Source: a virus
DNA length: 42,107 nucleotides
Direction: 5' to 3' (one strand)
Virus record (IMG/VR): IMGVR_UViG_3300002460_000068
The notes below the pieces were generated by a model. It was not told where the DNA came from. It saw nothing but the letters and a program-made list of their open reading frames with translations, and did no database searches. Positions 1-42,107 of this stretch are shown piece by piece; within the stretch, counting starts at the first letter, position 1, and every line of letters starts with the position of its first letter. Position numbers and translations under genes: made by a program.

Positions 1-93
1 CACATGAAATATTTTTTAATTTTTATTTGGTTTATCTTTTTCTTCCCACTTTATCTTTTAATGCTTCGTCTAGCTATCGAAGGGGCTGGAACA
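1..93. repeat. Terminal direct repeat, copy 1 (identical to 42015..42107)
   Basis: Bases 1-93 recur exactly at 42015-42107 and the window ends inside the repeat. Unit genome is therefore 42014 bp. This is either a circular or permuted assembly overlap or a genuine short DTR. Confidence 0.95.
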
Positions 94-150
94 TATTTTT
101 CTGAAGGTTATTTTAAAATTTGGCATTTTGTATTCACGGGGATATGGTAA
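4..150 (+). CDS. Small hydrophobic protein (48 aa), starts inside the terminal repeat
   Basis: ATG at 4, TAA at 148-150. The product MKYFLIFIWFIFFFPLYLLMLRLAIEG... is one long hydrophobic segment. Its stop overlaps the ATG at 144 (ATGGTAA). It is below the ORF-track size cutoff. Confidence 0.3.
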   Translation: MKYFLIFIWFIFFFPLYLLMLRLAIEGAGTYFSEGYFKIWHFVFTGIW

Positions 151-338
151 AAAAAAGGATAAAAAGCAAAATGACTAATAAGCTCGAAGAGATAGAAGAT
201 TTAATTGATAATTATGTGGATGAAAAAGGTCAATTCTGGTATGAATGGCCACTGTATCAACTTGCAGTAATTTTTTTAAAATGGCATAAAAATGAGATTA
301 AACTTTTAATGGCTAACCGTAAAAAAAAACTTGGCTAA
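144..338 (+). CDS. Hypothetical protein
   Basis: The ORF-track frame 120..338 begins at TTG. The first in-frame ATG is at 144 and is preceded by GGGGA. No recognisable motif. Confidence 0.4.
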   Translation: MVKKRIKSKMTNKLEEIEDLIDNYVDEKGQFWYEWPLYQLAVIFLKWHKNEIKLLMANRKKKLG

Positions 339-400
339 AAGGCAATATCGTTGTTTGTGAAGAGTATATCCCTTGGGATGAAATTTGAAGAGGCTTTTAC

Positions 401-604
401 ATGAAAAATAAACATTTAGAAGGTTGTCCGATTTGCGGGGACATTCCATACGTGTCCAAAATGAAATATGGCGACTACAAAGTTTTTTGCGATCAGGGGG
501 ATAAAGAGCATATTTGTGTTGCCTATGGTGATGATAAAGAGGATGCAATCAAAAATTGGAATAATCGAGTCAAATCAAAGGAAGAAATGCAGAATGGGCG
601 GTGA
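401..604 (+). CDS. Lar-family-like restriction alleviation protein (zinc ribbon)
   Basis: 67 aa with CPICG ... C..G....C and the C-terminal signature EDAIKNWNNR, typical of Lar-type anti-restriction proteins. The N-terminus of 36500..37093 is a paralog. Confidence 0.65.
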   Translation: MKNKHLEGCPICGDIPYVSKMKYGDYKVFCDQGDKEHICVAYGDDKEDAIKNWNNRVKSKEEMQNGR

Positions 605-608
605 AGAT

Positions 609-1019
609 ATGAAAATTATAAAGATATGTAGAAGTGCATGGGAGGGAGTATGTAGAAGTGCATGGGAGGGAGAAGGGAAAAAACGACCGGCTTTATGGGT
701 GGCAGTTGGAAATCTCGGGTTTGGGTTAGTAGTCATCAGTGCTTTCACAATTTGGAATTTTTTCTTTACAATGTCTCCTATACAAAAGTTAATTTTCGCG
801 GAGTGGCAGTTAAGAAGCGATGAATATTGGATTTTGAAGAAAGATATACGTGAAATTAAAGAAAAAGGTTTAGAACTGGATAATAAAATTGCTGAATTAA
901 ATAGGCTGGGAGGAATAAAATCCAATAGCTTTGTTTTTCTATCAAATGAGATAAATGATATGAAAAACAAATTTTATAAACATCAACATCGATATTATGA
1001 TGGGAAAATTATTAAATAA
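609..1019 (+). CDS. Membrane protein with duplicated CRSAWEG motif and C-terminal coiled coil
   Basis: ATG at 609 after GGTGAAG. One TM segment (LWVAVGNLGFGLVVISAFTIW) is followed by a coiled-coil-like tail. It contains the 24-bp tandem duplication at 627-674. Confidence 0.5.
   Translation: MKIIKICRSAWEGVCRSAWEGEGKKRPALWVAVGNLGFGLVVISAFTIWNFFFTMSPIQKLIFAEWQLRSDEYWILKKDIREIKEKGLELDNKIAELNRLGGIKSNSFVFLSNEINDMKNKFYKHQHRYYDGKIIK
627..674 (+). repeat. Tandem duplication, 2 x 24 bp (tgtagaagtgcatgggagggag..)
   Basis: 627-650 and 651-674 are identical at 22/24 positions. In frame, this duplicates the peptide CRSAWEG. Confidence 0.9.
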
Positions 1020-1166
1020 ACTTATTCAGAAGTTTGAGATAAAAAATAAAAACCGCCATCATCAAAATAAATTTCCACCACAAAATTCCATCAATCATCA
1101 TCAGCGTCCCTCATCCAATAGGCAAACACGAGAACAAGGAGAATGACCGCCACTGTTATAAAAAAG

Positions 1167-1595
1167 CTAGACCACATTATTTTTTAATCTCATTTTTTGG
1201 GCGTGAACATTCCAAGGAATCCATCCTCCGATCCGCACGGCATTAAAAATTGTCCCTCGTTTAAACCAATTTACGCCTAAAATTTTCATGCTTTCTTTGA
1301 ATATCGAATCGCATTGCGCCCGTGTGCGTTTTATGTTGTTATATGGCGTTTTAACCTCACCTAAAATACTGTAAAGAAAATCATGGAGGACGGCGGACTG
1401 GTTATAAAGTCCACTTTTGGGAATCAACATTGAGGCCGGCCAAGGGACACTGGCAAAATCAGTTTCAAAACCTTTTAGAATGGTAATAGTGTTACCGCTA
1501 CCCTCTTCACCAACATCATAAGAGAATTCTCGTTCTACCCGCCACGTTCCAGCGGATATTTGAGTAACGGTCAACGGGTCGGTGAATGATGACAT
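1167..1595 (-). CDS. DUF1353-like protein
   Basis: GFETDFASVPWPA ... AVLHDFLY ... RAQCDSIF ... AVRIGG matches the conserved F.TDgaS.P / HD.lY / R..aD pattern of DUF1353. It is the last gene of the late arm, next to the lysis-type membrane proteins. Confidence 0.7.
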   Translation of the reverse strand: MSSFTDPLTVTQISAGTWRVEREFSYDVGEEGSGNTITILKGFETDFASVPWPASMLIPKSGLYNQSAVLHDFLYSILGEVKTPYNNIKRTRAQCDSIFKESMKILGVNWFKRGTIFNAVRIGGWIPWNVHAQKMRLKNNVV

Positions 1596-1741
1596 TGAAA
1601 AACCTCCACAACGGTATTGGCATGATATTTTAATTCTGCTTCGCCTGTTTTTTTATTCCCCTTTGTTTCTAAATCCATTTGTCTATAAATCGCGCACCCT
1701 GCCAAAAGCATAAAGCTTAATACAAGACATATAATTTTCAT
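1568..1741 (-). CDS. Small lipoprotein (57 aa), o-spanin-like
   Basis: Not in the ORF track. The product MKIICLVLSFMLLAGC... has the lipobox LLAGC. Its ATG overlaps the stop of 1738..1941 (ATGA), and its 3' end overlaps 1167..1595. Confidence 0.5.
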
Positions 1742-1941
1742 GGTTTCACCTCATGGGGTTTCCCGTTAGATTGTCCCGTCGATCTCGAAAAATAAAAAGA
1801 AACCACTAGCATAATAATACCATAAATTTGTTCCCCACTCAATATTTTCGCATAGGCGGCATATCCAAAAACAAGGCCTGTAATAATTGTAAAGATAAAT
1901 TTCCCACTAAAAATTTTTTCCCATTTTAGATTTTCATTCAT
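1738..1941 (-). CDS. Two-TM small membrane protein, holin-like
   Basis: 67 aa with two hydrophobic helices (FIFTIITGLVFGYAAYA and IYGIIMLVVSFYF) and a charged C-terminus. It sits in the lysis-type cluster. Confidence 0.45.
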   Translation of the reverse strand: MNENLKWEKIFSGKFIFTIITGLVFGYAAYAKILSGEQIYGIIMLVVSFYFSRSTGQSNGKPHEVKP

Positions 1942-2260
1942 CCCTCAACTCCTTAATAGGCAACCACTTCTTTTCTTTTTTATTCCAAAAGGTCTTCCTA
2001 TCTTGTGAATAAACAATTTCCTCTTCTTTATTGACAAGTTTCTGCATTAAATCGTTTGCAGTGCGTTGTTCTTTTATATAATCCTCAATTGTTGCAACCT
2101 TTTTTTCACTCGCTTCGACCCGTTTTGGAAGTTCGATATACGTCGCTAAACTAACCGCCAGCCATCCAATCGCCCCTAAAGTCGTAGGGACTGCCCCGAT
2201 AAGAAGTACTTTTTTAAAATCAAATGATTGAGATTTTGATTCTTTTTTATTCTTCATCAT
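1934..2260 (-). CDS. N-terminally anchored coiled-coil protein, i-spanin-like
   Basis: 108 aa: a basic N-terminus, one TM (VLLIGAVPTTLGAIGWLAVSLATYI), then a charged helical region. Neighbours are a holin-like gene and a lipoprotein gene. Confidence 0.4.
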   Translation of the reverse strand: MMKNKKESKSQSFDFKKVLLIGAVPTTLGAIGWLAVSLATYIELPKRVEASEKKVATIEDYIKEQRTANDLMQKLVNKEEEIVYSQDRKTFWNKKEKKWLPIKELRDE

Positions 2261-2498
2261 TGATCCTCTGTAAAACTCTTAACTCTCCATTCCAATTATT
2301 TAAAACATCATTATTCAAAACATTAGATAAAGAACAGCTTCTATGCCAAGAGCCTTTTCCATAATAAAATTTAAGTTCTTGTTCTTTTTGATAATTGTTT
2401 GGAGTGTAAGCGCAAATAAATTCTAAACATCGACTCTCAATTTCTTTAATTAAGTCATCTATAGGGATTAAGCTTAAATCGATTTTAGTTACATCCAT
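2247..2498 (-). CDS. Hypothetical protein
   Basis: 83-aa ORF in the operon, overlapping its neighbour. No motif recognised. Confidence 0.45.
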   Translation of the reverse strand: MDVTKIDLSLIPIDDLIKEIESRCLEFICAYTPNNYQKEQELKFYYGKGSWHRSCSLSNVLNNDVLNNWNGELRVLQRINDEE

Positions 2499-2563
2499 CT
2501 TTTTATTATCCCTCCGGTTAAAAAAAACATAATCAAAATTCCTCTTATAAACTTAATCAAAAT

Positions 2564-2737
2564 TTATCTCCCGAAATTCGCTCTCATGTGTTTTTTTTGC
2601 CGTTTCTCCGACGGTTTAAAATAGTATTGATTCCTCGCTAAATCATCAAAAATACCTTCTTTTTCAACCAGCTTTTTAAATAACCTCAACTGTTTTTCAA
2701 ACAAAAAAGGACGTTCAATTATTACTTCGATTGCCAT
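2564..2737 (-). CDS. rpsU: Ribosomal protein bS21 homolog (57 aa)
   Basis: Not in the ORF track. MAIEVIIERPFLFEKQLRLFKKLVEKEGIFDDLARNQYYFKPSEKRQKKHMRANFGR aligns with bacterial S21 (..V.e...fe.aLRrFKr..ek.Gi......r.fyeKPse.Rk.k). RBS AAGGGGGA lies upstream of the ATG at 2737. Confidence 0.8.
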   Translation of the reverse strand: MAIEVIIERPFLFEKQLRLFKKLVEKEGIFDDLARNQYYFKPSEKRQKKHMRANFGR

Positions 2738-2746
2738 ATTCCCCCT

Positions 2747-2932
2747 TCAATCATTTTTTGGTTCATCAATATCTAACTCCATCATTATCCAGCTTAAATC
2801 GTATTTTAAAATCTTTTCAATATATTTATAATCTTCGGAATCGTAATCTCTTCGTCTACTCAAAATTTCTATGTCCGATTGAACATCTTTTAAAACTTCG
2901 GAAATCTTATCTAATTGTTCTTTAGAAATCAT
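2747..2932 (-). CDS. Hypothetical acidic protein
   Basis: 61-aa ORF, overlapping stop/start with 2929..3240. Confidence 0.45.
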   Translation of the reverse strand: MISKEQLDKISEVLKDVQSDIEILSRRRDYDSEDYKYIEKILKYDLSWIMMELDIDEPKND

Positions 2933-3240
2933 TTATTAAGAAAAGAAGAAAACAGCCAATTTACAAAAGAAGTAAAAATGATAATTCCAAGAAAAACAAG
3001 GACTCTACCTTTCGCAATATCTTCTTTTAAACTGTCGATTTTGTTAGAAATGTTTTGGACTAAAAGACAATTTTTGTCTTGAGACTTTTCAATATATTCC
3101 AGTCGCGTCCCTATTTCAGCAATAACTACCGTATTCTTTTGAATCAACACCTGTTGATTCTCGACGATATGTTCCAAATGATCTAACCGGCCATTATCGA
3201 CCGTATCCACTCGCCTATGTTCTTTCCCGTCCCAAGCCAT
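2929..3240 (-). CDS. Coiled-coil protein with C-terminal TM anchor (XhlA-like architecture)
   Basis: 103 aa: an N-terminal helical/coiled region, then the C-terminal TM VLVFLGIIIFTSFVNWLFSSFL. The architecture resembles XhlA-type lysis-associated proteins. Confidence 0.35.
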   Translation of the reverse strand: MAWDGKEHRRVDTVDNGRLDHLEHIVENQQVLIQKNTVVIAEIGTRLEYIEKSQDKNCLLVQNISNKIDSLKEDIAKGRVLVFLGIIIFTSFVNWLFSSFLNK

Positions 3241-3249
3241 AATTCCCTT

Positions 3250-5346
3250 TTATTTATTCTCTAAAATTTCTATTCTTTTTTCCAGAGATTGTACTTTCAA
3301 ATTCAGTTCTTTAATCGCATTTAACAAAAGCACAGGAAGTTTATCATAATGAACGCCGTAATATACCTCTGACGAGCCTTCATTTTTAAAACTATATGTA
3401 AGTTCTGGAAGCAGCGGCAAAACATCCTGGGCCATGAGTCCCAGTTTCAATTTACTTCCATCTTTCTCATCCAAATCGTTATATTTATATGTATTGAGTT
3501 GCCTGACAATATCCAATGATCCGGTTAACGGAACAATGTTCTTTTTTAATCGGCGATCTGAGGCGACAAGAGCAATGCTGTTTGTGGCGGTATCTTGATA
3601 AGCCGCAACATCTCCGTCGGCCGTCCAAGTAGCCATGCTGATTCTGCCGTTAACCTCCAACACTTGCGTCGGCGCCGTCGTCCCGATGCCGACGTTGCCG
3701 CCTGTCAATATTTTCATCTTTGCTGTCGTGGCGGTATAAAAAGTCATACTATCCTCATCATTTCTATACCACACCCGTCCCTCACAATCCGCAGTAGCCC
3801 CATCACAAAACATAAGTTTACCGATTCCACTAGTCGATCCAGATAATATAACTATCCCAGTAGAAACTGTAGCGCCCCCGCCTATTGTTTGAACCTGAAG
3901 ATGTCCATCAGTAAAAACATCCGGAACTACTCCAATGCCAACATCTCCATTGTTCGCCATCCGTGCAACTTCAGTCGCGCCATTATTCCCCGTTTGGAAA
4001 ATAATATCTGCGCCAGTTGTTCCTACTCCCGAGGTAGAACGTAGCGAAAGTGTTGACGTCGTTGCAACTCCCCCGATTACCAACGGATCGGTAATCGAAG
4101 TTACGAACGTCGGAGCAGTTTGCATACCAACTACTGTCCCTGTCCCCGTCAAAGTATATTCTCCAAGTGCTCCAGCATTATCATAAAGGATACGAGTAGT
4201 TGTTCCGCTTGCGATTGTCGTTGTTCCTATAGTAAGCCCACCACCGGCGGCAGCTGCCGAAGTCCAATTCGTTCCGTCTGAAGTTAAAACATTCCCTGAT
4301 GTTCCAGGAACCGCATACGTTTCCGTAGACGCAACAAAATTAGTCCCATTCCCGACAAGTATTTTTCTTGAGGTCGCCGCATTCGCAATCCGAAATCCTG
4401 TCCCGACATTCACCACACCAGAAGTAATATTGGTGTCTGCTACCCCCAGTCCAGTCGTGAAATATCCTGCTCCGACAACATGAAGAGCTTGTGCCGGCGC
4501 CGTCGTCCCGATGCCGACGTTGCCGGCTTTAAGATAAAGAGTGTTGACAATAGCCCCAGAATTGACAGAGGTGATCGCCGCAATGGAATTTTGAGTGAGA
4601 GTGAAATCTGCCGCAGGAACAATATTTGTGATAACAGGACTTGAAATCGTTGGGGCTTGATTGAATACGGCCAGAGGAGAGCCGCTTGCAGAGCCGGTTT
4701 CGTCAGACAAAACTCCATAAAGTTGCGCAGATGTAGTCGCGGAAAAAACGCTTAAATTGTTAGTTGTGTATACCCCATTTGTTACCGTCCCTGCGTTTCC
4801 TGTGATATTCGTCTGGTCTCCAGTATTGCTACCGCTCAAATTTGACCCTGTAACCGCACCAGTAGCCGATAACGCTCCGCCTACGGCCACTGCCCCATTG
4901 CTAAACGTTATTGTCGGGTCTGTCCCGCTTAGATTAAACGTCCAAATATTCGACGCATTGCCACCAGCCCCCCAAGTCAAGGCTTCAAGTTCGGTCGCGT
5001 CAAATACAAAATCATTCGTTGAAATATCAATCCCCGCCTCACCCGTGGCATTGGTATCATCTAAAATGTCTAATTTTGCTCGGGTAATTACTTGCCCCGA
5101 GATCGTGATATAGTCCGGCGTTCCAGCTAGGGTAACATCTCCTGTGTTCGTACCAGAACCTGTCGCTATACTACAAGTTCCATCCCCATTGTCTGTTGGT
5201 GTGTCAGAAAATTTTATAGAATATCCATAGCAAGGAGATGTCCCATCCTCTTTACTAACCTCAACAAAACCTTTTCCCGAGGGTTGAGCGAAAACTAAAA
5301 AGTGGAAGAATAAACTAATAAAGATAGCTAACAAAAATCGTTGCAC
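3250..5346 (-). CDS. Tail fibre/spike protein with C-terminal intramolecular chaperone (peptidase S74) domain
   Basis: 698 aa with a G/T/S/N-rich beta-type body and a duplicated GNVGIGTTAP..L.V.G motif. The C-terminus SDRRLKKNI..LGLMAQDV..VHYDKL..LNAIKEL plus coiled coil is the auto-cleaving chaperone domain. GTG start at 5346 with RBS AGGAAG. Confidence 0.85.
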   Translation of the reverse strand: MQRFLLAIFISLFFHFLVFAQPSGKGFVEVSKEDGTSPCYGYSIKFSDTPTDNGDGTCSIATGSGTNTGDVTLAGTPDYITISGQVITRAKLDILDDTNATGEAGIDISTNDFVFDATELEALTWGAGGNASNIWTFNLSGTDPTITFSNGAVAVGGALSATGAVTGSNLSGSNTGDQTNITGNAGTVTNGVYTTNNLSVFSATTSAQLYGVLSDETGSASGSPLAVFNQAPTISSPVITNIVPAADFTLTQNSIAAITSVNSGAIVNTLYLKAGNVGIGTTAPAQALHVVGAGYFTTGLGVADTNITSGVVNVGTGFRIANAATSRKILVGNGTNFVASTETYAVPGTSGNVLTSDGTNWTSAAAAGGGLTIGTTTIASGTTTRILYDNAGALGEYTLTGTGTVVGMQTAPTFVTSITDPLVIGGVATTSTLSLRSTSGVGTTGADIIFQTGNNGATEVARMANNGDVGIGVVPDVFTDGHLQVQTIGGGATVSTGIVILSGSTSGIGKLMFCDGATADCEGRVWYRNDEDSMTFYTATTAKMKILTGGNVGIGTTAPTQVLEVNGRISMATWTADGDVAAYQDTATNSIALVASDRRLKKNIVPLTGSLDIVRQLNTYKYNDLDEKDGSKLKLGLMAQDVLPLLPELTYSFKNEGSSEVYYGVHYDKLPVLLLNAIKELNLKVQSLEKRIEILENK

Positions 5347-5629
5347 TAGAACTTCCTTTCCGTATGGCTTTAAAATTATTTAATTGACTGTACCCTTCCA
5401 AAACCAAACTGTCTAAAGGATTAACCAAATGACCAACCGTTGCGCTTGGATCAGTCCCGTCAATTCGATAACGAAATTGAGCCGTTTCGCAAGTAATGAT
5501 AACCTTCTTTGGTCTTGGGTTCGTCGTAAGTTTAGACGTTGTCAACCCAATAGCCGTATCTGCTACGGTTATTTGTTCAAAATCGTAACAAATGTATTTC
5601 CCTATATAGTGCTGACGCGCGTCGATCAT
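5315..5629 (-). CDS. Hypothetical virion-module protein
   Basis: 104-aa ORF between the internal-virion-like genes and the tail fibre, with overlapping junctions. Confidence 0.45.
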   Translation of the reverse strand: MIDARQHYIGKYICYDFEQITVADTAIGLTTSKLTTNPRPKKVIITCETAQFRYRIDGTDPSATVGHLVNPLDSLVLEGYSQLNNFKAIRKGSSSATIFVSYLY

Positions 5630-7107
5630 GGGGTAGACCTTTTTATAGATTTATATTTTTGAGGAATAACGCTTACTGGTTTACTATACTTTGCCGCTAA
5701 TTCATACATTTGCCTAATTTTTCTGTCGGGGCTACGCATAAAATCAACTATCTTGCTTGCTCCTTTTATTGTAACTGCCCGACCTAAATTCAAAGTCGCC
5801 CCTAAAGGATTCCCAGCTATAGCATGACCGGCACTTTGCAGGACTTCTTCTAAAGACCATAAATCAATAATAGGATGGATAAAACCACCACCAGCGTTTT
5901 GCCTGTAATATTTATTTGCCGCCGCTAAAATTTCATTCTGTGCTCCTCGTAAGTCAGAATACTGTTTTCTTGCCTCTCCATATCCTGATTGTCCTAAAGT
6001 TTTCTCAATAACGTTGTCAGTCTCTTCCGCAAGTTTATACCGTAAACTATTCAACAAATCTTTTTTTGAAAAATCAACTGCTTGACCGGATTTCCTTAAA
6101 GTTTGAATTTGATCGTTTAAATACTTCAAATAATCCTGCGCTTGCGTTGGATCGATTTCCCCAACTTTTTTTATATCTTGAGATGTTTTGTCTAAAGCCT
6201 TTGATAATTGAGGATTTGCTTTTAAAGCAACCATTCCTATATTTTTTTTAGCTTCAGTTAAAGAAGTGTCAACCAATGAAGATAAATCAATCTTCGCACC
6301 TTTATCCGTCGCCCCCTGCGACAATTTAGTCACATTATTTTTCCAAATCAATTCTTTGACTTGTTGGAAAGCTTGTAAATTTTCTTCTCTTGTTTGAGGA
6401 ATTCTTGATTCCATCCCTCCTGTGTCGGGATTAAGCAATTTTACATCAGGGAGATTATCTGAAATTGTTTTAACGACATTGACCTTTGAAGCCCTTATCG
6501 TTTTTGCTTCAATAGGGTTTTTTATTTTTGTTCCAATAGATTCATTGTAAAGGTTAAAAATTTTATCTTGAATTGGACGTGGAACTAAGTCTAAAGTTTT
6601 CTTTAGAATAGATGGTGCAGCTTTTACCGCTCCTGCCGTAGCAAGCCCTAAGCCTCCACCAACAATGGCATTTGTCCCTCTTTCTTGCAAAGATGTATCA
6701 GGATTTAAAATATCCTGCCCCGCCCCATAGGCAGCCCCTACGGCTACGCCCCCCTTCAATATTCCAAGCCCTTGAACAACTTTAGCCGCAGGAACAGCAA
6801 ACCCAGAAGCAAATCTAAGAACTTTCCCTTCCAATGTTTTTTGTTCAGGGAAAATTGCGCTTGCCTTATCTTCTCCAAAAACTCTGGCTACATTTGGTTT
6901 AATATTATTCGCAGTTAAATCGTTAATCGAACTTAAAATTGCACCGCCAGATTCTTTCCATGCGTTAGACGCATTTCTTCCTATCATCTGAGGGATAGAT
7001 TCTTTGGTTTGCTTCGCCGCAACCTGTGCCATTTCGTCAATATCGGCAGAAGTCGGGTTCCCCTCAAAACTCATTGTTACGCCATTACTAAATTTTATTT
7101 GTCCCAT
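5626..7107 (-). CDS. Internal virion/ejection-like protein
   Basis: 493 aa with Gly/Ala-rich putative membrane-active segments (GFAVPAAKVVQGLGILKGGVAVGAAYGAG). Its position is equivalent to T7 gp14-16. Confidence 0.45.
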   Translation of the reverse strand: MGQIKFSNGVTMSFEGNPTSADIDEMAQVAAKQTKESIPQMIGRNASNAWKESGGAILSSINDLTANNIKPNVARVFGEDKASAIFPEQKTLEGKVLRFASGFAVPAAKVVQGLGILKGGVAVGAAYGAGQDILNPDTSLQERGTNAIVGGGLGLATAGAVKAAPSILKKTLDLVPRPIQDKIFNLYNESIGTKIKNPIEAKTIRASKVNVVKTISDNLPDVKLLNPDTGGMESRIPQTREENLQAFQQVKELIWKNNVTKLSQGATDKGAKIDLSSLVDTSLTEAKKNIGMVALKANPQLSKALDKTSQDIKKVGEIDPTQAQDYLKYLNDQIQTLRKSGQAVDFSKKDLLNSLRYKLAEETDNVIEKTLGQSGYGEARKQYSDLRGAQNEILAAANKYYRQNAGGGFIHPIIDLWSLEEVLQSAGHAIAGNPLGATLNLGRAVTIKGASKIVDFMRSPDRKIRQMYELAAKYSKPVSVIPQKYKSIKRSTP

Positions 7108-7108
7108 A

Positions 7109-8164
7109 TTATTGTAAAATTTTATAAGTAAAACCGTTTGAAGCTTGGCCTGATTGGACTTTCCCTGGATTTTTTAAATCAGAATTTGGAGTTACTTTAA
7201 TAGATTTATATCCCTGCCTATTCATATCCCCACTTAATTGTCCCTGTATTTCATCCCGAGTTTCATTTAATGCTTCAATCCTATTCTTAGCGTCAATACT
7301 CATAATCCCTGTTACAGGGTCTAGTAAACCACGAAGAGTTTCTTGATTTTGCCAAGTGTTCAACATATTCCTTGCCTCTTCGCGAGCAGAATCCGTAATC
7401 ATACTCCCTGTTGCTCCTGGAGCCGAAGTAAGGCGGGCGTATTCTGTCGCCACCGTATAAACAGCCGTTGCTAAACGAGAAGCTTCTGGGTCGCCTGTAA
7501 TATTCAATTTTCCTGCTATAATTGCCCTGTTGACTAATGGAATTTTGCTTCTGTCAAAATTATCTGATAATGATAAAGCAACATCAGCATTTTTTCTAAA
7601 AGTTTTTTCAAACGATGTTACATTATTGTAAAGTTTTTCAAAATTCCCAGAACTTGTTTTATTAACAGTAAAATTTATATCCGCTTTTGCGGCATTATAA
7701 GAAGGGTCAATCTCTTTAGCGGCTTGAATAGCCATTATCCTTTGATTCCCCCTAGACGGGATTTGAGAAGGGACTAACTGTCCAGAAATTAAATTATCAG
7801 CTATTCCAGAGAGGTCTTGCTGATTTAAATTATAAATACTTTTTCCAGCTTCTTTTAAACGGATAGCTGATTCTTCTGTTTTGGGTTTATATTCTTCCTC
7901 TTTTGATTTTAACGAACCTAATCCAGGAAGATCAAGACTTCCAACCGTTCCTTTCACGACTGGCTCTGTTTTCCCTTCTAATAAACTCGTTAATCCCAAA
8001 AGATTTATCTTTTGCCCTGTTTCTTCTCCTGTCTCTCTTTGTTTTTTTAACCGTTCAGCAATTTGAGCGACAATATTAGCCAAAGCATTACCCTTCCCAC
8101 CCGTAGCTAATCCTCGTTCAAATCCTCGATGTATTCCAGCGCTTACCGCCGACCAATCAGCCAT
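7109..8164 (-). CDS. Internal virion/ejection-like protein
   Basis: 351 aa. Called by position within the internal-protein block. No specific motif. Confidence 0.4.
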   Translation of the reverse strand: MADWSAVSAGIHRGFERGLATGGKGNALANIVAQIAERLKKQRETGEETGQKINLLGLTSLLEGKTEPVVKGTVGSLDLPGLGSLKSKEEEYKPKTEESAIRLKEAGKSIYNLNQQDLSGIADNLISGQLVPSQIPSRGNQRIMAIQAAKEIDPSYNAAKADINFTVNKTSSGNFEKLYNNVTSFEKTFRKNADVALSLSDNFDRSKIPLVNRAIIAGKLNITGDPEASRLATAVYTVATEYARLTSAPGATGSMITDSAREEARNMLNTWQNQETLRGLLDPVTGIMSIDAKNRIEALNETRDEIQGQLSGDMNRQGYKSIKVTPNSDLKNPGKVQSGQASNGFTYKILQ

Positions 8165-8174
8165 TTTTTCCCCT

Positions 8175-9938
8175 TTATTTTGCTAAACTAAGAGTTATGT
8201 TATTACCAGATTTTAACCCACTGCCTCTTAACAATGCTTCAACCCCTAACGTTCCAAGAGATTGCCTCATAGCTATAACTTCCGATACTTTCGCTCCGTA
8301 AACTTGAGCAGCCATTTCCGCGCTCAAACCAGTAAGACCAACAAGGTCATCCATCATCCCTTTATCAACTCCCAAACTATCCTGCAAGGCTTGATATTGA
8401 GTTGTTCTCGCTAATTCAAACCTTCTTTGTTCAATTTCAGCGGATACTCCGCTTTCAGTTCGCGCTAATTGTTCTTTCATTTTAGCTTTTTCCGCTAAAT
8501 GTTCACCCGATCCATAAACACCGGCTAAATTATAAGCGGCGTCTAATTCTTTCTCGGCATTAGCATAACTTTCTCGTGTCCTTCGTAAAGTAGCTTGAAA
8601 ATATTCGTCATTCGCCGTTGGATATAGGTCAGTGGGTTTAGAACTAAGAATTTTCGATAATTCAAGTTGGGCCTGTTGACCAACTGGAGTTAATGCGCCA
8701 TTCCCAGAACTTAACTTACTTTGTAACGTCGTAAAATCTGCTGGAAGTTGATACGGCGCAGGTGATGGCGTCAACATAGAAGCCCCTAAAGACCCAGCCC
8801 CTAAAATATTCATTGGATTAGTCACGAATTCTCCAACCTTCTCTCCAAAAGTAGGAACTTTTTTTGCTGTTTCTGTCCCAACATTTTTAGCGGCAATAGC
8901 CGCGGCATCAGCTACCGTTGAAACTCCACCTGTCCCAGCAGGAACATTTGGGGGAGTATTGACAGTAGGCATTAAAGACATTGGAGCATTAGCTGTTGAT
9001 GGTATGGCAGTTGAATTAGGGATTGGTTGACCCAAAATATTCCCTTGCTGCCCTGAAGGTAAAGACATCATAGACGTTGATGTTGGAACTGTTGGCCCAG
9101 ATGGCGGAGTATATGGACTAACGTTAGGACTTATTGGGCTACCTAAAATATTCGGGGCAGTAAATCCCATCCCCGTTACACTTGGGCTTGGAATAGGTGC
9201 TTTTGGCGGTAATAATGACATGCTTCCTGTATTTACAACGCCAGCAGGGGTATTTGCCCCGTACCCTGGAGTATTTGGGAGCACAGGCCCTTTTGGAGCG
9301 GCAGGAATAGCCCCCGTAATCCCCGTCCCAACTCTTTCGAATCCAGTTAATCCTGGAGTTGCTGAAGCTAAATTCCCTGACCCTAAAAGTGGATTTGTTG
9401 CGATTGGATGGAGTGCGCCTTCGATCGCTCCACCAGCAATACCACCCGCTTTAGAAAGAAAGCCTGGTGCAGCTGCCTTTCCTCCTGCAATAGCTCCCCC
9501 GCTAGCCGCACCCTGTACTGCCCCACTAGCCGCCGCGCCTAAAATATCCAATGGTTTGCCAGCTTCCCCTAATTGTTCGGGATGATTAGATTTTGCGTAT
9601 TGATCCATTCCAGCGTTAGCCGCCGCACCTACCAAAATACCGCTTCCTGGAAGAATGAAATTTGCGACTGCACCAAGAATAGCAGGAGCAATACTCCTTA
9701 AAACCCCACCCTTTTTATGCATAATCCCATATTCGTCAGCGTGATCGCCATTTTTTTCAATAAGATGGTTTACTTCATGGGTTAAAGTTTCAAGATTCCA
9801 TTCTTTATTTCCCGTGTCTCTGACAAAAGCCAAGTTTTTGTGAGGGTCAGCAATCCCAAGAGAATCTGAAATTCCACTGTAAGGTAAAGTAGCCCATTCT
9901 TTTTCGTTTAATACTTGTACCGTGAATTTTTCTGCCAT
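8175..9938 (-). CDS. Internal virion-like protein with N-terminal HExxH motif and long G/A/P-rich region
   Basis: THEVNHLIEKNGDHADEYG carries an HExxH zincin-type motif. It is followed by about 300 aa of Gly/Ala/Pro/Ser-rich low complexity and a helical C-terminus. Confidence 0.45.
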   Translation of the reverse strand: MAEKFTVQVLNEKEWATLPYSGISDSLGIADPHKNLAFVRDTGNKEWNLETLTHEVNHLIEKNGDHADEYGIMHKKGGVLRSIAPAILGAVANFILPGSGILVGAAANAGMDQYAKSNHPEQLGEAGKPLDILGAAASGAVQGAASGGAIAGGKAAAPGFLSKAGGIAGGAIEGALHPIATNPLLGSGNLASATPGLTGFERVGTGITGAIPAAPKGPVLPNTPGYGANTPAGVVNTGSMSLLPPKAPIPSPSVTGMGFTAPNILGSPISPNVSPYTPPSGPTVPTSTSMMSLPSGQQGNILGQPIPNSTAIPSTANAPMSLMPTVNTPPNVPAGTGGVSTVADAAAIAAKNVGTETAKKVPTFGEKVGEFVTNPMNILGAGSLGASMLTPSPAPYQLPADFTTLQSKLSSGNGALTPVGQQAQLELSKILSSKPTDLYPTANDEYFQATLRRTRESYANAEKELDAAYNLAGVYGSGEHLAEKAKMKEQLARTESGVSAEIEQRRFELARTTQYQALQDSLGVDKGMMDDLVGLTGLSAEMAAQVYGAKVSEVIAMRQSLGTLGVEALLRGSGLKSGNNITLSLAK

Positions 9939-9939
9939 T

Positions 9940-10260
9940 TTAAATTCTCCTTTTTTTATTCCATCTTCTGTATCTAATAAATTTTACGTTTAGGAATGTT
10001 TTAAAGATATGGGCTTTAAATTTTCCCCAATTATCAAAAGATATTCTTGAATTCTCTCGACTTTTATCCGTTAAAAATTGCGCTATATAAAATATTTTTC
10101 CATCTGGCTCATCATCTAACACCGCCCACGGGTCAGCTTCTACGTATTTATTTTCATCATTCGTAAGGTAGAATGTTATAAACCCCCGCATTTTCCCGTC
10201 AATAATGATAGGCATTAGCCTACCCTTATTTAACATTTCTGAATAATATTTTTTGTTCAC
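9940..10260 (-). CDS. Hypothetical protein
   Basis: 106-aa ORF tightly packed in the tail module. Confidence 0.45.
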   Translation of the reverse strand: MNKKYYSEMLNKGRLMPIIIDGKMRGFITFYLTNDENKYVEADPWAVLDDEPDGKIFYIAQFLTDKSRENSRISFDNWGKFKAHIFKTFLNVKFIRYRRWNKKRRI

Positions 10261-10862
10261 TATACAAGCTGTTCAAGAGTAAGGTAAAGATTGTATTTTG
10301 GACTTCCAGCCCCGCCGGTTATCGTCGCAGTATAAGTTATCCCCGCCGCCGCTGAATTAAAAAAAGCGTTCCCTGTCGCCCCATTATTTGTTGAAGTTAA
10401 AGTAATATCCGACGCCGGCGAAAGAGTTTTCGCGCTCACTGCGTCCGTCCAACTTATCAGTGTATTAAGTGTTCCTGCCGCACCGGCAGTATGACAAATG
10501 TGGTATACATTTATTTTAAATAATCCCGCCGCCGCTGGGGTATAAAGCGTCGTTGCCAAAATATCCCCAGCCTGCGCAGTCAACTGCGCCGTTGCTACAA
10601 TCGTTGAATGAGCCAACCCCGAAGTATTCCATTCTAAATACTGCCACGTTGAGTTTACGTCATCATAAAAATATAATCTTCTAACCGTACCGGAAATATA
10701 TAATAAATGTTCCCCCCCCTCCCCCGTCCACGTCGGAATATCAGTAGATACCCTCATCTGGTATCTACCCAAATTAACGATATTTTTTACGTCATTAACG
10801 AAATCAAGAAGGTCTGTCTCTTTTCGGAATTTAGCTGAAAATGAAAAATCTTCAATTTTCAA
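10260..10862 (-). CDS. Tail-associated protein (beta-rich)
   Basis: 200 aa with a T/A/G/S-rich C-terminal half typical of fibre or receptor-binding-type proteins. Contains a G8 homopolymer (C8 on the plus strand at 10712-10719). Confidence 0.4.
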   Translation of the reverse strand: MKIEDFSFSAKFRKETDLLDFVNDVKNIVNLGRYQMRVSTDIPTWTGEGGEHLLYISGTVRRLYFYDDVNSTWQYLEWNTSGLAHSTIVATAQLTAQAGDILATTLYTPAAAGLFKINVYHICHTAGAAGTLNTLISWTDAVSAKTLSPASDITLTSTNNGATGNAFFNSAAAGITYTATITGGAGSPKYNLYLTLEQLV

Positions 10863-10863
10863 T

Positions 10864-13551
10864 TCAAACCACCGCCCTTGTTTGCACGTCTTGCCCTAAC
10901 GGGTTTCCATATAAATCAATCCCATAAATTGTCGGAGCAGGGTTAGATGAATTATCTTTTATTTTAATTTGAAACATGTTTTCAACTGTCCCAATATCAA
11001 ATAATGTTGTTCTCCCAAACGCTAATTCGTCATTATGGTCATAACTAAATGTTTCCGTTTCCGACCATGATACATTCCAATCAAAACGATATTGAAGATT
11101 CATATCTAACGTTGAACCAAAGGTTATTTCTTTATAATTTATTCCAAGCTGAAGCATTCTCATAGCTAAACTTACCAACGTTGGTTTGATTTTTCCTGAA
11201 ACCCAATACGCGTTTATGTTAGAACCATTATCGGAATTTCCACTTTCCATTTGAAACAGATATCCTTCCCGTCCAGCCGCATATAAAATTTTAGCTTTAT
11301 TTGTGGACATAACATAAATTGAAGAATTAAATATCTGTCCATCATACGGATAAATTCCTCCCGTTCTATAATCAAGGACAAAAGCATAATTTACTGATGT
11401 ATCGCTCCCCAAAACACAATAAAGAATGTATTCATAAGAATCTTGTTTGACTACGGCATGGAATAAATCTGAATAGATTAAGTTTATATCAGAAAAACTT
11501 AACGGCTGGTCATCGGCGGACGCGAAAAGGTCATTTGTCTCTTCTGATAAATGATCACTCAAAATTTGGAGACCATATCCATCAAATATCGCTATTTTTT
11601 TATCTGTCGTAATAAAAATTAAAACTGTCCCTATTTCACCACCCATATCAACTTCTTTAATTGAATAATGAGCTGGCGTTCCTACTCCTAAAACTTGATC
11701 AACTTGAAAAGTCGGGTTAGAACCAAGATAAGTTACCCGATGGACAGAATACCGTTTAAAAACATAAAGTTTCCCTTTTAATATCCTTACTCCAGTAATA
11801 ATATCTCCGTCATTGGTGTCAAAATTAAGAGTATTGCTCGCTCCCCAAGCTGTATAATCTGAAAGAGTAGAATATCGCCCTTGATTTGGACTACCTCTTA
11901 TTCCAAAAATAAAAGAATAGTTTTTCCATATAATAAAAAATTTACCTAACGGAGCAGCTGAAACTACCGAAGCGTTTCCTGTCCCCGTGTATGTGTAAAG
12001 TCCAATATCCGTATTTATTAACGCTCTCCCTGACTGCCAATCCCCAAACGTCCAGTAACGAGACGAAGTAATTGCTAAAATGTCCGCAGAATATGCCGCT
12101 GTTGGAGGAGTAAAATTTGCCGTATAACGGGCTATGCCTTTAGAAATTCGTATCTCATCCATCCATCCATTTAGATATTGAGAATTTGCCGTATCTGCGC
12201 CGATTAGCAAAGCAGCGGAAATATTTGGGATAGAAGTTGAATCAGTCGTTGAACCTAAGCTTACTCCATCTATATAAGTCGTAAATACTCCGTTATATCT
12301 TACTAATGCTACGTGATACCATGTATTTGTCGAATGCGTCCATGATTTTGCATGTGAAATTACAGTTGCACCATTTTCCATTGTAAATGTAATAATATTA
12401 CTTGTAGTTGCCAATCTCCAGTATGGATTTCCTGCCGCAGTTTGACATATAAATATTTGAGTTCCAGACGTTGAATTAAATCTTACTTGAAAATCAAGCG
12501 TAAAATCGCCTGTATCGAAATACCAATCATCACTATCTGAAACAGTTACATAATCACCAGTCCCATCAAATAATATAGAAGCCGTTCCAAATTTTTTTTG
12601 AGCAGTATCTAGTTGAGCATCTCCAACCGCCGTTACGGGTTTTCCTATTTCATCAGTAATTGTAGTAGAAGCATCTGTCCCGTCTCCATGAAGCATTAAT
12701 TTCGTATAAGAATCCCATGCCGCCCCCCCGCCAATCGCGTCCCATACCCCATCCGGCGTTCCTACCACGTTTTTATCCATTCTATACAACTGTGTGCCAA
12801 ATATTCCTAAAAGCATATTTTTAGAAGAAAAATCGAATAAGGCTTCTCCATCATCCCCACGAATCCCATCCGTAATATAAACTTCAAAACAAGCGTCATG
12901 AATTTCAGTTGTCCACGTTGTCCCATCATAAACGCTCATTGTCCCATCTGGATAAATTATGTCGTAATTATCCGCTCCCCATAAAATATAATTTGAACTG
13001 CTTATTGTAAACGCGCCACTTAACACAAGATGATATTGAGTGCCTGCGGTTAAAGAAGGATTTGTCGCGAAGGTGAAAGTTACCCAAGCGTAACTTGTAG
13101 TAAGGGTATCTGAAATATCAACGGCAGTAGCTGTCCCATTCGTTACGGCTGAACCAGAAGGGAGTCCTGAAGAATTAGTTTGGATTGTAAGCGTGATTGT
13201 ATCTGTTCCTGCTGGAGTGCCTGTATTTTTAAGCCATAACCTTATTTTTGTAACTGGGCCGGAAGTATTGCACTTAAAGCCTTGTGAGATTTGAGTGTTA
13301 GAAGCGGTATCTCTTAAACTATGATCTAATGTTTGATATCCCGGGGGATAAAATACATCTAAATTATCCGTTTCAACTGGCGTTGAATTGATTTTTGAAA
13401 ATCCCCCTCTTTTTATAAGACGATTGATAGACCCCGCGCAATGAAAATTCCTCATATTGGGACTTTTATTAAGCCCCATTTTAATAATCGGAGTTTTAGT
13501 ATCTTGCCCCCCCGACCAGTCATCTATGACCGCTATAGCTTGACGTATCAA
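10864..13551 (-). CDS. Large tail protein (tail tubular B/nozzle position) with LamG-like jelly-roll insertion
   Basis: 895 aa. The central segment LMLHGDGTD...ILFDGTGDYVTV..DFTLDF.VRF....WYHVALVRYNG.FTTYIDG...LLIGAD....YLNGWMDEIRISKG matches the Laminin_G_3 (concanavalin-like) signature. Size and position match T7 gp12-like proteins. Confidence 0.55.
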   Translation of the reverse strand: MIRQAIAVIDDWSGGQDTKTPIIKMGLNKSPNMRNFHCAGSINRLIKRGGFSKINSTPVETDNLDVFYPPGYQTLDHSLRDTASNTQISQGFKCNTSGPVTKIRLWLKNTGTPAGTDTITLTIQTNSSGLPSGSAVTNGTATAVDISDTLTTSYAWVTFTFATNPSLTAGTQYHLVLSGAFTISSSNYILWGADNYDIIYPDGTMSVYDGTTWTTEIHDACFEVYITDGIRGDDGEALFDFSSKNMLLGIFGTQLYRMDKNVVGTPDGVWDAIGGGAAWDSYTKLMLHGDGTDASTTITDEIGKPVTAVGDAQLDTAQKKFGTASILFDGTGDYVTVSDSDDWYFDTGDFTLDFQVRFNSTSGTQIFICQTAAGNPYWRLATTSNIITFTMENGATVISHAKSWTHSTNTWYHVALVRYNGVFTTYIDGVSLGSTTDSTSIPNISAALLIGADTANSQYLNGWMDEIRISKGIARYTANFTPPTAAYSADILAITSSRYWTFGDWQSGRALINTDIGLYTYTGTGNASVVSAAPLGKFFIIWKNYSFIFGIRGSPNQGRYSTLSDYTAWGASNTLNFDTNDGDIITGVRILKGKLYVFKRYSVHRVTYLGSNPTFQVDQVLGVGTPAHYSIKEVDMGGEIGTVLIFITTDKKIAIFDGYGLQILSDHLSEETNDLFASADDQPLSFSDINLIYSDLFHAVVKQDSYEYILYCVLGSDTSVNYAFVLDYRTGGIYPYDGQIFNSSIYVMSTNKAKILYAAGREGYLFQMESGNSDNGSNINAYWVSGKIKPTLVSLAMRMLQLGINYKEITFGSTLDMNLQYRFDWNVSWSETETFSYDHNDELAFGRTTLFDIGTVENMFQIKIKDNSSNPAPTIYGIDLYGNPLGQDVQTRAVV

Positions 13552-13566
13552 TTTTTTTACCTTTTA

Positions 13567-14271
13567 TCAATAATCGTTTATCATTATTCCGCGAGATTCA
13601 TTTATTGGGATTACAGGCCGACCTAATCGAGAAATTTCCCCTTTTCCCTTATCATCAATTTTATGCATAGCATTTAAAATTCTCATAGCTTTCATTTCCC
13701 AAGTCGTCATCCCTTTTTCATCCCCTTGTTTCCCTAATAAATCAGATACAGCAAGATAAACAATGGCTAATTGAGACGATGTATCTGGGATTTCAGGAAC
13801 ATCAGTATCTCCTGACAATTCAATGACTTTTTTTATATAATCATAACTGATCGTCGTGTATTGACTAACGAAAGACCCTGAAGGCCGAGGGGAGAATTGA
13901 ATTTTTTGAGTTCCATCAACTTTCGTGATACGGCAAAATGAAGGAGTCCCGTCGGTATCGTTATCGCTTTTTTCCGCCCACTCATCATCATCTTCAACAT
14001 CAATAGGAATTCTATTCCCATTGGAAATATACCAGCATGAAAGAATATGATCGAAATTTGAAGTTAAAGTATATGCTTGAGTTGAAGCTGTTGGAGTAAT
14101 AGTCGATTCACGTTTTAATTGTTTCCAATCCCGTAAAGTTGAAATTAAACGCAATGCGTCGTTTGCCGCCCGCTTTGCTTTTGTGTCTGCGCTTGTAACC
14201 TTATTGATATTGGCATAATCTTTAATTCGAGTATAAATATCGCTGAATTCTAATCCAAATGAAACGCTCAT
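13567..14271 (-). CDS. Tail tubular A/adaptor-position protein
   Basis: 234 aa, directly upstream of the large tail protein. Called from gene order only. Confidence 0.35.
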   Translation of the reverse strand: MSVSFGLEFSDIYTRIKDYANINKVTSADTKAKRAANDALRLISTLRDWKQLKRESTITPTASTQAYTLTSNFDHILSCWYISNGNRIPIDVEDDDEWAEKSDNDTDGTPSFCRITKVDGTQKIQFSPRPSGSFVSQYTTISYDYIKKVIELSGDTDVPEIPDTSSQLAIVYLAVSDLLGKQGDEKGMTTWEMKAMRILNAMHKIDDKGKGEISRLGRPVIPINESRGIMINDY

Positions 14272-14280
14272 TTTTACTCC

Positions 14281-14724
14281 TTATAAGGTATCAGCCACTT
14301 CTCTTATTTTTTTTGCCAATTCGTTCAATTCAAAAACTTTTCCCTTCAATTCCGCTGTCTGTATAACCAAATTTTTTTGTAAACCATCATTCGACTTAAT
14401 GAGGTTTTCAGCTTCTTTAATTTTTTCATTTAAAATTAAAACCTTTTCAACTGCCTCCGCTTCTTTTAAATTAGCGGCTGTCAATTTTCGTTCCGCGAGA
14501 GAAACAATCTCCCCTGCTTCTTCCTTAGCTTTAAAAACAACATCTTTTGATTTTTTTTCAATTTCTATTTGTTCCTCTATCAAATCTGAAATCCGCTTAG
14601 ACGCTAAATTATTTTCCTGTATAAGTTTAGATTTCTGCCCTTCAAGTTTTGATACTTCTTTTTGAAGATATTCGCTGTCAGCTAAATATCTTTGTTCATC
14701 CGGCGATAATAAAATTTTAGCCAT
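14281..14724 (-). CDS. Coiled-coil protein
   Basis: 147 aa, K/E/L-rich heptad-like sequence throughout. Confidence 0.45.
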   Translation of the reverse strand: MAKILLSPDEQRYLADSEYLQKEVSKLEGQKSKLIQENNLASKRISDLIEEQIEIEKKSKDVVFKAKEEAGEIVSLAERKLTAANLKEAEAVEKVLILNEKIKEAENLIKSNDGLQKNLVIQTAELKGKVFELNELAKKIREVADTL

Positions 14725-15008
14725 TACTTTTCTCCTTTTTTAGGCCTTCCTCGTCCCCTTTTCAATGATTCTATTATTGGAGTAAGGATAGTTTCACGTG
14801 GAACATCAACATTTTTTATGGGTTCTTCCGTTTTTTCTTCTTCCATCACAATTTCAAAATGCACCCTGTTAGGCAGACTAAAGATGTAATCAATCACCTT
14901 TTTTTCTTTGATATCCAAAGTCCAATTATTATCTTTCGTAAAAAAATAGTCTTTCCTTGCAAAACATATTTCGCCTTGATTCCTCCCCCCGACATACCTA
15001 ATTTTCAT
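14724..15008 (-). CDS. Small protein with C-terminal AT-hook-like motif
   Basis: 94 aa ending in KRGRGRPKKGEK (GRP-core AT-hook). Confidence 0.45.
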   Translation of the reverse strand: MKIRYVGGRNQGEICFARKDYFFTKDNNWTLDIKEKKVIDYIFSLPNRVHFEIVMEEEKTEEPIKNVDVPRETILTPIIESLKRGRGRPKKGEK

Positions 15009-16108
15009 AAAAACAAAGACTCCTTTTCTTTATTATAAATCCCAAGCAACCCAAACAAAATGATCGCTGTCCCCGCTAATCTCGGATAATCCATGAAACT
15101 GTATCCTACCCCCACTATCGCCAAAATTAAACAAGAAGAAAACAACGCTTTTCCAAAGTTATCGTCCATCTTTACTTTAAAAAAATTGTCTTTAAGAAAC
15201 AGAAAAATAACTATCAGGCCGCCAACACCAAGCCAATGAGTAACATCAAAATAAATACTATATGAATCGGTATATATTTTTTTTTCTAAATCATGCCCAA
15301 TATATTTAAAAACATTAAACCCGTATCCTGTAACCCAATGTTGGCTGATCGTTTTTAACGATTCTCCCCAAACATCAAAACGAAGAATAAATTTATGAAA
15401 ATTTTTTATTAAAACCAAAAAACAAGCTGCTGCAACGCAAATCAAAATTGAATTACTAAAAATTTTATTTCTAAAAAAATAAGCCATCCCAATTATCGCT
15501 GGGATTATAGCAGTCCCAGACTTAGACAATAAAAGGCCAATCATCGGGACAACCATTAACCAGGGGTTCAACGCATAACATATCGGCATCGCCAACGCTT
15601 GATATATTCCAAGATGTGTTTTATATCCCATCAACCCAATTACCTCATGCGTAGGGGATGGATGATAAATCAAATGGATATTCATCGCTTGTAAAACGGC
15701 AAACCCCGTGTTTAAAGACGCTACGATAGCGATTGCAATAAAAACTTTTTTAACGCTTTTTTGGTCAAAACAAACGGATACAAGATAAAAAAGTAAAAAA
15801 CCTAAAAAAACGATTAAGAAAGAGTTGATTGTTTTTGGATGGGAATACACATTAATAAACGCCAACAACAAAAACCATTTTATGTATTCATCTTGATAAA
15901 GTCTTTTCGGATTATCAAATAACGAAATGATACTTAAAAAAAATATTCCATACATAAAAAATTGGACTTGGAATAAATTTATACTGGAACTGAAATACCC
16001 GAATTGATACCACTGAAGAGCGGCAATCGATAACACGCTCGGAGATAAAAAAAGGATTGGCGATAAAAAAAGAAAAGCTATTAAAAAAGGATTAAACATT
16101 ATTCCCAA
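15005..16108 (-). CDS. Polytopic membrane protein, O-antigen ligase/polymerase (Wzy_C)-like
   Basis: 367 aa with about 10 predicted TM helices. A loop plus the motif ..GYGFNVF......YFDVTHWLGVGGLI.. resembles the Wzy_C/WaaL family arrangement. Confidence 0.5.
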   Translation of the reverse strand: MGIMFNPFLIAFLFLSPILFLSPSVLSIAALQWYQFGYFSSSINLFQVQFFMYGIFFLSIISLFDNPKRLYQDEYIKWFLLLAFINVYSHPKTINSFLIVFLGFLLFYLVSVCFDQKSVKKVFIAIAIVASLNTGFAVLQAMNIHLIYHPSPTHEVIGLMGYKTHLGIYQALAMPICYALNPWLMVVPMIGLLLSKSGTAIIPAIIGMAYFFRNKIFSNSILICVAAACFLVLIKNFHKFILRFDVWGESLKTISQHWVTGYGFNVFKYIGHDLEKKIYTDSYSIYFDVTHWLGVGGLIVIFLFLKDNFFKVKMDDNFGKALFSSCLILAIVGVGYSFMDYPRLAGTAIILFGLLGIYNKEKESLFL

Positions 16109-16455
16109 TTTAAAGTTACAAATCCGTTCGTAACGGTCAAATATAATCCCGTCGTAAATGGAATCGGCTTGTTTGTATAATCTTTGAATTGACTATTACC
16201 AGAAGTCGCCTCTGACCCTTCGGATTTTACGTTTACAGGATCATCCGTAGCTACGGTATATGAAGTCCCGTCATAAATAATAAAATTTCCATTAGCCGCG
16301 GTAGCGATGAAATTAACGGAATAAATTTTTCCATTACCTGTCTTAATTAACTGACTGGTCTTATAAGTCGCTATAGTTGAGTTATCTCTATCAGCAAAAA
16401 CAAACGCAGGGAAAAATAGCGTAAACATAAAAATAAAATAAAATATTTTTTTCAT
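16099..16455 (-). CDS. Secreted small beta-rich protein (signal peptide), paralog of 16513..16905
   Basis: The Sec signal is MKKIFYFIFMFTLFFPAFVFA. Shared blocks with 16513..16905 are GKIYSVNFIATAANGNF/GTLYRISGFAADANATY and IPFTTGLYLTV/IPFVDGLIIMT. Confidence 0.6.
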   Translation of the reverse strand: MKKIFYFIFMFTLFFPAFVFADRDNSTIATYKTSQLIKTGNGKIYSVNFIATAANGNFIIYDGTSYTVATDDPVNVKSEGSEATSGNSQFKDYTNKPIPFTTGLYLTVTNGFVTLNWE

Positions 16456-16469
16456 TTATCCCCTCACTT

Positions 16470-16500
16470 AAAAAAGGGGAAGGGTAATTTACCCTTCCCC
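16470..16500 (-). terminator. Rho-independent terminator (minus strand)
   Basis: Perfect 11-bp stem ggggaagggta/tacccttcccc (16476-16500) with a 3-nt loop. On the minus strand it is followed by T6 (plus-strand A-run 16470-16475). It sits just after 16513..16905 and the capsid gene. Confidence 0.8.
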
Positions 16501-16512
16501 TAATTATTAGAT

Positions 16513-16905
16513 TTAATCATAAACAACGTGCACTGTCGCCGTTGAAGTCATAATAATCAAACCATCGACGAACGGAATTCCTTCTTCTCCAAAATCAAAA
16601 GTAGGAAATGAATCATATTGCGTAGCTTCCCCTCCTTCGCCTAGAACGTTCTCTTTGGTACCCTGTGTTGACGCGCCATCTATCCCGACACTGCTCGCGT
16701 CATGCACAGAATAAGTCGCGTTTGCGTCTGCGGCAAACCCGCTTATTCGATACAAAGTCCCGCTATGAGACGTAATAACTTTGTTTTCATCTACCGCGAC
16801 TCCTGATTTCTTTTTTTTGGTTCTGGTTGAATCAGCATTAACATTTAAAGAAATTAAACTGAATCCAACCATTGCCATAAAGAATAAAACAATTAACTTT
16901 TTCAT
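16513..16905 (-). CDS. Secreted small beta-rich protein (signal peptide)
   Basis: The Sec signal is MKKLIVLFFMAMVGFSLISLNVNA. Paralogous to 16099..16455 and lies immediately downstream of the major capsid gene. Confidence 0.6.
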   Translation of the reverse strand: MKKLIVLFFMAMVGFSLISLNVNADSTRTKKKKSGVAVDENKVITSHSGTLYRISGFAADANATYSVHDASSVGIDGASTQGTKENVLGEGGEATQYDSFPTFDFGEEGIPFVDGLIIMTSTATVHVVYD

Positions 16906-16922
16906 TTTGTTCTCCTTTATGA

Positions 16923-18266
16923 TTAGATACTAATTGGATTATCAGCATAAGTTTTCATCAAAACAAAATTGACCGCCGATCCAGCGCTATCCTTAATCGT
17001 TTGCTGGCCATAAACCGCGGCAACACCTAACCCATTTTCAAAATAAGAACCATCAGGGAATCTATAATCTTTCCCTTCCGTGATAGGAGTAGGTTTCATC
17101 CCCCAACCACGAACAGCGATCTCAGCGCCAAACCCTATTACCGTCGCTACGTTACGCTGCGTTATCAATGCCCCCGCGGTATGAGCGGCGGCAGTTGTCC
17201 CGTTTGCCCCCCTGGTCAAACCAGCAAAACGATAAGTAGAGCCAGTTACCCCACCAGCAGTAATGCTGGTGTACACGATTTCTTCACTGTCAATCGTGAT
17301 TGTTCCAGTTGAAGAAAAGAAATCACCTAAATCCTGCTTCGTTGTAGAACTATCAAAATCGATAGTCGTCGAACTAGATGTAACCGTCGTCAACAATCTG
17401 GCTTCAGGTCTTAACGGTGTTCCTAAAATGTTATTCGCGGACTTTTTAGCCTTCATACTATAAATAATCACGCCGTTATACATTCCAAGTGCACCGGTAA
17501 AAATACGGTTTTTCATATAATCCCTAGGGCCAGCGTCTCTTTGAGACTGTTGCCAAACCGCATCACCTTTTAAATGATACTCGTCAATTTCAGAAATTAC
17601 ACAACCATAAAATTCTTCTTCTTGTCCGTTCGGGCCTTCTGAACGGATAGGAATGGCTGTCCTTTGAAGAGCTAACTTAATACGATCAATCTCTTCAGTC
17701 CCAAAATGACTGTTTGTTCCCAATGACGCTAAAGTTGTCGCGCTCCCAGCGTACATCGTGTTAGAAGAATCAGCTAACAATTCTTTGGTCAAGTCAGTAT
17801 CAATTTTTCTTTTCAACCAATCAGACAATTTACTTCGGATTGTTTGAGCGATACTAAAATTAAGCTTTTTCTCAACAACCTTTGTATACGCAATTGCGTT
17901 ACGAATCCACTCAACCGTTAAAGTATATTGACCTAAAGCTAACTGATCTTCATTCCCTGTTAATTCATTTTCACCAACTACACCAGCAGAAAAAACATCA
18001 GAAACGGTATTGAACTTAATTGTGTCTCCTGGTTTTTTAGTGAAATCTTCATTAACGATAATCGGCTTTCCAGACCCTTCTTTTCCTTCAAATGTACTAC
18101 CCCAAAAAGCTCGATTGATTGCGTCATCACGCAACCGATCTGCCCAGTGCGTGGGAATAGCATTTTGTAATACTCCAGCCCCTGAATCATAACCCATATT
18201 ATTCAAGGTTTCTGCCCCTCTTTCATTCCTTAAAGAATAGAAGAGGAATTTTAAAAAATTAAACAT
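16923..18266 (-). CDS. Major capsid protein (N4-gp56-like/HK97-fold family)
   Basis: 447 aa downstream of the scaffold-like gene. The N-terminal pattern W..RL.D.A....F....F.G......PI.V..DFTKKPGDTI.F......G..GEN.L.GNE..L resembles the N4-gp56 capsid family. The true start may be internal. Confidence 0.75.
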   Translation of the reverse strand: MFNFLKFLFYSLRNERGAETLNNMGYDSGAGVLQNAIPTHWADRLRDDAINRAFWGSTFEGKEGSGKPIIVNEDFTKKPGDTIKFNTVSDVFSAGVVGENELTGNEDQLALGQYTLTVEWIRNAIAYTKVVEKKLNFSIAQTIRSKLSDWLKRKIDTDLTKELLADSSNTMYAGSATTLASLGTNSHFGTEEIDRIKLALQRTAIPIRSEGPNGQEEEFYGCVISEIDEYHLKGDAVWQQSQRDAGPRDYMKNRIFTGALGMYNGVIIYSMKAKKSANNILGTPLRPEARLLTTVTSSSTTIDFDSSTTKQDLGDFFSSTGTITIDSEEIVYTSITAGGVTGSTYRFAGLTRGANGTTAAAHTAGALITQRNVATVIGFGAEIAVRGWGMKPTPITEGKDYRFPDGSYFENGLGVAAVYGQQTIKDSAGSAVNFVLMKTYADNPISI

Positions 18267-18268
18267 AT

Positions 18269-19021
18269 TTATCCTCCTGTTTGTGCTAAATCGTGAGCAT
18301 CTTTTTCATCTGAAGATAATTTTGAGTATTCTTCATACGTCAAATTTTTCTTTACTCCAGACGCTTTAGAACCTTTTCCCTGAATAGCAGCTAACTTCCC
18401 TTTATCTGAATTCTGCTGTTTAGCTTGTTTCGACAATAAAGCGTAAGCCTCTGCTACCGCAAGATACTCTCCATCAGTATTCGTCCATTTATGAAGAGTT
18501 CCATCGGGATTTAACTGAACGTATTTATTGGCAAATATCACATTAGCAACTTTGTATAAAGGACTAGAAGGGTTTATCTTCCCGCCTTTAACAAAATCGA
18601 ATTCATCCCCAAATTCTTCCATTGATTTATTTCTTGAAGCAGTAGTCTCGGAAACGTATTTAGCGGATTCTTCTTGTCTTTTATTTTGTTCGCCAAAAAC
18701 TTCCATTGCCTGTTTTCTGGAATAACCACTGAACGCTTTAACAAATTCAGGATCATACCCTTTTAACGTTTCCTCAAAATCATCTTCTTTTTTAGGCGTT
18801 GGCGTTGAAAGGGATTTTGGTTTCCATGTTTTTGTATTGTGGTCGTATTCCGCGAATTCATGCAGCTTGCCTACCAATGGTGTTATTTGTCCTTGACTGT
18901 CCATATAACGCTTTTTATATGGATTATCATCCTGCTCCCAATCAACCGTTGGTTGAACGGATTCTGGGGTTGTTTCAACGATTACTGGTTCTGTTTCAAC
19001 TGTGATAGGCTGTTCAGCCAT
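18269..19021 (-). CDS. Scaffolding-like protein
   Basis: 250 aa, acidic/helical and low-complexity, directly upstream of the capsid gene. RBS AAGGAG. Confidence 0.5.
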   Translation of the reverse strand: MAEQPITVETEPVIVETTPESVQPTVDWEQDDNPYKKRYMDSQGQITPLVGKLHEFAEYDHNTKTWKPKSLSTPTPKKEDDFEETLKGYDPEFVKAFSGYSRKQAMEVFGEQNKRQEESAKYVSETTASRNKSMEEFGDEFDFVKGGKINPSSPLYKVANVIFANKYVQLNPDGTLHKWTNTDGEYLAVAEAYALLSKQAKQQNSDKGKLAAIQGKGSKASGVKKNLTYEEYSKLSSDEKDAHDLAQTGG

Positions 19022-19066
19022 GATTCACTCCTTGTTTGCGATTCTCAAATGAGGTTATCGCGGGTT

Positions 19067-19111
19067 AAAAAAAAACGGCGAGCCAACAGGTTTTATCCTG
19101 TCAACTCGCCG
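19067..19111 (-). terminator. Rho-independent terminator (minus strand)
   Basis: Stem cggcgag (19076-19082) pairs with ctcgccg (19105-19111), with inner pairing acagg/cctgt. On the minus strand it is followed by T9 (plus-strand A-run 19067-19075). Confidence 0.7.
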
Positions 19112-19221
19112 TCGCTTAAAGCGGTGGTGCGCTAAACTAAATTATTTTTTTACATTTTAAAACATATAAATCCCATAACTGATCTCTATGTTTTTTAATT
19201 TTTTGATATGAAGAAATTTTT

Positions 19222-19746
19222 TTAAAAGATTTCATTCGGCCCACGCCTCAGTTTTCCTTCCATGCTTTCCAGTAACCAATAAAATCTAGAAAACTTTTTT
19301 CTAAATTCTTCAGGATTTGTTTCATCATTAACGAAATCACTTATTGCTGTTTCCATTTCAAGATAATTCATTCTTTCCGCTTGAACACTTGCTGTTAAAT
19401 TTTTAATCTCCCTGTCTTTGCTTTCAATGATTAAAAGAAGATGGAGCAAATATCTCCCAATGTTAATTTTGTCCTTTTTTGCTTCTACGCTATATCCAAC
19501 TCCTAATTTATACCCAAAATCATGCTTTTCAGAAATCGTTTCAAGGTTTTCAATTACTCTTCCCATAGAATACAAGCGGAATTTAAACCATTGATTTAAT
19601 TTTTTCTCAACCAATTTGATATTTTCTAAATTTAATTTATTCTCATCACCCAACGTAATAGCAATGGCTTGCCTAATGTTCTCTATCTCAGGAGAATTTT
19701 TAAATTCTTCAATAAATTTATCTACTTCTGTCTTTATATCTTTCAT
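19222..19746 (-). CDS. Hypothetical helical protein (insulated by its own terminator)
   Basis: 174-aa ORF with no recognisable motif, followed by the terminator at 19067-19111. Confidence 0.5.
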   Translation of the reverse strand: MKDIKTEVDKFIEEFKNSPEIENIRQAIAITLGDENKLNLENIKLVEKKLNQWFKFRLYSMGRVIENLETISEKHDFGYKLGVGYSVEAKKDKINIGRYLLHLLLIIESKDREIKNLTASVQAERMNYLEMETAISDFVNDETNPEEFRKKFSRFYWLLESMEGKLRRGPNEIF

Positions 19747-19877
19747 TCTACCTCATCTGTAACCCCACGCTTTACCTTCTTAGAAATATCGCCTTTATGC
19801 ACATCAATGCTAATCCTTCCAGTAAATTTCTTAATCAATAGGTCAGCGAGATATTGGATAAATTTTTCTAAGGTCAT
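19743..19877 (-). CDS. Small protein (44 aa), YezD/DUF2292-like
   Basis: Not in the ORF track. MTLEKFIQYLADLLIKKFTGRISIDVHKGDISKKVKRGVTDEVE contains the G.i.i.vh.G.i motif reminiscent of DUF2292. ATGA overlap with 19222..19746. Confidence 0.35.
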   Translation of the reverse strand: MTLEKFIQYLADLLIKKFTGRISIDVHKGDISKKVKRGVTDEVE

Positions 19878-19887
19878 TCGATCACGC

Positions 19888-20223
19888 TCAATCTTCGTTT
19901 TTTTCCATTACATCCGCTTCGTCTTCTTTATCCTTATCTTCAGAAGTCATTTTGTCATACTCGTCTTTTGACGATTCCCCTTTCCCTGAATACCCCATCT
20001 TACGGATTTCTATCGTCATCTCTTTACCAGAATCATTCTCGCTTTTTGAAACAATTTTCCCCATAATTTCAAGACGACACATGTCTCCAACATTTTTTTT
20101 ATTCAACTCTTCAAGGATATTATGACTTAAATGTATGGATGGGTACATCATTTTATCTTTCTTCCCCGATGGTGCGATTGTCTCATCATAATTTTCCACC
20201 TTATGCCCCATATCAATCATCAT
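19888..20223 (-). CDS. Hypothetical head-module protein
   Basis: 111 aa with an acidic C-terminus, lying between the portal and scaffold genes. Confidence 0.45.
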   Translation of the reverse strand: MMIDMGHKVENYDETIAPSGKKDKMMYPSIHLSHNILEELNKKNVGDMCRLEIMGKIVSKSENDSGKEMTIEIRKMGYSGKGESSKDEYDKMTSEDKDKEDEADVMEKNED

Positions 20224-20501
20224 AATTTTTCTCCCAATTTTGCATTCCCTTCTAACTGTTTTGGAATTTTTTTAACTTCTTTATAAATTTGCAATCCAAG
20301 TTGTAAACGTTTTAAATCTTCTCCAGTCAAATCCAAACCATTCTCTATTTTACTACGAAATGCTTCTATCTTTTTTTCTAAAATTTCTTCATAAATTTTC
20401 CATCCTGGACTTTTAGAAATTTCTAACCAGGAACTAAATTTTTCTTTTGCTTCCGCTGCCGCCTCAACCCTTTTTTTATTCCATTCAAGCCCCCACAGCA
20501 A
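20220..20501 (-). CDS. Hypothetical head-module protein
   Basis: 93 aa, helical, overlapping the portal gene 3' end. Confidence 0.45.
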   Translation of the reverse strand: MLWGLEWNKKRVEAAAEAKEKFSSWLEISKSPGWKIYEEILEKKIEAFRSKIENGLDLTGEDLKRLQLGLQIYKEVKKIPKQLEGNAKLGEKL

Positions 20502-22377
20502 CGCCGCTTCCCGCCTTTCCTTGAAGTTTAGCCATTTCTAACTGCGTTTGAACTTGTTGCGCCTGCGCCTGCGCCGCCTGCACCGCTTGTTTGTTTTGCA
20601 TTATTTGCTCTTCAGTGTTTAACCTGATATTCCTTACATCAATGGCACTCATCAAATTATTAGATACATCCAACATCGTCAATTCACTAATCGCTGGATT
20701 TTTACCAAAAGAATCAACAACTGTTCTATACGCGAGAATTGCCCGCTCCTGCTCTAACTGACGATTGATATTGATTGAATTCCCAACAGATTCAAAATCA
20801 AAATTTCCTGCCCACGAAGCTTTATTTATCGATTTAAACGGATTTTCTTTTTGTTCCGTCAACTGAAAGATAAAATCATCTTCAAGATTTTCAGAATTAA
20901 GGTCAACAATAAACTCATATAAATCTTCATTCACATCCTGTAACGCGCGAATCATATCGTCAAATTTTATGTTCCCTTCCCCAACAACCGTTGCAATGCC
21001 TGACGCGGTTCGATTGGAAGCAAGGCCGCCAGTATCACTCACAGCATAATCCATAACTCCAAAAAGTTTCTGAACCATCCCTAAAAGAAAATTCATTTTA
21101 GCGAATTCAATCTGTTCCGATTTTGGAAGTTCAAGAACTTTATACCCATTCGGATTTTCGGTTTTCCATTTTATCCCAGGCCCAAAAGGATTAAGTTCTT
21201 CTTCGTGATCTGGAGGCGTTAAAATCGGAGGGTTATTGGTAATTGAACCTCTATCTATCATCTGGTTAAAAACGGCGTCAATCATATCCCTCATCCCAAT
21301 TAAAAATTCAGGGACACCTTTTCCATAAGGACTCCCTTCCATGGGAATAATTTGATAATGAAAAAACGGACGAACAGAGAATGAACTCAACATCCATCCA
21401 AGTAAAATTTTATGTTTTGGACAAACAAAGGCAACTATTTCTTCATCTTTATCATCTTTGTCAATGTCGTATTTTCCATACCATTCATAAATTTTAATCG
21501 GTTCACGCATGGCTTTATTATGATCAGAGGCTTTAGCAATCATATATTCATGAATTTTATCCACATTTTTAAATTTTCCATCTTGAATATCCCCTTTTCT
21601 CCTCACCAACCAATCAAAAGTTTTTTCGTAAACATCGCAAATCCAAGGCCATTCTTCAATCTCTGGACTATCCGCGTCCTTAGGAATAACAATTTCTTTA
21701 ATTGTCCGGCCATAAATCATCGGCCCTTCATAAACGGTTTTTTCTTGCTGCTCTTCATCAATAACCATTTCAGGCATTATTCCTAATTCGTCTAATGGTT
21801 CTGGCTGATAATCCGATTTAACTTCAATCGGTTTTCCAGTAGAAGGATCAGGAATCAGCTGATTTGTCCTCGGGTCTTTTAAATAACGAGTTATCCGGTT
21901 AAACGGTCTTGTCCTTTTTTCCCAAACACATTTAGCATATCCGTCCCCTTCAATAACAACTGTCTTAAAAATAAGTTTCATTCTTCGATAAATTTTCATC
22001 ATTCTGGTCAACTGATAGTTCATCGCTTCTTGAACAATCGGGGCTTTAGGAATATCACTTGGCCCTTTTCCCGTTATCCAAACTATCGGCTTTGAACCAT
22101 AACAAACTTTTAGAAATCTAGGAAGCAATCCTTCAATCGTAAAAGCGTCAATAGGTATTCCAACATCAGAACACCCGCGCCATGGTTCATTTTTAGGATT
22201 TTTCTTAGGGTTATCACCCCACCCCAACAAACCGGAAATAGAACGTTTCGCTTCATAACGTTTAGAATATTCTTTAACTTCAGAAATTCGTCCTTGTTGA
22301 TGAGCAATCGATTCATCTACTTCGCGAATAATGAAATCTCTTAAATTGTCTTCCATATCTTGTTTAGACTTTTCCAT
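20485..22377 (-). CDS. Portal protein
   Basis: 630 aa, shortly downstream of the large terminase, with a Q/A-rich helical C-terminus. Size and position are typical of podovirus portals. Called mainly from synteny. Confidence 0.65.
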   Translation of the reverse strand: MEKSKQDMEDNLRDFIIREVDESIAHQQGRISEVKEYSKRYEAKRSISGLLGWGDNPKKNPKNEPWRGCSDVGIPIDAFTIEGLLPRFLKVCYGSKPIVWITGKGPSDIPKAPIVQEAMNYQLTRMMKIYRRMKLIFKTVVIEGDGYAKCVWEKRTRPFNRITRYLKDPRTNQLIPDPSTGKPIEVKSDYQPEPLDELGIMPEMVIDEEQQEKTVYEGPMIYGRTIKEIVIPKDADSPEIEEWPWICDVYEKTFDWLVRRKGDIQDGKFKNVDKIHEYMIAKASDHNKAMREPIKIYEWYGKYDIDKDDKDEEIVAFVCPKHKILLGWMLSSFSVRPFFHYQIIPMEGSPYGKGVPEFLIGMRDMIDAVFNQMIDRGSITNNPPILTPPDHEEELNPFGPGIKWKTENPNGYKVLELPKSEQIEFAKMNFLLGMVQKLFGVMDYAVSDTGGLASNRTASGIATVVGEGNIKFDDMIRALQDVNEDLYEFIVDLNSENLEDDFIFQLTEQKENPFKSINKASWAGNFDFESVGNSININRQLEQERAILAYRTVVDSFGKNPAISELTMLDVSNNLMSAIDVRNIRLNTEEQIMQNKQAVQAAQAQAQQVQTQLEMAKLQGKAGSGVAVGA

Positions 22378-22385
22378 ATTTTTTC

Positions 22386-22685
22386 TTATTTTCTTTTTCT
22401 AAATCCATTCCTAACAAAATTCATCACCCCGCCAGAGAATGGAATAACTTTATTTTCTTCTTTTTTCTGCGGCTTCGGATTTTTTACAATATCCTTACAC
22501 CATTCTAAAATCCCAAGAGAACGAATAGGGTCTTGCCACCATTGCGCCGGAGCCTCAATTATCAACTGTCCTTTTTTAATCCATATTTCTGCTATCTTGA
22601 AATCAGAAGGCTCTTTTGGGTAATCTGGAATTTTTCCGTTATCAGGCTGAATTGGCGACTGTTCTGTTTTTTCTTCTTCAGACAT
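22386..22685 (-). CDS. Hypothetical protein
   Basis: 99-aa ORF between the terminase and the portal. Confidence 0.45.
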   Translation of the reverse strand: MSEEEKTEQSPIQPDNGKIPDYPKEPSDFKIAEIWIKKGQLIIEAPAQWWQDPIRSLGILEWCKDIVKNPKPQKKEENKVIPFSGGVMNFVRNGFRKRK

Positions 22686-22857
22686 CTTTCTCCTTTAAAA
22701 TTACTTCCAATTCATAACAAACATCTTTTAATAAAGGCTTAGATAACGAAAATTGCACAAAATTAAATTCACCTGCTTCAAAAATTTTTACTTTGTTTAT
22801 AAGCATATCGCTTAAAGGTATGAACTCTGCTTTAACTGTAACTTTAGACATTATCAT
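22678..22857 (-). CDS. Hypothetical small protein (59 aa)
   Basis: Not in the ORF track. MIMSKVTVKAEFIPLSDML...; its stop overlaps the start of 22386..22685. Confidence 0.35.
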   Translation of the reverse strand: MIMSKVTVKAEFIPLSDMLINKVKIFEAGEFNFVQFSLSKPLLKDVCYELEVILKEKDV

Positions 22858-22942
22858 CTAAATTATTTTTAAAATAAAAATTAAAATACATATAATTATT
22901 ATAATTTCGATAAAACTTAATGAACATTCATTCCCATATTTT

Positions 22943-24637
22943 TCAGTACCCAGATAACCCCCTGAATCTTTGAACTTGTCTTTGAGGCACGAATTTTTCT
23001 TTATACGGCTGTTCAACTCTTACCTGTCCCGCAATCGCCCGCGCTAAAACCAAATCATCACACTTGCTCTTTTCCGCTTCCGGTTGACCTCTCTGCGCAT
23101 TGTTAATAAATGTCCAGCATTGCCCTATCAAATCGCTGTCTAACAATTCCGTTGACTCTTCCGCTATCTCTTCAGCAAACTGCATCAACATCTGGGGGCG
23201 AGTTAGACGATTCGTATTCCATCCAAGTTCCATCGTTTGTTCTTTAACTCCCGTTTTTGTTTTTAACTTCCGATAAATTTTCCCGTAAGTTTTATACAAA
23301 TCCTGATTCACGGCGTATCCATATCCTTTATTTTCACAAACTACAATCGCCTCATTGTAATAATGTCCCAATAATTTTAAATCCAAAGCGAACCTGTCGG
23401 GCGGGATGTTATGGTTATACACGCACGCCGTCTTATTCGTTCGTTTATTTATCACTATCGCCGCTGATTTATCGCCATGCTCTAACCCTTCCGCGGGATC
23501 GCCGGCGACAATATACTGTTCATTTTTTTTAGACAATTCATATATTTTAAATAATCCCAACGGATTTTCTCTTAACACATAACGAAACTCTTCTTTTACA
23601 ATCCCAGCGACCTTTAAACAATTCTTAACTTCCTGCCTCTTTAAAGCGTCTCTATCAAAAAATAAGTTACCCGTCGCCACAAAAGCGTCCTGCCAGCACG
23701 CCGGATTATCTTCGTTAAACTTATTCAAATTGCCGGAACAGTTATTGACAATATCCCATCTCCGCCAATTTATCTGTTCATCCGTTAAGTTATACTCTTT
23801 TTTTAATTGCGCTTCACTCTTTAAAAAATTGTCCTTTTCCATCGGCGTTACGAACCTGATGTTTTCAATCGGATAGAACAACCCTTCCTCTAACATTAAA
23901 ATATTTTCTGGAATTTCCCACCACGCGTAAAATAATGGAATCCAATCTGAATTCCCATTGATCGCTTTAATCCAATAATCATAAAACTCTTCATACCCAT
24001 TAGCTGTCGTCTCTAAAAATATCATCGTCCCTCCAGCGAACGGAACAGCATGTCCCAATCCCGACATGATTTCTTCTAAAGATTTCACCCAGCGGCTTAC
24101 TTCCGTCCCATGCACGAACTGGAATGTGAACTTACGGCCAACATTTTGATTGTCCGCCGTATCTATCAAAATTTGAGAATTTAAACCAGAAAATTCTAGT
24201 TTTTTCTCGTTACTGTGTTTGATTTCTGGTTTTAAATGTTCATCTAAATATTCTTGAAATAATTTTTGCATTTCAAAAATATAATTTGACCCGTCTAAAT
24301 CATCCGACACCACACAGGCATTAACCCCTTTCATCCTCGAAGTAAACGCATAAATAATCGCTTCTATCACCGTGGAAATCCCAGCCTGTCGGGCTTTAAG
24401 GATCAGTACTCTCACCGGCTTTCCACTATAAAAAACTTTCTTAACCAATTCTATAAATCGACGCTGAATCGAATTAGGAAAAAATATTTTTAACCCTTCG
24501 TTCTTCGTCTTTATCGTCAAGAATCCATGCTCTAACAAAAGAAATGGGTCTTTCCCCGTAAGCCTGAGTTCTTCCCTCTTTCTTTCGACACTTCTTTCTT
24601 CCGCCGATAAAACTTTATCTTCCGTCAAAACACTCAA
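22943..24637 (-). CDS. terL: Terminase large subunit
   Basis: 564 aa. Walker A-like LILKARQAGISTV, then FQFVHGTEVSRW (Walker B/coupling region) and a C-terminal nuclease-type acidic region (GDPAEG..DKSA). Overlaps the upstream small gene. Confidence 0.85.
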   Translation of the reverse strand: MSVLTEDKVLSAEERSVERKREELRLTGKDPFLLLEHGFLTIKTKNEGLKIFFPNSIQRRFIELVKKVFYSGKPVRVLILKARQAGISTVIEAIIYAFTSRMKGVNACVVSDDLDGSNYIFEMQKLFQEYLDEHLKPEIKHSNEKKLEFSGLNSQILIDTADNQNVGRKFTFQFVHGTEVSRWVKSLEEIMSGLGHAVPFAGGTMIFLETTANGYEEFYDYWIKAINGNSDWIPLFYAWWEIPENILMLEEGLFYPIENIRFVTPMEKDNFLKSEAQLKKEYNLTDEQINWRRWDIVNNCSGNLNKFNEDNPACWQDAFVATGNLFFDRDALKRQEVKNCLKVAGIVKEEFRYVLRENPLGLFKIYELSKKNEQYIVAGDPAEGLEHGDKSAAIVINKRTNKTACVYNHNIPPDRFALDLKLLGHYYNEAIVVCENKGYGYAVNQDLYKTYGKIYRKLKTKTGVKEQTMELGWNTNRLTRPQMLMQFAEEIAEESTELLDSDLIGQCWTFINNAQRGQPEAEKSKCDDLVLARAIAGQVRVEQPYKEKFVPQRQVQRFRGLSGY

Positions 24638-25038
24638 TTCATTTCTCCCACTGAACTTTTCATTCTATTCAAACGTTCCATCGAAAATTGATGGTCTTCA
24701 AAATTCACGCTTAATTTTTCCGTCGGCAACCCTTCTAACAACTGTTTGGTCTTTACTAAATCACTCAACGAATCTTTACTTTTATTATTTATCTTCGCCG
24801 CTTCTTCAATCGCAATCTGATCGTTCTCAACTCCAGCTTTTAAAAGCTGCGTTATCATCAATTCATTATCTATCCTTAAATTTAAAATATGCTCAATCTT
24901 CTCTTTTAAATTTTTTTTATCAAGAACGCTGACGTCCATCGCGGCGTTTAATATTTCTTTTAAAATACTTTCATCTGGGATATGTACAGCAGGATTGTAC
25001 TGCGGAAGAAATTTATTGCTTTTTGAGGGATCATCCAT
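24634..25038 (-). CDS. Possible terminase small subunit
   Basis: 134 aa, first gene of the late arm, overlapping terL by 4 nt. Called from position only. Confidence 0.3.
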   Translation of the reverse strand: MDDPSKSNKFLPQYNPAVHIPDESILKEILNAAMDVSVLDKKNLKEKIEHILNLRIDNELMITQLLKAGVENDQIAIEEAAKINNKSKDSLSDLVKTKQLLEGLPTEKLSVNFEDHQFSMERLNRMKSSVGEMN

Positions 25039-25048
25039 AAGTTATAAA

Positions 25049-25076
25049 ACTTTACAACTCATAAAAAAATTGTCAA
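25049..25076 (-). promoter_or_regulatory. Candidate late-arm promoter (TTGACA-16-TAAAGT, minus strand)
   Basis: Minus strand reads ttgaca-atttttttatgagttg-taaagt. The -10 ends 10 nt before the ATG at 25038, which would give a nearly leaderless mRNA. Confidence 0.3.
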
Positions 25077-25077
25077 G

Positions 25078-25746
25078 CTAATTTTTATTCCTTTTAAAAA
25101 TAAATTTCATCAAGGGGAAATCACTCTTCATCATTCCCAGCCTTTTATTAATGTCCGTTCCATACAAATCTCCCACTGACCCAACCCCCAGCGTCAACGC
25201 CGAAACAGCATTCACGACATTCCACCCAACATTAAAAGCGTGCCCACCCGCCCCTTTACGGGCCGACCAATAATTGTTTACCACCACCAACGCACTGTAA
25301 TACTGATCGTTATTCCAATGTGAAACGGGTATCAAATTGTTAATCGTATACAAATCAACAAGGTAATGTTTGTCTATCGGATTGTCCGGTAACCCCGACT
25401 CCGTATGCGCTATCTCATGCAATATCACGCACCCAATTATCGCTTTGTAATCTCTTGGATAATAAAATTCGTATACATACTGTAAAAAATACTCAGGAAT
25501 GTAAATTACCCTGTCCTTCGTCTGCGGTATCCCCGCCGGTTTTGTTTCCTTATCTTTTGTTATTTTATACGTGTAATACGCCCTGTATTTTAACGGAACA
25601 TACCACAGCGCTTCCGTCCATATCACCCCGACTTCTTCCTGGTAATCCATAGGTAAAACGTAATACTTTGATGAAAAATTTAAAGAAGCACACCCCCCTG
25701 TCAATAAACTTAAAATTAAAAATCCATACCTTATCTCTTCACACAA
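25078..25746 (-). CDS. Putative lipoprotein zinc metallopeptidase (HExxH)
   Basis: Probable TTG start at 25746, preceded by GAGGAG + 6 nt. The N-terminus MCEEIRYGFLILSLLTGGCAS is lipoprotein-signal-like. ILHEIAHTE carries the HExxH motif. The longer track ORF (to 25908) has a non-protein-like N-terminus. Confidence 0.5.
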   Translation of the reverse strand: MCEEIRYGFLILSLLTGGCASLNFSSKYYVLPMDYQEEVGVIWTEALWYVPLKYRAYYTYKITKDKETKPAGIPQTKDRVIYIPEYFLQYVYEFYYPRDYKAIIGCVILHEIAHTESGLPDNPIDKHYLVDLYTINNLIPVSHWNNDQYYSALVVVNNYWSARKGAGGHAFNVGWNVVNAVSALTLGVGSVGDLYGTDINKRLGMMKSDFPLMKFIFKRNKN

Positions 25747-25904
25747 AATAGTCTCCTCACCCAATCCCTGCGTATCCTGTCCCTCAAAAATTTCGGTAAC
25801 TTTGGCTTCTTCATCTCCACACCCCCTATCCCTCAAAAACCCACAGTGTCGAATTTGGTTTATTAAATAATTGATATAGCAAAAACGACCCTGTGTATCT
25901 CCCC

Positions 25905-26081
25905 TCAAAATCCGTCCTGCTCCTCTTTACTCAAATTCCGCCACTTCTCCCCCCACTCTACCAAATCCCGACCGTACTTATCAACCTGCTTATCTTTATC
26001 CCCGAAATACCAATGCCACCCTTCCACTCTCCCCTCAATCGGCGGATTCCGCTCCCAATATTTTTGTGTTATAAATTTCAT
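25905..26081 (-). CDS. Hypothetical Trp-rich small protein (58 aa)
   Basis: Not in the ORF track. ATG at 26081 after TAAGGA. MKFITQKYWERNPPIEGRVEGWHWYFGDKDKQVDKYGRDLVEWGEKWRNLSKEEQDGF. Confidence 0.4.
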   Translation of the reverse strand: MKFITQKYWERNPPIEGRVEGWHWYFGDKDKQVDKYGRDLVEWGEKWRNLSKEEQDGF

Positions 26082-26385
26082 CCTTACCCATCCCTGATTA
26101 TGTTCATTACTTGAACATTTCTTTCTTTTCTTTAATCACCTTTTTTCTCCTACTCCTGTGTAGTTACTATGGCTTACAACATTTTATGCGTCCGTCGGGC
26201 TCGACGACACGTCGCTGTACTTAACACGCCTCGTCGCTATTATCCACTATCCAAGTAGCTAGTAACAAAAAAAATTGTTAGTCTTTTATAGTCTTTTATA
26301 ATACTCTTATTTTTATACAGTATGCGCGGAGCGTCCCCCTTCCTTCTATATATGCCAATTCATATTTTTCATTATCTTACCCAAT

Positions 26386-26622
26386 TTAACTCCCCCACTC
26401 TTCTATCCCTTTTCTTAAAATTCCAGCTATCCACTCCCCTTCTTCCTTCCTGATCCTTCCTAATTTCTCGAAACGCCACCCTTCTCCTTGCTTTCGTTCA
26501 CGCGAAATATGAAACTTCTTCTCCCCACCATTATATGAAAAAATACCCACCGTCATCCTTGTCTTTTCAAACTCCTTAACCTCTTTGAAAAATTCTATAT
26601 CTAATTTTACGTCATACGCCAT
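26386..26622 (-). CDS. PC4/YdbC-like ssDNA-binding fold protein (tentative)
   Basis: 78 aa. ..VGIFSYNGGEKKFHISRE....GWRFEKLGRIRKEE...I..L resembles the bacterial YdbC/PC4 pattern (vsWNGg.pK.DIR.W......KGi.Lt.EE). RBS GGGGGGTGTGAGGA. Confidence 0.35.
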   Translation of the reverse strand: MAYDVKLDIEFFKEVKEFEKTRMTVGIFSYNGGEKKFHISRERKQGEGWRFEKLGRIRKEEGEWIAGILRKGIEEWGS

Positions 26623-26909
26623 TCCTCACACCCCCCCTTTACCTTCCCTTCACTTTTAACGAAATCGTTCGCCTCAATTGAATTCTACAGAGCAAACTGG
26701 CCTTCCTAGTTCACCATTCTCACCCCATTTTTACACAATCCCTAAAGTTTCATTTCTTAATAGTGGTAAGGTGAGGGGATTAAAAATAATTTTCAAATAT
26801 CCTCGTGCCCCCTCCCCCCCCTCTCTCTGGGATTACTTTTTGTCTACTTAACTCATTGCAACACAACAAGTTACTTTACAATAACTTACTTCATATAATA
26901 GGGGTTATG

Positions 26910-27386
26910 TTAACTTGACACCGTCGAGGACTTAACTATATCATCGTTATTGTCAACTTGCTTGTCATCCGTAACATCCATAACCTCTTTATTCTCACTA
27001 TTTTTTATCAAAAATCTAGATTTCCCTCCAAAAAACCCTCCTGCACATCTGGCCGCTAGCTCTGCAGATATTGGACGGATAGACGCAACATTGTTACATT
27101 TTACTCCAATATAATATCTACGGCGTCCGTAGTGGGCGTTGTCAGGGAGGTATCCGATCTGTTTAATCTCAAAAAATTTAGCCATATATTTTGTAATTTT
27201 GGGCCAGGGCATAATATACCCCAGAGTTGTGTTAAGGTGATTTCTAAAAATAGTCCGGTCAACGAGTAATCCGGGGCCAACAGTGCAGTGATCGCGAATA
27301 AAATTCTCAACAATTTTTTCATCGGCGCCGGAAATTTTTTTATGAATATTTTTTTGAAAAAGTGGCATGTGAATAAGATAACACAT
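26910..27386 (-). CDS. Putative DNA-binding regulator (primase-C-terminal-like winged helix)
   Basis: 158 aa. VENFIRDHCTVGPGLLVDRTIFRNHLNTTLGY...ITKYMAKFF........RRRYYIGVK resembles the C-terminal wHTH of P4/D5-type primases. It is divergent from the early promoter, a repressor-like position. Confidence 0.3.
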   Translation of the reverse strand: MCYLIHMPLFQKNIHKKISGADEKIVENFIRDHCTVGPGLLVDRTIFRNHLNTTLGYIMPWPKITKYMAKFFEIKQIGYLPDNAHYGRRRYYIGVKCNNVASIRPISAELAARCAGGFFGGKSRFLIKNSENKEVMDVTDDKQVDNNDDIVKSSTVSS

Positions 27387-27580
27387 TTTTTTTAAAAATC
27401 AACAATTTTAATTTTTTCAAAAAAAACTCAAAAAAAATCGCTCACAAATGCCGCTAGGAGGCGCGATCTCTAGGTGAGAGACACTAGTGTATGCCGTGTA
27501 CTGTGTGTCATATTAAGGTAGTTATTTTTTTAAAAAAAAATCCTCGTCGGTGAGGGGACAAAAAATAAACAAAATCACTA

Positions 27581-27608
27581 TTGACACGTGTACACTATGT
27601 GCTATTAT
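27581..27608 (+). promoter_or_regulatory. Early promoter P1 (TTGACA-16-TGC-TATTAT)
   Basis: TTGACA at 27581-27586 and an extended -10 TGCTATTAT at 27600-27608. The palindromes acacgtgt and gtgtacac overlap the spacer. It lies 65 nt upstream of the first early ORF. Confidence 0.7.
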
Positions 27609-27673
27609 AGTGGTAGATCAATAGGCAAGGGCAAGCGGGGCCGGGCGCGGATACGCAGGAGGGGGGCAACGAA

Positions 27674-27901
27674 ATGAAAAAATACGTAACATATTGGATA
27701 GACGCTCACGGTAATTATAAATTACCATCTGTTAGCGGTAAATCACGGTACATAATAAATTTTGCTCCAACAGCAGAGAGATTAATCGTGTTAGCAGATA
27801 ATTTTATCACGGCATTTAATTCAACATGGGGCAAAATTTACGGAATAATTGACAAAAATACTGTAGCTTATATATACCGGTCAGAGATAATGATTAAATA
27901 A
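27674..27901 (+). CDS. Early hypothetical protein
   Basis: 75 aa, preceded by AGGAGGGGGGCAACGAA. Confidence 0.55.
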   Translation: MKKYVTYWIDAHGNYKLPSVSGKSRYIINFAPTAERLIVLADNFITAFNSTWGKIYGIIDKNTVAYIYRSEIMIK

Positions 27902-27926
27902 ACCAACACCAAGGGAGGGCGACGAG

Positions 27927-28274
27927 ATGAAAATTTCTAAAAATAAAACAGAGTGGTACTCTAATACAACAAACTATGATTATCCATGGTGTGGAGGAAA
28001 AAGAATAATCATAAAATTATGGCATGACATTAATTTGGGGAAAAAATGTACAGTGCAAGAAGAAAAATGCTCCAATTATCAAGGTAAAATAGACGGGCGA
28101 AAAACATTAACCGACTACAGTACCACGGAGTTACACGCCGTATGCATAGCCTCAGCCTTAGGATTATTAAATATTAACGGGGATGCATATGAGGATCCGA
28201 CTGATTATTATCATACTATAAAAATACATAATAGCCCGTACAAATTTTTAGCTCACGGGCACGTCGTACGGTAA
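27927..28274 (+). CDS. Early hypothetical protein
   Basis: 115 aa, preceded by the conserved GGAGGGCGACGAG-ATGAAA motif. Confidence 0.55.
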   Translation: MKISKNKTEWYSNTTNYDYPWCGGKRIIIKLWHDINLGKKCTVQEEKCSNYQGKIDGRKTLTDYSTTELHAVCIASALGLLNINGDAYEDPTDYYHTIKIHNSPYKFLAHGHVVR

Positions 28275-28296
28275 CAGGGGCGTGGAGGGCGGCGAA

Positions 28297-28524
28297 ATGA
28301 AAAGAAAAATAATTTTAAATTATCCAAAATACACAGCTACTATACAGGACTATCAGTATACCAGCCGAGCTCCCGTATCCGTCCGTATCGCGGGATTGAC
28401 GGACGGGGAGTGCAAAAATATTTTAGGCGAACCATGTTTTTTTTATAAATCCGCGAATGCCATGTCGATGGCGGAGGGGATCACGACGGCAAAAAATATC
28501 ATAGCGGAATTGTCTATTAAATAA
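28297..28524 (+). CDS. Early hypothetical protein
   Basis: ATG at 28297 preceded by GGAGGGCGGCGAA. The track start at 28282 is a GTG inside the RBS. Confidence 0.55.
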   Translation: MKRKIILNYPKYTATIQDYQYTSRAPVSVRIAGLTDGECKNILGEPCFFYKSANAMSMAEGITTAKNIIAELSIK

Positions 28525-28548
28525 CCAACACCAAGGGAGGGCGACGAG

Positions 28549-28701
28549 ATGAAAGAGATAAAAAGGAAATTCTTAGATGGGATGTTAAAAGGATTGATAT
28601 ATACGGGACAAACTATGGTAAATTTTAAACTCAATGAAATATACACTGACTCTTTGACTGGCGATAAATATCAAATCATCGAAATTAAAGAGGTTAAATA
28701 A
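28549..28701 (+). CDS. Early hypothetical protein (50 aa)
   Basis: Not in the ORF track. Preceded by GGAGGGCGACGAG. MKEIKRKFLDGMLKGLIYTGQTMVNFKLNEIYTDSLTGDKYQIIEIKEVK. Confidence 0.5.
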   Translation: MKEIKRKFLDGMLKGLIYTGQTMVNFKLNEIYTDSLTGDKYQIIEIKEVK

Positions 28702-28721
28702 TTAAACAGGAGGGCGGCGAG

Positions 28722-28934
28722 ATGAAAACCAAAAAAAATAAAAAACATAAAGTTATTTATTACGGGGAAACGATTTTAGAGGCGGCAGAAAATTGCCTCG
28801 CAGACCAAGGATTTTTCGACGGAGAAAAAAGTTATAAAATTATTAGCGGAAAATTTTTAAGGGGAAAAATAAAATGCGGATTTACACCAAATCGGTGTGA
28901 GGAGTGGGAATTTGATATTATTTTAAAACGATAA
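28722..28934 (+). CDS. Early hypothetical protein
   Basis: 70 aa, preceded by GGAGGGCGGCGAG. Confidence 0.55.
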   Translation: MKTKKNKKHKVIYYGETILEAAENCLADQGFFDGEKSYKIISGKFLRGKIKCGFTPNRCEEWEFDIILKR

Positions 28935-28951
28935 AAATAAAAGACGCTATT

Positions 28952-29000
28952 CCCCGCCTCGGTTCGTCGCCCTCGACTGGAGAAATCCAGTGGGGCGGGG
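28952..29000 (+). other. GC-rich multi-hairpin element in an early intergenic region
   Basis: Closing stem ccccgcc (28952-58) pairs with ggcgggg (28994-29000). It encloses gtcg-ccct-cgac (28966-77) and ctgga-GAAA-tccag (28977-90). No U-run follows. Confidence 0.5.
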
Positions 29001-29017
29001 GTGCTAAAGGAGATAAG

Positions 29018-29194
29018 ATGGAAAACAAATTTTTAAAAGTTGGCTGGACGGTCGGATTACCAAATAAAAAAATGGCAATCATCGGCGAAGTGGACAAAAA
29101 AAATGGATTGTATCTTTGTGTTTTGAGAAATGGTGAGCGAATATCGAAAAAAATAGACGAGATAGAATTACTATCAACAGAAAGTTTGTTTTAA
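29018..29194 (+). CDS. Early hypothetical protein (58 aa)
   Basis: Not in the ORF track. RBS AAAGGAG. MENKFLKVGWTVGLPNKKMAIIGEVDKKNGLYLCVLRNGERISKKIDEIELLSTESLF. Confidence 0.5.
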   Translation: MENKFLKVGWTVGLPNKKMAIIGEVDKKNGLYLCVLRNGERISKKIDEIELLSTESLF

Positions 29195-29209
29195 AATAAG
29201 GAGAAAAAA

Positions 29210-29560
29210 ATGAAAAACAATACCGTTAAATATACGCCAGGCCCATGGATGTTGTGTCAAAAAACAGTCAGCTACATTGGTGAGGCATGTTATGTTGTCG
29301 ACAAAAATGGACAGGGGATCGCCGATACAATTAATTTGACCCCTAAAATCGATGTAGATATGGCATGTGCCAACGCCCGACTTATCGCCGCGGCGCCGGA
29401 TTTGTTGGAGGCGTGTAAAATAGCCGTTGATTGTATTGATAAGTCTCTTTTTATAAGCGGGATAAAAAATCCATTTTTAAGGGAGGCCAGGATGGTATTG
29501 GCTGTCGTCATCTCAAAAGCCGAAAAAAACCAAAATTATTATCTACTAAAAACAGAATAA
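29210..29560 (+). CDS. Conserved phage protein (PGPW ... ANARLIAAAPDLLEA motif family)
   Basis: 116 aa with YTPGPW near the N-terminus and ANARLIAAAPDLLEAC. This pairing recurs in many phage early proteins of unknown function. Confidence 0.6.
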   Translation: MKNNTVKYTPGPWMLCQKTVSYIGEACYVVDKNGQGIADTINLTPKIDVDMACANARLIAAAPDLLEACKIAVDCIDKSLFISGIKNPFLREARMVLAVVISKAEKNQNYYLLKTE

Positions 29561-29627
29561 TTTAAAATCGAAAGCGCGTTTTAAAATCATTATATTTTTA
29601 AATATATAATAAAATAGGGGGAGTAAA

Positions 29628-29792
29628 ATGAAAATAATTTTAGATTTAACGGAACCCGAGTTAAAACGCATTATCTTTTTTTTGGAAGATGGATTGGAAA
29701 CCTTTGAAACGGTTGACCAGGACGAAATGGATGATGTGGAATTACTGAACAAACTTTTAACGCAGTTGACGACGCATGGGCAAAAGGAATGA
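29628..29792 (+). CDS. Small acidic protein, paralog A (54 aa)
   Basis: Not in the ORF track. MKIILDLTEPELKRIIFFLEDGLETFETVDQDEMDD... About 90 percent nucleotide identity over about 110 bp with 30328..30450. Confidence 0.5.
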   Translation: MKIILDLTEPELKRIIFFLEDGLETFETVDQDEMDDVELLNKLLTQLTTHGQKE

Positions 29793-29823
29793 AAAATGAA
29801 AATAACGGAAAAAAGGAGAAAGA

Positions 29824-30324
29824 ATGAAAATAACAGAAAAATGGCTTAATAAAAAAAATGCATGCGCCGACGGAAAAAATTGGGTTCTTGAAAATTATCC
29901 TGACACCGACGGAACAGAGTTAGTAGAAAATCTTATACGCGCCCAAAAATTAGATTGGGCTAACTGGCTGATCGTCCGGATTATGGCCAGGCCGCAATAT
30001 CTCGCCTACGCAATTTTTGCAGCAGAACAAGTTATAGATTTTTTCGAAAATAAATACCCACACGATAGACGTCCTTGGTTAGCAATTGACGCGGCAAAAA
30101 AAAGTTTGGCAGATGATACGTCGAGAAATTCGGCCGCCGCAGGGGACGCAATGGCCGCAAGGGCCGCCGCAAGGGCCGCAGGGGGCGCCGCATGGGCCGT
30201 CGCAGAGACCGCAGGGGCCGCATGGGCCGTCGCAGGGACCGCAGGGGCCGCAGGGGACGTCATAAAAATTAAAATATTAAAATACGGGACAGGATTGTTA
30301 AAAAAAATTAGGGAGATAGAATAA
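29824..30324 (+). CDS. Ala/Trp-repeat protein (NAC..G..W N-terminal domain + AAWA/AARA repeats)
   Basis: 166 aa. The N-terminus is [20 protein letters not shown]...LDWANWLI. The C-terminus is the GC-rich repeat [42 protein letters not shown]. The architecture recalls a recurrent alpha-helical family of unknown or immunity-like function. Confidence 0.6.
30188..30247 (+). repeat. Tandem repeat 2 x 30 bp (plus a partial third) inside the Ala-rich gene
   Basis: ccgcatgggccgtcgcaga/ggaccgcagggg at 30188-30217 and 30218-30247, 29/30 identical. A strongly GC-rich island in an AT-rich genome. Confidence 0.9.
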
Positions 30325-30327
30325 TTT

Positions 30328-30450
30328 ATGAAAATAATTTTAGACTTGATGGAAAAAGAGTTAAAACGAATTATATTTTTTTTAGAGGATGGATTGGAAA
30401 CCTTTGAAACGGTTGACCAAGACGAAATGGATGATATCGTTTATCCATAG
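30328..30450 (+). CDS. Small acidic protein, paralog B (40 aa, truncated relative to A)
   Basis: Not in the ORF track. MKIILDLMEKELKRIIFFLEDGLETFETVDQDEMDDIVYP. Confidence 0.4.
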   Translation: MKIILDLMEKELKRIIFFLEDGLETFETVDQDEMDDIVYP

Positions 30451-30592
30451 AATTTGATAACTTACAGCAAAAGCTAAATCGTCTTAAAGACAGCAATAGT
30501 TTTTTAAGAAATCAAATTTTACAAGCCAAAATTCAACATAAGAATTCTTTTGATTGTGATAAATTTTTAAAAAAGAGAATATCTAAAAGTTC

Positions 30593-30621
30593 TTGACACA
30601 AAAAAATAGGGATGGTATCAT
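30593..30621 (+). promoter_or_regulatory. Promoter P2 (TTGACA-17-TATCAT)
   Basis: TTGACA at 30593-30598, a 17-nt spacer, TATCAT at 30616-30621. It lies upstream of the replication module. Confidence 0.65.
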
Positions 30622-30685
30622 TTTGGCATGTTAAATAACGCGAGGCAAAAAGGACAAACCGATGATCAATTTATTTTTAATAAAT

Positions 30686-30717
30686 AGCCACGATTTCGAC
30701 CTTCGCGGCTTTTTTTA
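30686..30717 (+). terminator. Intrinsic terminator-like hairpin about 90 nt downstream of P2
   Basis: agccacga (30686-93) pairs with tcgcggct (30703-10) with one mismatch, followed by a T-run to 30716. A second hairpin (30720-27/30759-66) plus a U-rich tract follows, ahead of the ATG at 30786. Confidence 0.5.
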
Positions 30718-30785
30718 TTCCCTCTCGTTGCCTCGCGGCTAAAAAGGTTTGATCCTTTCGAGGGGGAATTTTATTTTTAAAAAAC

Positions 30786-31418
30786 ATGCCTCCTGGATTT
30801 ATAATTTTACAACGCAAAATTTTTGACTGGTATGGATACCAAAACCCTAAACGCTTACAATTATGGATAACACTGCTCCTGTTGGCTACGTTTAAAGATC
30901 ATCGCATAGTTTGGAACGGAAAACCTATTGATTTACACCGAGGAGAATTGATCACAGGCCGCAGAAAGCTCGTCGGGTATTGCAAAATGAGTGAAAGTTA
31001 TGTAGAAAAACTACTTTTAGAGTTCGAAATAGAGGGGCAAATAAGACAACAAAAAACAAACACAAGTCGTTTAATCACAATACTTAAATACAATGACTAT
31101 CAAAATAGTAACAACAATGAGGACAACGGAGAGGACAACGGAGAGGACAACAAAAAGACAACGGAGAGACACAACAGAACAATGTATAACAAAGAAAACA
31201 AGGAAAACAATATATCTATACCGCCAGCTTTAGAAGAAGTTTTGGCTTACAAACTCGAGATAAACGGGAATATAGAGCCAAGCCGCTTTATAGACTTTTA
31301 TGAGTCGAATGGCTGGATGGTAGGCAAAAACAAAATGAAATCGTGGAAAGCCGCATACCGCAGGGCATGTTCGGAATGGGATAAGGAGAAAAAATTTATA
31401 AAATTTGAGGGGATATGA
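30786..31418 (+). CDS. Replisome organizer / replication initiation protein (DnaD-like ends)
   Basis: 210 aa. N-terminal wHTH-like F.ILQRKIFDW....P..LQLWI.LL..A......W.G..I.L.RGELITG...L......SES.V...L..FE.EGQI.......SRLITILKYNDYQ. C-terminal FIDFYESNGWMVGKNKMKSWKAAYRRA, the typical DnaD/phage Rep tail. Internal iterons are present. Confidence 0.7.
   Translation: MPPGFIILQRKIFDWYGYQNPKRLQLWITLLLLATFKDHRIVWNGKPIDLHRGELITGRRKLVGYCKMSESYVEKLLLEFEIEGQIRQQKTNTSRLITILKYNDYQNSNNNEDNGEDNGEDNKKTTERHNRTMYNKENKENNISIPPALEEVLAYKLEINGNIEPSRFIDFYESNGWMVGKNKMKSWKAAYRRACSEWDKEKKFIKFEGI
31119..31170 (+). repeat. Iteron-like 12-bp tandem repeats (gaggacaacgga x about 3.5) inside the replisome-organizer gene
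   Basis: Copies lie at 31119, 31131, 31143 (partial) and about 31156. They encode NEDNGEDNGEDN and are followed by an A-rich tract with gaaaacaa x2 (31190-31210). Confidence 0.75.
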
Positions 31419-31433
31419 AAGGAATAAAGCGAT

Positions 31434-31607
31434 ATGGAAGGAAATAAATTTGGTGTATCTATTAGTTCTACCGGCATTCTTATTTTAATGCCCCCAACGA
31501 GAGAATTAACTAAAGCAGAGGCTTTGGAATTTTCCGCCTGGATTGTTGTGCTTACTGGTGGACGTGAAAAATTTTTACCAATTTTGGATGAAGTAGAGAG
31601 TTCATAA
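31434..31607 (+). CDS. Hypothetical small protein (57 aa)
   Basis: Not in the ORF track. MEGNKFGVSISSTGILILMPPTRELTKAEALEFSAWIVVLTGGREKFLPILDEVESS. Confidence 0.4.
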   Translation: MEGNKFGVSISSTGILILMPPTRELTKAEALEFSAWIVVLTGGREKFLPILDEVESS

Positions 31608-31611
31608 AGCG

Positions 31612-31644
31612 GTTCGCCCCTCGTTCAAGGGCGTGGATTGAAAC
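31612..31644 (+). CRISPR. Solitary type I-C-like CRISPR repeat (SRU-1)
   Basis: gttcgcccctcgttcaagggcgtggattgaaac. A GC-rich hairpin (CGCCC(C)U/AGGGCG) is followed by the GTGGATTGAAAC 3' handle. About 28/32 identical to the copy at 36434. It lies in the 47-nt intergenic space directly before the helicase gene, with no flanking second repeat. Confidence 0.75.
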
Positions 31645-31654
31645 TAAACGGAAT

Positions 31655-32731
31655 ATGAAAAACATTATAGATTTTTTTACCGAAGAACGTGCGGAACGGG
31701 AAGCAAATGACCCTAAAAAATTTTGCTGGTACGGGATCGCGGCCTTAGATGACGCGTTTTACGGTATTCGTAAAAACGATTTGATTGTTATTGGGGCGGA
31801 TTCGGGCAGTGGGAAAACTGAGATCGGTCTTATGATCGCCAGACATAATGCCATAGCGGGCCGAAAAGTGGCTTTATTTAATTTAGAAGGTGGTCATCGC
31901 GCCGCGATCCGCCGGTTAAAATGGCACGATATACGCAATGAATATTACGGTAACGGATGGACGGAAAACGGGTTTGTGGATATGGACTATCGAAAATGGT
32001 TAAACGGGGAACTTAAAGGGACAATTTTGGATAAGGTGGAAACAAAGGTTTTAGAGCAATGGCAGGAAAAATATAAGGACAATTTTTATGCCGCGGAAAT
32101 AAATAGAGGATTTGGAATAGAGCAGTTGCAAATAGAGTTAACGGATTTTCACAGTATGACGCCTACAATGCAAGGAGAAAAAATTATAAGAATGACTTCA
32201 TTCAACGTTGATTTAATTGTGATTGACCACCTGCAATATTTTGATTTACCCGACGGTGAAAAAGAAATAATCGGATTGACTAAAATTTTAAAATCAGTTA
32301 GAGACATTGTCCAATTTTATGACATTCCAGTTATTTTGATTTCACATCTGGTTAAAAAAATGAAAGACAGGGGATTGCCGGATCAAGCGGATTTTTATGG
32401 CACGAGTAATATTCCTAAAATGGCGACGGCGGCGATCACTATCTCGCCGGCGTTTGGACTAGCTAATTTATCGGCGGGGATTTATCCGACTTATTTTAGG
32501 ATTGTCAAAAGTCAAATTCCAAACGTAAAATCAAATTGCGGGATATTGATAAATTTTGATTCGTACACGGGAAATTACTCCAAGGATTATACGCTTCACT
32601 CTTTGGATAAATTCGGGATGCCCTCATCGGGGAATGCCATTGAAGAACAATTTTTACCGCACTGGGCGAAAAAAAAGCCGATAAAAATTGAACCCAAAGA
32701 AGTCCAAACCGAAATTGGGTGGCAAGAATGA
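31655..32731 (+). CDS. DnaB-C-terminal/RecA-like replicative helicase ATPase
   Basis: 358 aa. Walker A VIGADSGSGKTEIGL, Walker B DLIVIDHLQYF, and ISHL..K (arginine-finger region). It lacks the DnaB N-terminal domain. Confidence 0.7.
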   Translation: MKNIIDFFTEERAEREANDPKKFCWYGIAALDDAFYGIRKNDLIVIGADSGSGKTEIGLMIARHNAIAGRKVALFNLEGGHRAAIRRLKWHDIRNEYYGNGWTENGFVDMDYRKWLNGELKGTILDKVETKVLEQWQEKYKDNFYAAEINRGFGIEQLQIELTDFHSMTPTMQGEKIIRMTSFNVDLIVIDHLQYFDLPDGEKEIIGLTKILKSVRDIVQFYDIPVILISHLVKKMKDRGLPDQADFYGTSNIPKMATAAITISPAFGLANLSAGIYPTYFRIVKSQIPNVKSNCGILINFDSYTGNYSKDYTLHSLDKFGMPSSGNAIEEQFLPHWAKKKPIKIEPKEVQTEIGWQE

Positions 32732-32954
32732 ATGGGATAGAACATATAAAAAAAATATTCCAAGAGTTTTGTGTGAGATAGAGCGACGTAGTATAAATGC
32801 TGGTAGGATAAAACAGGGGACGCGGAGTTCAGTGAATAAAGAAAAACAAAAAGAGTTTAGCCGAATGTTGCGAGAGCAAGAAAATTTTGATAAAAAATAT
32901 CGATGGCGGGCTTATCCCGCATGGTCGGTTAAACCGAAAAAAAGGAAAAAATGA
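32688..32954 (+). CDS. Very basic hypothetical protein (uncertain)
   Basis: 88-aa ORF with only a TTG start and no RBS, overlapping the helicase 3' end by 44 nt. Confidence 0.25.
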   Translation: MNPKKSKPKLGGKNEWDRTYKKNIPRVLCEIERRSINAGRIKQGTRSSVNKEKQKEFSRMLREQENFDKKYRWRAYPAWSVKPKKRKK

Positions 32955-33421
32955 AAAATAAATTACGTGCTTTAATTGTAAAAAGTCGGCAAATGGGGAT
33001 TAATGAGAGAGCATTGTTTAACTGTCTTTTATTAGCTAAAAAAAAGGAAAGGAAGAGTGGGATGAAAAATAAATTACGTCCTTTAAGTTTTGACGCGGTA
33101 AAAAAGTTATTCGATAAAAACGGTTCTTTGCATTGTTGTGAAAAATCTGATGTTTTAGCAAAGCTGGTTTGTGATAATTTTGGCGTACCGCCTATCCCCG
33201 AGGTTCAAGAATTAAAAAACACGATTGAAAAAGTAAAATGGGAGCAATTTAGGAATCTTTTTTATTGTAAAAGTGTTAATTTACCAAAAATTTATGCTCA
33301 AAAAATCCATGATTTAATTTTGAATAAATTTAACTACGTTAGTACTGTCGGGGAATGGGAGCGGAAGATAAAGTCTCCCCCTGCTCAAGGGAATAAAAAA
33401 GTGAGCGAAAGAAAAAAATGA
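32951..33421 (+). CDS. Hypothetical protein with duplicated start module
   Basis: 156 aa. atgaaaaataaattacgtSctttaa occurs at 32951 and again in frame at 33062 (MKNKLRAL / MKNKLRPL). The functional start may be 33062. Confidence 0.45.
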   Translation: MKNKLRALIVKSRQMGINERALFNCLLLAKKKERKSGMKNKLRPLSFDAVKKLFDKNGSLHCCEKSDVLAKLVCDNFGVPPIPEVQELKNTIEKVKWEQFRNLFYCKSVNLPKIYAQKIHDLILNKFNYVSTVGEWERKIKSPPAQGNKKVSERKK

Positions 33422-33455
33422 CACGAAACAAGGAAACAGCTTACCGTACTCCCCT

Positions 33456-33623
33456 CTACAAAAGTAGACTAGTGCGGTGTCCCGATTGGGTTCTGATGAG
33501 TGTAAGGAGTACTGCCGGGTATATGGTTGGCGGTGAGATGAAAGTTTCTACGGTAAGGCATGCGGGAGCAATGCTCAGGCCTAGCGTTCCCATCCTGCTA
33601 TTGTTTCGATTTTTTATCCGCAT
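33456..33623 (-). ncRNA. Candidate minus-strand transcript from a consensus promoter (antisense RNA or leaderless 55-aa ORF)
   Basis: The A of an ATG at 33623 lies 7 nt after the -10 of the minus-strand promoter. The region is GC-rich with helices 33440-48/33549-57, 33455-59/33464-68 and 33564-69/33586-91. The 55-aa translation has no phage-like composition. Confidence 0.3.
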
Positions 33624-33629
33624 AAATTT

Positions 33630-33657
33630 ATTTTACAAAACATTTTTAAAATGTCAA
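33630..33657 (-). promoter_or_regulatory. Minus-strand promoter (TTGACA-16-TAAAAT) with a palindromic operator in the spacer
   Basis: Minus strand reads ttgaca-ttttaaaaatgttttg-taaaat. The spacer contains the 7+1+7 palindrome acatttt-t-aaaatgt (33640-33654). It points against the plus-strand early operon. Confidence 0.6.
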
Positions 33658-33669
33658 TATATTTTTTTA

Positions 33670-33817
33670 GGACTGGTAAGAAAAGTAAAAGGAGCAGTAA
33701 GTCCGCATACGGTGTGGTCTAGCACCGTTCTGCACCTGCCAGTTCCAATTTTAAAAGCTGATAAAGGGAGTTCTGGAAGGTTCTCCCCCGCCGGTGGGGA
33801 TTCCCGCCGGCCAGCTT
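33670..33817 (+). ncRNA. GC-rich structured element (hairpins plus three-way junction)
   Basis: Helices: ggact/agtcc (33670-74/33700-04) and acggtg/caccgt (33709-14/33723-28). The closing stem aagctg/cagctt (33755-60/33812-17) encloses gggag/ctccc (33766-70/33783-87) and ccggtggg-GAUU-cccgccgg (33791-33810). Confidence 0.35.
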
Positions 33818-33837
33818 AAATATTTTTAGAATTTTGC

Positions 33838-33866
33838 TTGACAGGACAGAACGCACATGATATACT
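33838..33866 (+). promoter_or_regulatory. Promoter P3 (TTGACA-17-TATACT)
   Basis: TTGACA at 33838-43, a 17-nt spacer, TATACT at 33861-66. It lies 26 nt upstream of the RHH gene RBS. Confidence 0.7.
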
Positions 33867-33891
33867 TGCTATATAAGGGAAAGGAGAAAAA

Positions 33892-34029
33892 ATGAAAAGA
33901 ATAATTTTTTGGATCGAAGATGAAATTAAAGAAAAAATCCGGCGAATAGTTTTTAATGAAAACACCACAATAAAAGCTCTCGTAACCGCATTGATTGTTG
34001 AGCGGATAAAAAGGAATGAAAAAAAATGA
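33892..34029 (+). CDS. Ribbon-helix-helix (CopG/Arc-like) small regulator (45 aa)
   Basis: Not in the ORF track. RBS AAGGAG. MKRIIFWIEDEIKEKIRRIVFNENTTIKALVTALIVERIKRNEKK has the beta-strand (IIFWIED) plus two-helix pattern of the RHH fold. ATGA overlap with the next gene. Confidence 0.6.
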   Translation: MKRIIFWIEDEIKEKIRRIVFNENTTIKALVTALIVERIKRNEKK

Positions 34030-34673
34030 ACACTGCCGAAGATTATCTGATGACGAAAAAAAAGTGGCGGGACTTGGAACGGGCAAATATCCGCAATATG
34101 CTAAAACTGGTATACCGGAACGCCCATGAAGCGCAGCCTAAATTTTTTGAATCGGCCTTGGGCGTTATTGTCCCGTTATTCCTTTGCGCCCTGATGGTTT
34201 TGTTTGCGATTGGGGCAAGGGGATGTGAGCCCGGGCCTGCCCAAGCAGGGGAAACAGGGGAGAGAAGCCTCTCCCAAGTGTCCAGAACAGGCACTTTGAT
34301 AAAGCAAAAACGAACGATCGGCGCTTTAAACGTAAGAAAGGGCGTTATCCCATATTCTGACCAAGAAATTGTGGCGGCTATTTATCAAACAGAGGGAGGC
34401 AAAAATGCTCAATTTCCATACGGAATACGATCAGTCCATTGTTCGGGCGAAAAAGATTGCCGCAAGATTTGTTTTAATACTGTCCGAAATAACCGTCAAA
34501 GATTTGCAAATTCTGAACGATTATCAAGCGAGGATTTTATTGGATTCCTTGCGAAACGTTACTGCCCTACTGGAGGAGCGTCGCTATCATCTGCAGAGCA
34601 GAAATTAAACGGAAATTGGGAACAAAACCTTCGTTATATTTTAGCCAAAAACAGAATGAGAGGTTGGAAATGA
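34026..34673 (+). CDS. Membrane-anchored protein with Cys-rich, possibly lysozyme/transglycosylase-like C-terminal domain
   Basis: 215 aa. TM LGVIVPLFLCALMVLFAIGA, a GC-rich linker, then IVAAIYQTEGGKNAQFPYGIRSV.C......C..IC.NTV.NN..RF......FI.FLAKRYCP.G......LNGNWEQN. The catalytic assignment is speculative. Confidence 0.5.
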   Translation: MNTAEDYLMTKKKWRDLERANIRNMLKLVYRNAHEAQPKFFESALGVIVPLFLCALMVLFAIGARGCEPGPAQAGETGERSLSQVSRTGTLIKQKRTIGALNVRKGVIPYSDQEIVAAIYQTEGGKNAQFPYGIRSVHCSGEKDCRKICFNTVRNNRQRFANSERLSSEDFIGFLAKRYCPTGGASLSSAEQKLNGNWEQNLRYILAKNRMRGWK

Positions 34674-34831
34674 GAGAAGAAAAATTGTTTTGTGACAGAT
34701 GTAAAAATGAAATAAAAACAAAAAATTTTTTGGAAAATTCAATTAAGCTTCAATTAGAAGGAAAAATATACGAAATATGCCTTTTGTGCAAAAAAGAAAT
34801 TCTTAATTTTATGGTGAAGGTTTATAAATAA
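34670..34831 (+). CDS. Small CxxC...CxxC zinc-ribbon-like protein
   Basis: ATG at 34670 overlaps the previous stop. MREEKLFCDRCKNEI....ICLLCKKEI. Confidence 0.5.
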   Translation: MREEKLFCDRCKNEIKTKNFLENSIKLQLEGKIYEICLLCKKEILNFMVKVYK

Positions 34832-34834
34832 AAA

Positions 34835-35056
34835 ATGACCGACTTCCAAAAATCTCTTAAGGCATATAAAAAATGTTTTAATTACAGGCGAGGCGGTTTG
34901 TTTCCGTCAAATAAATTACCCGCAGATATACTGGCCTATGTAAATTTTAAAATGGAGCGTCAAAATATTAAAGCCGTTGACTCACAAATGTTCGTTGGCT
35001 ACGGGCATAAATATTTAAAAAAAACAAAACAGGAATTAGCGAGGATAACCCGATGA
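34835..35056 (+). CDS. Early hypothetical protein
   Basis: 73-aa ORF, tightly packed. Confidence 0.5.
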   Translation: MTDFQKSLKAYKKCFNYRRGGLFPSNKLPADILAYVNFKMERQNIKAVDSQMFVGYGHKYLKKTKQELARITR

Positions 35057-35250
35057 AAAAAAGTGCTTTTATGGGATGGTTTTTAAAACAGTTCCCTGAC
35101 CCGTGTACAGAAATGGACGTACTTTCTCTTCAAAAAGAGTTTGATGATTTGCTGTATTCGCTGAAAATTACTAAAAGAAAATTAAAAGAAAAAAAACTTT
35201 GGATAATTAAAGAGGACGCGGCCTTGAAAGCGTGGATGGTTAAAAAATGA
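35053..35250 (+). CDS. Early hypothetical protein
   Basis: 65-aa ORF, ATGA overlap with the upstream gene. Confidence 0.5.
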   Translation: MKKSAFMGWFLKQFPDPCTEMDVLSLQKEFDDLLYSLKITKRKLKEKKLWIIKEDAALKAWMVKK

Positions 35251-35411
35251 TGAGACTGGTTATTCATTCCCTAACTTTTATTGTTCTGCGGTTGTTCGGC
35301 GTCGTGCAAGCGTTCAGGTTTAAGGGGTGGGCGCGTGGGGTAAAAAGCGGAAATATGTTTGAGCGGGAAATAACCGACGAGGATATTGATAATTATAGGA
35401 GAGGAATTTGA
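35247..35411 (+). CDS. Small hydrophobic-N-terminus protein (54 aa)
   Basis: Not in the ORF track. MMRLVIHSLTFIVLRLFGVVQAF.... Overlapping start and stop with both neighbours. Confidence 0.35.
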   Translation: MMRLVIHSLTFIVLRLFGVVQAFRFKGWARGVKSGNMFEREITDEDIDNYRRGI

Positions 35412-35599
35412 TGAAAAACATCGTAAAAAAATTGTCCTTAAAATATTTTGAACATACAGGTGAATCTCCCGAATTCGGATTTTGGTCGTGGTTAGCAGCG
35501 ATGGGGGTCGCAGAGAATGAAAAATCTTTAGAAAACTTATACAATGACCCAGAAATTTGGAATGACTTAAAAAGTGAATACGAAGAAAGGGATAAATAA
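35411..35599 (+). CDS. Early hypothetical protein
   Basis: ATG at 35411, in the frame of track ORF 35408..35599. Confidence 0.5.
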   Translation: MKNIVKKLSLKYFEHTGESPEFGFWSWLAAMGVAENEKSLENLYNDPEIWNDLKSEYEERDK

Positions 35600-35600
35600 A

Positions 35601-35876
35601 ATGTTAAACATAATTGATTACGTGCATCGTCTTTTTGGTTTTCCGATTGAGAATTCCGTAGCTATGGGAGACCCGCCTCCGAGAGAAGAGTGCGAAGTCT
35701 GCGGGGGGACAGGAAGAAGGCAAGGAACACGAAAAGAACTCTACGCTACTATACGCAAAAATGTTTATGGGAATCATTTATTGACCGACAAAGAAGCGGA
35801 AAAATATGCTAAAAAAGAAATTTTAGATTGGCGTGAAGATGGAAAGATTGTTTGTGAATGTCAGGATAATATTTAA
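35601..35876 (+). CDS. Early hypothetical protein with CxxCxGxG motif
   Basis: ATG at 35601. CEVCGGTGRR resembles the DnaJ-type zinc-finger repeat CxxCxGxG. It ends with CEC. Confidence 0.5.
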   Translation: MLNIIDYVHRLFGFPIENSVAMGDPPPREECEVCGGTGRRQGTRKELYATIRKNVYGNHLLTDKEAEKYAKKEILDWREDGKIVCECQDNI

Positions 35877-35901
35877 TAATTAAATAGAAATAAAGGAAAA
35901 A

Positions 35902-36315
35902 ATGTTTAGAAAAAAAGATGGTGAGATTGATGTAGTAAAAGTAACAATTGCGATAATGATTTCTTTTATTGTGTTTAGAATATTATTTATGTCAATTATG
36001 CCTCAATATACAGTTTGGGAACAAGGTTTAGCTGGGCAAGCCTAATTAGCAAAAGCTGATTACAGTAAAAAGGTTGCTGTTCAGGAGGCTCAAGCTAAAA
36101 AAGATTCTGCAGGTTTGTTAGCCGATGCGGAGGTACTTAGGGCTGAAGGTGTGGCTAAAGCAAATAAAATTATCGGAGAAAGTCTTAAAGAGAATGAACA
36201 ATATCTTCGATATTTATGGATTACGGATGTTGCAGGAAAAGATGTAAATAAAACAGTCGTCTATATTCCGACTGAAGCAAATATTCCTATTTTAGAAGCG
36301 ACTAGGTATAAATAA
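35902..36315 (+). pseudogene. SPFH/band-7-C-terminal-like membrane protein interrupted by an in-frame TAA
   Basis: ATG at 35902 (RBS AAAGGAAAA), a TM helix (VTIAIMISFIVFRILFMSIM), an in-frame TAA at 36043-36045, then LAKADYSKKVAVQEAQAKKDSAGLLADAEVLRAEGVAKANKIIGESLKENEQYLRYLWI. The distal part has no ATG/GTG start or RBS of its own. Confidence 0.55.
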
Positions 36316-36416
36316 AAGTGTGAGTGTCAAACAGAAATTTAAAATAAATTTTAATTACCGATTAAGTACAAAACAGTAATAAATAAGTAATTAAATTTTA
36401 GGTGAGGAGTGTAAAA

Positions 36417-36503
36417 ATGGATAATTTAGACGAGTCGCCCCTCGTGCAGGGGCGTGGATTGAAACATGCTGAAGCAGATGATCAAGGGGATTGTTTGCTA
36501 TGA
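36417..36503 (+). CDS. Mini-ORF (28 aa) containing the second CRISPR-like repeat
   Basis: Strong RBS GGTGAGGAG lies 7 nt upstream of the ATG at 36417. MDNLDESPLVQGRGLKHAEADDQGDCLL. Its TGA overlaps the ATG at 36500 of the Lar-like gene (ATGA). Confidence 0.35.
   Translation: MDNLDESPLVQGRGLKHAEADDQGDCLL
36434..36465 (+). CRISPR. Solitary type I-C-like CRISPR repeat (SRU-2)
   Basis: gtcgcccctcgtgcaggggcgtggattgaaac. A perfect 7-bp stem CGCCCCT/AGGGGCG with a 5-nt loop, then GTGGATTGAAAC. This is the canonical I-C repeat architecture, 32 nt. No intact second repeat is nearby. Confidence 0.8.
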
Positions 36504-37093
36504 AGGCAGAGAGGTGCGGAATGGAAAGTAAAGAACTTAAAAAATGTCCATTTTGCGGTAAGAAGCCTAAATTTTTTGAACAAGGGTTTGATTGCAATGG
36601 AAAAATTTTTTACCAAATAAGATGTACTGAAAGGAAATGTTTATTACCTTCAACAGGCAATTTTTCCTGTGAATTAGGAAAAAAAGAAGCTGTTAAAGTA
36701 TGGAACACCCGCGCCGAGCCGATGGGGTTGAGTACGTTGGATGAGAGAAAGATTATTGATGCCGTACAAAGATATTGTAGAAAAACTCATTATACGTTAG
36801 AAGCATATCACGAAAAATTTGGTGTATTGATTTGTTTTATACAAGATGTTTTAGTTAAAAACTTTGGTCAGCCCGCGATCCCTAGCGTAGAGGAAATTGA
36901 GACAGTAATTAAAAAACATTTAGGATTCGATAGAGTAAAAGTTACTGCTAGGAATCAAAAATTTGCACAACATGCAAAAACAAATGAAGATTTTTTAATA
37001 TGGACAATATTTGATAGTTTAGCCCAAGCCATCCACGAGGCGTTTGAGGAAAGGAGTTTAGATGAAAAAAAATTTATTGAAACTAAACCATAA
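36500..37093 (+). CDS. Lar-family-like restriction alleviation domain protein with C-terminal extension
   Basis: The N-terminus KKCPFCGKKP.......C.......IRC....C........EAVKVWNTR is the Lar signature. About 120 aa of unknown function follows. An alternative start is the ATG at 36521. Confidence 0.6.
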   Translation: MKAERCGMESKELKKCPFCGKKPKFFEQGFDCNGKIFYQIRCTERKCLLPSTGNFSCELGKKEAVKVWNTRAEPMGLSTLDERKIIDAVQRYCRKTHYTLEAYHEKFGVLICFIQDVLVKNFGQPAIPSVEEIETVIKKHLGFDRVKVTARNQKFAQHAKTNEDFLIWTIFDSLAQAIHEAFEERSLDEKKFIETKP

Positions 37094-37331
37094 ATATTCA
37101 GACGGGAAGGGGAATATCCGGTTGGTTATAGGTATCGGGTCGCAATACGTTCTTTATAATTCCCAATCGGCAACGGATTGCCTTAGATACCGTATAATCG
37201 CGAAAAAAAGAGGGCCTCATCTTTTAGGGTCAGAGCATAATTGCACTGTATCATCATTCTGCTTTTGGGCTAAAGAAGCATACCTTTTTAACTCTAACTT
37301 GGGGATATCTTGTTGGGTTAGATTTTGTTAG
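37062..37331 (+). CDS. Early hypothetical protein
   Basis: 89-aa ORF overlapping the previous gene by 32 nt. Confidence 0.4.
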   Translation: MKKNLLKLNHKYSDGKGNIRLVIGIGSQYVLYNSQSATDCLRYRIIAKKRGPHLLGSEHNCTVSSFCFWAKEAYLFNSNLGISCWVRFC

Positions 37332-37341
37332 AAAATTTAAT

Positions 37342-37551
37342 ATGAACCGCTACCACATAATTTCTAACGTCATAAAACTGATATTAAAACAATCTAATTT
37401 TAAAATTATTGCCCACCATTTTTTCCTAAACAGTAAAGCGACGATTATTTTTGAAGATGAGAATGGAGATGTATACGTTAATCAAACATGGAAGGTGAAA
37501 TCACAAGTCGAGGTTAGGGCAGTTGACAATAGAGTTGAAAAGTATTTTTAA
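37342..37551 (+). CDS. Early hypothetical protein
   Basis: 69-aa ORF. Confidence 0.4.
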   Translation: MNRYHIISNVIKLILKQSNFKIIAHHFFLNSKATIIFEDENGDVYVNQTWKVKSQVEVRAVDNRVEKYF

Positions 37552-37681
37552 AAATGGGTTGAGATGATATATCTTTTTAAAAAGGGAATTGTCCTAAAAA
37601 AAACATGGAAACATATTTGATATAAAATAATTTTTTTAGATAAAAGGATAAAAGATTTTTAAACTAGGAAGGAATTAAAAA

Positions 37682-37966
37682 TTGGGCGATACTGGCGAAG
37701 CATTTAAAGTATTTAATAAAATGAAGAGTGAGGAACGGTCAATTAAAGAACCTCATCGACGTGATTATGCTATTAAAAAATTAGATGCAATAGATGGTAT
37801 CCGTTGTCTTATGGGAATGGATTTAATTGAAATTTATATTGATAGGGTTCAAATAGACTTCTGGCCGTTCACCGGATGGTTTTGCGGTAGGAAGCCTATT
37901 GGCCAGGTTAAAGGTAGAGGAATCAATAATTTGGTTAAAGAAATTGAAAAGTTGAAAGGAGATTAA
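37682..37966 (+). CDS. Early hypothetical protein
   Basis: TTG start preceded by AGGAAGGA. 94 aa. Confidence 0.45.
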   Translation: MGDTGEAFKVFNKMKSEERSIKEPHRRDYAIKKLDAIDGIRCLMGMDLIEIYIDRVQIDFWPFTGWFCGRKPIGQVKGRGINNLVKEIEKLKGD

Positions 37967-37970
37967 TAAT

Positions 37971-38141
37971 ATGGGATTGCAAATTAAAATGGATAACTGG
38001 GATTATCAAACAGCGATAATAGGCGTAGAAGGATTATTGTTAAGAATTACAACGTGTCCAGACGGAAAAGGGGGCGCAATTTTAAAAGGAATTCCGAGTG
38101 GTAAAGAAATTGTTGATTTTATTTGGAATAAAATTAAATAA
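37971..38141 (+). CDS. Early hypothetical protein (56 aa)
   Basis: Not in the ORF track. RBS AAAGGAG. MGLQIKMDNWDYQTAIIGVEGLLLRITTCPDGKGGAILKGIPSGKEIVDFIWNKIK. Confidence 0.45.
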   Translation: MGLQIKMDNWDYQTAIIGVEGLLLRITTCPDGKGGAILKGIPSGKEIVDFIWNKIK

Positions 38142-38162
38142 AGGAAGGAAGGGAAGCGGGGA

Positions 38163-38915
38163 ATGAAAAAAAAACAAATGGTTAAAAAAGAACCAGTTGA
38201 AAAAAAATTATTTTTAAAATCGGATGAATCGCCCGCGGAAATAATACGGCTGGCTGTATTAGGAAAGGTTGATCTTGAAAAACTTGAAAAATTATTGGTG
38301 CTTCAAGAGCGATGGGACGCGAATCAAGCTAAAAAAGCATTTAGCGAATCGATGGTCACTGTTCAAAAAAACATCGTGCTTGTTGCAAAAACATTAACAA
38401 ATTCGCAAACTCATTCAAAATACGCTTCTCTCGGTAACATAATTTGTCAGACAAAAGAAGTTTATACCGAATACGGATTTTCAATATCTTTCTACGAAGG
38501 ACAGACAGAAAAATTAGAACATATCCGTATCTGTGCCGATGTTGTCCATCGCTTGGGGCATAAAGAAACGTATCATTTTGATGTTCCATTAGACGGAAAA
38601 GGAATTAAAGGAAATGCCAATATGACCTCAATTCATGCGAAAGCCTCATCTACATCATACGCCTGGAGGTATTTGATGTGTATGATTTGGAATATCCCGA
38701 CTTCTGACGATAACGATGGAAATCAGGTAGCGCAAGAAAAAATCAGCGAAGAAGAATTAAAAAAAATTAAAGAATTGCTGGTTGAAATCGGGGCGGAAGA
38801 AAAAAGATTTTTGCAATATATGTCAGTCGGTAAATTAGAGGATATATTAAAATCTGATTATCCAAAGGCGTTGGTTGCTATTGAAGGAAAAAGAAAAGTT
38901 GAGGTGGTGAATTGA
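38163..38915 (+). CDS. erf: ERF-family single-strand annealing protein
   Basis: 250 aa. ...SKYASLGNII..TKEVYTEYGFSISF........I.I.ADVVHRLGH.ETY.FDVP.D.........MTSIHAKASSTSYAWRYLMCMIWNIPTSDDNDGN matches the ERF pattern (kYAdL..i......l...Gl......H.sGh.......q..GSa.TYarRY.l...lGi..dDDDG). Confidence 0.8.
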   Translation: MKKKQMVKKEPVEKKLFLKSDESPAEIIRLAVLGKVDLEKLEKLLVLQERWDANQAKKAFSESMVTVQKNIVLVAKTLTNSQTHSKYASLGNIICQTKEVYTEYGFSISFYEGQTEKLEHIRICADVVHRLGHKETYHFDVPLDGKGIKGNANMTSIHAKASSTSYAWRYLMCMIWNIPTSDDNDGNQVAQEKISEEELKKIKELLVEIGAEEKRFLQYMSVGKLEDILKSDYPKALVAIEGKRKVEVVN

Positions 38916-39511
38916 AAATTATAAATTATGAGCAAGGCACACCAGAATGGATGGCGGCTAGATTAGGTATGCCGACAGCTTCAAATTTTGATAAAATAAT
39001 CACAACGACAGGAGAGCCCTCAAAACAAAAAGAAAAATATCTTTGGCAGTTAGCTGGTGAATGTGTAGCCGGTAAAGCTGAAGAAACGTATCAAAATGCT
39101 AATATGTTACGAGGCCAAGAAATGGAAAATGAAGCCAGAAATCTCTATCAATTATTTACTAATGAGGAAATTTCAAAAGTTGGGTTTTGTCTGGCCGATG
39201 GGGATTATAAATATGGAGCGAGTCCTGATAGCCTAGTGGGGAAGGAAGGCGGTCTTGAAATTAAATGCCCCCTTATCTCAACGCACGTTAAATATTTGCT
39301 TGGCGGGATATTTCCGATGGATTATTTTCAACAAATTCAAGGGAATCTTCTTGTTACTGGCCGAAAATGGTGGATATTTGAATCGTACTATCCAGCCATA
39401 AAACCTTTTATCATTAAAGTTGAACGTAATGAAAAATTTATTAAGGCATTAAAAATTGAGTTACAAATGTTTTGTTGTGAGTTAGAAGAAATTATTAAAA
39501 AAATAATTTAA
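38912..39511 (+). CDS. YqaJ-like (lambda-exonuclease-fold, PD-(D/E)xK) recombination exonuclease
   Basis: QGTPEWMAARLGMPTASNFDKI ... GQEMENEAR.LY ... GASPDSLV...GGLEIKCP is the classic YqaJ signature. Overlaps erf. Confidence 0.85.
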   Translation: MKIINYEQGTPEWMAARLGMPTASNFDKIITTTGEPSKQKEKYLWQLAGECVAGKAEETYQNANMLRGQEMENEARNLYQLFTNEEISKVGFCLADGDYKYGASPDSLVGKEGGLEIKCPLISTHVKYLLGGIFPMDYFQQIQGNLLVTGRKWWIFESYYPAIKPFIIKVERNEKFIKALKIELQMFCCELEEIIKKII

Positions 39512-39519
39512 GGAGAAAA

Positions 39520-40281
39520 ATGGAAAATCAATTACAAATTATTGTCAAGGAAAGTGGCCTTGAACAATCAAAGGCAAAATTCATTCTTGAGAATTTCCAA
39601 AATTATTTTGAGATTGCTGATGATTGGGCTAAAAAAGCGAGGGCTATTGTTGTAACTGATGAAAATCAAAAAGCAGAAATGCAAATGGCAAGAGCGGGAA
39701 GATTGTTTTTAAGGGAAAAACGAATTGCAGTAGAAGACGCAAGGAAGAATTTAAAAGAACAGGCTTTACGAGAAGGAAAAGCAATTGACGGCATTGCAAA
39801 TGTTCTTAAGGCATTGATTATTCCTATCGAGGAATATCTTGAAAAACAAGAAAAATTTGTTGAAATTAGAGAAGAGAACAAAAGAGAAGCTATGCGTATT
39901 GAAATTGAAAAACGTATTGAGGATGAACGAATTGCCAAAGAAAAAGCGGATGCCGAGGAACGAGAGAAAATACGACAGGAAAATGAAAGGCTAAAAAAAG
40001 AGGCCGAGGAGAAGGAAAAAGCATTGCAAGCTGAACGAAAAAAAGTTGAGGCTGAGAAGCAAGAAGCGGAACGTAAAGCCAAAGAATCGCAAGAAAAGTT
40101 ACGCAAAGAGGCCGAGGAGAAGGCTAAAAAAATCCGTAAAGAAAATGACGCTAAACTTTTAAAAGAAAAATTAGAGCGAGAAAGGATTGAATCTGAAAAA
40201 AAAGAGATTGAAGAAATGTTAAAAAATCAAGTTGAATGTCCAAAATGCCACCATAAATTCAAACCGCATAGAAAGGAATAA
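39520..40281 (+). CDS. K/E-rich coiled-coil protein with C-terminal CPKCHH zinc motif (DUF1351-like N-terminus)
   Basis: 253 aa. The N-terminal 110 aa resembles recombination-module accessory proteins. It has a long EKAKKEAEE-type low-complexity coil. Confidence 0.5.
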   Translation: MENQLQIIVKESGLEQSKAKFILENFQNYFEIADDWAKKARAIVVTDENQKAEMQMARAGRLFLREKRIAVEDARKNLKEQALREGKAIDGIANVLKALIIPIEEYLEKQEKFVEIREENKREAMRIEIEKRIEDERIAKEKADAEEREKIRQENERLKKEAEEKEKALQAERKKVEAEKQEAERKAKESQEKLRKEAEEKAKKIRKENDAKLLKEKLERERIESEKKEIEEMLKNQVECPKCHHKFKPHRKE

Positions 40282-40285
40282 AATC

Positions 40286-40666
40286 ATGGAAGAAACAACA
40301 AACACGTCAAAGAACCAAAGAATACCAGTTGGAGAATATATTTTTACAGTAGACGGGTCGCCTGAAAAACGAGAAGTCGCTGGGGGAAAAGGAAGTTTTA
40401 GGTTATGGAAATTAAAATATTTTAATTTTGACCGAGGAGTAGAGGTCATTGGAAGTGTATTATTTTTCGGAAATTCTCCAGGTTACCATGAAATTTTGAT
40501 GGCGGTTGGCGGGGTTGAAGTTTCCTCGGAAGATGTCAAATGGGATGATGAATCTGTTAATGGTAAGAAATTTTCCGCGACAATAACGCATGAAAAAAAT
40601 GAAAAGACTGGGCGGGTACAGGAGATTTTTTCTAATGTTAAAGCCCTTGCTAAAAATGAGTTTTAA
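40286..40666 (+). CDS. Hypothetical protein (possibly DUF669-like ssDNA-binding accessory)
   Basis: ATG at 40286 after AAGGAA. The P.GEY.F.V pattern lies near the N-terminus. Called from position after the recombination genes. Weak assignment. Confidence 0.4.
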   Translation: MEETTNTSKNQRIPVGEYIFTVDGSPEKREVAGGKGSFRLWKLKYFNFDRGVEVIGSVLFFGNSPGYHEILMAVGGVEVSSEDVKWDDESVNGKKFSATITHEKNEKTGRVQEIFSNVKALAKNEF

Positions 40667-40672
40667 ATTCCT

Positions 40673-40807
40673 ATGCCCTACGTCAACCAAGAAGAATACA
40701 TAAAAGAACGGCTCAAAAAAGCAAAAGAACGAGAGAAGAGAGAGGAATGGTTTAAGTCAATTAACAGTGGATTTATGACAGATGACCAAGGAGATAGCGG
40801 TGTATGA
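40673..40807 (+). CDS. Small charged protein (44 aa)
   Basis: Not in the ORF track. MPYVNQEEYIKERLKKAKEREKREEWFKSINSGFMTDDQGDSGV. ATGA overlap with the next gene. Confidence 0.35.
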   Translation: MPYVNQEEYIKERLKKAKEREKREEWFKSINSGFMTDDQGDSGV

Positions 40808-41268
40808 ACAATATGCGAAAAAAATTAAATTGTTATTCAAAAACATCTGTAAATTGGGCTAAAAGTCAAGCGCAGATAGGTAAACTACTTGACCAATTTG
40901 GAGTACAAGATGTTAGATTTACGTTCATGCAAAGCCAAAAAACTATCATTTGTGAATTTAATTATCCCAGCGACCTTGAAGGAAAACCTGTTAAAATTGG
41001 CGTTCGTATTATCTCAAAATTAAAAGAGTGTAAGGACGAAGAGCAAGAAAAAAATCGTATACACCGAATTTTATTTAACAAATTAAAATCCAGATTTTTA
41101 GAGATTCAAGAGAATACGCAGGAATTTGTTAAAGTCTTTATGGCCGATCTGATTGTATTTGACAAGCAGGGGGGCTCAAGCACAATGGGACAACTGATTA
41201 TTCCTCAATATAATAAAGGATTGATAACGGGGCAACAGGGAGATATTAAAATGTTACCTAATTTATGA
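40804..41268 (+). CDS. Hypothetical protein
   Basis: 154-aa ORF. Confidence 0.5.
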   Translation: MNNMRKKLNCYSKTSVNWAKSQAQIGKLLDQFGVQDVRFTFMQSQKTIICEFNYPSDLEGKPVKIGVRIISKLKECKDEEQEKNRIHRILFNKLKSRFLEIQENTQEFVKVFMADLIVFDKQGGSSTMGQLIIPQYNKGLITGQQGDIKMLPNL

Positions 41269-41334
41269 AGTTATATCTAAAATTAGATATAACTAGATAT
41301 AAACGGTAGAGGTTCTGTGAAAGAAGGATGTGTG

Positions 41335-41526
41335 ATGACTTTTTGTAAAGATTGTAAGGCAAAAATAATTTGGATGAAAACACGGGGCGAGTCAAAAATC
41401 CTTGTCGATTGGACGCAAAAGATCGTAGGAGACACAGTTTTTGAGCCTAAGCGGCATGTGCCACATTTTACAACTTGCCCAGAGCATGAAACTTTCAAAG
41501 AAAGAAAAACAAAAAAAATATTGTAA
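41335..41526 (+). CDS. Small Cys/His zinc-binding-like protein
   Basis: ATG at 41335 after AAGGA (the track start at 41317 is GTG). MTFCKDCKAKIIWMKT....HVPHFTTCPEH. Confidence 0.5.
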   Translation: MTFCKDCKAKIIWMKTRGESKILVDWTQKIVGDTVFEPKRHVPHFTTCPEHETFKERKTKKIL

Positions 41527-41761
41527 TCAAGGCAGAGTGGCGGAATCAAACGCAAAGGAAGCATGGCCTAACAAGGCTGGAATATCCCAAACTAGTAATG
41601 GGTAAAACCTTATCAAAGGATTGGACGCAAATGTGTGGCATAGATCAGTGAAACCACAATTTCCAATCGCCTTTAAATGCCAAACTGAATGGCTTGCAGG
41701 TACACGGTGAGGAAGCGCCTGCTAAATAAACGTTTTCGATCCAATCCTGCCTCTGCCTTGA
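41527..41761 (+). ncRNA. Candidate structured RNA, domain 1 (closed by an 11-bp terminal helix)
   Basis: tcaaggcagag (41527-37) pairs perfectly with ctctgccttga (41751-61). Nested helices are 41615-25/41662-74 (11 bp, 2-nt bulge), 41634-38/41654-58 and 41696-700/41718-22. Two look-alike hairpins are cccaAACUAGUAAuggg and gccaAACUGAAuggc. No credible ORF or RBS. Confidence 0.4.
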
Positions 41762-42014
41762 TATTTAATATCAGCCCTAAAAAATCGCTCAAGCGGGTTT
41801 GGACTAAAGATAAAAATCCTGATCGGGTTGACGTCCAGATGAAGGAGATGCGAAAATTAGGCTCTGAAAAGAGTACTGGGGCTGCTAAATGTAACGGTCG
41901 AGGCTGTGGTGTAATTAAGCATTATACGCATGAAACGCAATCGTAAGGTGCAGGTAACGCGTTTTGAACCCTGCCAGCCTCGGCTTAATTTAAAGGATGT
42001 TTGGAATGAGCAAA
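41762..42014 (+). ncRNA. Candidate structured RNA, domain 2
   Basis: Nested helices are 41772-79/41877-84, 41799-804/41833-38, 41899-906/41975-82 and 41950-54/41970-74. The only ORF (41689..41946) lacks an RBS and has an extremely basic, atypical composition. Confidence 0.35.
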
Positions 42015-42107
42015 CACATGAAATATTTTTTAATTTTTATTTGGTTTATCTTTTTCTTCCCACTTTATCTTTTAATGCTTCGTCTAGCTATCGAAGGGGC
42101 TGGAACA
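42015..42107. repeat. Terminal direct repeat, copy 2 (identical to 1..93)
   Basis: Exact 93/93 match with the window start. Confidence 0.95.

Follow-up and report, generated by a model that had tools for sequence, protein, structure and literature searches.

Two type I-C CRISPR repeats, one canonical and one diverged, as candidate RNA anti-CRISPRs in the genome of an SU10-like phage

The phage genome and the position of the two repeats

The stretch of DNA analysed here, called the window in the following, is the virus contig IMGVR_UViG_3300002460_000068 with a length of 42,107 nt. It starts and ends with an exact direct repeat of 93 nt (positions 1-93 and 42015-42107). The window is therefore a circularly closed assembly and represents a complete genome of 42,014 bp. 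Its GC content is low, between 0.33 and 0.45 per 2 kb; that the phage is AT-rich had been stated in the first-pass annotation. Among the genes we found an SU10-type portal and adaptor, a capsid protein and a terminase as well as recombination proteins of the ERF and YqaJ type. The portal and adaptor together with the capsid and terminase genes show that we deal with a tailed, SU10-like phage. Within the 59 open reading frames (ORFs) scanned for domains neither cas genes nor tyrosine integrase or serine recombinase domains were detected. The phage is present in 18 contigs from several samples, and many samples yielded its genome as a free circle. The contigs that we compared are 99.7-100% identical. 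Since they are clonal, conservation within the species is uninformative and selection acting on the repeats is not measurable.

The sole polymorphism seen is in contig L128 of the same phage, which has 60 nt between the positions 30237 and 30275 where the window has 37 nt. A GC-rich tandem repeat (GGCCGC...) with a periodicity of 9, 12 and 21 nt is located at 30132-30260, inside an Imm5-like ORF (29824-30324), and the Imm5-like gene is flanked by a direct repeat of 108 nt with 90% identity (29628-29735 and 30328-30435). A further exact duplication of 32 nt (AACCAACACCAAGGGAGGGCGACGAGATGAAA) at 27901-27932 and 28523-28554 comprises the ribosome-binding site and the start of two early genes; a third copy at 28696-28727 is 72% identical.

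The element flagged in the first-pass annotation, here copy 1, is a diverged type I-C CRISPR repeat (GTTCGCCCCTCGTTCAAGGGCGTGGATTGAAAC) on the plus strand at 31612-31644, and is recognized as such by sequence match and by its SRUFinder listing, together with a Rfam match below the gathering score. It sits in an intergenic gap of only 47 nt (31608-31654). An ORF of 57 amino acids (31434-31607, plus strand) stops 4 nt before it, and 10 nt past it follows the ATG of a replicative helicase of 358 amino acids (31655-32731, plus strand), which is DnaB-like according to profile matches. Still further upstream a DnaD-like helicase loader or replication initiator is encoded on the plus strand (30786-31418; phrog_2514, 2e-25). 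Location, strand and spacing of the element were thus given correctly before, as was the helicase. The 33-mer is unique in the window at up to three mismatches, and 100 shuffles of the sequence gave no match at all. The 57-amino acid ORF belongs to a genuine small-protein family for which homologues were found. We also tried it as an Acr candidate; it has no PDB, Pfam or PHROG match, and no similarity to known Acr was detected. Likewise, searches of Pfam, PHROG and PDB found no known Acr or Aca genes near the two copies. Upstream of copy 1 the best sigma-70-type promoter prediction is a strong site (TTGACA-17-TATCAT with a TG, 30593-30621, plus strand), called by its match to the consensus and about 1 kb away, and not a single terminator-like site was found between this promoter-like site and the element. 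Copy 1 is part of a plus-strand unit, and the earlier expectation that it would be transcribed agrees with this predicted arrangement.

The tail GTGGATTGAAAC is found twice in the genome, and its second occurrence revealed another repeat. This copy 2 (GTCGCCCCTCGTGCAGGGGCGTGGATTGAAAC) is located at 36434-36465 on the same strand as copy 1 and 4,789 nt (about 4.8 kb) downstream of it. It is a canonical type I-C repeat of 32 nt, as judged from its identity to array repeats, its fold and its SRUFinder listing. Copy 1 had been described as solitary, that is, without a second repeat in the phage, and this description has to be corrected. When both strands are scored against the 32-mer of copy 2, copy 2 itself reaches 32/32, copy 1 29/32 (read from 31613) and the next best site 18/32. 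A CRISPR array would have at least two repeats with spacers of about 33-37 nt, whereas the phage has two copies at a distance of 4,789 nt and all other sites stay at or below 18/32. As had been noted before, there is no array, and none of the 59 ORFs is a cas gene.

Copy 2 lies in a gap of 184 nt (36316-36499) and overlaps a possible ORF of 28 amino acids (MDNLDESPLVQGRGLKHAEADDQGDCLL), which encloses it (36417-36503, plus strand). This putative ORF, read from the sequence, may or may not be translated. It is preceded at a distance of 6 nt by a good Shine-Dalgarno motif, GAGGAG (AGGTGAGGAGtgtaaaaATG), and its stop codon TGA shares bases with the ATG at 36500 within ATGA. Directly 3′ to copy 2 we find a Lar-like restriction-alleviation gene (36500-37093, plus strand; PF14354, phrog_599) with an alternative start at 36521. 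Copy 2 ends 34 nt before the start codon at 36500. Such an anti-restriction neighbor fits an anti-defence role of copy 2. A second Lar-like (PF14354) gene of the phage, with 67 amino acids, is located at about 401-604 (from the gene calls of contig L126). Just upstream of copy 2 the ORFs 35902-36045 and 36115-36315 match an N-terminal part (8-44) and a C-terminal part (69-132) of phrog_11227 ('protease'), and this pair of fragments looks like a split or frameshifted gene.

Both copies are on the plus strand in short gaps of plus-strand gene blocks. Their flanks have nothing in common outside the repeat. Thus, acquisition or duplication concerned the repeat as such.

Type I-C identity and predicted folding

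We scanned a collection with one genome per species using TCGCCCCTCGNNCANGGGCGTGGATTGAAAC, and 85 array loci were returned. Copy 2 is letter-for-letter identical (32/32) to the array repeats in many metagenome-assembled genomes (MAGs), where the arrays comprise 2-31 copies. The MAGs with identical arrays are labelled Deltaproteobacteria, Syntrophales, Thermoanaerobaculia, Elusimicrobiales, Peptococcales, Halanaerobiales and others. In a Halanaerobiales MAG (L062, GC of the locus 0.40) the array is located directly downstream of a complete cas3-cas5c-cas8c-cas7-cas4-cas1c-cas2 operon and is co-oriented with it. All seven genes score above the NCBIfam cut-off, as Cas3, Cas5c, Cas8c/Csd1, Cas7/Csd2, Cas4, Cas1c and Cas2. 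The position of this array next to a co-oriented I-C operon fixes the subtype as I-C and the sense orientation as GTCGCC...ATTGAAAC, and this is the orientation which both phage copies have relative to the plus-strand gene blocks. The assignment as type I-C repeat in the orientation of the crRNA therefore holds, for copy 2 by identity to these arrays and for copy 1 at 29/32. With the Rfam model CRISPR-DR9 copy 1 scores 23.0 bits and copy 2 24.7 bits, both under the gathering score of 45.

A host array with a near-identical repeat had been expected for the flagged element, and real I-C arrays identical to copy 2 do exist. The variant of copy 1, on the other hand, is in no array of the genome scan. 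A scan of metagenomes for this variant returned sporadic G1>T repeats within otherwise normal arrays and none with the stem mismatch. Thus, copy 1 is a diverged derivative and not the mimic of another host repeat. An exact search with copy 1 in IMG/VR gave 0 matches, in a collection lacking this contig under that sequence.

Both copies are already known as catalogued RNA anti-CRISPR candidates since 2023. The SRUFinder output of Camara-Wilpert et al. 2023 (PMC10651486) contains two filtered I-C entries for IMGVR_UViG_3300002460_000068 (C687J35021_10000237), namely 31614-31644 (TCGCCCCTCGTTCAAGGGCGTGGATTGAAAC, I-C, 93.5% identity to repeat I-C:3813) and 36434-36465 (the sequence of copy 2, I-C, 100% identity). 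The coordinates are the same as those of the window. The same SRU pair is catalogued for the sister contig _000069 in reverse orientation (PMC10651486). The contig analysed here appears in the catalogue only and is absent from the candidates which were tested in that study (PMC10651486).

A type I-C repeat consists of a 5′ overhang of 2 nt, a stem of 7 bp, a pentaloop and a 3′ overhang of 11 nt, and Cas5c cleaves after nucleotide 21 (PMC8524198). [quoted passage not shown] Copy 2 has all these canonical features, that is, the 2-nt overhang, the 7-bp stem, the pentaloop and the 11-nt 3′ overhang UGGAUUGAAAC. When the repeat is folded by itself, the canonical hairpin has the lowest energy (-12.9 kcal/mol); within a context of 72 nt another fold is more stable than this hairpin. 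In architecture and in its identity to arrays beside an I-C operon, copy 2 equals the type I-C (Dvulg) repeat, the substrate of Cas5c (Cas5d), and differs from it in not being part of an array.

Copy 1, which is not in an array either, departs from copy 2 by three changes. The 5′ overhang is altered. Either it has gained a T, or the repeat comprises 32 nt (31613-31644) with G1>T and follows an unrelated G; the two readings are equivalent. One loop base is changed from G to T, and in the sixth stem pair a G to A change leads to a C·A mismatch. The stem is thereby reduced to 5 bp, the C·A mismatch and 1 bp. None of the changes touches the 11-nt handle TGGATTGAAAC or one of the five basal stem pairs. 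For copy 1 the canonical fold is calculated at -6.3 kcal/mol and a register-shifted hairpin at -10.7 kcal/mol; the latter dominates the predicted ensemble and pairs the UGGAU of the handle. In silico copy 1 thus lacks the full canonical I-C architecture, and its hairpin is predicted to be weakened with the canonical fold disfavored. Of the I-C hairpin and handle that had been assigned to copy 1, the stem base and the 11-nt handle are confirmed, whereas the hairpin in its canonical form is not the preferred one.

Relatives of the phage and isolated I-C repeats in other viral contigs

Outside this phage the next homologues of the helicase have at most 51% identity. With so distant relatives an analysis of covariation or conservation is impossible. 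In the closest helicase relative (L134) and in two further ones (L135 and L136) the stop codon of the loader gene overlaps the ATG of the helicase gene, and there is no repeat or spacer at the junction of loader and helicase. We also inspected the contigs of two homologues of the 57-amino acid ORF (L132, 68% identity; L133, 60% identity). There the ORF is followed by unrelated sequence, and the I-C tail is absent after the ORF in both. A search of viral contigs gave no relatives of the Lar-like gene, and the search with the helicase gave one locus of 31% identity, which is without repeat. As the closest relatives found have overlapping loader and helicase genes and lack the element, copy 1 is a lineage-specific insertion and not a conserved part of the replication operon.

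Isolated repeats of this subtype are common in IMG/VR, where other contigs have between one and three of them. A related pattern matched 39 contigs, and in most of these the copies are isolated and do not form arrays. We surveyed the ORF context around the SRUs at these 39 loci; the survey was too noisy, as the contigs with high GC content give many spurious ORFs. In L014 (and also in L002) two different isolated I-C repeats lie on one strand at 862-893 and 4540-4571, thus 3.7 kb apart. One of them is located 8 nt after an ORF and just before a portal gene, the other one 15 nt before a gene of the sigma-70 family. L026 (IMGVR_UViG_3300037067_002223) is a viral contig of 43 kb that encodes a DnaD-like protein 43.5% identical to that of the window. 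Its I-C repeat (GTCGCCCCCCGCGTGGGGGCGTGGATTGAAAC, 7913-7942) is antisense and within the 5′ end of an apparent plus-strand ORF. Viral copies of the I-C repeat are therefore not all intergenic and in sense orientation. In L036 (IMGVR_UViG_3300034358_000028) two I-C-like repeats (TTTCGCCCGGCTCTTCCGGGCGTGGATTGAAAC) are found at 8442-8524. Their starts are 53 nt apart and the spacer is about 21 nt long. This pair is a mini-array of the type that has been described for viral crRNA-like regulators.

A possible role as RNA anti-CRISPRs

We suggest that both repeats act as Racr-type RNA anti-CRISPRs against a type I-C system of the host. This reading builds on the analogy with RacrIC1, and we assign to it a probability of about 0.6. 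RacrIC1 is located 11 nt downstream of acrIC5 within one transcript, and it restored the infectivity of a phage targeted by a type I-C system (Camara-Wilpert et al. 2023, Nature 623:601, PMC10651486). The elements described here share with this class that they are isolated mimics of a CRISPR repeat on a virus, that they are of subtype I-C and that neither an array nor cas genes accompany them. Copy 1 is moreover embedded in an operon shortly after a small ORF, at a distance of 4 nt as compared to 11 nt for RacrIC1. There are also differences. The phage has two copies 4.8 kb apart of which one is degenerate. RacrIC1 follows an acr gene, whereas for the small ORF before copy 1 no resemblance to known Acr was detected. 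Furthermore, no promoter is predicted within 250 bp, and copy 1 lies right in front of a replication gene that is essential. The first-pass annotation had proposed an RNA anti-CRISPR as well. This proposal is strengthened as the element matches the published class and is contained in its list of candidates; it is weakened as the element is not solitary and as copy 1 is degenerate with a disfavored hairpin.

The mode of action could be the following. The repeats would be transcribed as part of phage mRNAs. Then Cas5c of the host would recognize the stem base and the UGG...AUUGAAAC tail and would cut after the stem, that is, after position 31633 in copy 1 and after position 36454 in copy 2, and would keep hold of the 11-nt handle. 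Cas7 and Cas8c could now assemble on the phage RNA further downstream, which is no guide, and finally Cascade subunits would be titrated off the genuine crRNAs. For both copies we infer the transcription, the binding of Cas5c and the inhibition of interference. Copy 2, a perfect mimic, is probably the main effector. Copy 1 may still be a decoy, though a weaker one, or it may be in decay. We argue for a reduced activity of copy 1 because the hairpin is predicted to be weakened and because the loading of Cas proteins is expected to mask the start of the helicase gene.

The RNA anti-CRISPR reading is favored by the identity of copy 2 with repeats of real I-C arrays, by the sense orientation of both copies, by the promoter-like site upstream with no intervening terminator-like site, by the lack of cas and integrase domains in the 59 ORFs, by the precedent of RacrIC1, by the SRUFinder entries for both elements and by the isolated I-C repeats of other IMG/VR contigs. 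The three changes of copy 1 are all outside the stem base and the handle, which are the parts reported as critical for Cas5c. In addition, the elements conform to the definition of an SRU, being known repeats which occur in a virus, in intergenic position and without other repeats or cas genes. On the other side, Cas5c and Cas7 loaded 10 nt before the ATG of the helicase gene would be expected to occlude the ribosome-binding site, at a cost to the phage. The predicted folds, of copy 1 in isolation and of copy 2 in 72 nt of context, and the failure to find known Acr or Aca genes nearby also count against this reading. Among 1,443 spacers from the 85 loci with matching arrays none targets the phage, and there are only chance-level matches of 13-19 nt. 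A promoter within 250 bp upstream served as a criterion for the choice of Racr candidates to be tested (PMC10651486). In the plus strand of the regions 31362-31611 and 36184-36433 we found no sigma-70-like site with at least 9 of 12 matches to the consensus, which may not be the consensus of the host. RacrIC1 itself is co-transcribed with the upstream gene, and a missing near promoter therefore does not exclude membership in the SRU class.

For copy 1 other explanations have to be weighed. It is less probable, at a level that still has to be reckoned with, that copy 1 is a decaying and neutral duplicate, or a second acquisition, and that only copy 2, if either, is an anti-CRISPR RNA. Such a decay would account for the three changes relative to the array consensus, for a variant that is seen in no scanned array and for a canonical hairpin which is outcompeted by the shifted fold. 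Within 250 bp copy 1 also lacks a promoter-like site of its own, and Cas proteins loaded there would mask the helicase start. Against decay it can be said that the changes spare the handle of 11 nt and the stem base of 5 bp, both of which Cas5c is reported to need. If these 21 positions out of 32 are taken as critical, the chance that three changes miss all of them is about 0.04 in a post hoc calculation, and copy 1 is kept in every contig of the phage, though these contigs are clonal. It had further been speculated that copy 1 is a Cas5c cleavage site which could couple the Cas activity of the host to the processing of the phage mRNA. The stability or translation of the helicase mRNA would then depend on the I-C activity of the host. 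The predicted cut would indeed be 21 nt upstream of the helicase ATG and within a polycistronic unit; copy 2 is likewise 34 nt before a start codon, and the second SRU of L014 is 15 nt before one. In the closest helicase relatives, however, the loader gene overlaps the helicase gene and the junction bears no such element, and after the homologues of the 57-amino acid ORF unrelated sequence follows. Thus, the replication module has no need of such a site, and the coupling, which finds no backing in these relatives, appears quite improbable to us. With similarly little confidence one could imagine the shifted hairpin of copy 1 as a conditional switch. In a host rich in Cas5c and Cas7 the RNA would then be captured and cut 21 nt before the helicase ATG. 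Translation of the helicase or the stability of its mRNA would change, and replication would sense the I-C system. Overall we hold it for improbable that the degenerate copy next to the helicase gene has a regulatory role of its own.

The remaining explanations concern both copies. Viral Cracrs directed to type I-C exist (Liu et al., bioRxiv 10.1101/2024.10.29.618823), and like the elements of our phage they are repeat-derived viral RNAs aimed at type I systems, I-C included. The two copies could accordingly give rise to crRNA-like guides in which the handle is joined to downstream phage sequence and with which the host Cascade would repress a cas or creT promoter. The unique sequence after each copy, beginning with TAAACGGAATATG... 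and ATGCTGAAGCAG..., could be a pseudo-spacer. Yet the second, degenerate repeat which flanks a Cracr is missing at array spacing from either copy. We searched the 541 kb of candidate host loci around the 85 matching arrays for a TTC PAM together with a seed of at least 9 nt for either downstream flank and found none, and no cas or creT promoter in the loci scanned matched a pseudo-spacer. What follows copy 1 is the ribosome-binding site of the helicase gene and then its coding region, so that this sequence is constrained for another purpose. We therefore give the guide function little credit. Even less plausible is that the repeats are recombination or attachment sites for the integration into, or the exchange with, CRISPR arrays of the host. 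Phage attP sites which mimic CRISPR repeats and so enable prophages to integrate into CRISPR arrays were reportedly described by Varble and co-workers in 2021. The perfect identity of copy 2 with host arrays over 32 nt is a feature in common with these sites, and the phage does encode the ERF and YqaJ recombination proteins. Different from the attP mimics, the phage has two copies, is found as a free circle and has no integrase or serine recombinase in its 59 ORFs; in addition none of the 85 array loci contains phage genes. Finally, the CRISPR-DR9 scores below the gathering threshold would allow for a chance GC-rich hairpin, or for an ordinary intergenic stem or terminator, and this we consider hardly credible. 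The shuffled sequences gave zero matches and the identity to the arrays is 29/32 and 32/32. A T-tract is missing after either copy and neither is called terminator-like, and the relatives are without any hairpin at the position of copy 1. The generic hairpin was rejected because copy 2 matches real arrays exactly.

If the two repeats are active as RNA anti-CRISPRs, they would be a further natural example for type I-C, found in an environmental phage lineage that is uncultured. With one perfect and one degenerate repeat, they would then also be a ready-made test of the features that a repeat needs for sequestration based on Cas5c. As both elements are catalogued and the class is established, our finding adds detail to the annotation and no new principle.

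With regard to the host, some of the distant helicase homologues are labelled Omnitrophota, and the repeat of a I-C array in an Omnitrophota MAG (L080) is identical to copy 2 except for one loop base (1 nt). These observations are only a hint to Omnitrophota as host. One helicase homologue with 45% identity is encoded on a contig of an Omnitrophota MAG (L143, positions 1-13000, JGI 3300037067), inside an integrative element. This element also carries a Rep_O-like gene, an integrase, a TIR-domain protein, a ResIII helicase, a N6/N4 methylase and a SMC-like ATPase, and it looks like a defence island.

What the first reader, a model, noticed from the sequence alone, without database searches (positions are those of the whole stretch)
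36417..36528. Second, canonical I-C repeat embedded in an RBS-preceded mini-ORF that is ATGA-coupled to a Lar-like anti-restriction gene
GTCGCCCCTCGTGCAGGGGCGTGGATTGAAAC (36434-36465) has a perfect 7-bp stem and 5-nt loop, is 32 nt long, and is about 28/32 identical to the copy at 31612. Unusually, it lies inside a 28-codon ORF with a strong RBS (GGTGAGGAG). The stop of that ORF overlaps the ATG of a Lar-signature protein. This places an anti-CRISPR-type RNA element and an anti-restriction protein in one translationally coupled unit, a compact anti-defence locus. A weak partial match to the repeat 3' handle (ggtgcggaatggaaag, 36513-36528) lies about 62 nt downstream. It could be a decayed second repeat, which would make this a relic mini-array.
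Basis: partly seen in the sequence, partly recalled or inferred. Interest (0 to 1): 0.85.

Follow-up and report, generated by a model that had tools for sequence, protein, structure and literature searches.

The report
Catalogued solitary I-C CRISPR repeat in phage
A phage genome carries two lone copies of a bacterial type I-C CRISPR repeat, probably RNA decoys that jam the host's CRISPR defence, but these two copies are already listed in a published 2023 catalogue of such elements, so the finding is real and not new.

Summary
GTCGCCCCTCGTGCAGGGGCGTGGATTGAAAC (36434-36465, +) is 32/32 identical to the consensus repeat of many CRISPR arrays. One of those arrays sits next to a complete type I-C cas operon. 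A second copy, 29/32 identical and with a weakened stem, lies at 31613-31644. Both are solitary and lie on the sense strand of the early genes of a ~42-kb circular metagenomic phage.

The best explanation is a solitary repeat unit acting as an RNA anti-CRISPR (Racr). The SRUFinder output of Camara-Wilpert et al. 2023 lists both copies at the same coordinates on IMGVR_UViG_3300002460_000068, so they are already catalogued, though untested.

The extra claims fare less well:
- The "decayed second repeat" is at chance level (p = 0.18). It is the Shine-Dalgarno site plus an alternative ATG (36521) of the Lar-domain gene.
- The pseudo-spacer has no target.
- The 28-codon ORF, its strong ribosome-binding site and the ATGA overlap exist, but they are only weak evidence for translation or coupling. 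No gene caller calls the ORF, and only ~100%-identical copies of this region exist, so conservation cannot be tested.
- The Lar domain passes Pfam's threshold but not NCBIfam's.

The only remaining novelty is speculative: possible interplay between translation and the decoy.

The parts
36434..36465 (+). SRU-B: solitary type I-C CRISPR repeat and Racr candidate. Stem 36436-36442 / 36448-36454, loop 36443-36447, 3' handle TGGATTGAAAC 36455-36465. By analogy with I-C pre-crRNA processing, Cas5c would be expected to cleave between 36454 and 36455 (inferred, not tested).
   Evidence: Exact match at these coordinates. Hairpin fold. 32/32 identity to the consensus repeat of arrays in GTDB MAGs and metagenomes. 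An I-C cas operon lies next to one such array. Listed at 36434-36465 in the SRUFinder output of PMC10651486.
31613..31644 (+). SRU-A: a second solitary I-C repeat, 29/32 identical to SRU-B. A C.A mismatch weakens the stem. It fills most of the 45-nt gap between a 57-aa ORF and the DnaB-like helicase gene (ATG 31655).
   Evidence: The canonical stem has pair probability <=0.04. This variant was not seen in any array of the GTDB scan, and an exact search of metagenome contigs found nothing. Listed at 31614-31644 in the SRUFinder output.
36400..36409 (+). Shine-Dalgarno-like sequence aggtgaggag, 7 nt upstream of ATG 36417.
   Evidence: -9.7 kcal/mol; stronger than 29 of 31 called early gene starts.
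36417..36503 (+). 28-codon mini-ORF (MDNLDESPLVQGRGLKHAEADDQGDCLL) that reads through SRU-B. Translation is unproven.
   Evidence: Not called by the gene callers of the source assemblies. Pfam finds no family. About half of the strong-SD ATGs in the window are not gene starts.
36500..37093 (+). Lar-domain protein gene: 197 aa from ATG 36500, or 190 aa from the in-frame ATG 36521. The N-terminal Zn-ribbon Lar domain covers roughly aa 11-72. The C-terminal ~125 aa have no known function.
   Evidence: PF14354, 31.5 bits. phrog_599. TIGR03655, 31.9 bits, below its 39.6 cut-off. Only one distant homologue found, P0002, at 43% identity over the C-terminal part. No PDB relative.
36509..36523 (+). gagaggtg SD plus the alternative start ATG 36521 of the Lar gene.

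Best explanation
SRU-B, and its degenerate sister SRU-A, are solitary type I-C CRISPR repeat units carried by a ~42-kb circular metagenomic phage. They lie in crRNA-sense orientation inside the rightward early gene block, so they are most likely transcribed as part of polycistronic early mRNA.

The most likely function is an RNA anti-CRISPR (Racr). The hairpin plus the GGAUUGAAAC handle mimics a host pre-crRNA repeat. It would be bound, and probably cut, by the I-C processing subunit Cas5c, and would seed incomplete, guide-less Cas assemblies. That would titrate Cascade subunits away from phage-targeting crRNAs.

Shown here: repeat identity, I-C type, solitariness, orientation, phage context, and prior cataloguing. 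Inferred: transcription, Cas5c binding and cleavage, and inhibition of interference.

The SD-led 28-codon ORF and its ATGA overlap with the Lar-domain gene are real sequence features. Whether they have any function, for example as a translated leader coupled to Lar, is undecided.
For: - 32/32 identity to array repeats, with none expected by chance.
- A full I-C cas operon lies next to an array with this repeat, in the same orientation.
- There is no second repeat within +/-150 nt of either copy.
- The window is a circular phage genome with portal, capsid, terminase, ERF/YqaJ and DnaB-like genes.
- Both copies are on the coding strand of the early genes.
- Both copies appear at the same coordinates in the filtered SRUFinder output of Camara-Wilpert et al. 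2023.
- That paper shows an I-C SRU (RacrIC1), co-transcribed 11 nt downstream of acrIC5, restoring plaquing on an I-C host.
- The same exact repeat occurs as a solitary copy in at least four other unrelated contig families, which fits repeated capture by mobile elements.
- The hairpin is predicted to form (P > 0.8) while the nascent transcript ends before 36466.
Against: - No functional test exists for this element.
- The host is unknown, so a cognate I-C system in the host is not shown.
- None of about 800 spacers from arrays with this repeat matches the phage.
- No sigma-70-like promoter lies within 250 nt upstream. The nearest strong one is at 33838-33866.
- At predicted equilibrium, the repeat hairpin in its mRNA context loses by 5.8 kcal/mol to pairings with the two flanking SD sequences.
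- Ribosomes translating the mini-ORF would unwind the hairpin.
- SRU-A has a weakened stem, and stem mutations abolished RacrIF1 activity in the published work.
- No acr or aca gene was recognised nearby.
- Conservation cannot be assessed, because only ~100%-identical copies of this phage were found.
Confidence: 0.6

Rival explanations
1. A passive remnant. The repeats are scars of past recombination between the phage and a host CRISPR array, or of a lost phage-borne array, and now have no function. The SD-led ORF is incidental.
For: SRU-A is degenerate, with 3 substitutions, one of which breaks the stem. No promoter lies nearby. There are no relatives in which to see selection. The only distant relative of the Lar gene (L025) has no repeat upstream.
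Against: SRU-B is 32/32 identical to the functional consensus. A decaying relic would rarely stay perfect in a 38% GC genome. Both copies sit in sense orientation in transcribed intergenic gaps. Published SRUs of the same kind are active.
Confidence: 0.2
2. A translated leader or regulatory device. The mini-ORF is really translated and coupled through ATGA to the Lar-domain gene. The repeat hairpin and its pairing with the two SDs would tune Lar expression, possibly in response to Cas5c.
For: The SD is strong, -9.7 kcal/mol, top 2%. 4-nt ATGA overlaps are used by six called early gene pairs in this phage. The predicted alternative fold sequesters SD 36401-36405 and SD 36511-36514 with the C-rich arm of the repeat. 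The 131-nt region has a fold z-score of -2.9.
Against: About half of the strong-SD ATGs in the window are not gene starts. 58% of gene starts read ATGA anyway. The Lar gene has its own SD and ATG at 36521. The central part of the peptide (residues ~7-16, SPLVQGRGLK) is dictated by the repeat, and two of the repeat's three frames are open. Any SD will pair with this repeat's CCCCUC arm by composition alone. Other solitary copies of the repeat lack an upstream SD+ATG. The ORF is not called by gene callers.
Confidence: 0.1
3. A relic or working mini-array, or a crRNA-like regulator (Cracr type). The repeat plus the ~34 nt downstream would make a guide that targets a competitor element or a host cas promoter.
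For: Viral mini-arrays and crRNA-like repressors do exist (bioRxiv 10.1101/2024.10.29.618823). A genuine two-repeat array with a degenerate terminal repeat was seen in a MAG (L011).
Against: There is no second repeat. Alignment p = 0.18, and no stem-loop remnant is present, whereas L011's terminal repeat keeps its stem. The pseudo-spacer 36466-36499 has no match in IMG/VR even with every sixth base free, only chance-level hits in INPHARED and PLSDB, and nothing in the cas-adjacent loci fetched here. The stretch in question is the SD and ATG of the Lar gene.
Confidence: 0.04
4. A recombination or integration site. The 32-nt repeats would give homology for insertion of the phage into host I-C arrays, or for array rearrangement.
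For: Repeat-like sequences that mediate viral integration into arrays are mentioned as an alternative role in PMC10651486. No integrase was recognised in the ORFs tested.
Against: None of roughly 80 array-bearing loci contains any sequence from the window besides the repeat. All the arrays show regular ~66-nt periodicity.
Confidence: 0.04

Closest known systems
RacrIC1 (type I-C RNA anti-CRISPR, Bifidobacterium pseudocatenulatum prophage; Camara-Wilpert et al., Nature 2023, PMC10651486)
   Same: A solitary type I-C repeat on a phage, in sense orientation, embedded in an mRNA next to a protein-coding counter-defence gene rather than expressed as a stand-alone sRNA. It has the same hairpin plus GGATTGAAA(C/T) handle architecture.
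   Different: RacrIC1 lies 11 nt downstream of an acrIC5 homologue and was shown to work. Here the repeat lies upstream of a Lar-domain gene, inside a possible 28-codon ORF, with no recognised Acr nearby. Nothing has been tested. This phage carries two dispersed copies.
Catalogued SRUs in the SRUFinder output (Supplementary Data of PMC10651486) and the viral SRUs first noted by Faure et al. 2019 (cited there as ref. 4)
   Same: These are the same objects. IMGVR_UViG_3300002460_000068 is listed with I-C SRUs at 31614-31644 and 36434-36465, with identical sequences. Other contigs with two dispersed SRUs are in the same table.
   Different: The catalogue gives only coordinates, subtype and scores. 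It does not describe the mini-ORF, the flanking SDs or the Lar-domain neighbour.
Viral mini-arrays and crRNA-like regulators (Cracr; bioRxiv 10.1101/2024.10.29.618823)
   Same: Phage-borne CRISPR-repeat-derived RNA that subverts host Cas proteins.
   Different: Those need repeat-spacer-(degenerate) repeat units and a partially matching target. Neither is present here.
Lar / RalR family (Pfam PF14354; Rac prophage restriction alleviation protein)
   Same: An N-terminal CPFCG...C Zn-ribbon domain that matches PF14354 above threshold, and phrog_599 'Lar-like restriction alleviation protein'.
   Different: The protein is 197 aa with an extra ~125-aa C-terminal domain of unknown function. It scores below the NCBIfam TIGR03655 cut-off. 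Anti-restriction activity is an annotation carried by the family name, not something tested here.

Membership tests
Type I-C CRISPR repeat | About 32-nt unit ending in the conserved 3' handle GGATTGAAAC/T, preceded by a G+C-rich hairpin | tested here: met
   SRU-B has a 7-bp stem, a 5-nt loop and an 11-nt tail TGGATTGAAAC. SRU-A keeps the handle, but its stem has a C.A mismatch and a canonical pairing probability <=0.04.
Type I-C CRISPR repeat | Same sequence used as the repeat of arrays that adjoin a type I-C cas operon | tested here: met
   The exact 32-mer is the consensus repeat of arrays with ~66-nt period in 19 GTDB loci and 60 metagenome loci. The L017 array is preceded by cas3, cas5c, cas8c, cas7/Csd2, cas4, cas1c and cas2.
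Type I-C CRISPR repeat | Match to a curated Rfam CRISPR-DR model at its gathering score | tested here: not met
   The best match is CRISPR-DR9, 24.7 bits against a gathering score of 45, E = 0.0011, and nothing reaches a gathering score. The Rfam DR models cover few repeat clusters, so this does not weigh against the direct identity to array repeats.
Solitary repeat unit / Racr candidate (SRUFinder definition) | At least 90% identity to a known repeat, located on a virus or plasmid, outside confidently called ORFs | tested here: met
   100% (B) and 93.5% (A) identity to repeat I-C:3813 in the published SRUFinder output for this contig. Phage genes surround both copies. The mini-ORF is not called by gene callers.
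Solitary repeat unit / Racr candidate (SRUFinder definition) | No full or partial second repeat within about 100 bp (truly solitary) | tested here: met
   The best flank alignments are no better than shuffles: p = 0.18, 0.74, 0.84 and 0.16 for the four flanks.
Solitary repeat unit / Racr candidate (SRUFinder definition) | Not associated with cas genes | tested here: met
   No Cas family appears among the Pfam, PHROG or NCBIfam hits for the window ORFs examined, nor in the precomputed Pfam list for 28163-42107 and 1-6901. The remaining ORFs are structural-module genes and were not all scanned.
Functional Racr | Predicted promoter within 250 bp upstream (the criterion used to choose candidates for testing) | tested here: not met
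   No sigma-70-like site scoring at least 9/12 lies in 36180-36433. The nearest 11/12 site on the + strand is 33838-33866. RacrIC1 itself is expressed from an upstream operon promoter, so this is not disqualifying.
Functional Racr | Host encodes the cognate CRISPR-Cas subtype with a matching repeat | not testable with these tools
   The host is unknown. The repeat occurs in MAGs of many phyla, and no spacer links any of them to this phage.
Functional Racr | RNA is bound or processed by the Cas endoribonuclease and relieves CRISPR interference | not testable with these tools
   This needs experiments. See the decisive next steps.
Phage mini-array / crRNA-like regulator | A second (possibly degenerate) repeat about one spacer length away | tested here: not met
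   Contrast the preserved stem in the terminal repeat of L011.
Phage mini-array / crRNA-like regulator | Spacer matching a mobile element or a cas promoter | tested here: not met
   No match in IMG/VR. Only chance-level hits in INPHARED and PLSDB, E >= 0.6. Nothing in the fetched loci. The host's cas promoter was not available.
Lar restriction-alleviation family | Match to the family model above its curated threshold | tested here: inconclusive
   Pfam PF14354 scores 31.5 against 28.6, which passes. NCBIfam TIGR03655 scores 31.9 against 39.6, which fails.
Lar restriction-alleviation family | Alleviates type I restriction | not testable with these tools
Translationally coupled upstream ORF | SD at proper spacing, start codon, and a stop overlapping the downstream start | tested here: met
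   SD of -9.7 kcal/mol, 7 nt from ATG 36417, and ATGA at 36500-36503. These are sequence features only.
Translationally coupled upstream ORF | Conservation of the ORF, or coding signal, in relatives | not testable with these tools
   Only ~100%-identical copies exist (L021-L024). Relatives found through ERF, helicase, SPFH and Lar genes do not share this region.

The most novel reading that the evidence does not exclude
SRU-B could be a dual-use element: a Racr decoy that also lies inside a translated leader ORF of the Lar-domain gene. The repeat's C-rich arm can pair with the SD of the leader (36401-36405) and with the SD of the Lar gene (36511-14). Hairpin formation, Cas5c binding or cleavage, and ribosome transit would then be mutually exclusive states. 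Together they would make a Cas5c-sensing RNA switch linking anti-CRISPR RNA activity to expression of an anti-restriction-type protein.
Probability: 0.06. Interest if true: 0.7.

Novelty: already known. Interest (0 to 1): 0.22.

Why it matters
If active, the element adds one more untested type I-C Racr candidate. It is unusual in being 100% identical to a repeat shared by I-C systems across many phyla, so it could serve as a broad-range I-C inhibitor. The kind of element, its I-C subtype, its mRNA-embedded expression, and even this exact locus are already published, so it changes nothing conceptually. The open point with some value is whether a Racr can function while lying inside a translated leader next to an anti-restriction-type gene.

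Tried and rejected
- **Rfam.** The gathering-threshold scan of the whole window found nothing. Only a sub-threshold CRISPR-DR9 hit appeared.
- **Second repeat.** Gapped and ungapped tests on all four flanks were at chance level.
- **Pseudo-spacer targets.** IMG/VR (with every sixth base free), INPHARED and PLSDB gave nothing meaningful.
- **Host link by spacers.** 241 spacers from GTDB arrays and 567 unique spacers from metagenome arrays with this repeat were tested. There was no protospacer in the window. The best hit was a 17-nt run that diverges afterwards.
- **Conservation in relatives.**
  - The Lar-domain protein has a single distant homologue, with no repeat upstream.
  - ERF relatives (13 loci), a helicase relative and SPFH relatives (3 loci) share only those genes and carry no I-C-like repeat.
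  - INPHARED holds no similar phage.
- **SRU-A variant.** No exact match in metagenome contigs, and it was absent from the GTDB arrays.
- **Repeat inserted into an ancestral Lar N-terminus.** Rejected. Deleting 32 nt restores the frame arithmetically, but the Lar frame is closed by TGA at 36470 and 36479 (read).
- **Stop-codon recoding.** This was prompted by an in-frame TAA in the neighbouring SPFH gene. It is rejected, because TAA is the commonest terminator and the long late genes are intact under table 11.
- **Acr or Aca genes nearby.** None was recognised.
- **Sample origin.** The sample identifiers were not found in the literature library.
Full report
**1. What is in the sequence**

The 32-mer GTCGCCCCTCGTGCAGGGGCGTGGATTGAAAC sits at 36434-36465 on the + strand. 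Allowing 3 mismatches, the only other copy in the window is TTCGCCCCTCGTTCAAGGGCGTGGATTGAAAC at 31613-31644 (+), which is 29/32 identical. Shuffled sequence gives no such matches.

On its own, copy B folds into a 7-bp stem with a 5-nt loop and an 11-nt single-stranded tail, at -12.9 kcal/mol. Copy A has a G-to-A change that creates a C.A mismatch, and its canonical stem has a pairing probability of 0.04 or less.

Other features at the locus:
- ATG 36417 is preceded by aggtgaggag at 36400-36409.
- It opens a 28-codon frame (MDNLDESPLVQGRGLKHAEADDQGDCLL).
- The TGA of that frame (36501-36503) overlaps an ATG at 36500-36502.

The downstream ORF, 36500-37093, matches Pfam Lar_restr_allev at 31.5 bits (cut-off 28.6; residues 11-72) and phrog_599. 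It falls below the NCBIfam TIGR03655 cut-off, at 31.9 against 39.6 bits.

**2. The repeat is a genuine type I-C repeat**

A scan of one genome per GTDB species found the exact copy-B sequence, or the one-base GTACAG loop variant, as the consensus repeat of arrays with ~66-nt periodicity. These arrays occur in MAGs labelled Deltaproteobacteria, Syntrophales, Thermoanaerobaculia, Elusimicrobia, Peptococcales, Halanaerobiales, Nitrospira and others. A metagenome scan added 60 more loci.

In locus L017 the array is preceded, in the same orientation, by cas3, cas5c, cas8c (Csd1), cas7 (Csd2), cas4, cas1c and cas2. So the + strand of the window is the crRNA-sense strand, which is also the coding strand of the surrounding genes.

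Rfam gives only a sub-threshold CRISPR-DR9 hit, at 24.7 against 45 bits. I attribute that to the limited repeat coverage of the Rfam models.

**3. Genomic setting**

The window is a circular assembly with a 93-nt terminal overlap and a unit length of about 42.0 kb. GC content is 37.7%.

- The leftward block carries late genes: SU10-type portal, capsid, terminase and tail genes.
- The rightward block carries early genes: a DnaD-like loader, a DnaB-like helicase, ERF, a YqaJ exonuclease and two Lar-domain genes.

Contigs that are 99.97-100% identical occur in four other samples. INPHARED holds no close phage. The phage's genes use Shine-Dalgarno sites, with a mean of -6.7 kcal/mol at called starts against -2.1 at all ATGs.

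Copy A nearly fills the 45-nt gap between a 57-aa ORF and the helicase gene. Copy B follows a ~100-nt A+T-rich spacer downstream of a split SPFH-like gene.

No sigma-70-like promoter lies within 250 nt upstream of copy B. Strong candidates on the + strand are at 27581, 30593 and 33838, and there are no terminators nearby. Both repeats are therefore most likely transcribed within long early mRNAs.

**4. Solitary repeat or mini-array**

The proposed decayed repeat at 36513-36528 does not stand up:
- Its alignment score is 16 against a shuffle mean of 13.3 (p = 0.18).
- The best ungapped identity near the expected register is 14/32.
- None of the four flanks of the two copies beats shuffles.

That stretch is instead gagaggtg plus ATG 36521, a well-spaced SD and an in-frame alternative start for the Lar-domain gene (MESKELKKCPFCG...). 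Its SD energy, -7.8 kcal/mol, matches that of ATG 36500, -7.6 kcal/mol.

A real short array seen in a MAG (L011) shows what a degenerate terminal repeat looks like: the stem-loop is kept. Nothing comparable is present here.

The 34 nt after copy B have no protospacer in IMG/VR, even with every sixth base free. In INPHARED and PLSDB they give only chance-level hits. The fetched loci also hold no match. The mini-array reading is rejected.

**5. Already catalogued**

Camara-Wilpert et al. (Nature 2023, PMC10651486) showed that viral solitary repeat units act as RNA anti-CRISPRs (Racrs). This includes a type I-C one, RacrIC1, which lies 11 nt downstream of an acrIC5 homologue and is expressed on the same bicistronic RNA.

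Their supplementary file 3 is the filtered SRUFinder output. It lists IMGVR_UViG_3300002460_000068 (C687J35021_10000237) with two I-C SRUs:
- 31614-31644, TCGCCCCTCGTTCAAGGGCGTGGATTGAAAC, 93.5% identity to repeat I-C:3813.
- 36434-36465, GTCGCCCCTCGTGCAGGGGCGTGGATTGAAAC, 100% identity.

Coordinates and sequences are the same as in the window, so the window is that contig and both repeats are published Racr candidates. A sister contig (..._000069) carries the same pair reverse-complemented. The solitary copy I found in IMG/VR (L001) is listed as well. The table also contains other viral contigs with two dispersed SRUs.

**6. The mini-ORF and the claimed coupling**

In favour of real translation:
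- The SD is among the strongest 2% in the window.
- 4-nt ATGA overlaps join six called early gene pairs in this phage.

Against, or neutral:
- Only about half of the 34 ATGs with an SD of -9 kcal/mol or stronger are starts of substantial ORFs.
- A third of all ATGs open 28 codons or more.
- 18 of 31 gene starts read ATGA regardless.
- Two of the repeat's three frames are open.
- The central part of the peptide (residues ~7-16, SPLVQGRGLK) is dictated by the repeat.
- The Lar gene has its own SD and ATG at 36521.
- The gene callers behind the public assemblies do not call the ORF.
- Four other unrelated contig families with a solitary copy of this exact repeat show no SD+ATG immediately upstream.

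Excising the repeat would not fuse the mini-ORF to Lar, because TGA codons at 36470 and 36479 close the Lar frame.

Beyond the ~100%-identical copies, the only Lar-gene relative is 43% identical over the C-terminal part only, and it has no repeat upstream. Relatives reached through ERF, the helicase and the SPFH gene share only those genes.

**7. RNA folding**

In isolation, or within the ORF alone, the repeat hairpin forms with a probability of about 0.95.

When the flanking SDs are included, the predicted equilibrium fold instead makes these pairings:
- GGUGA (36401-36405) with UCGCC (36435-36439).
- CCUC (36440-36443) with GAGG (36511-36514).
- GGCGUG (36451-36456) with CAUGCU (36465-36470).

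This fold is 5.8 kcal/mol better than the hairpin-containing fold. While the transcript ends before 36466, the hairpin still dominates (P = 0.54-0.97, depending on the assumed 5' end), so co-transcriptional capture by Cas5c remains plausible.

Because the repeat's 5' arm is anti-SD-like by composition, this pairing needs no selection to arise. I record it as an observation, and it forms the basis of the low-probability novel reading.

**8. Mechanism and verdict**

The most likely mechanism is as follows. The repeats are transcribed in early mRNA and mimic host pre-crRNA repeats. They would engage Cas5c, the I-C processing subunit (Nam 2012 and Garside 2012, as cited in PMC10651486), and divert Cascade subunits into guide-less complexes, as shown for RacrIF1 and as implied by the activity of RacrIC1.

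- **Shown here:** repeat identity, subtype, solitariness, orientation and phage context.
- **Inferred:** expression, Cas5c engagement and inhibition of interference.
- **Unknown:** the host. About 800 spacers from arrays with this repeat do not match the phage.

However, both the class and this very locus are already published. The relic mini-array is refuted, and the "translationally coupled anti-defence unit" remains an unproven embellishment. Interest is low.

Noticed in passing
window 35902-36315 (+): A 138-aa SPFH/HflC-like phage gene (phrog_11227) is interrupted by an in-frame TAA at 36043-36045. The family has more than 3,000 relatives, the best at 75% identity over the full length. All four metagenomic copies of the phage carry the same stop. 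There is no sign of stop-codon recoding, so this is a nonsense-split gene or a pseudogene.
   Followed up: partly
window 29628-29735 and 30328-30435 (+): A 108-nt direct repeat, 97/108 identical, that encodes the N-termini (MKIILDL.E.ELKRIIFFLEDGLETFETVDQDEMDD) of two small paralogous early ORFs 700 nt apart.
   Followed up: partly
window 401-604 (+): A second, 67-aa Lar-domain gene: PF14354 in the precomputed annotation, and TIGR03655 at 25.7 bits, below its cut-off. The phage therefore carries two Lar-type Zn-ribbon proteins.
   Followed up: partly
window 2564-2737 (-): A phage-encoded homologue of ribosomal protein S21 (PF01165), 57 aa, between the tail/lysis region and the small leftward ORFs.
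   Followed up: no
window 1-93 and 42015-42107: A 93-nt identical terminal overlap. The contig is a circular or terminally redundant assembly with a unit length of about 42,014 bp. Other samples hold circular permutations of 42,155 bp.
   Followed up: yes
window 36400-36530 (+): The predicted equilibrium RNA fold pairs the C-rich 5' arm of repeat B with both flanking Shine-Dalgarno sequences, and is 5.8 kcal/mol better than the fold containing the repeat hairpin. An 11-bp hairpin (36473-36483 / 36489-36499) ends exactly at ATG 36500. This may be a compositional coincidence.
   Followed up: partly
L001 7079-7110; L052 (- strand) 5010-5041; L085 841-872; L066 788-819, with the same locus in L072 and L077: The same I-C repeat occurs as a solitary unit in at least four other, mutually unrelated contig families. 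It is exact in L052, L085 and L066/L072/L077, and is the one-base GTACAG loop variant in L001. Only L001 is a known viral contig, and it is also in the published SRU catalogue.
   Followed up: partly
L003-L019 and L043-L102: One identical 32-nt I-C repeat is shared by arrays in MAGs assigned to many phyla (Desulfobacterota-type, Elusimicrobia, Acidobacteria-type, Bacillota, Nitrospira and a Gracilibacteria bin). This suggests wide horizontal spread of one I-C lineage, or some mis-binning. As a result the repeat cannot identify the phage's host.
   Followed up: no
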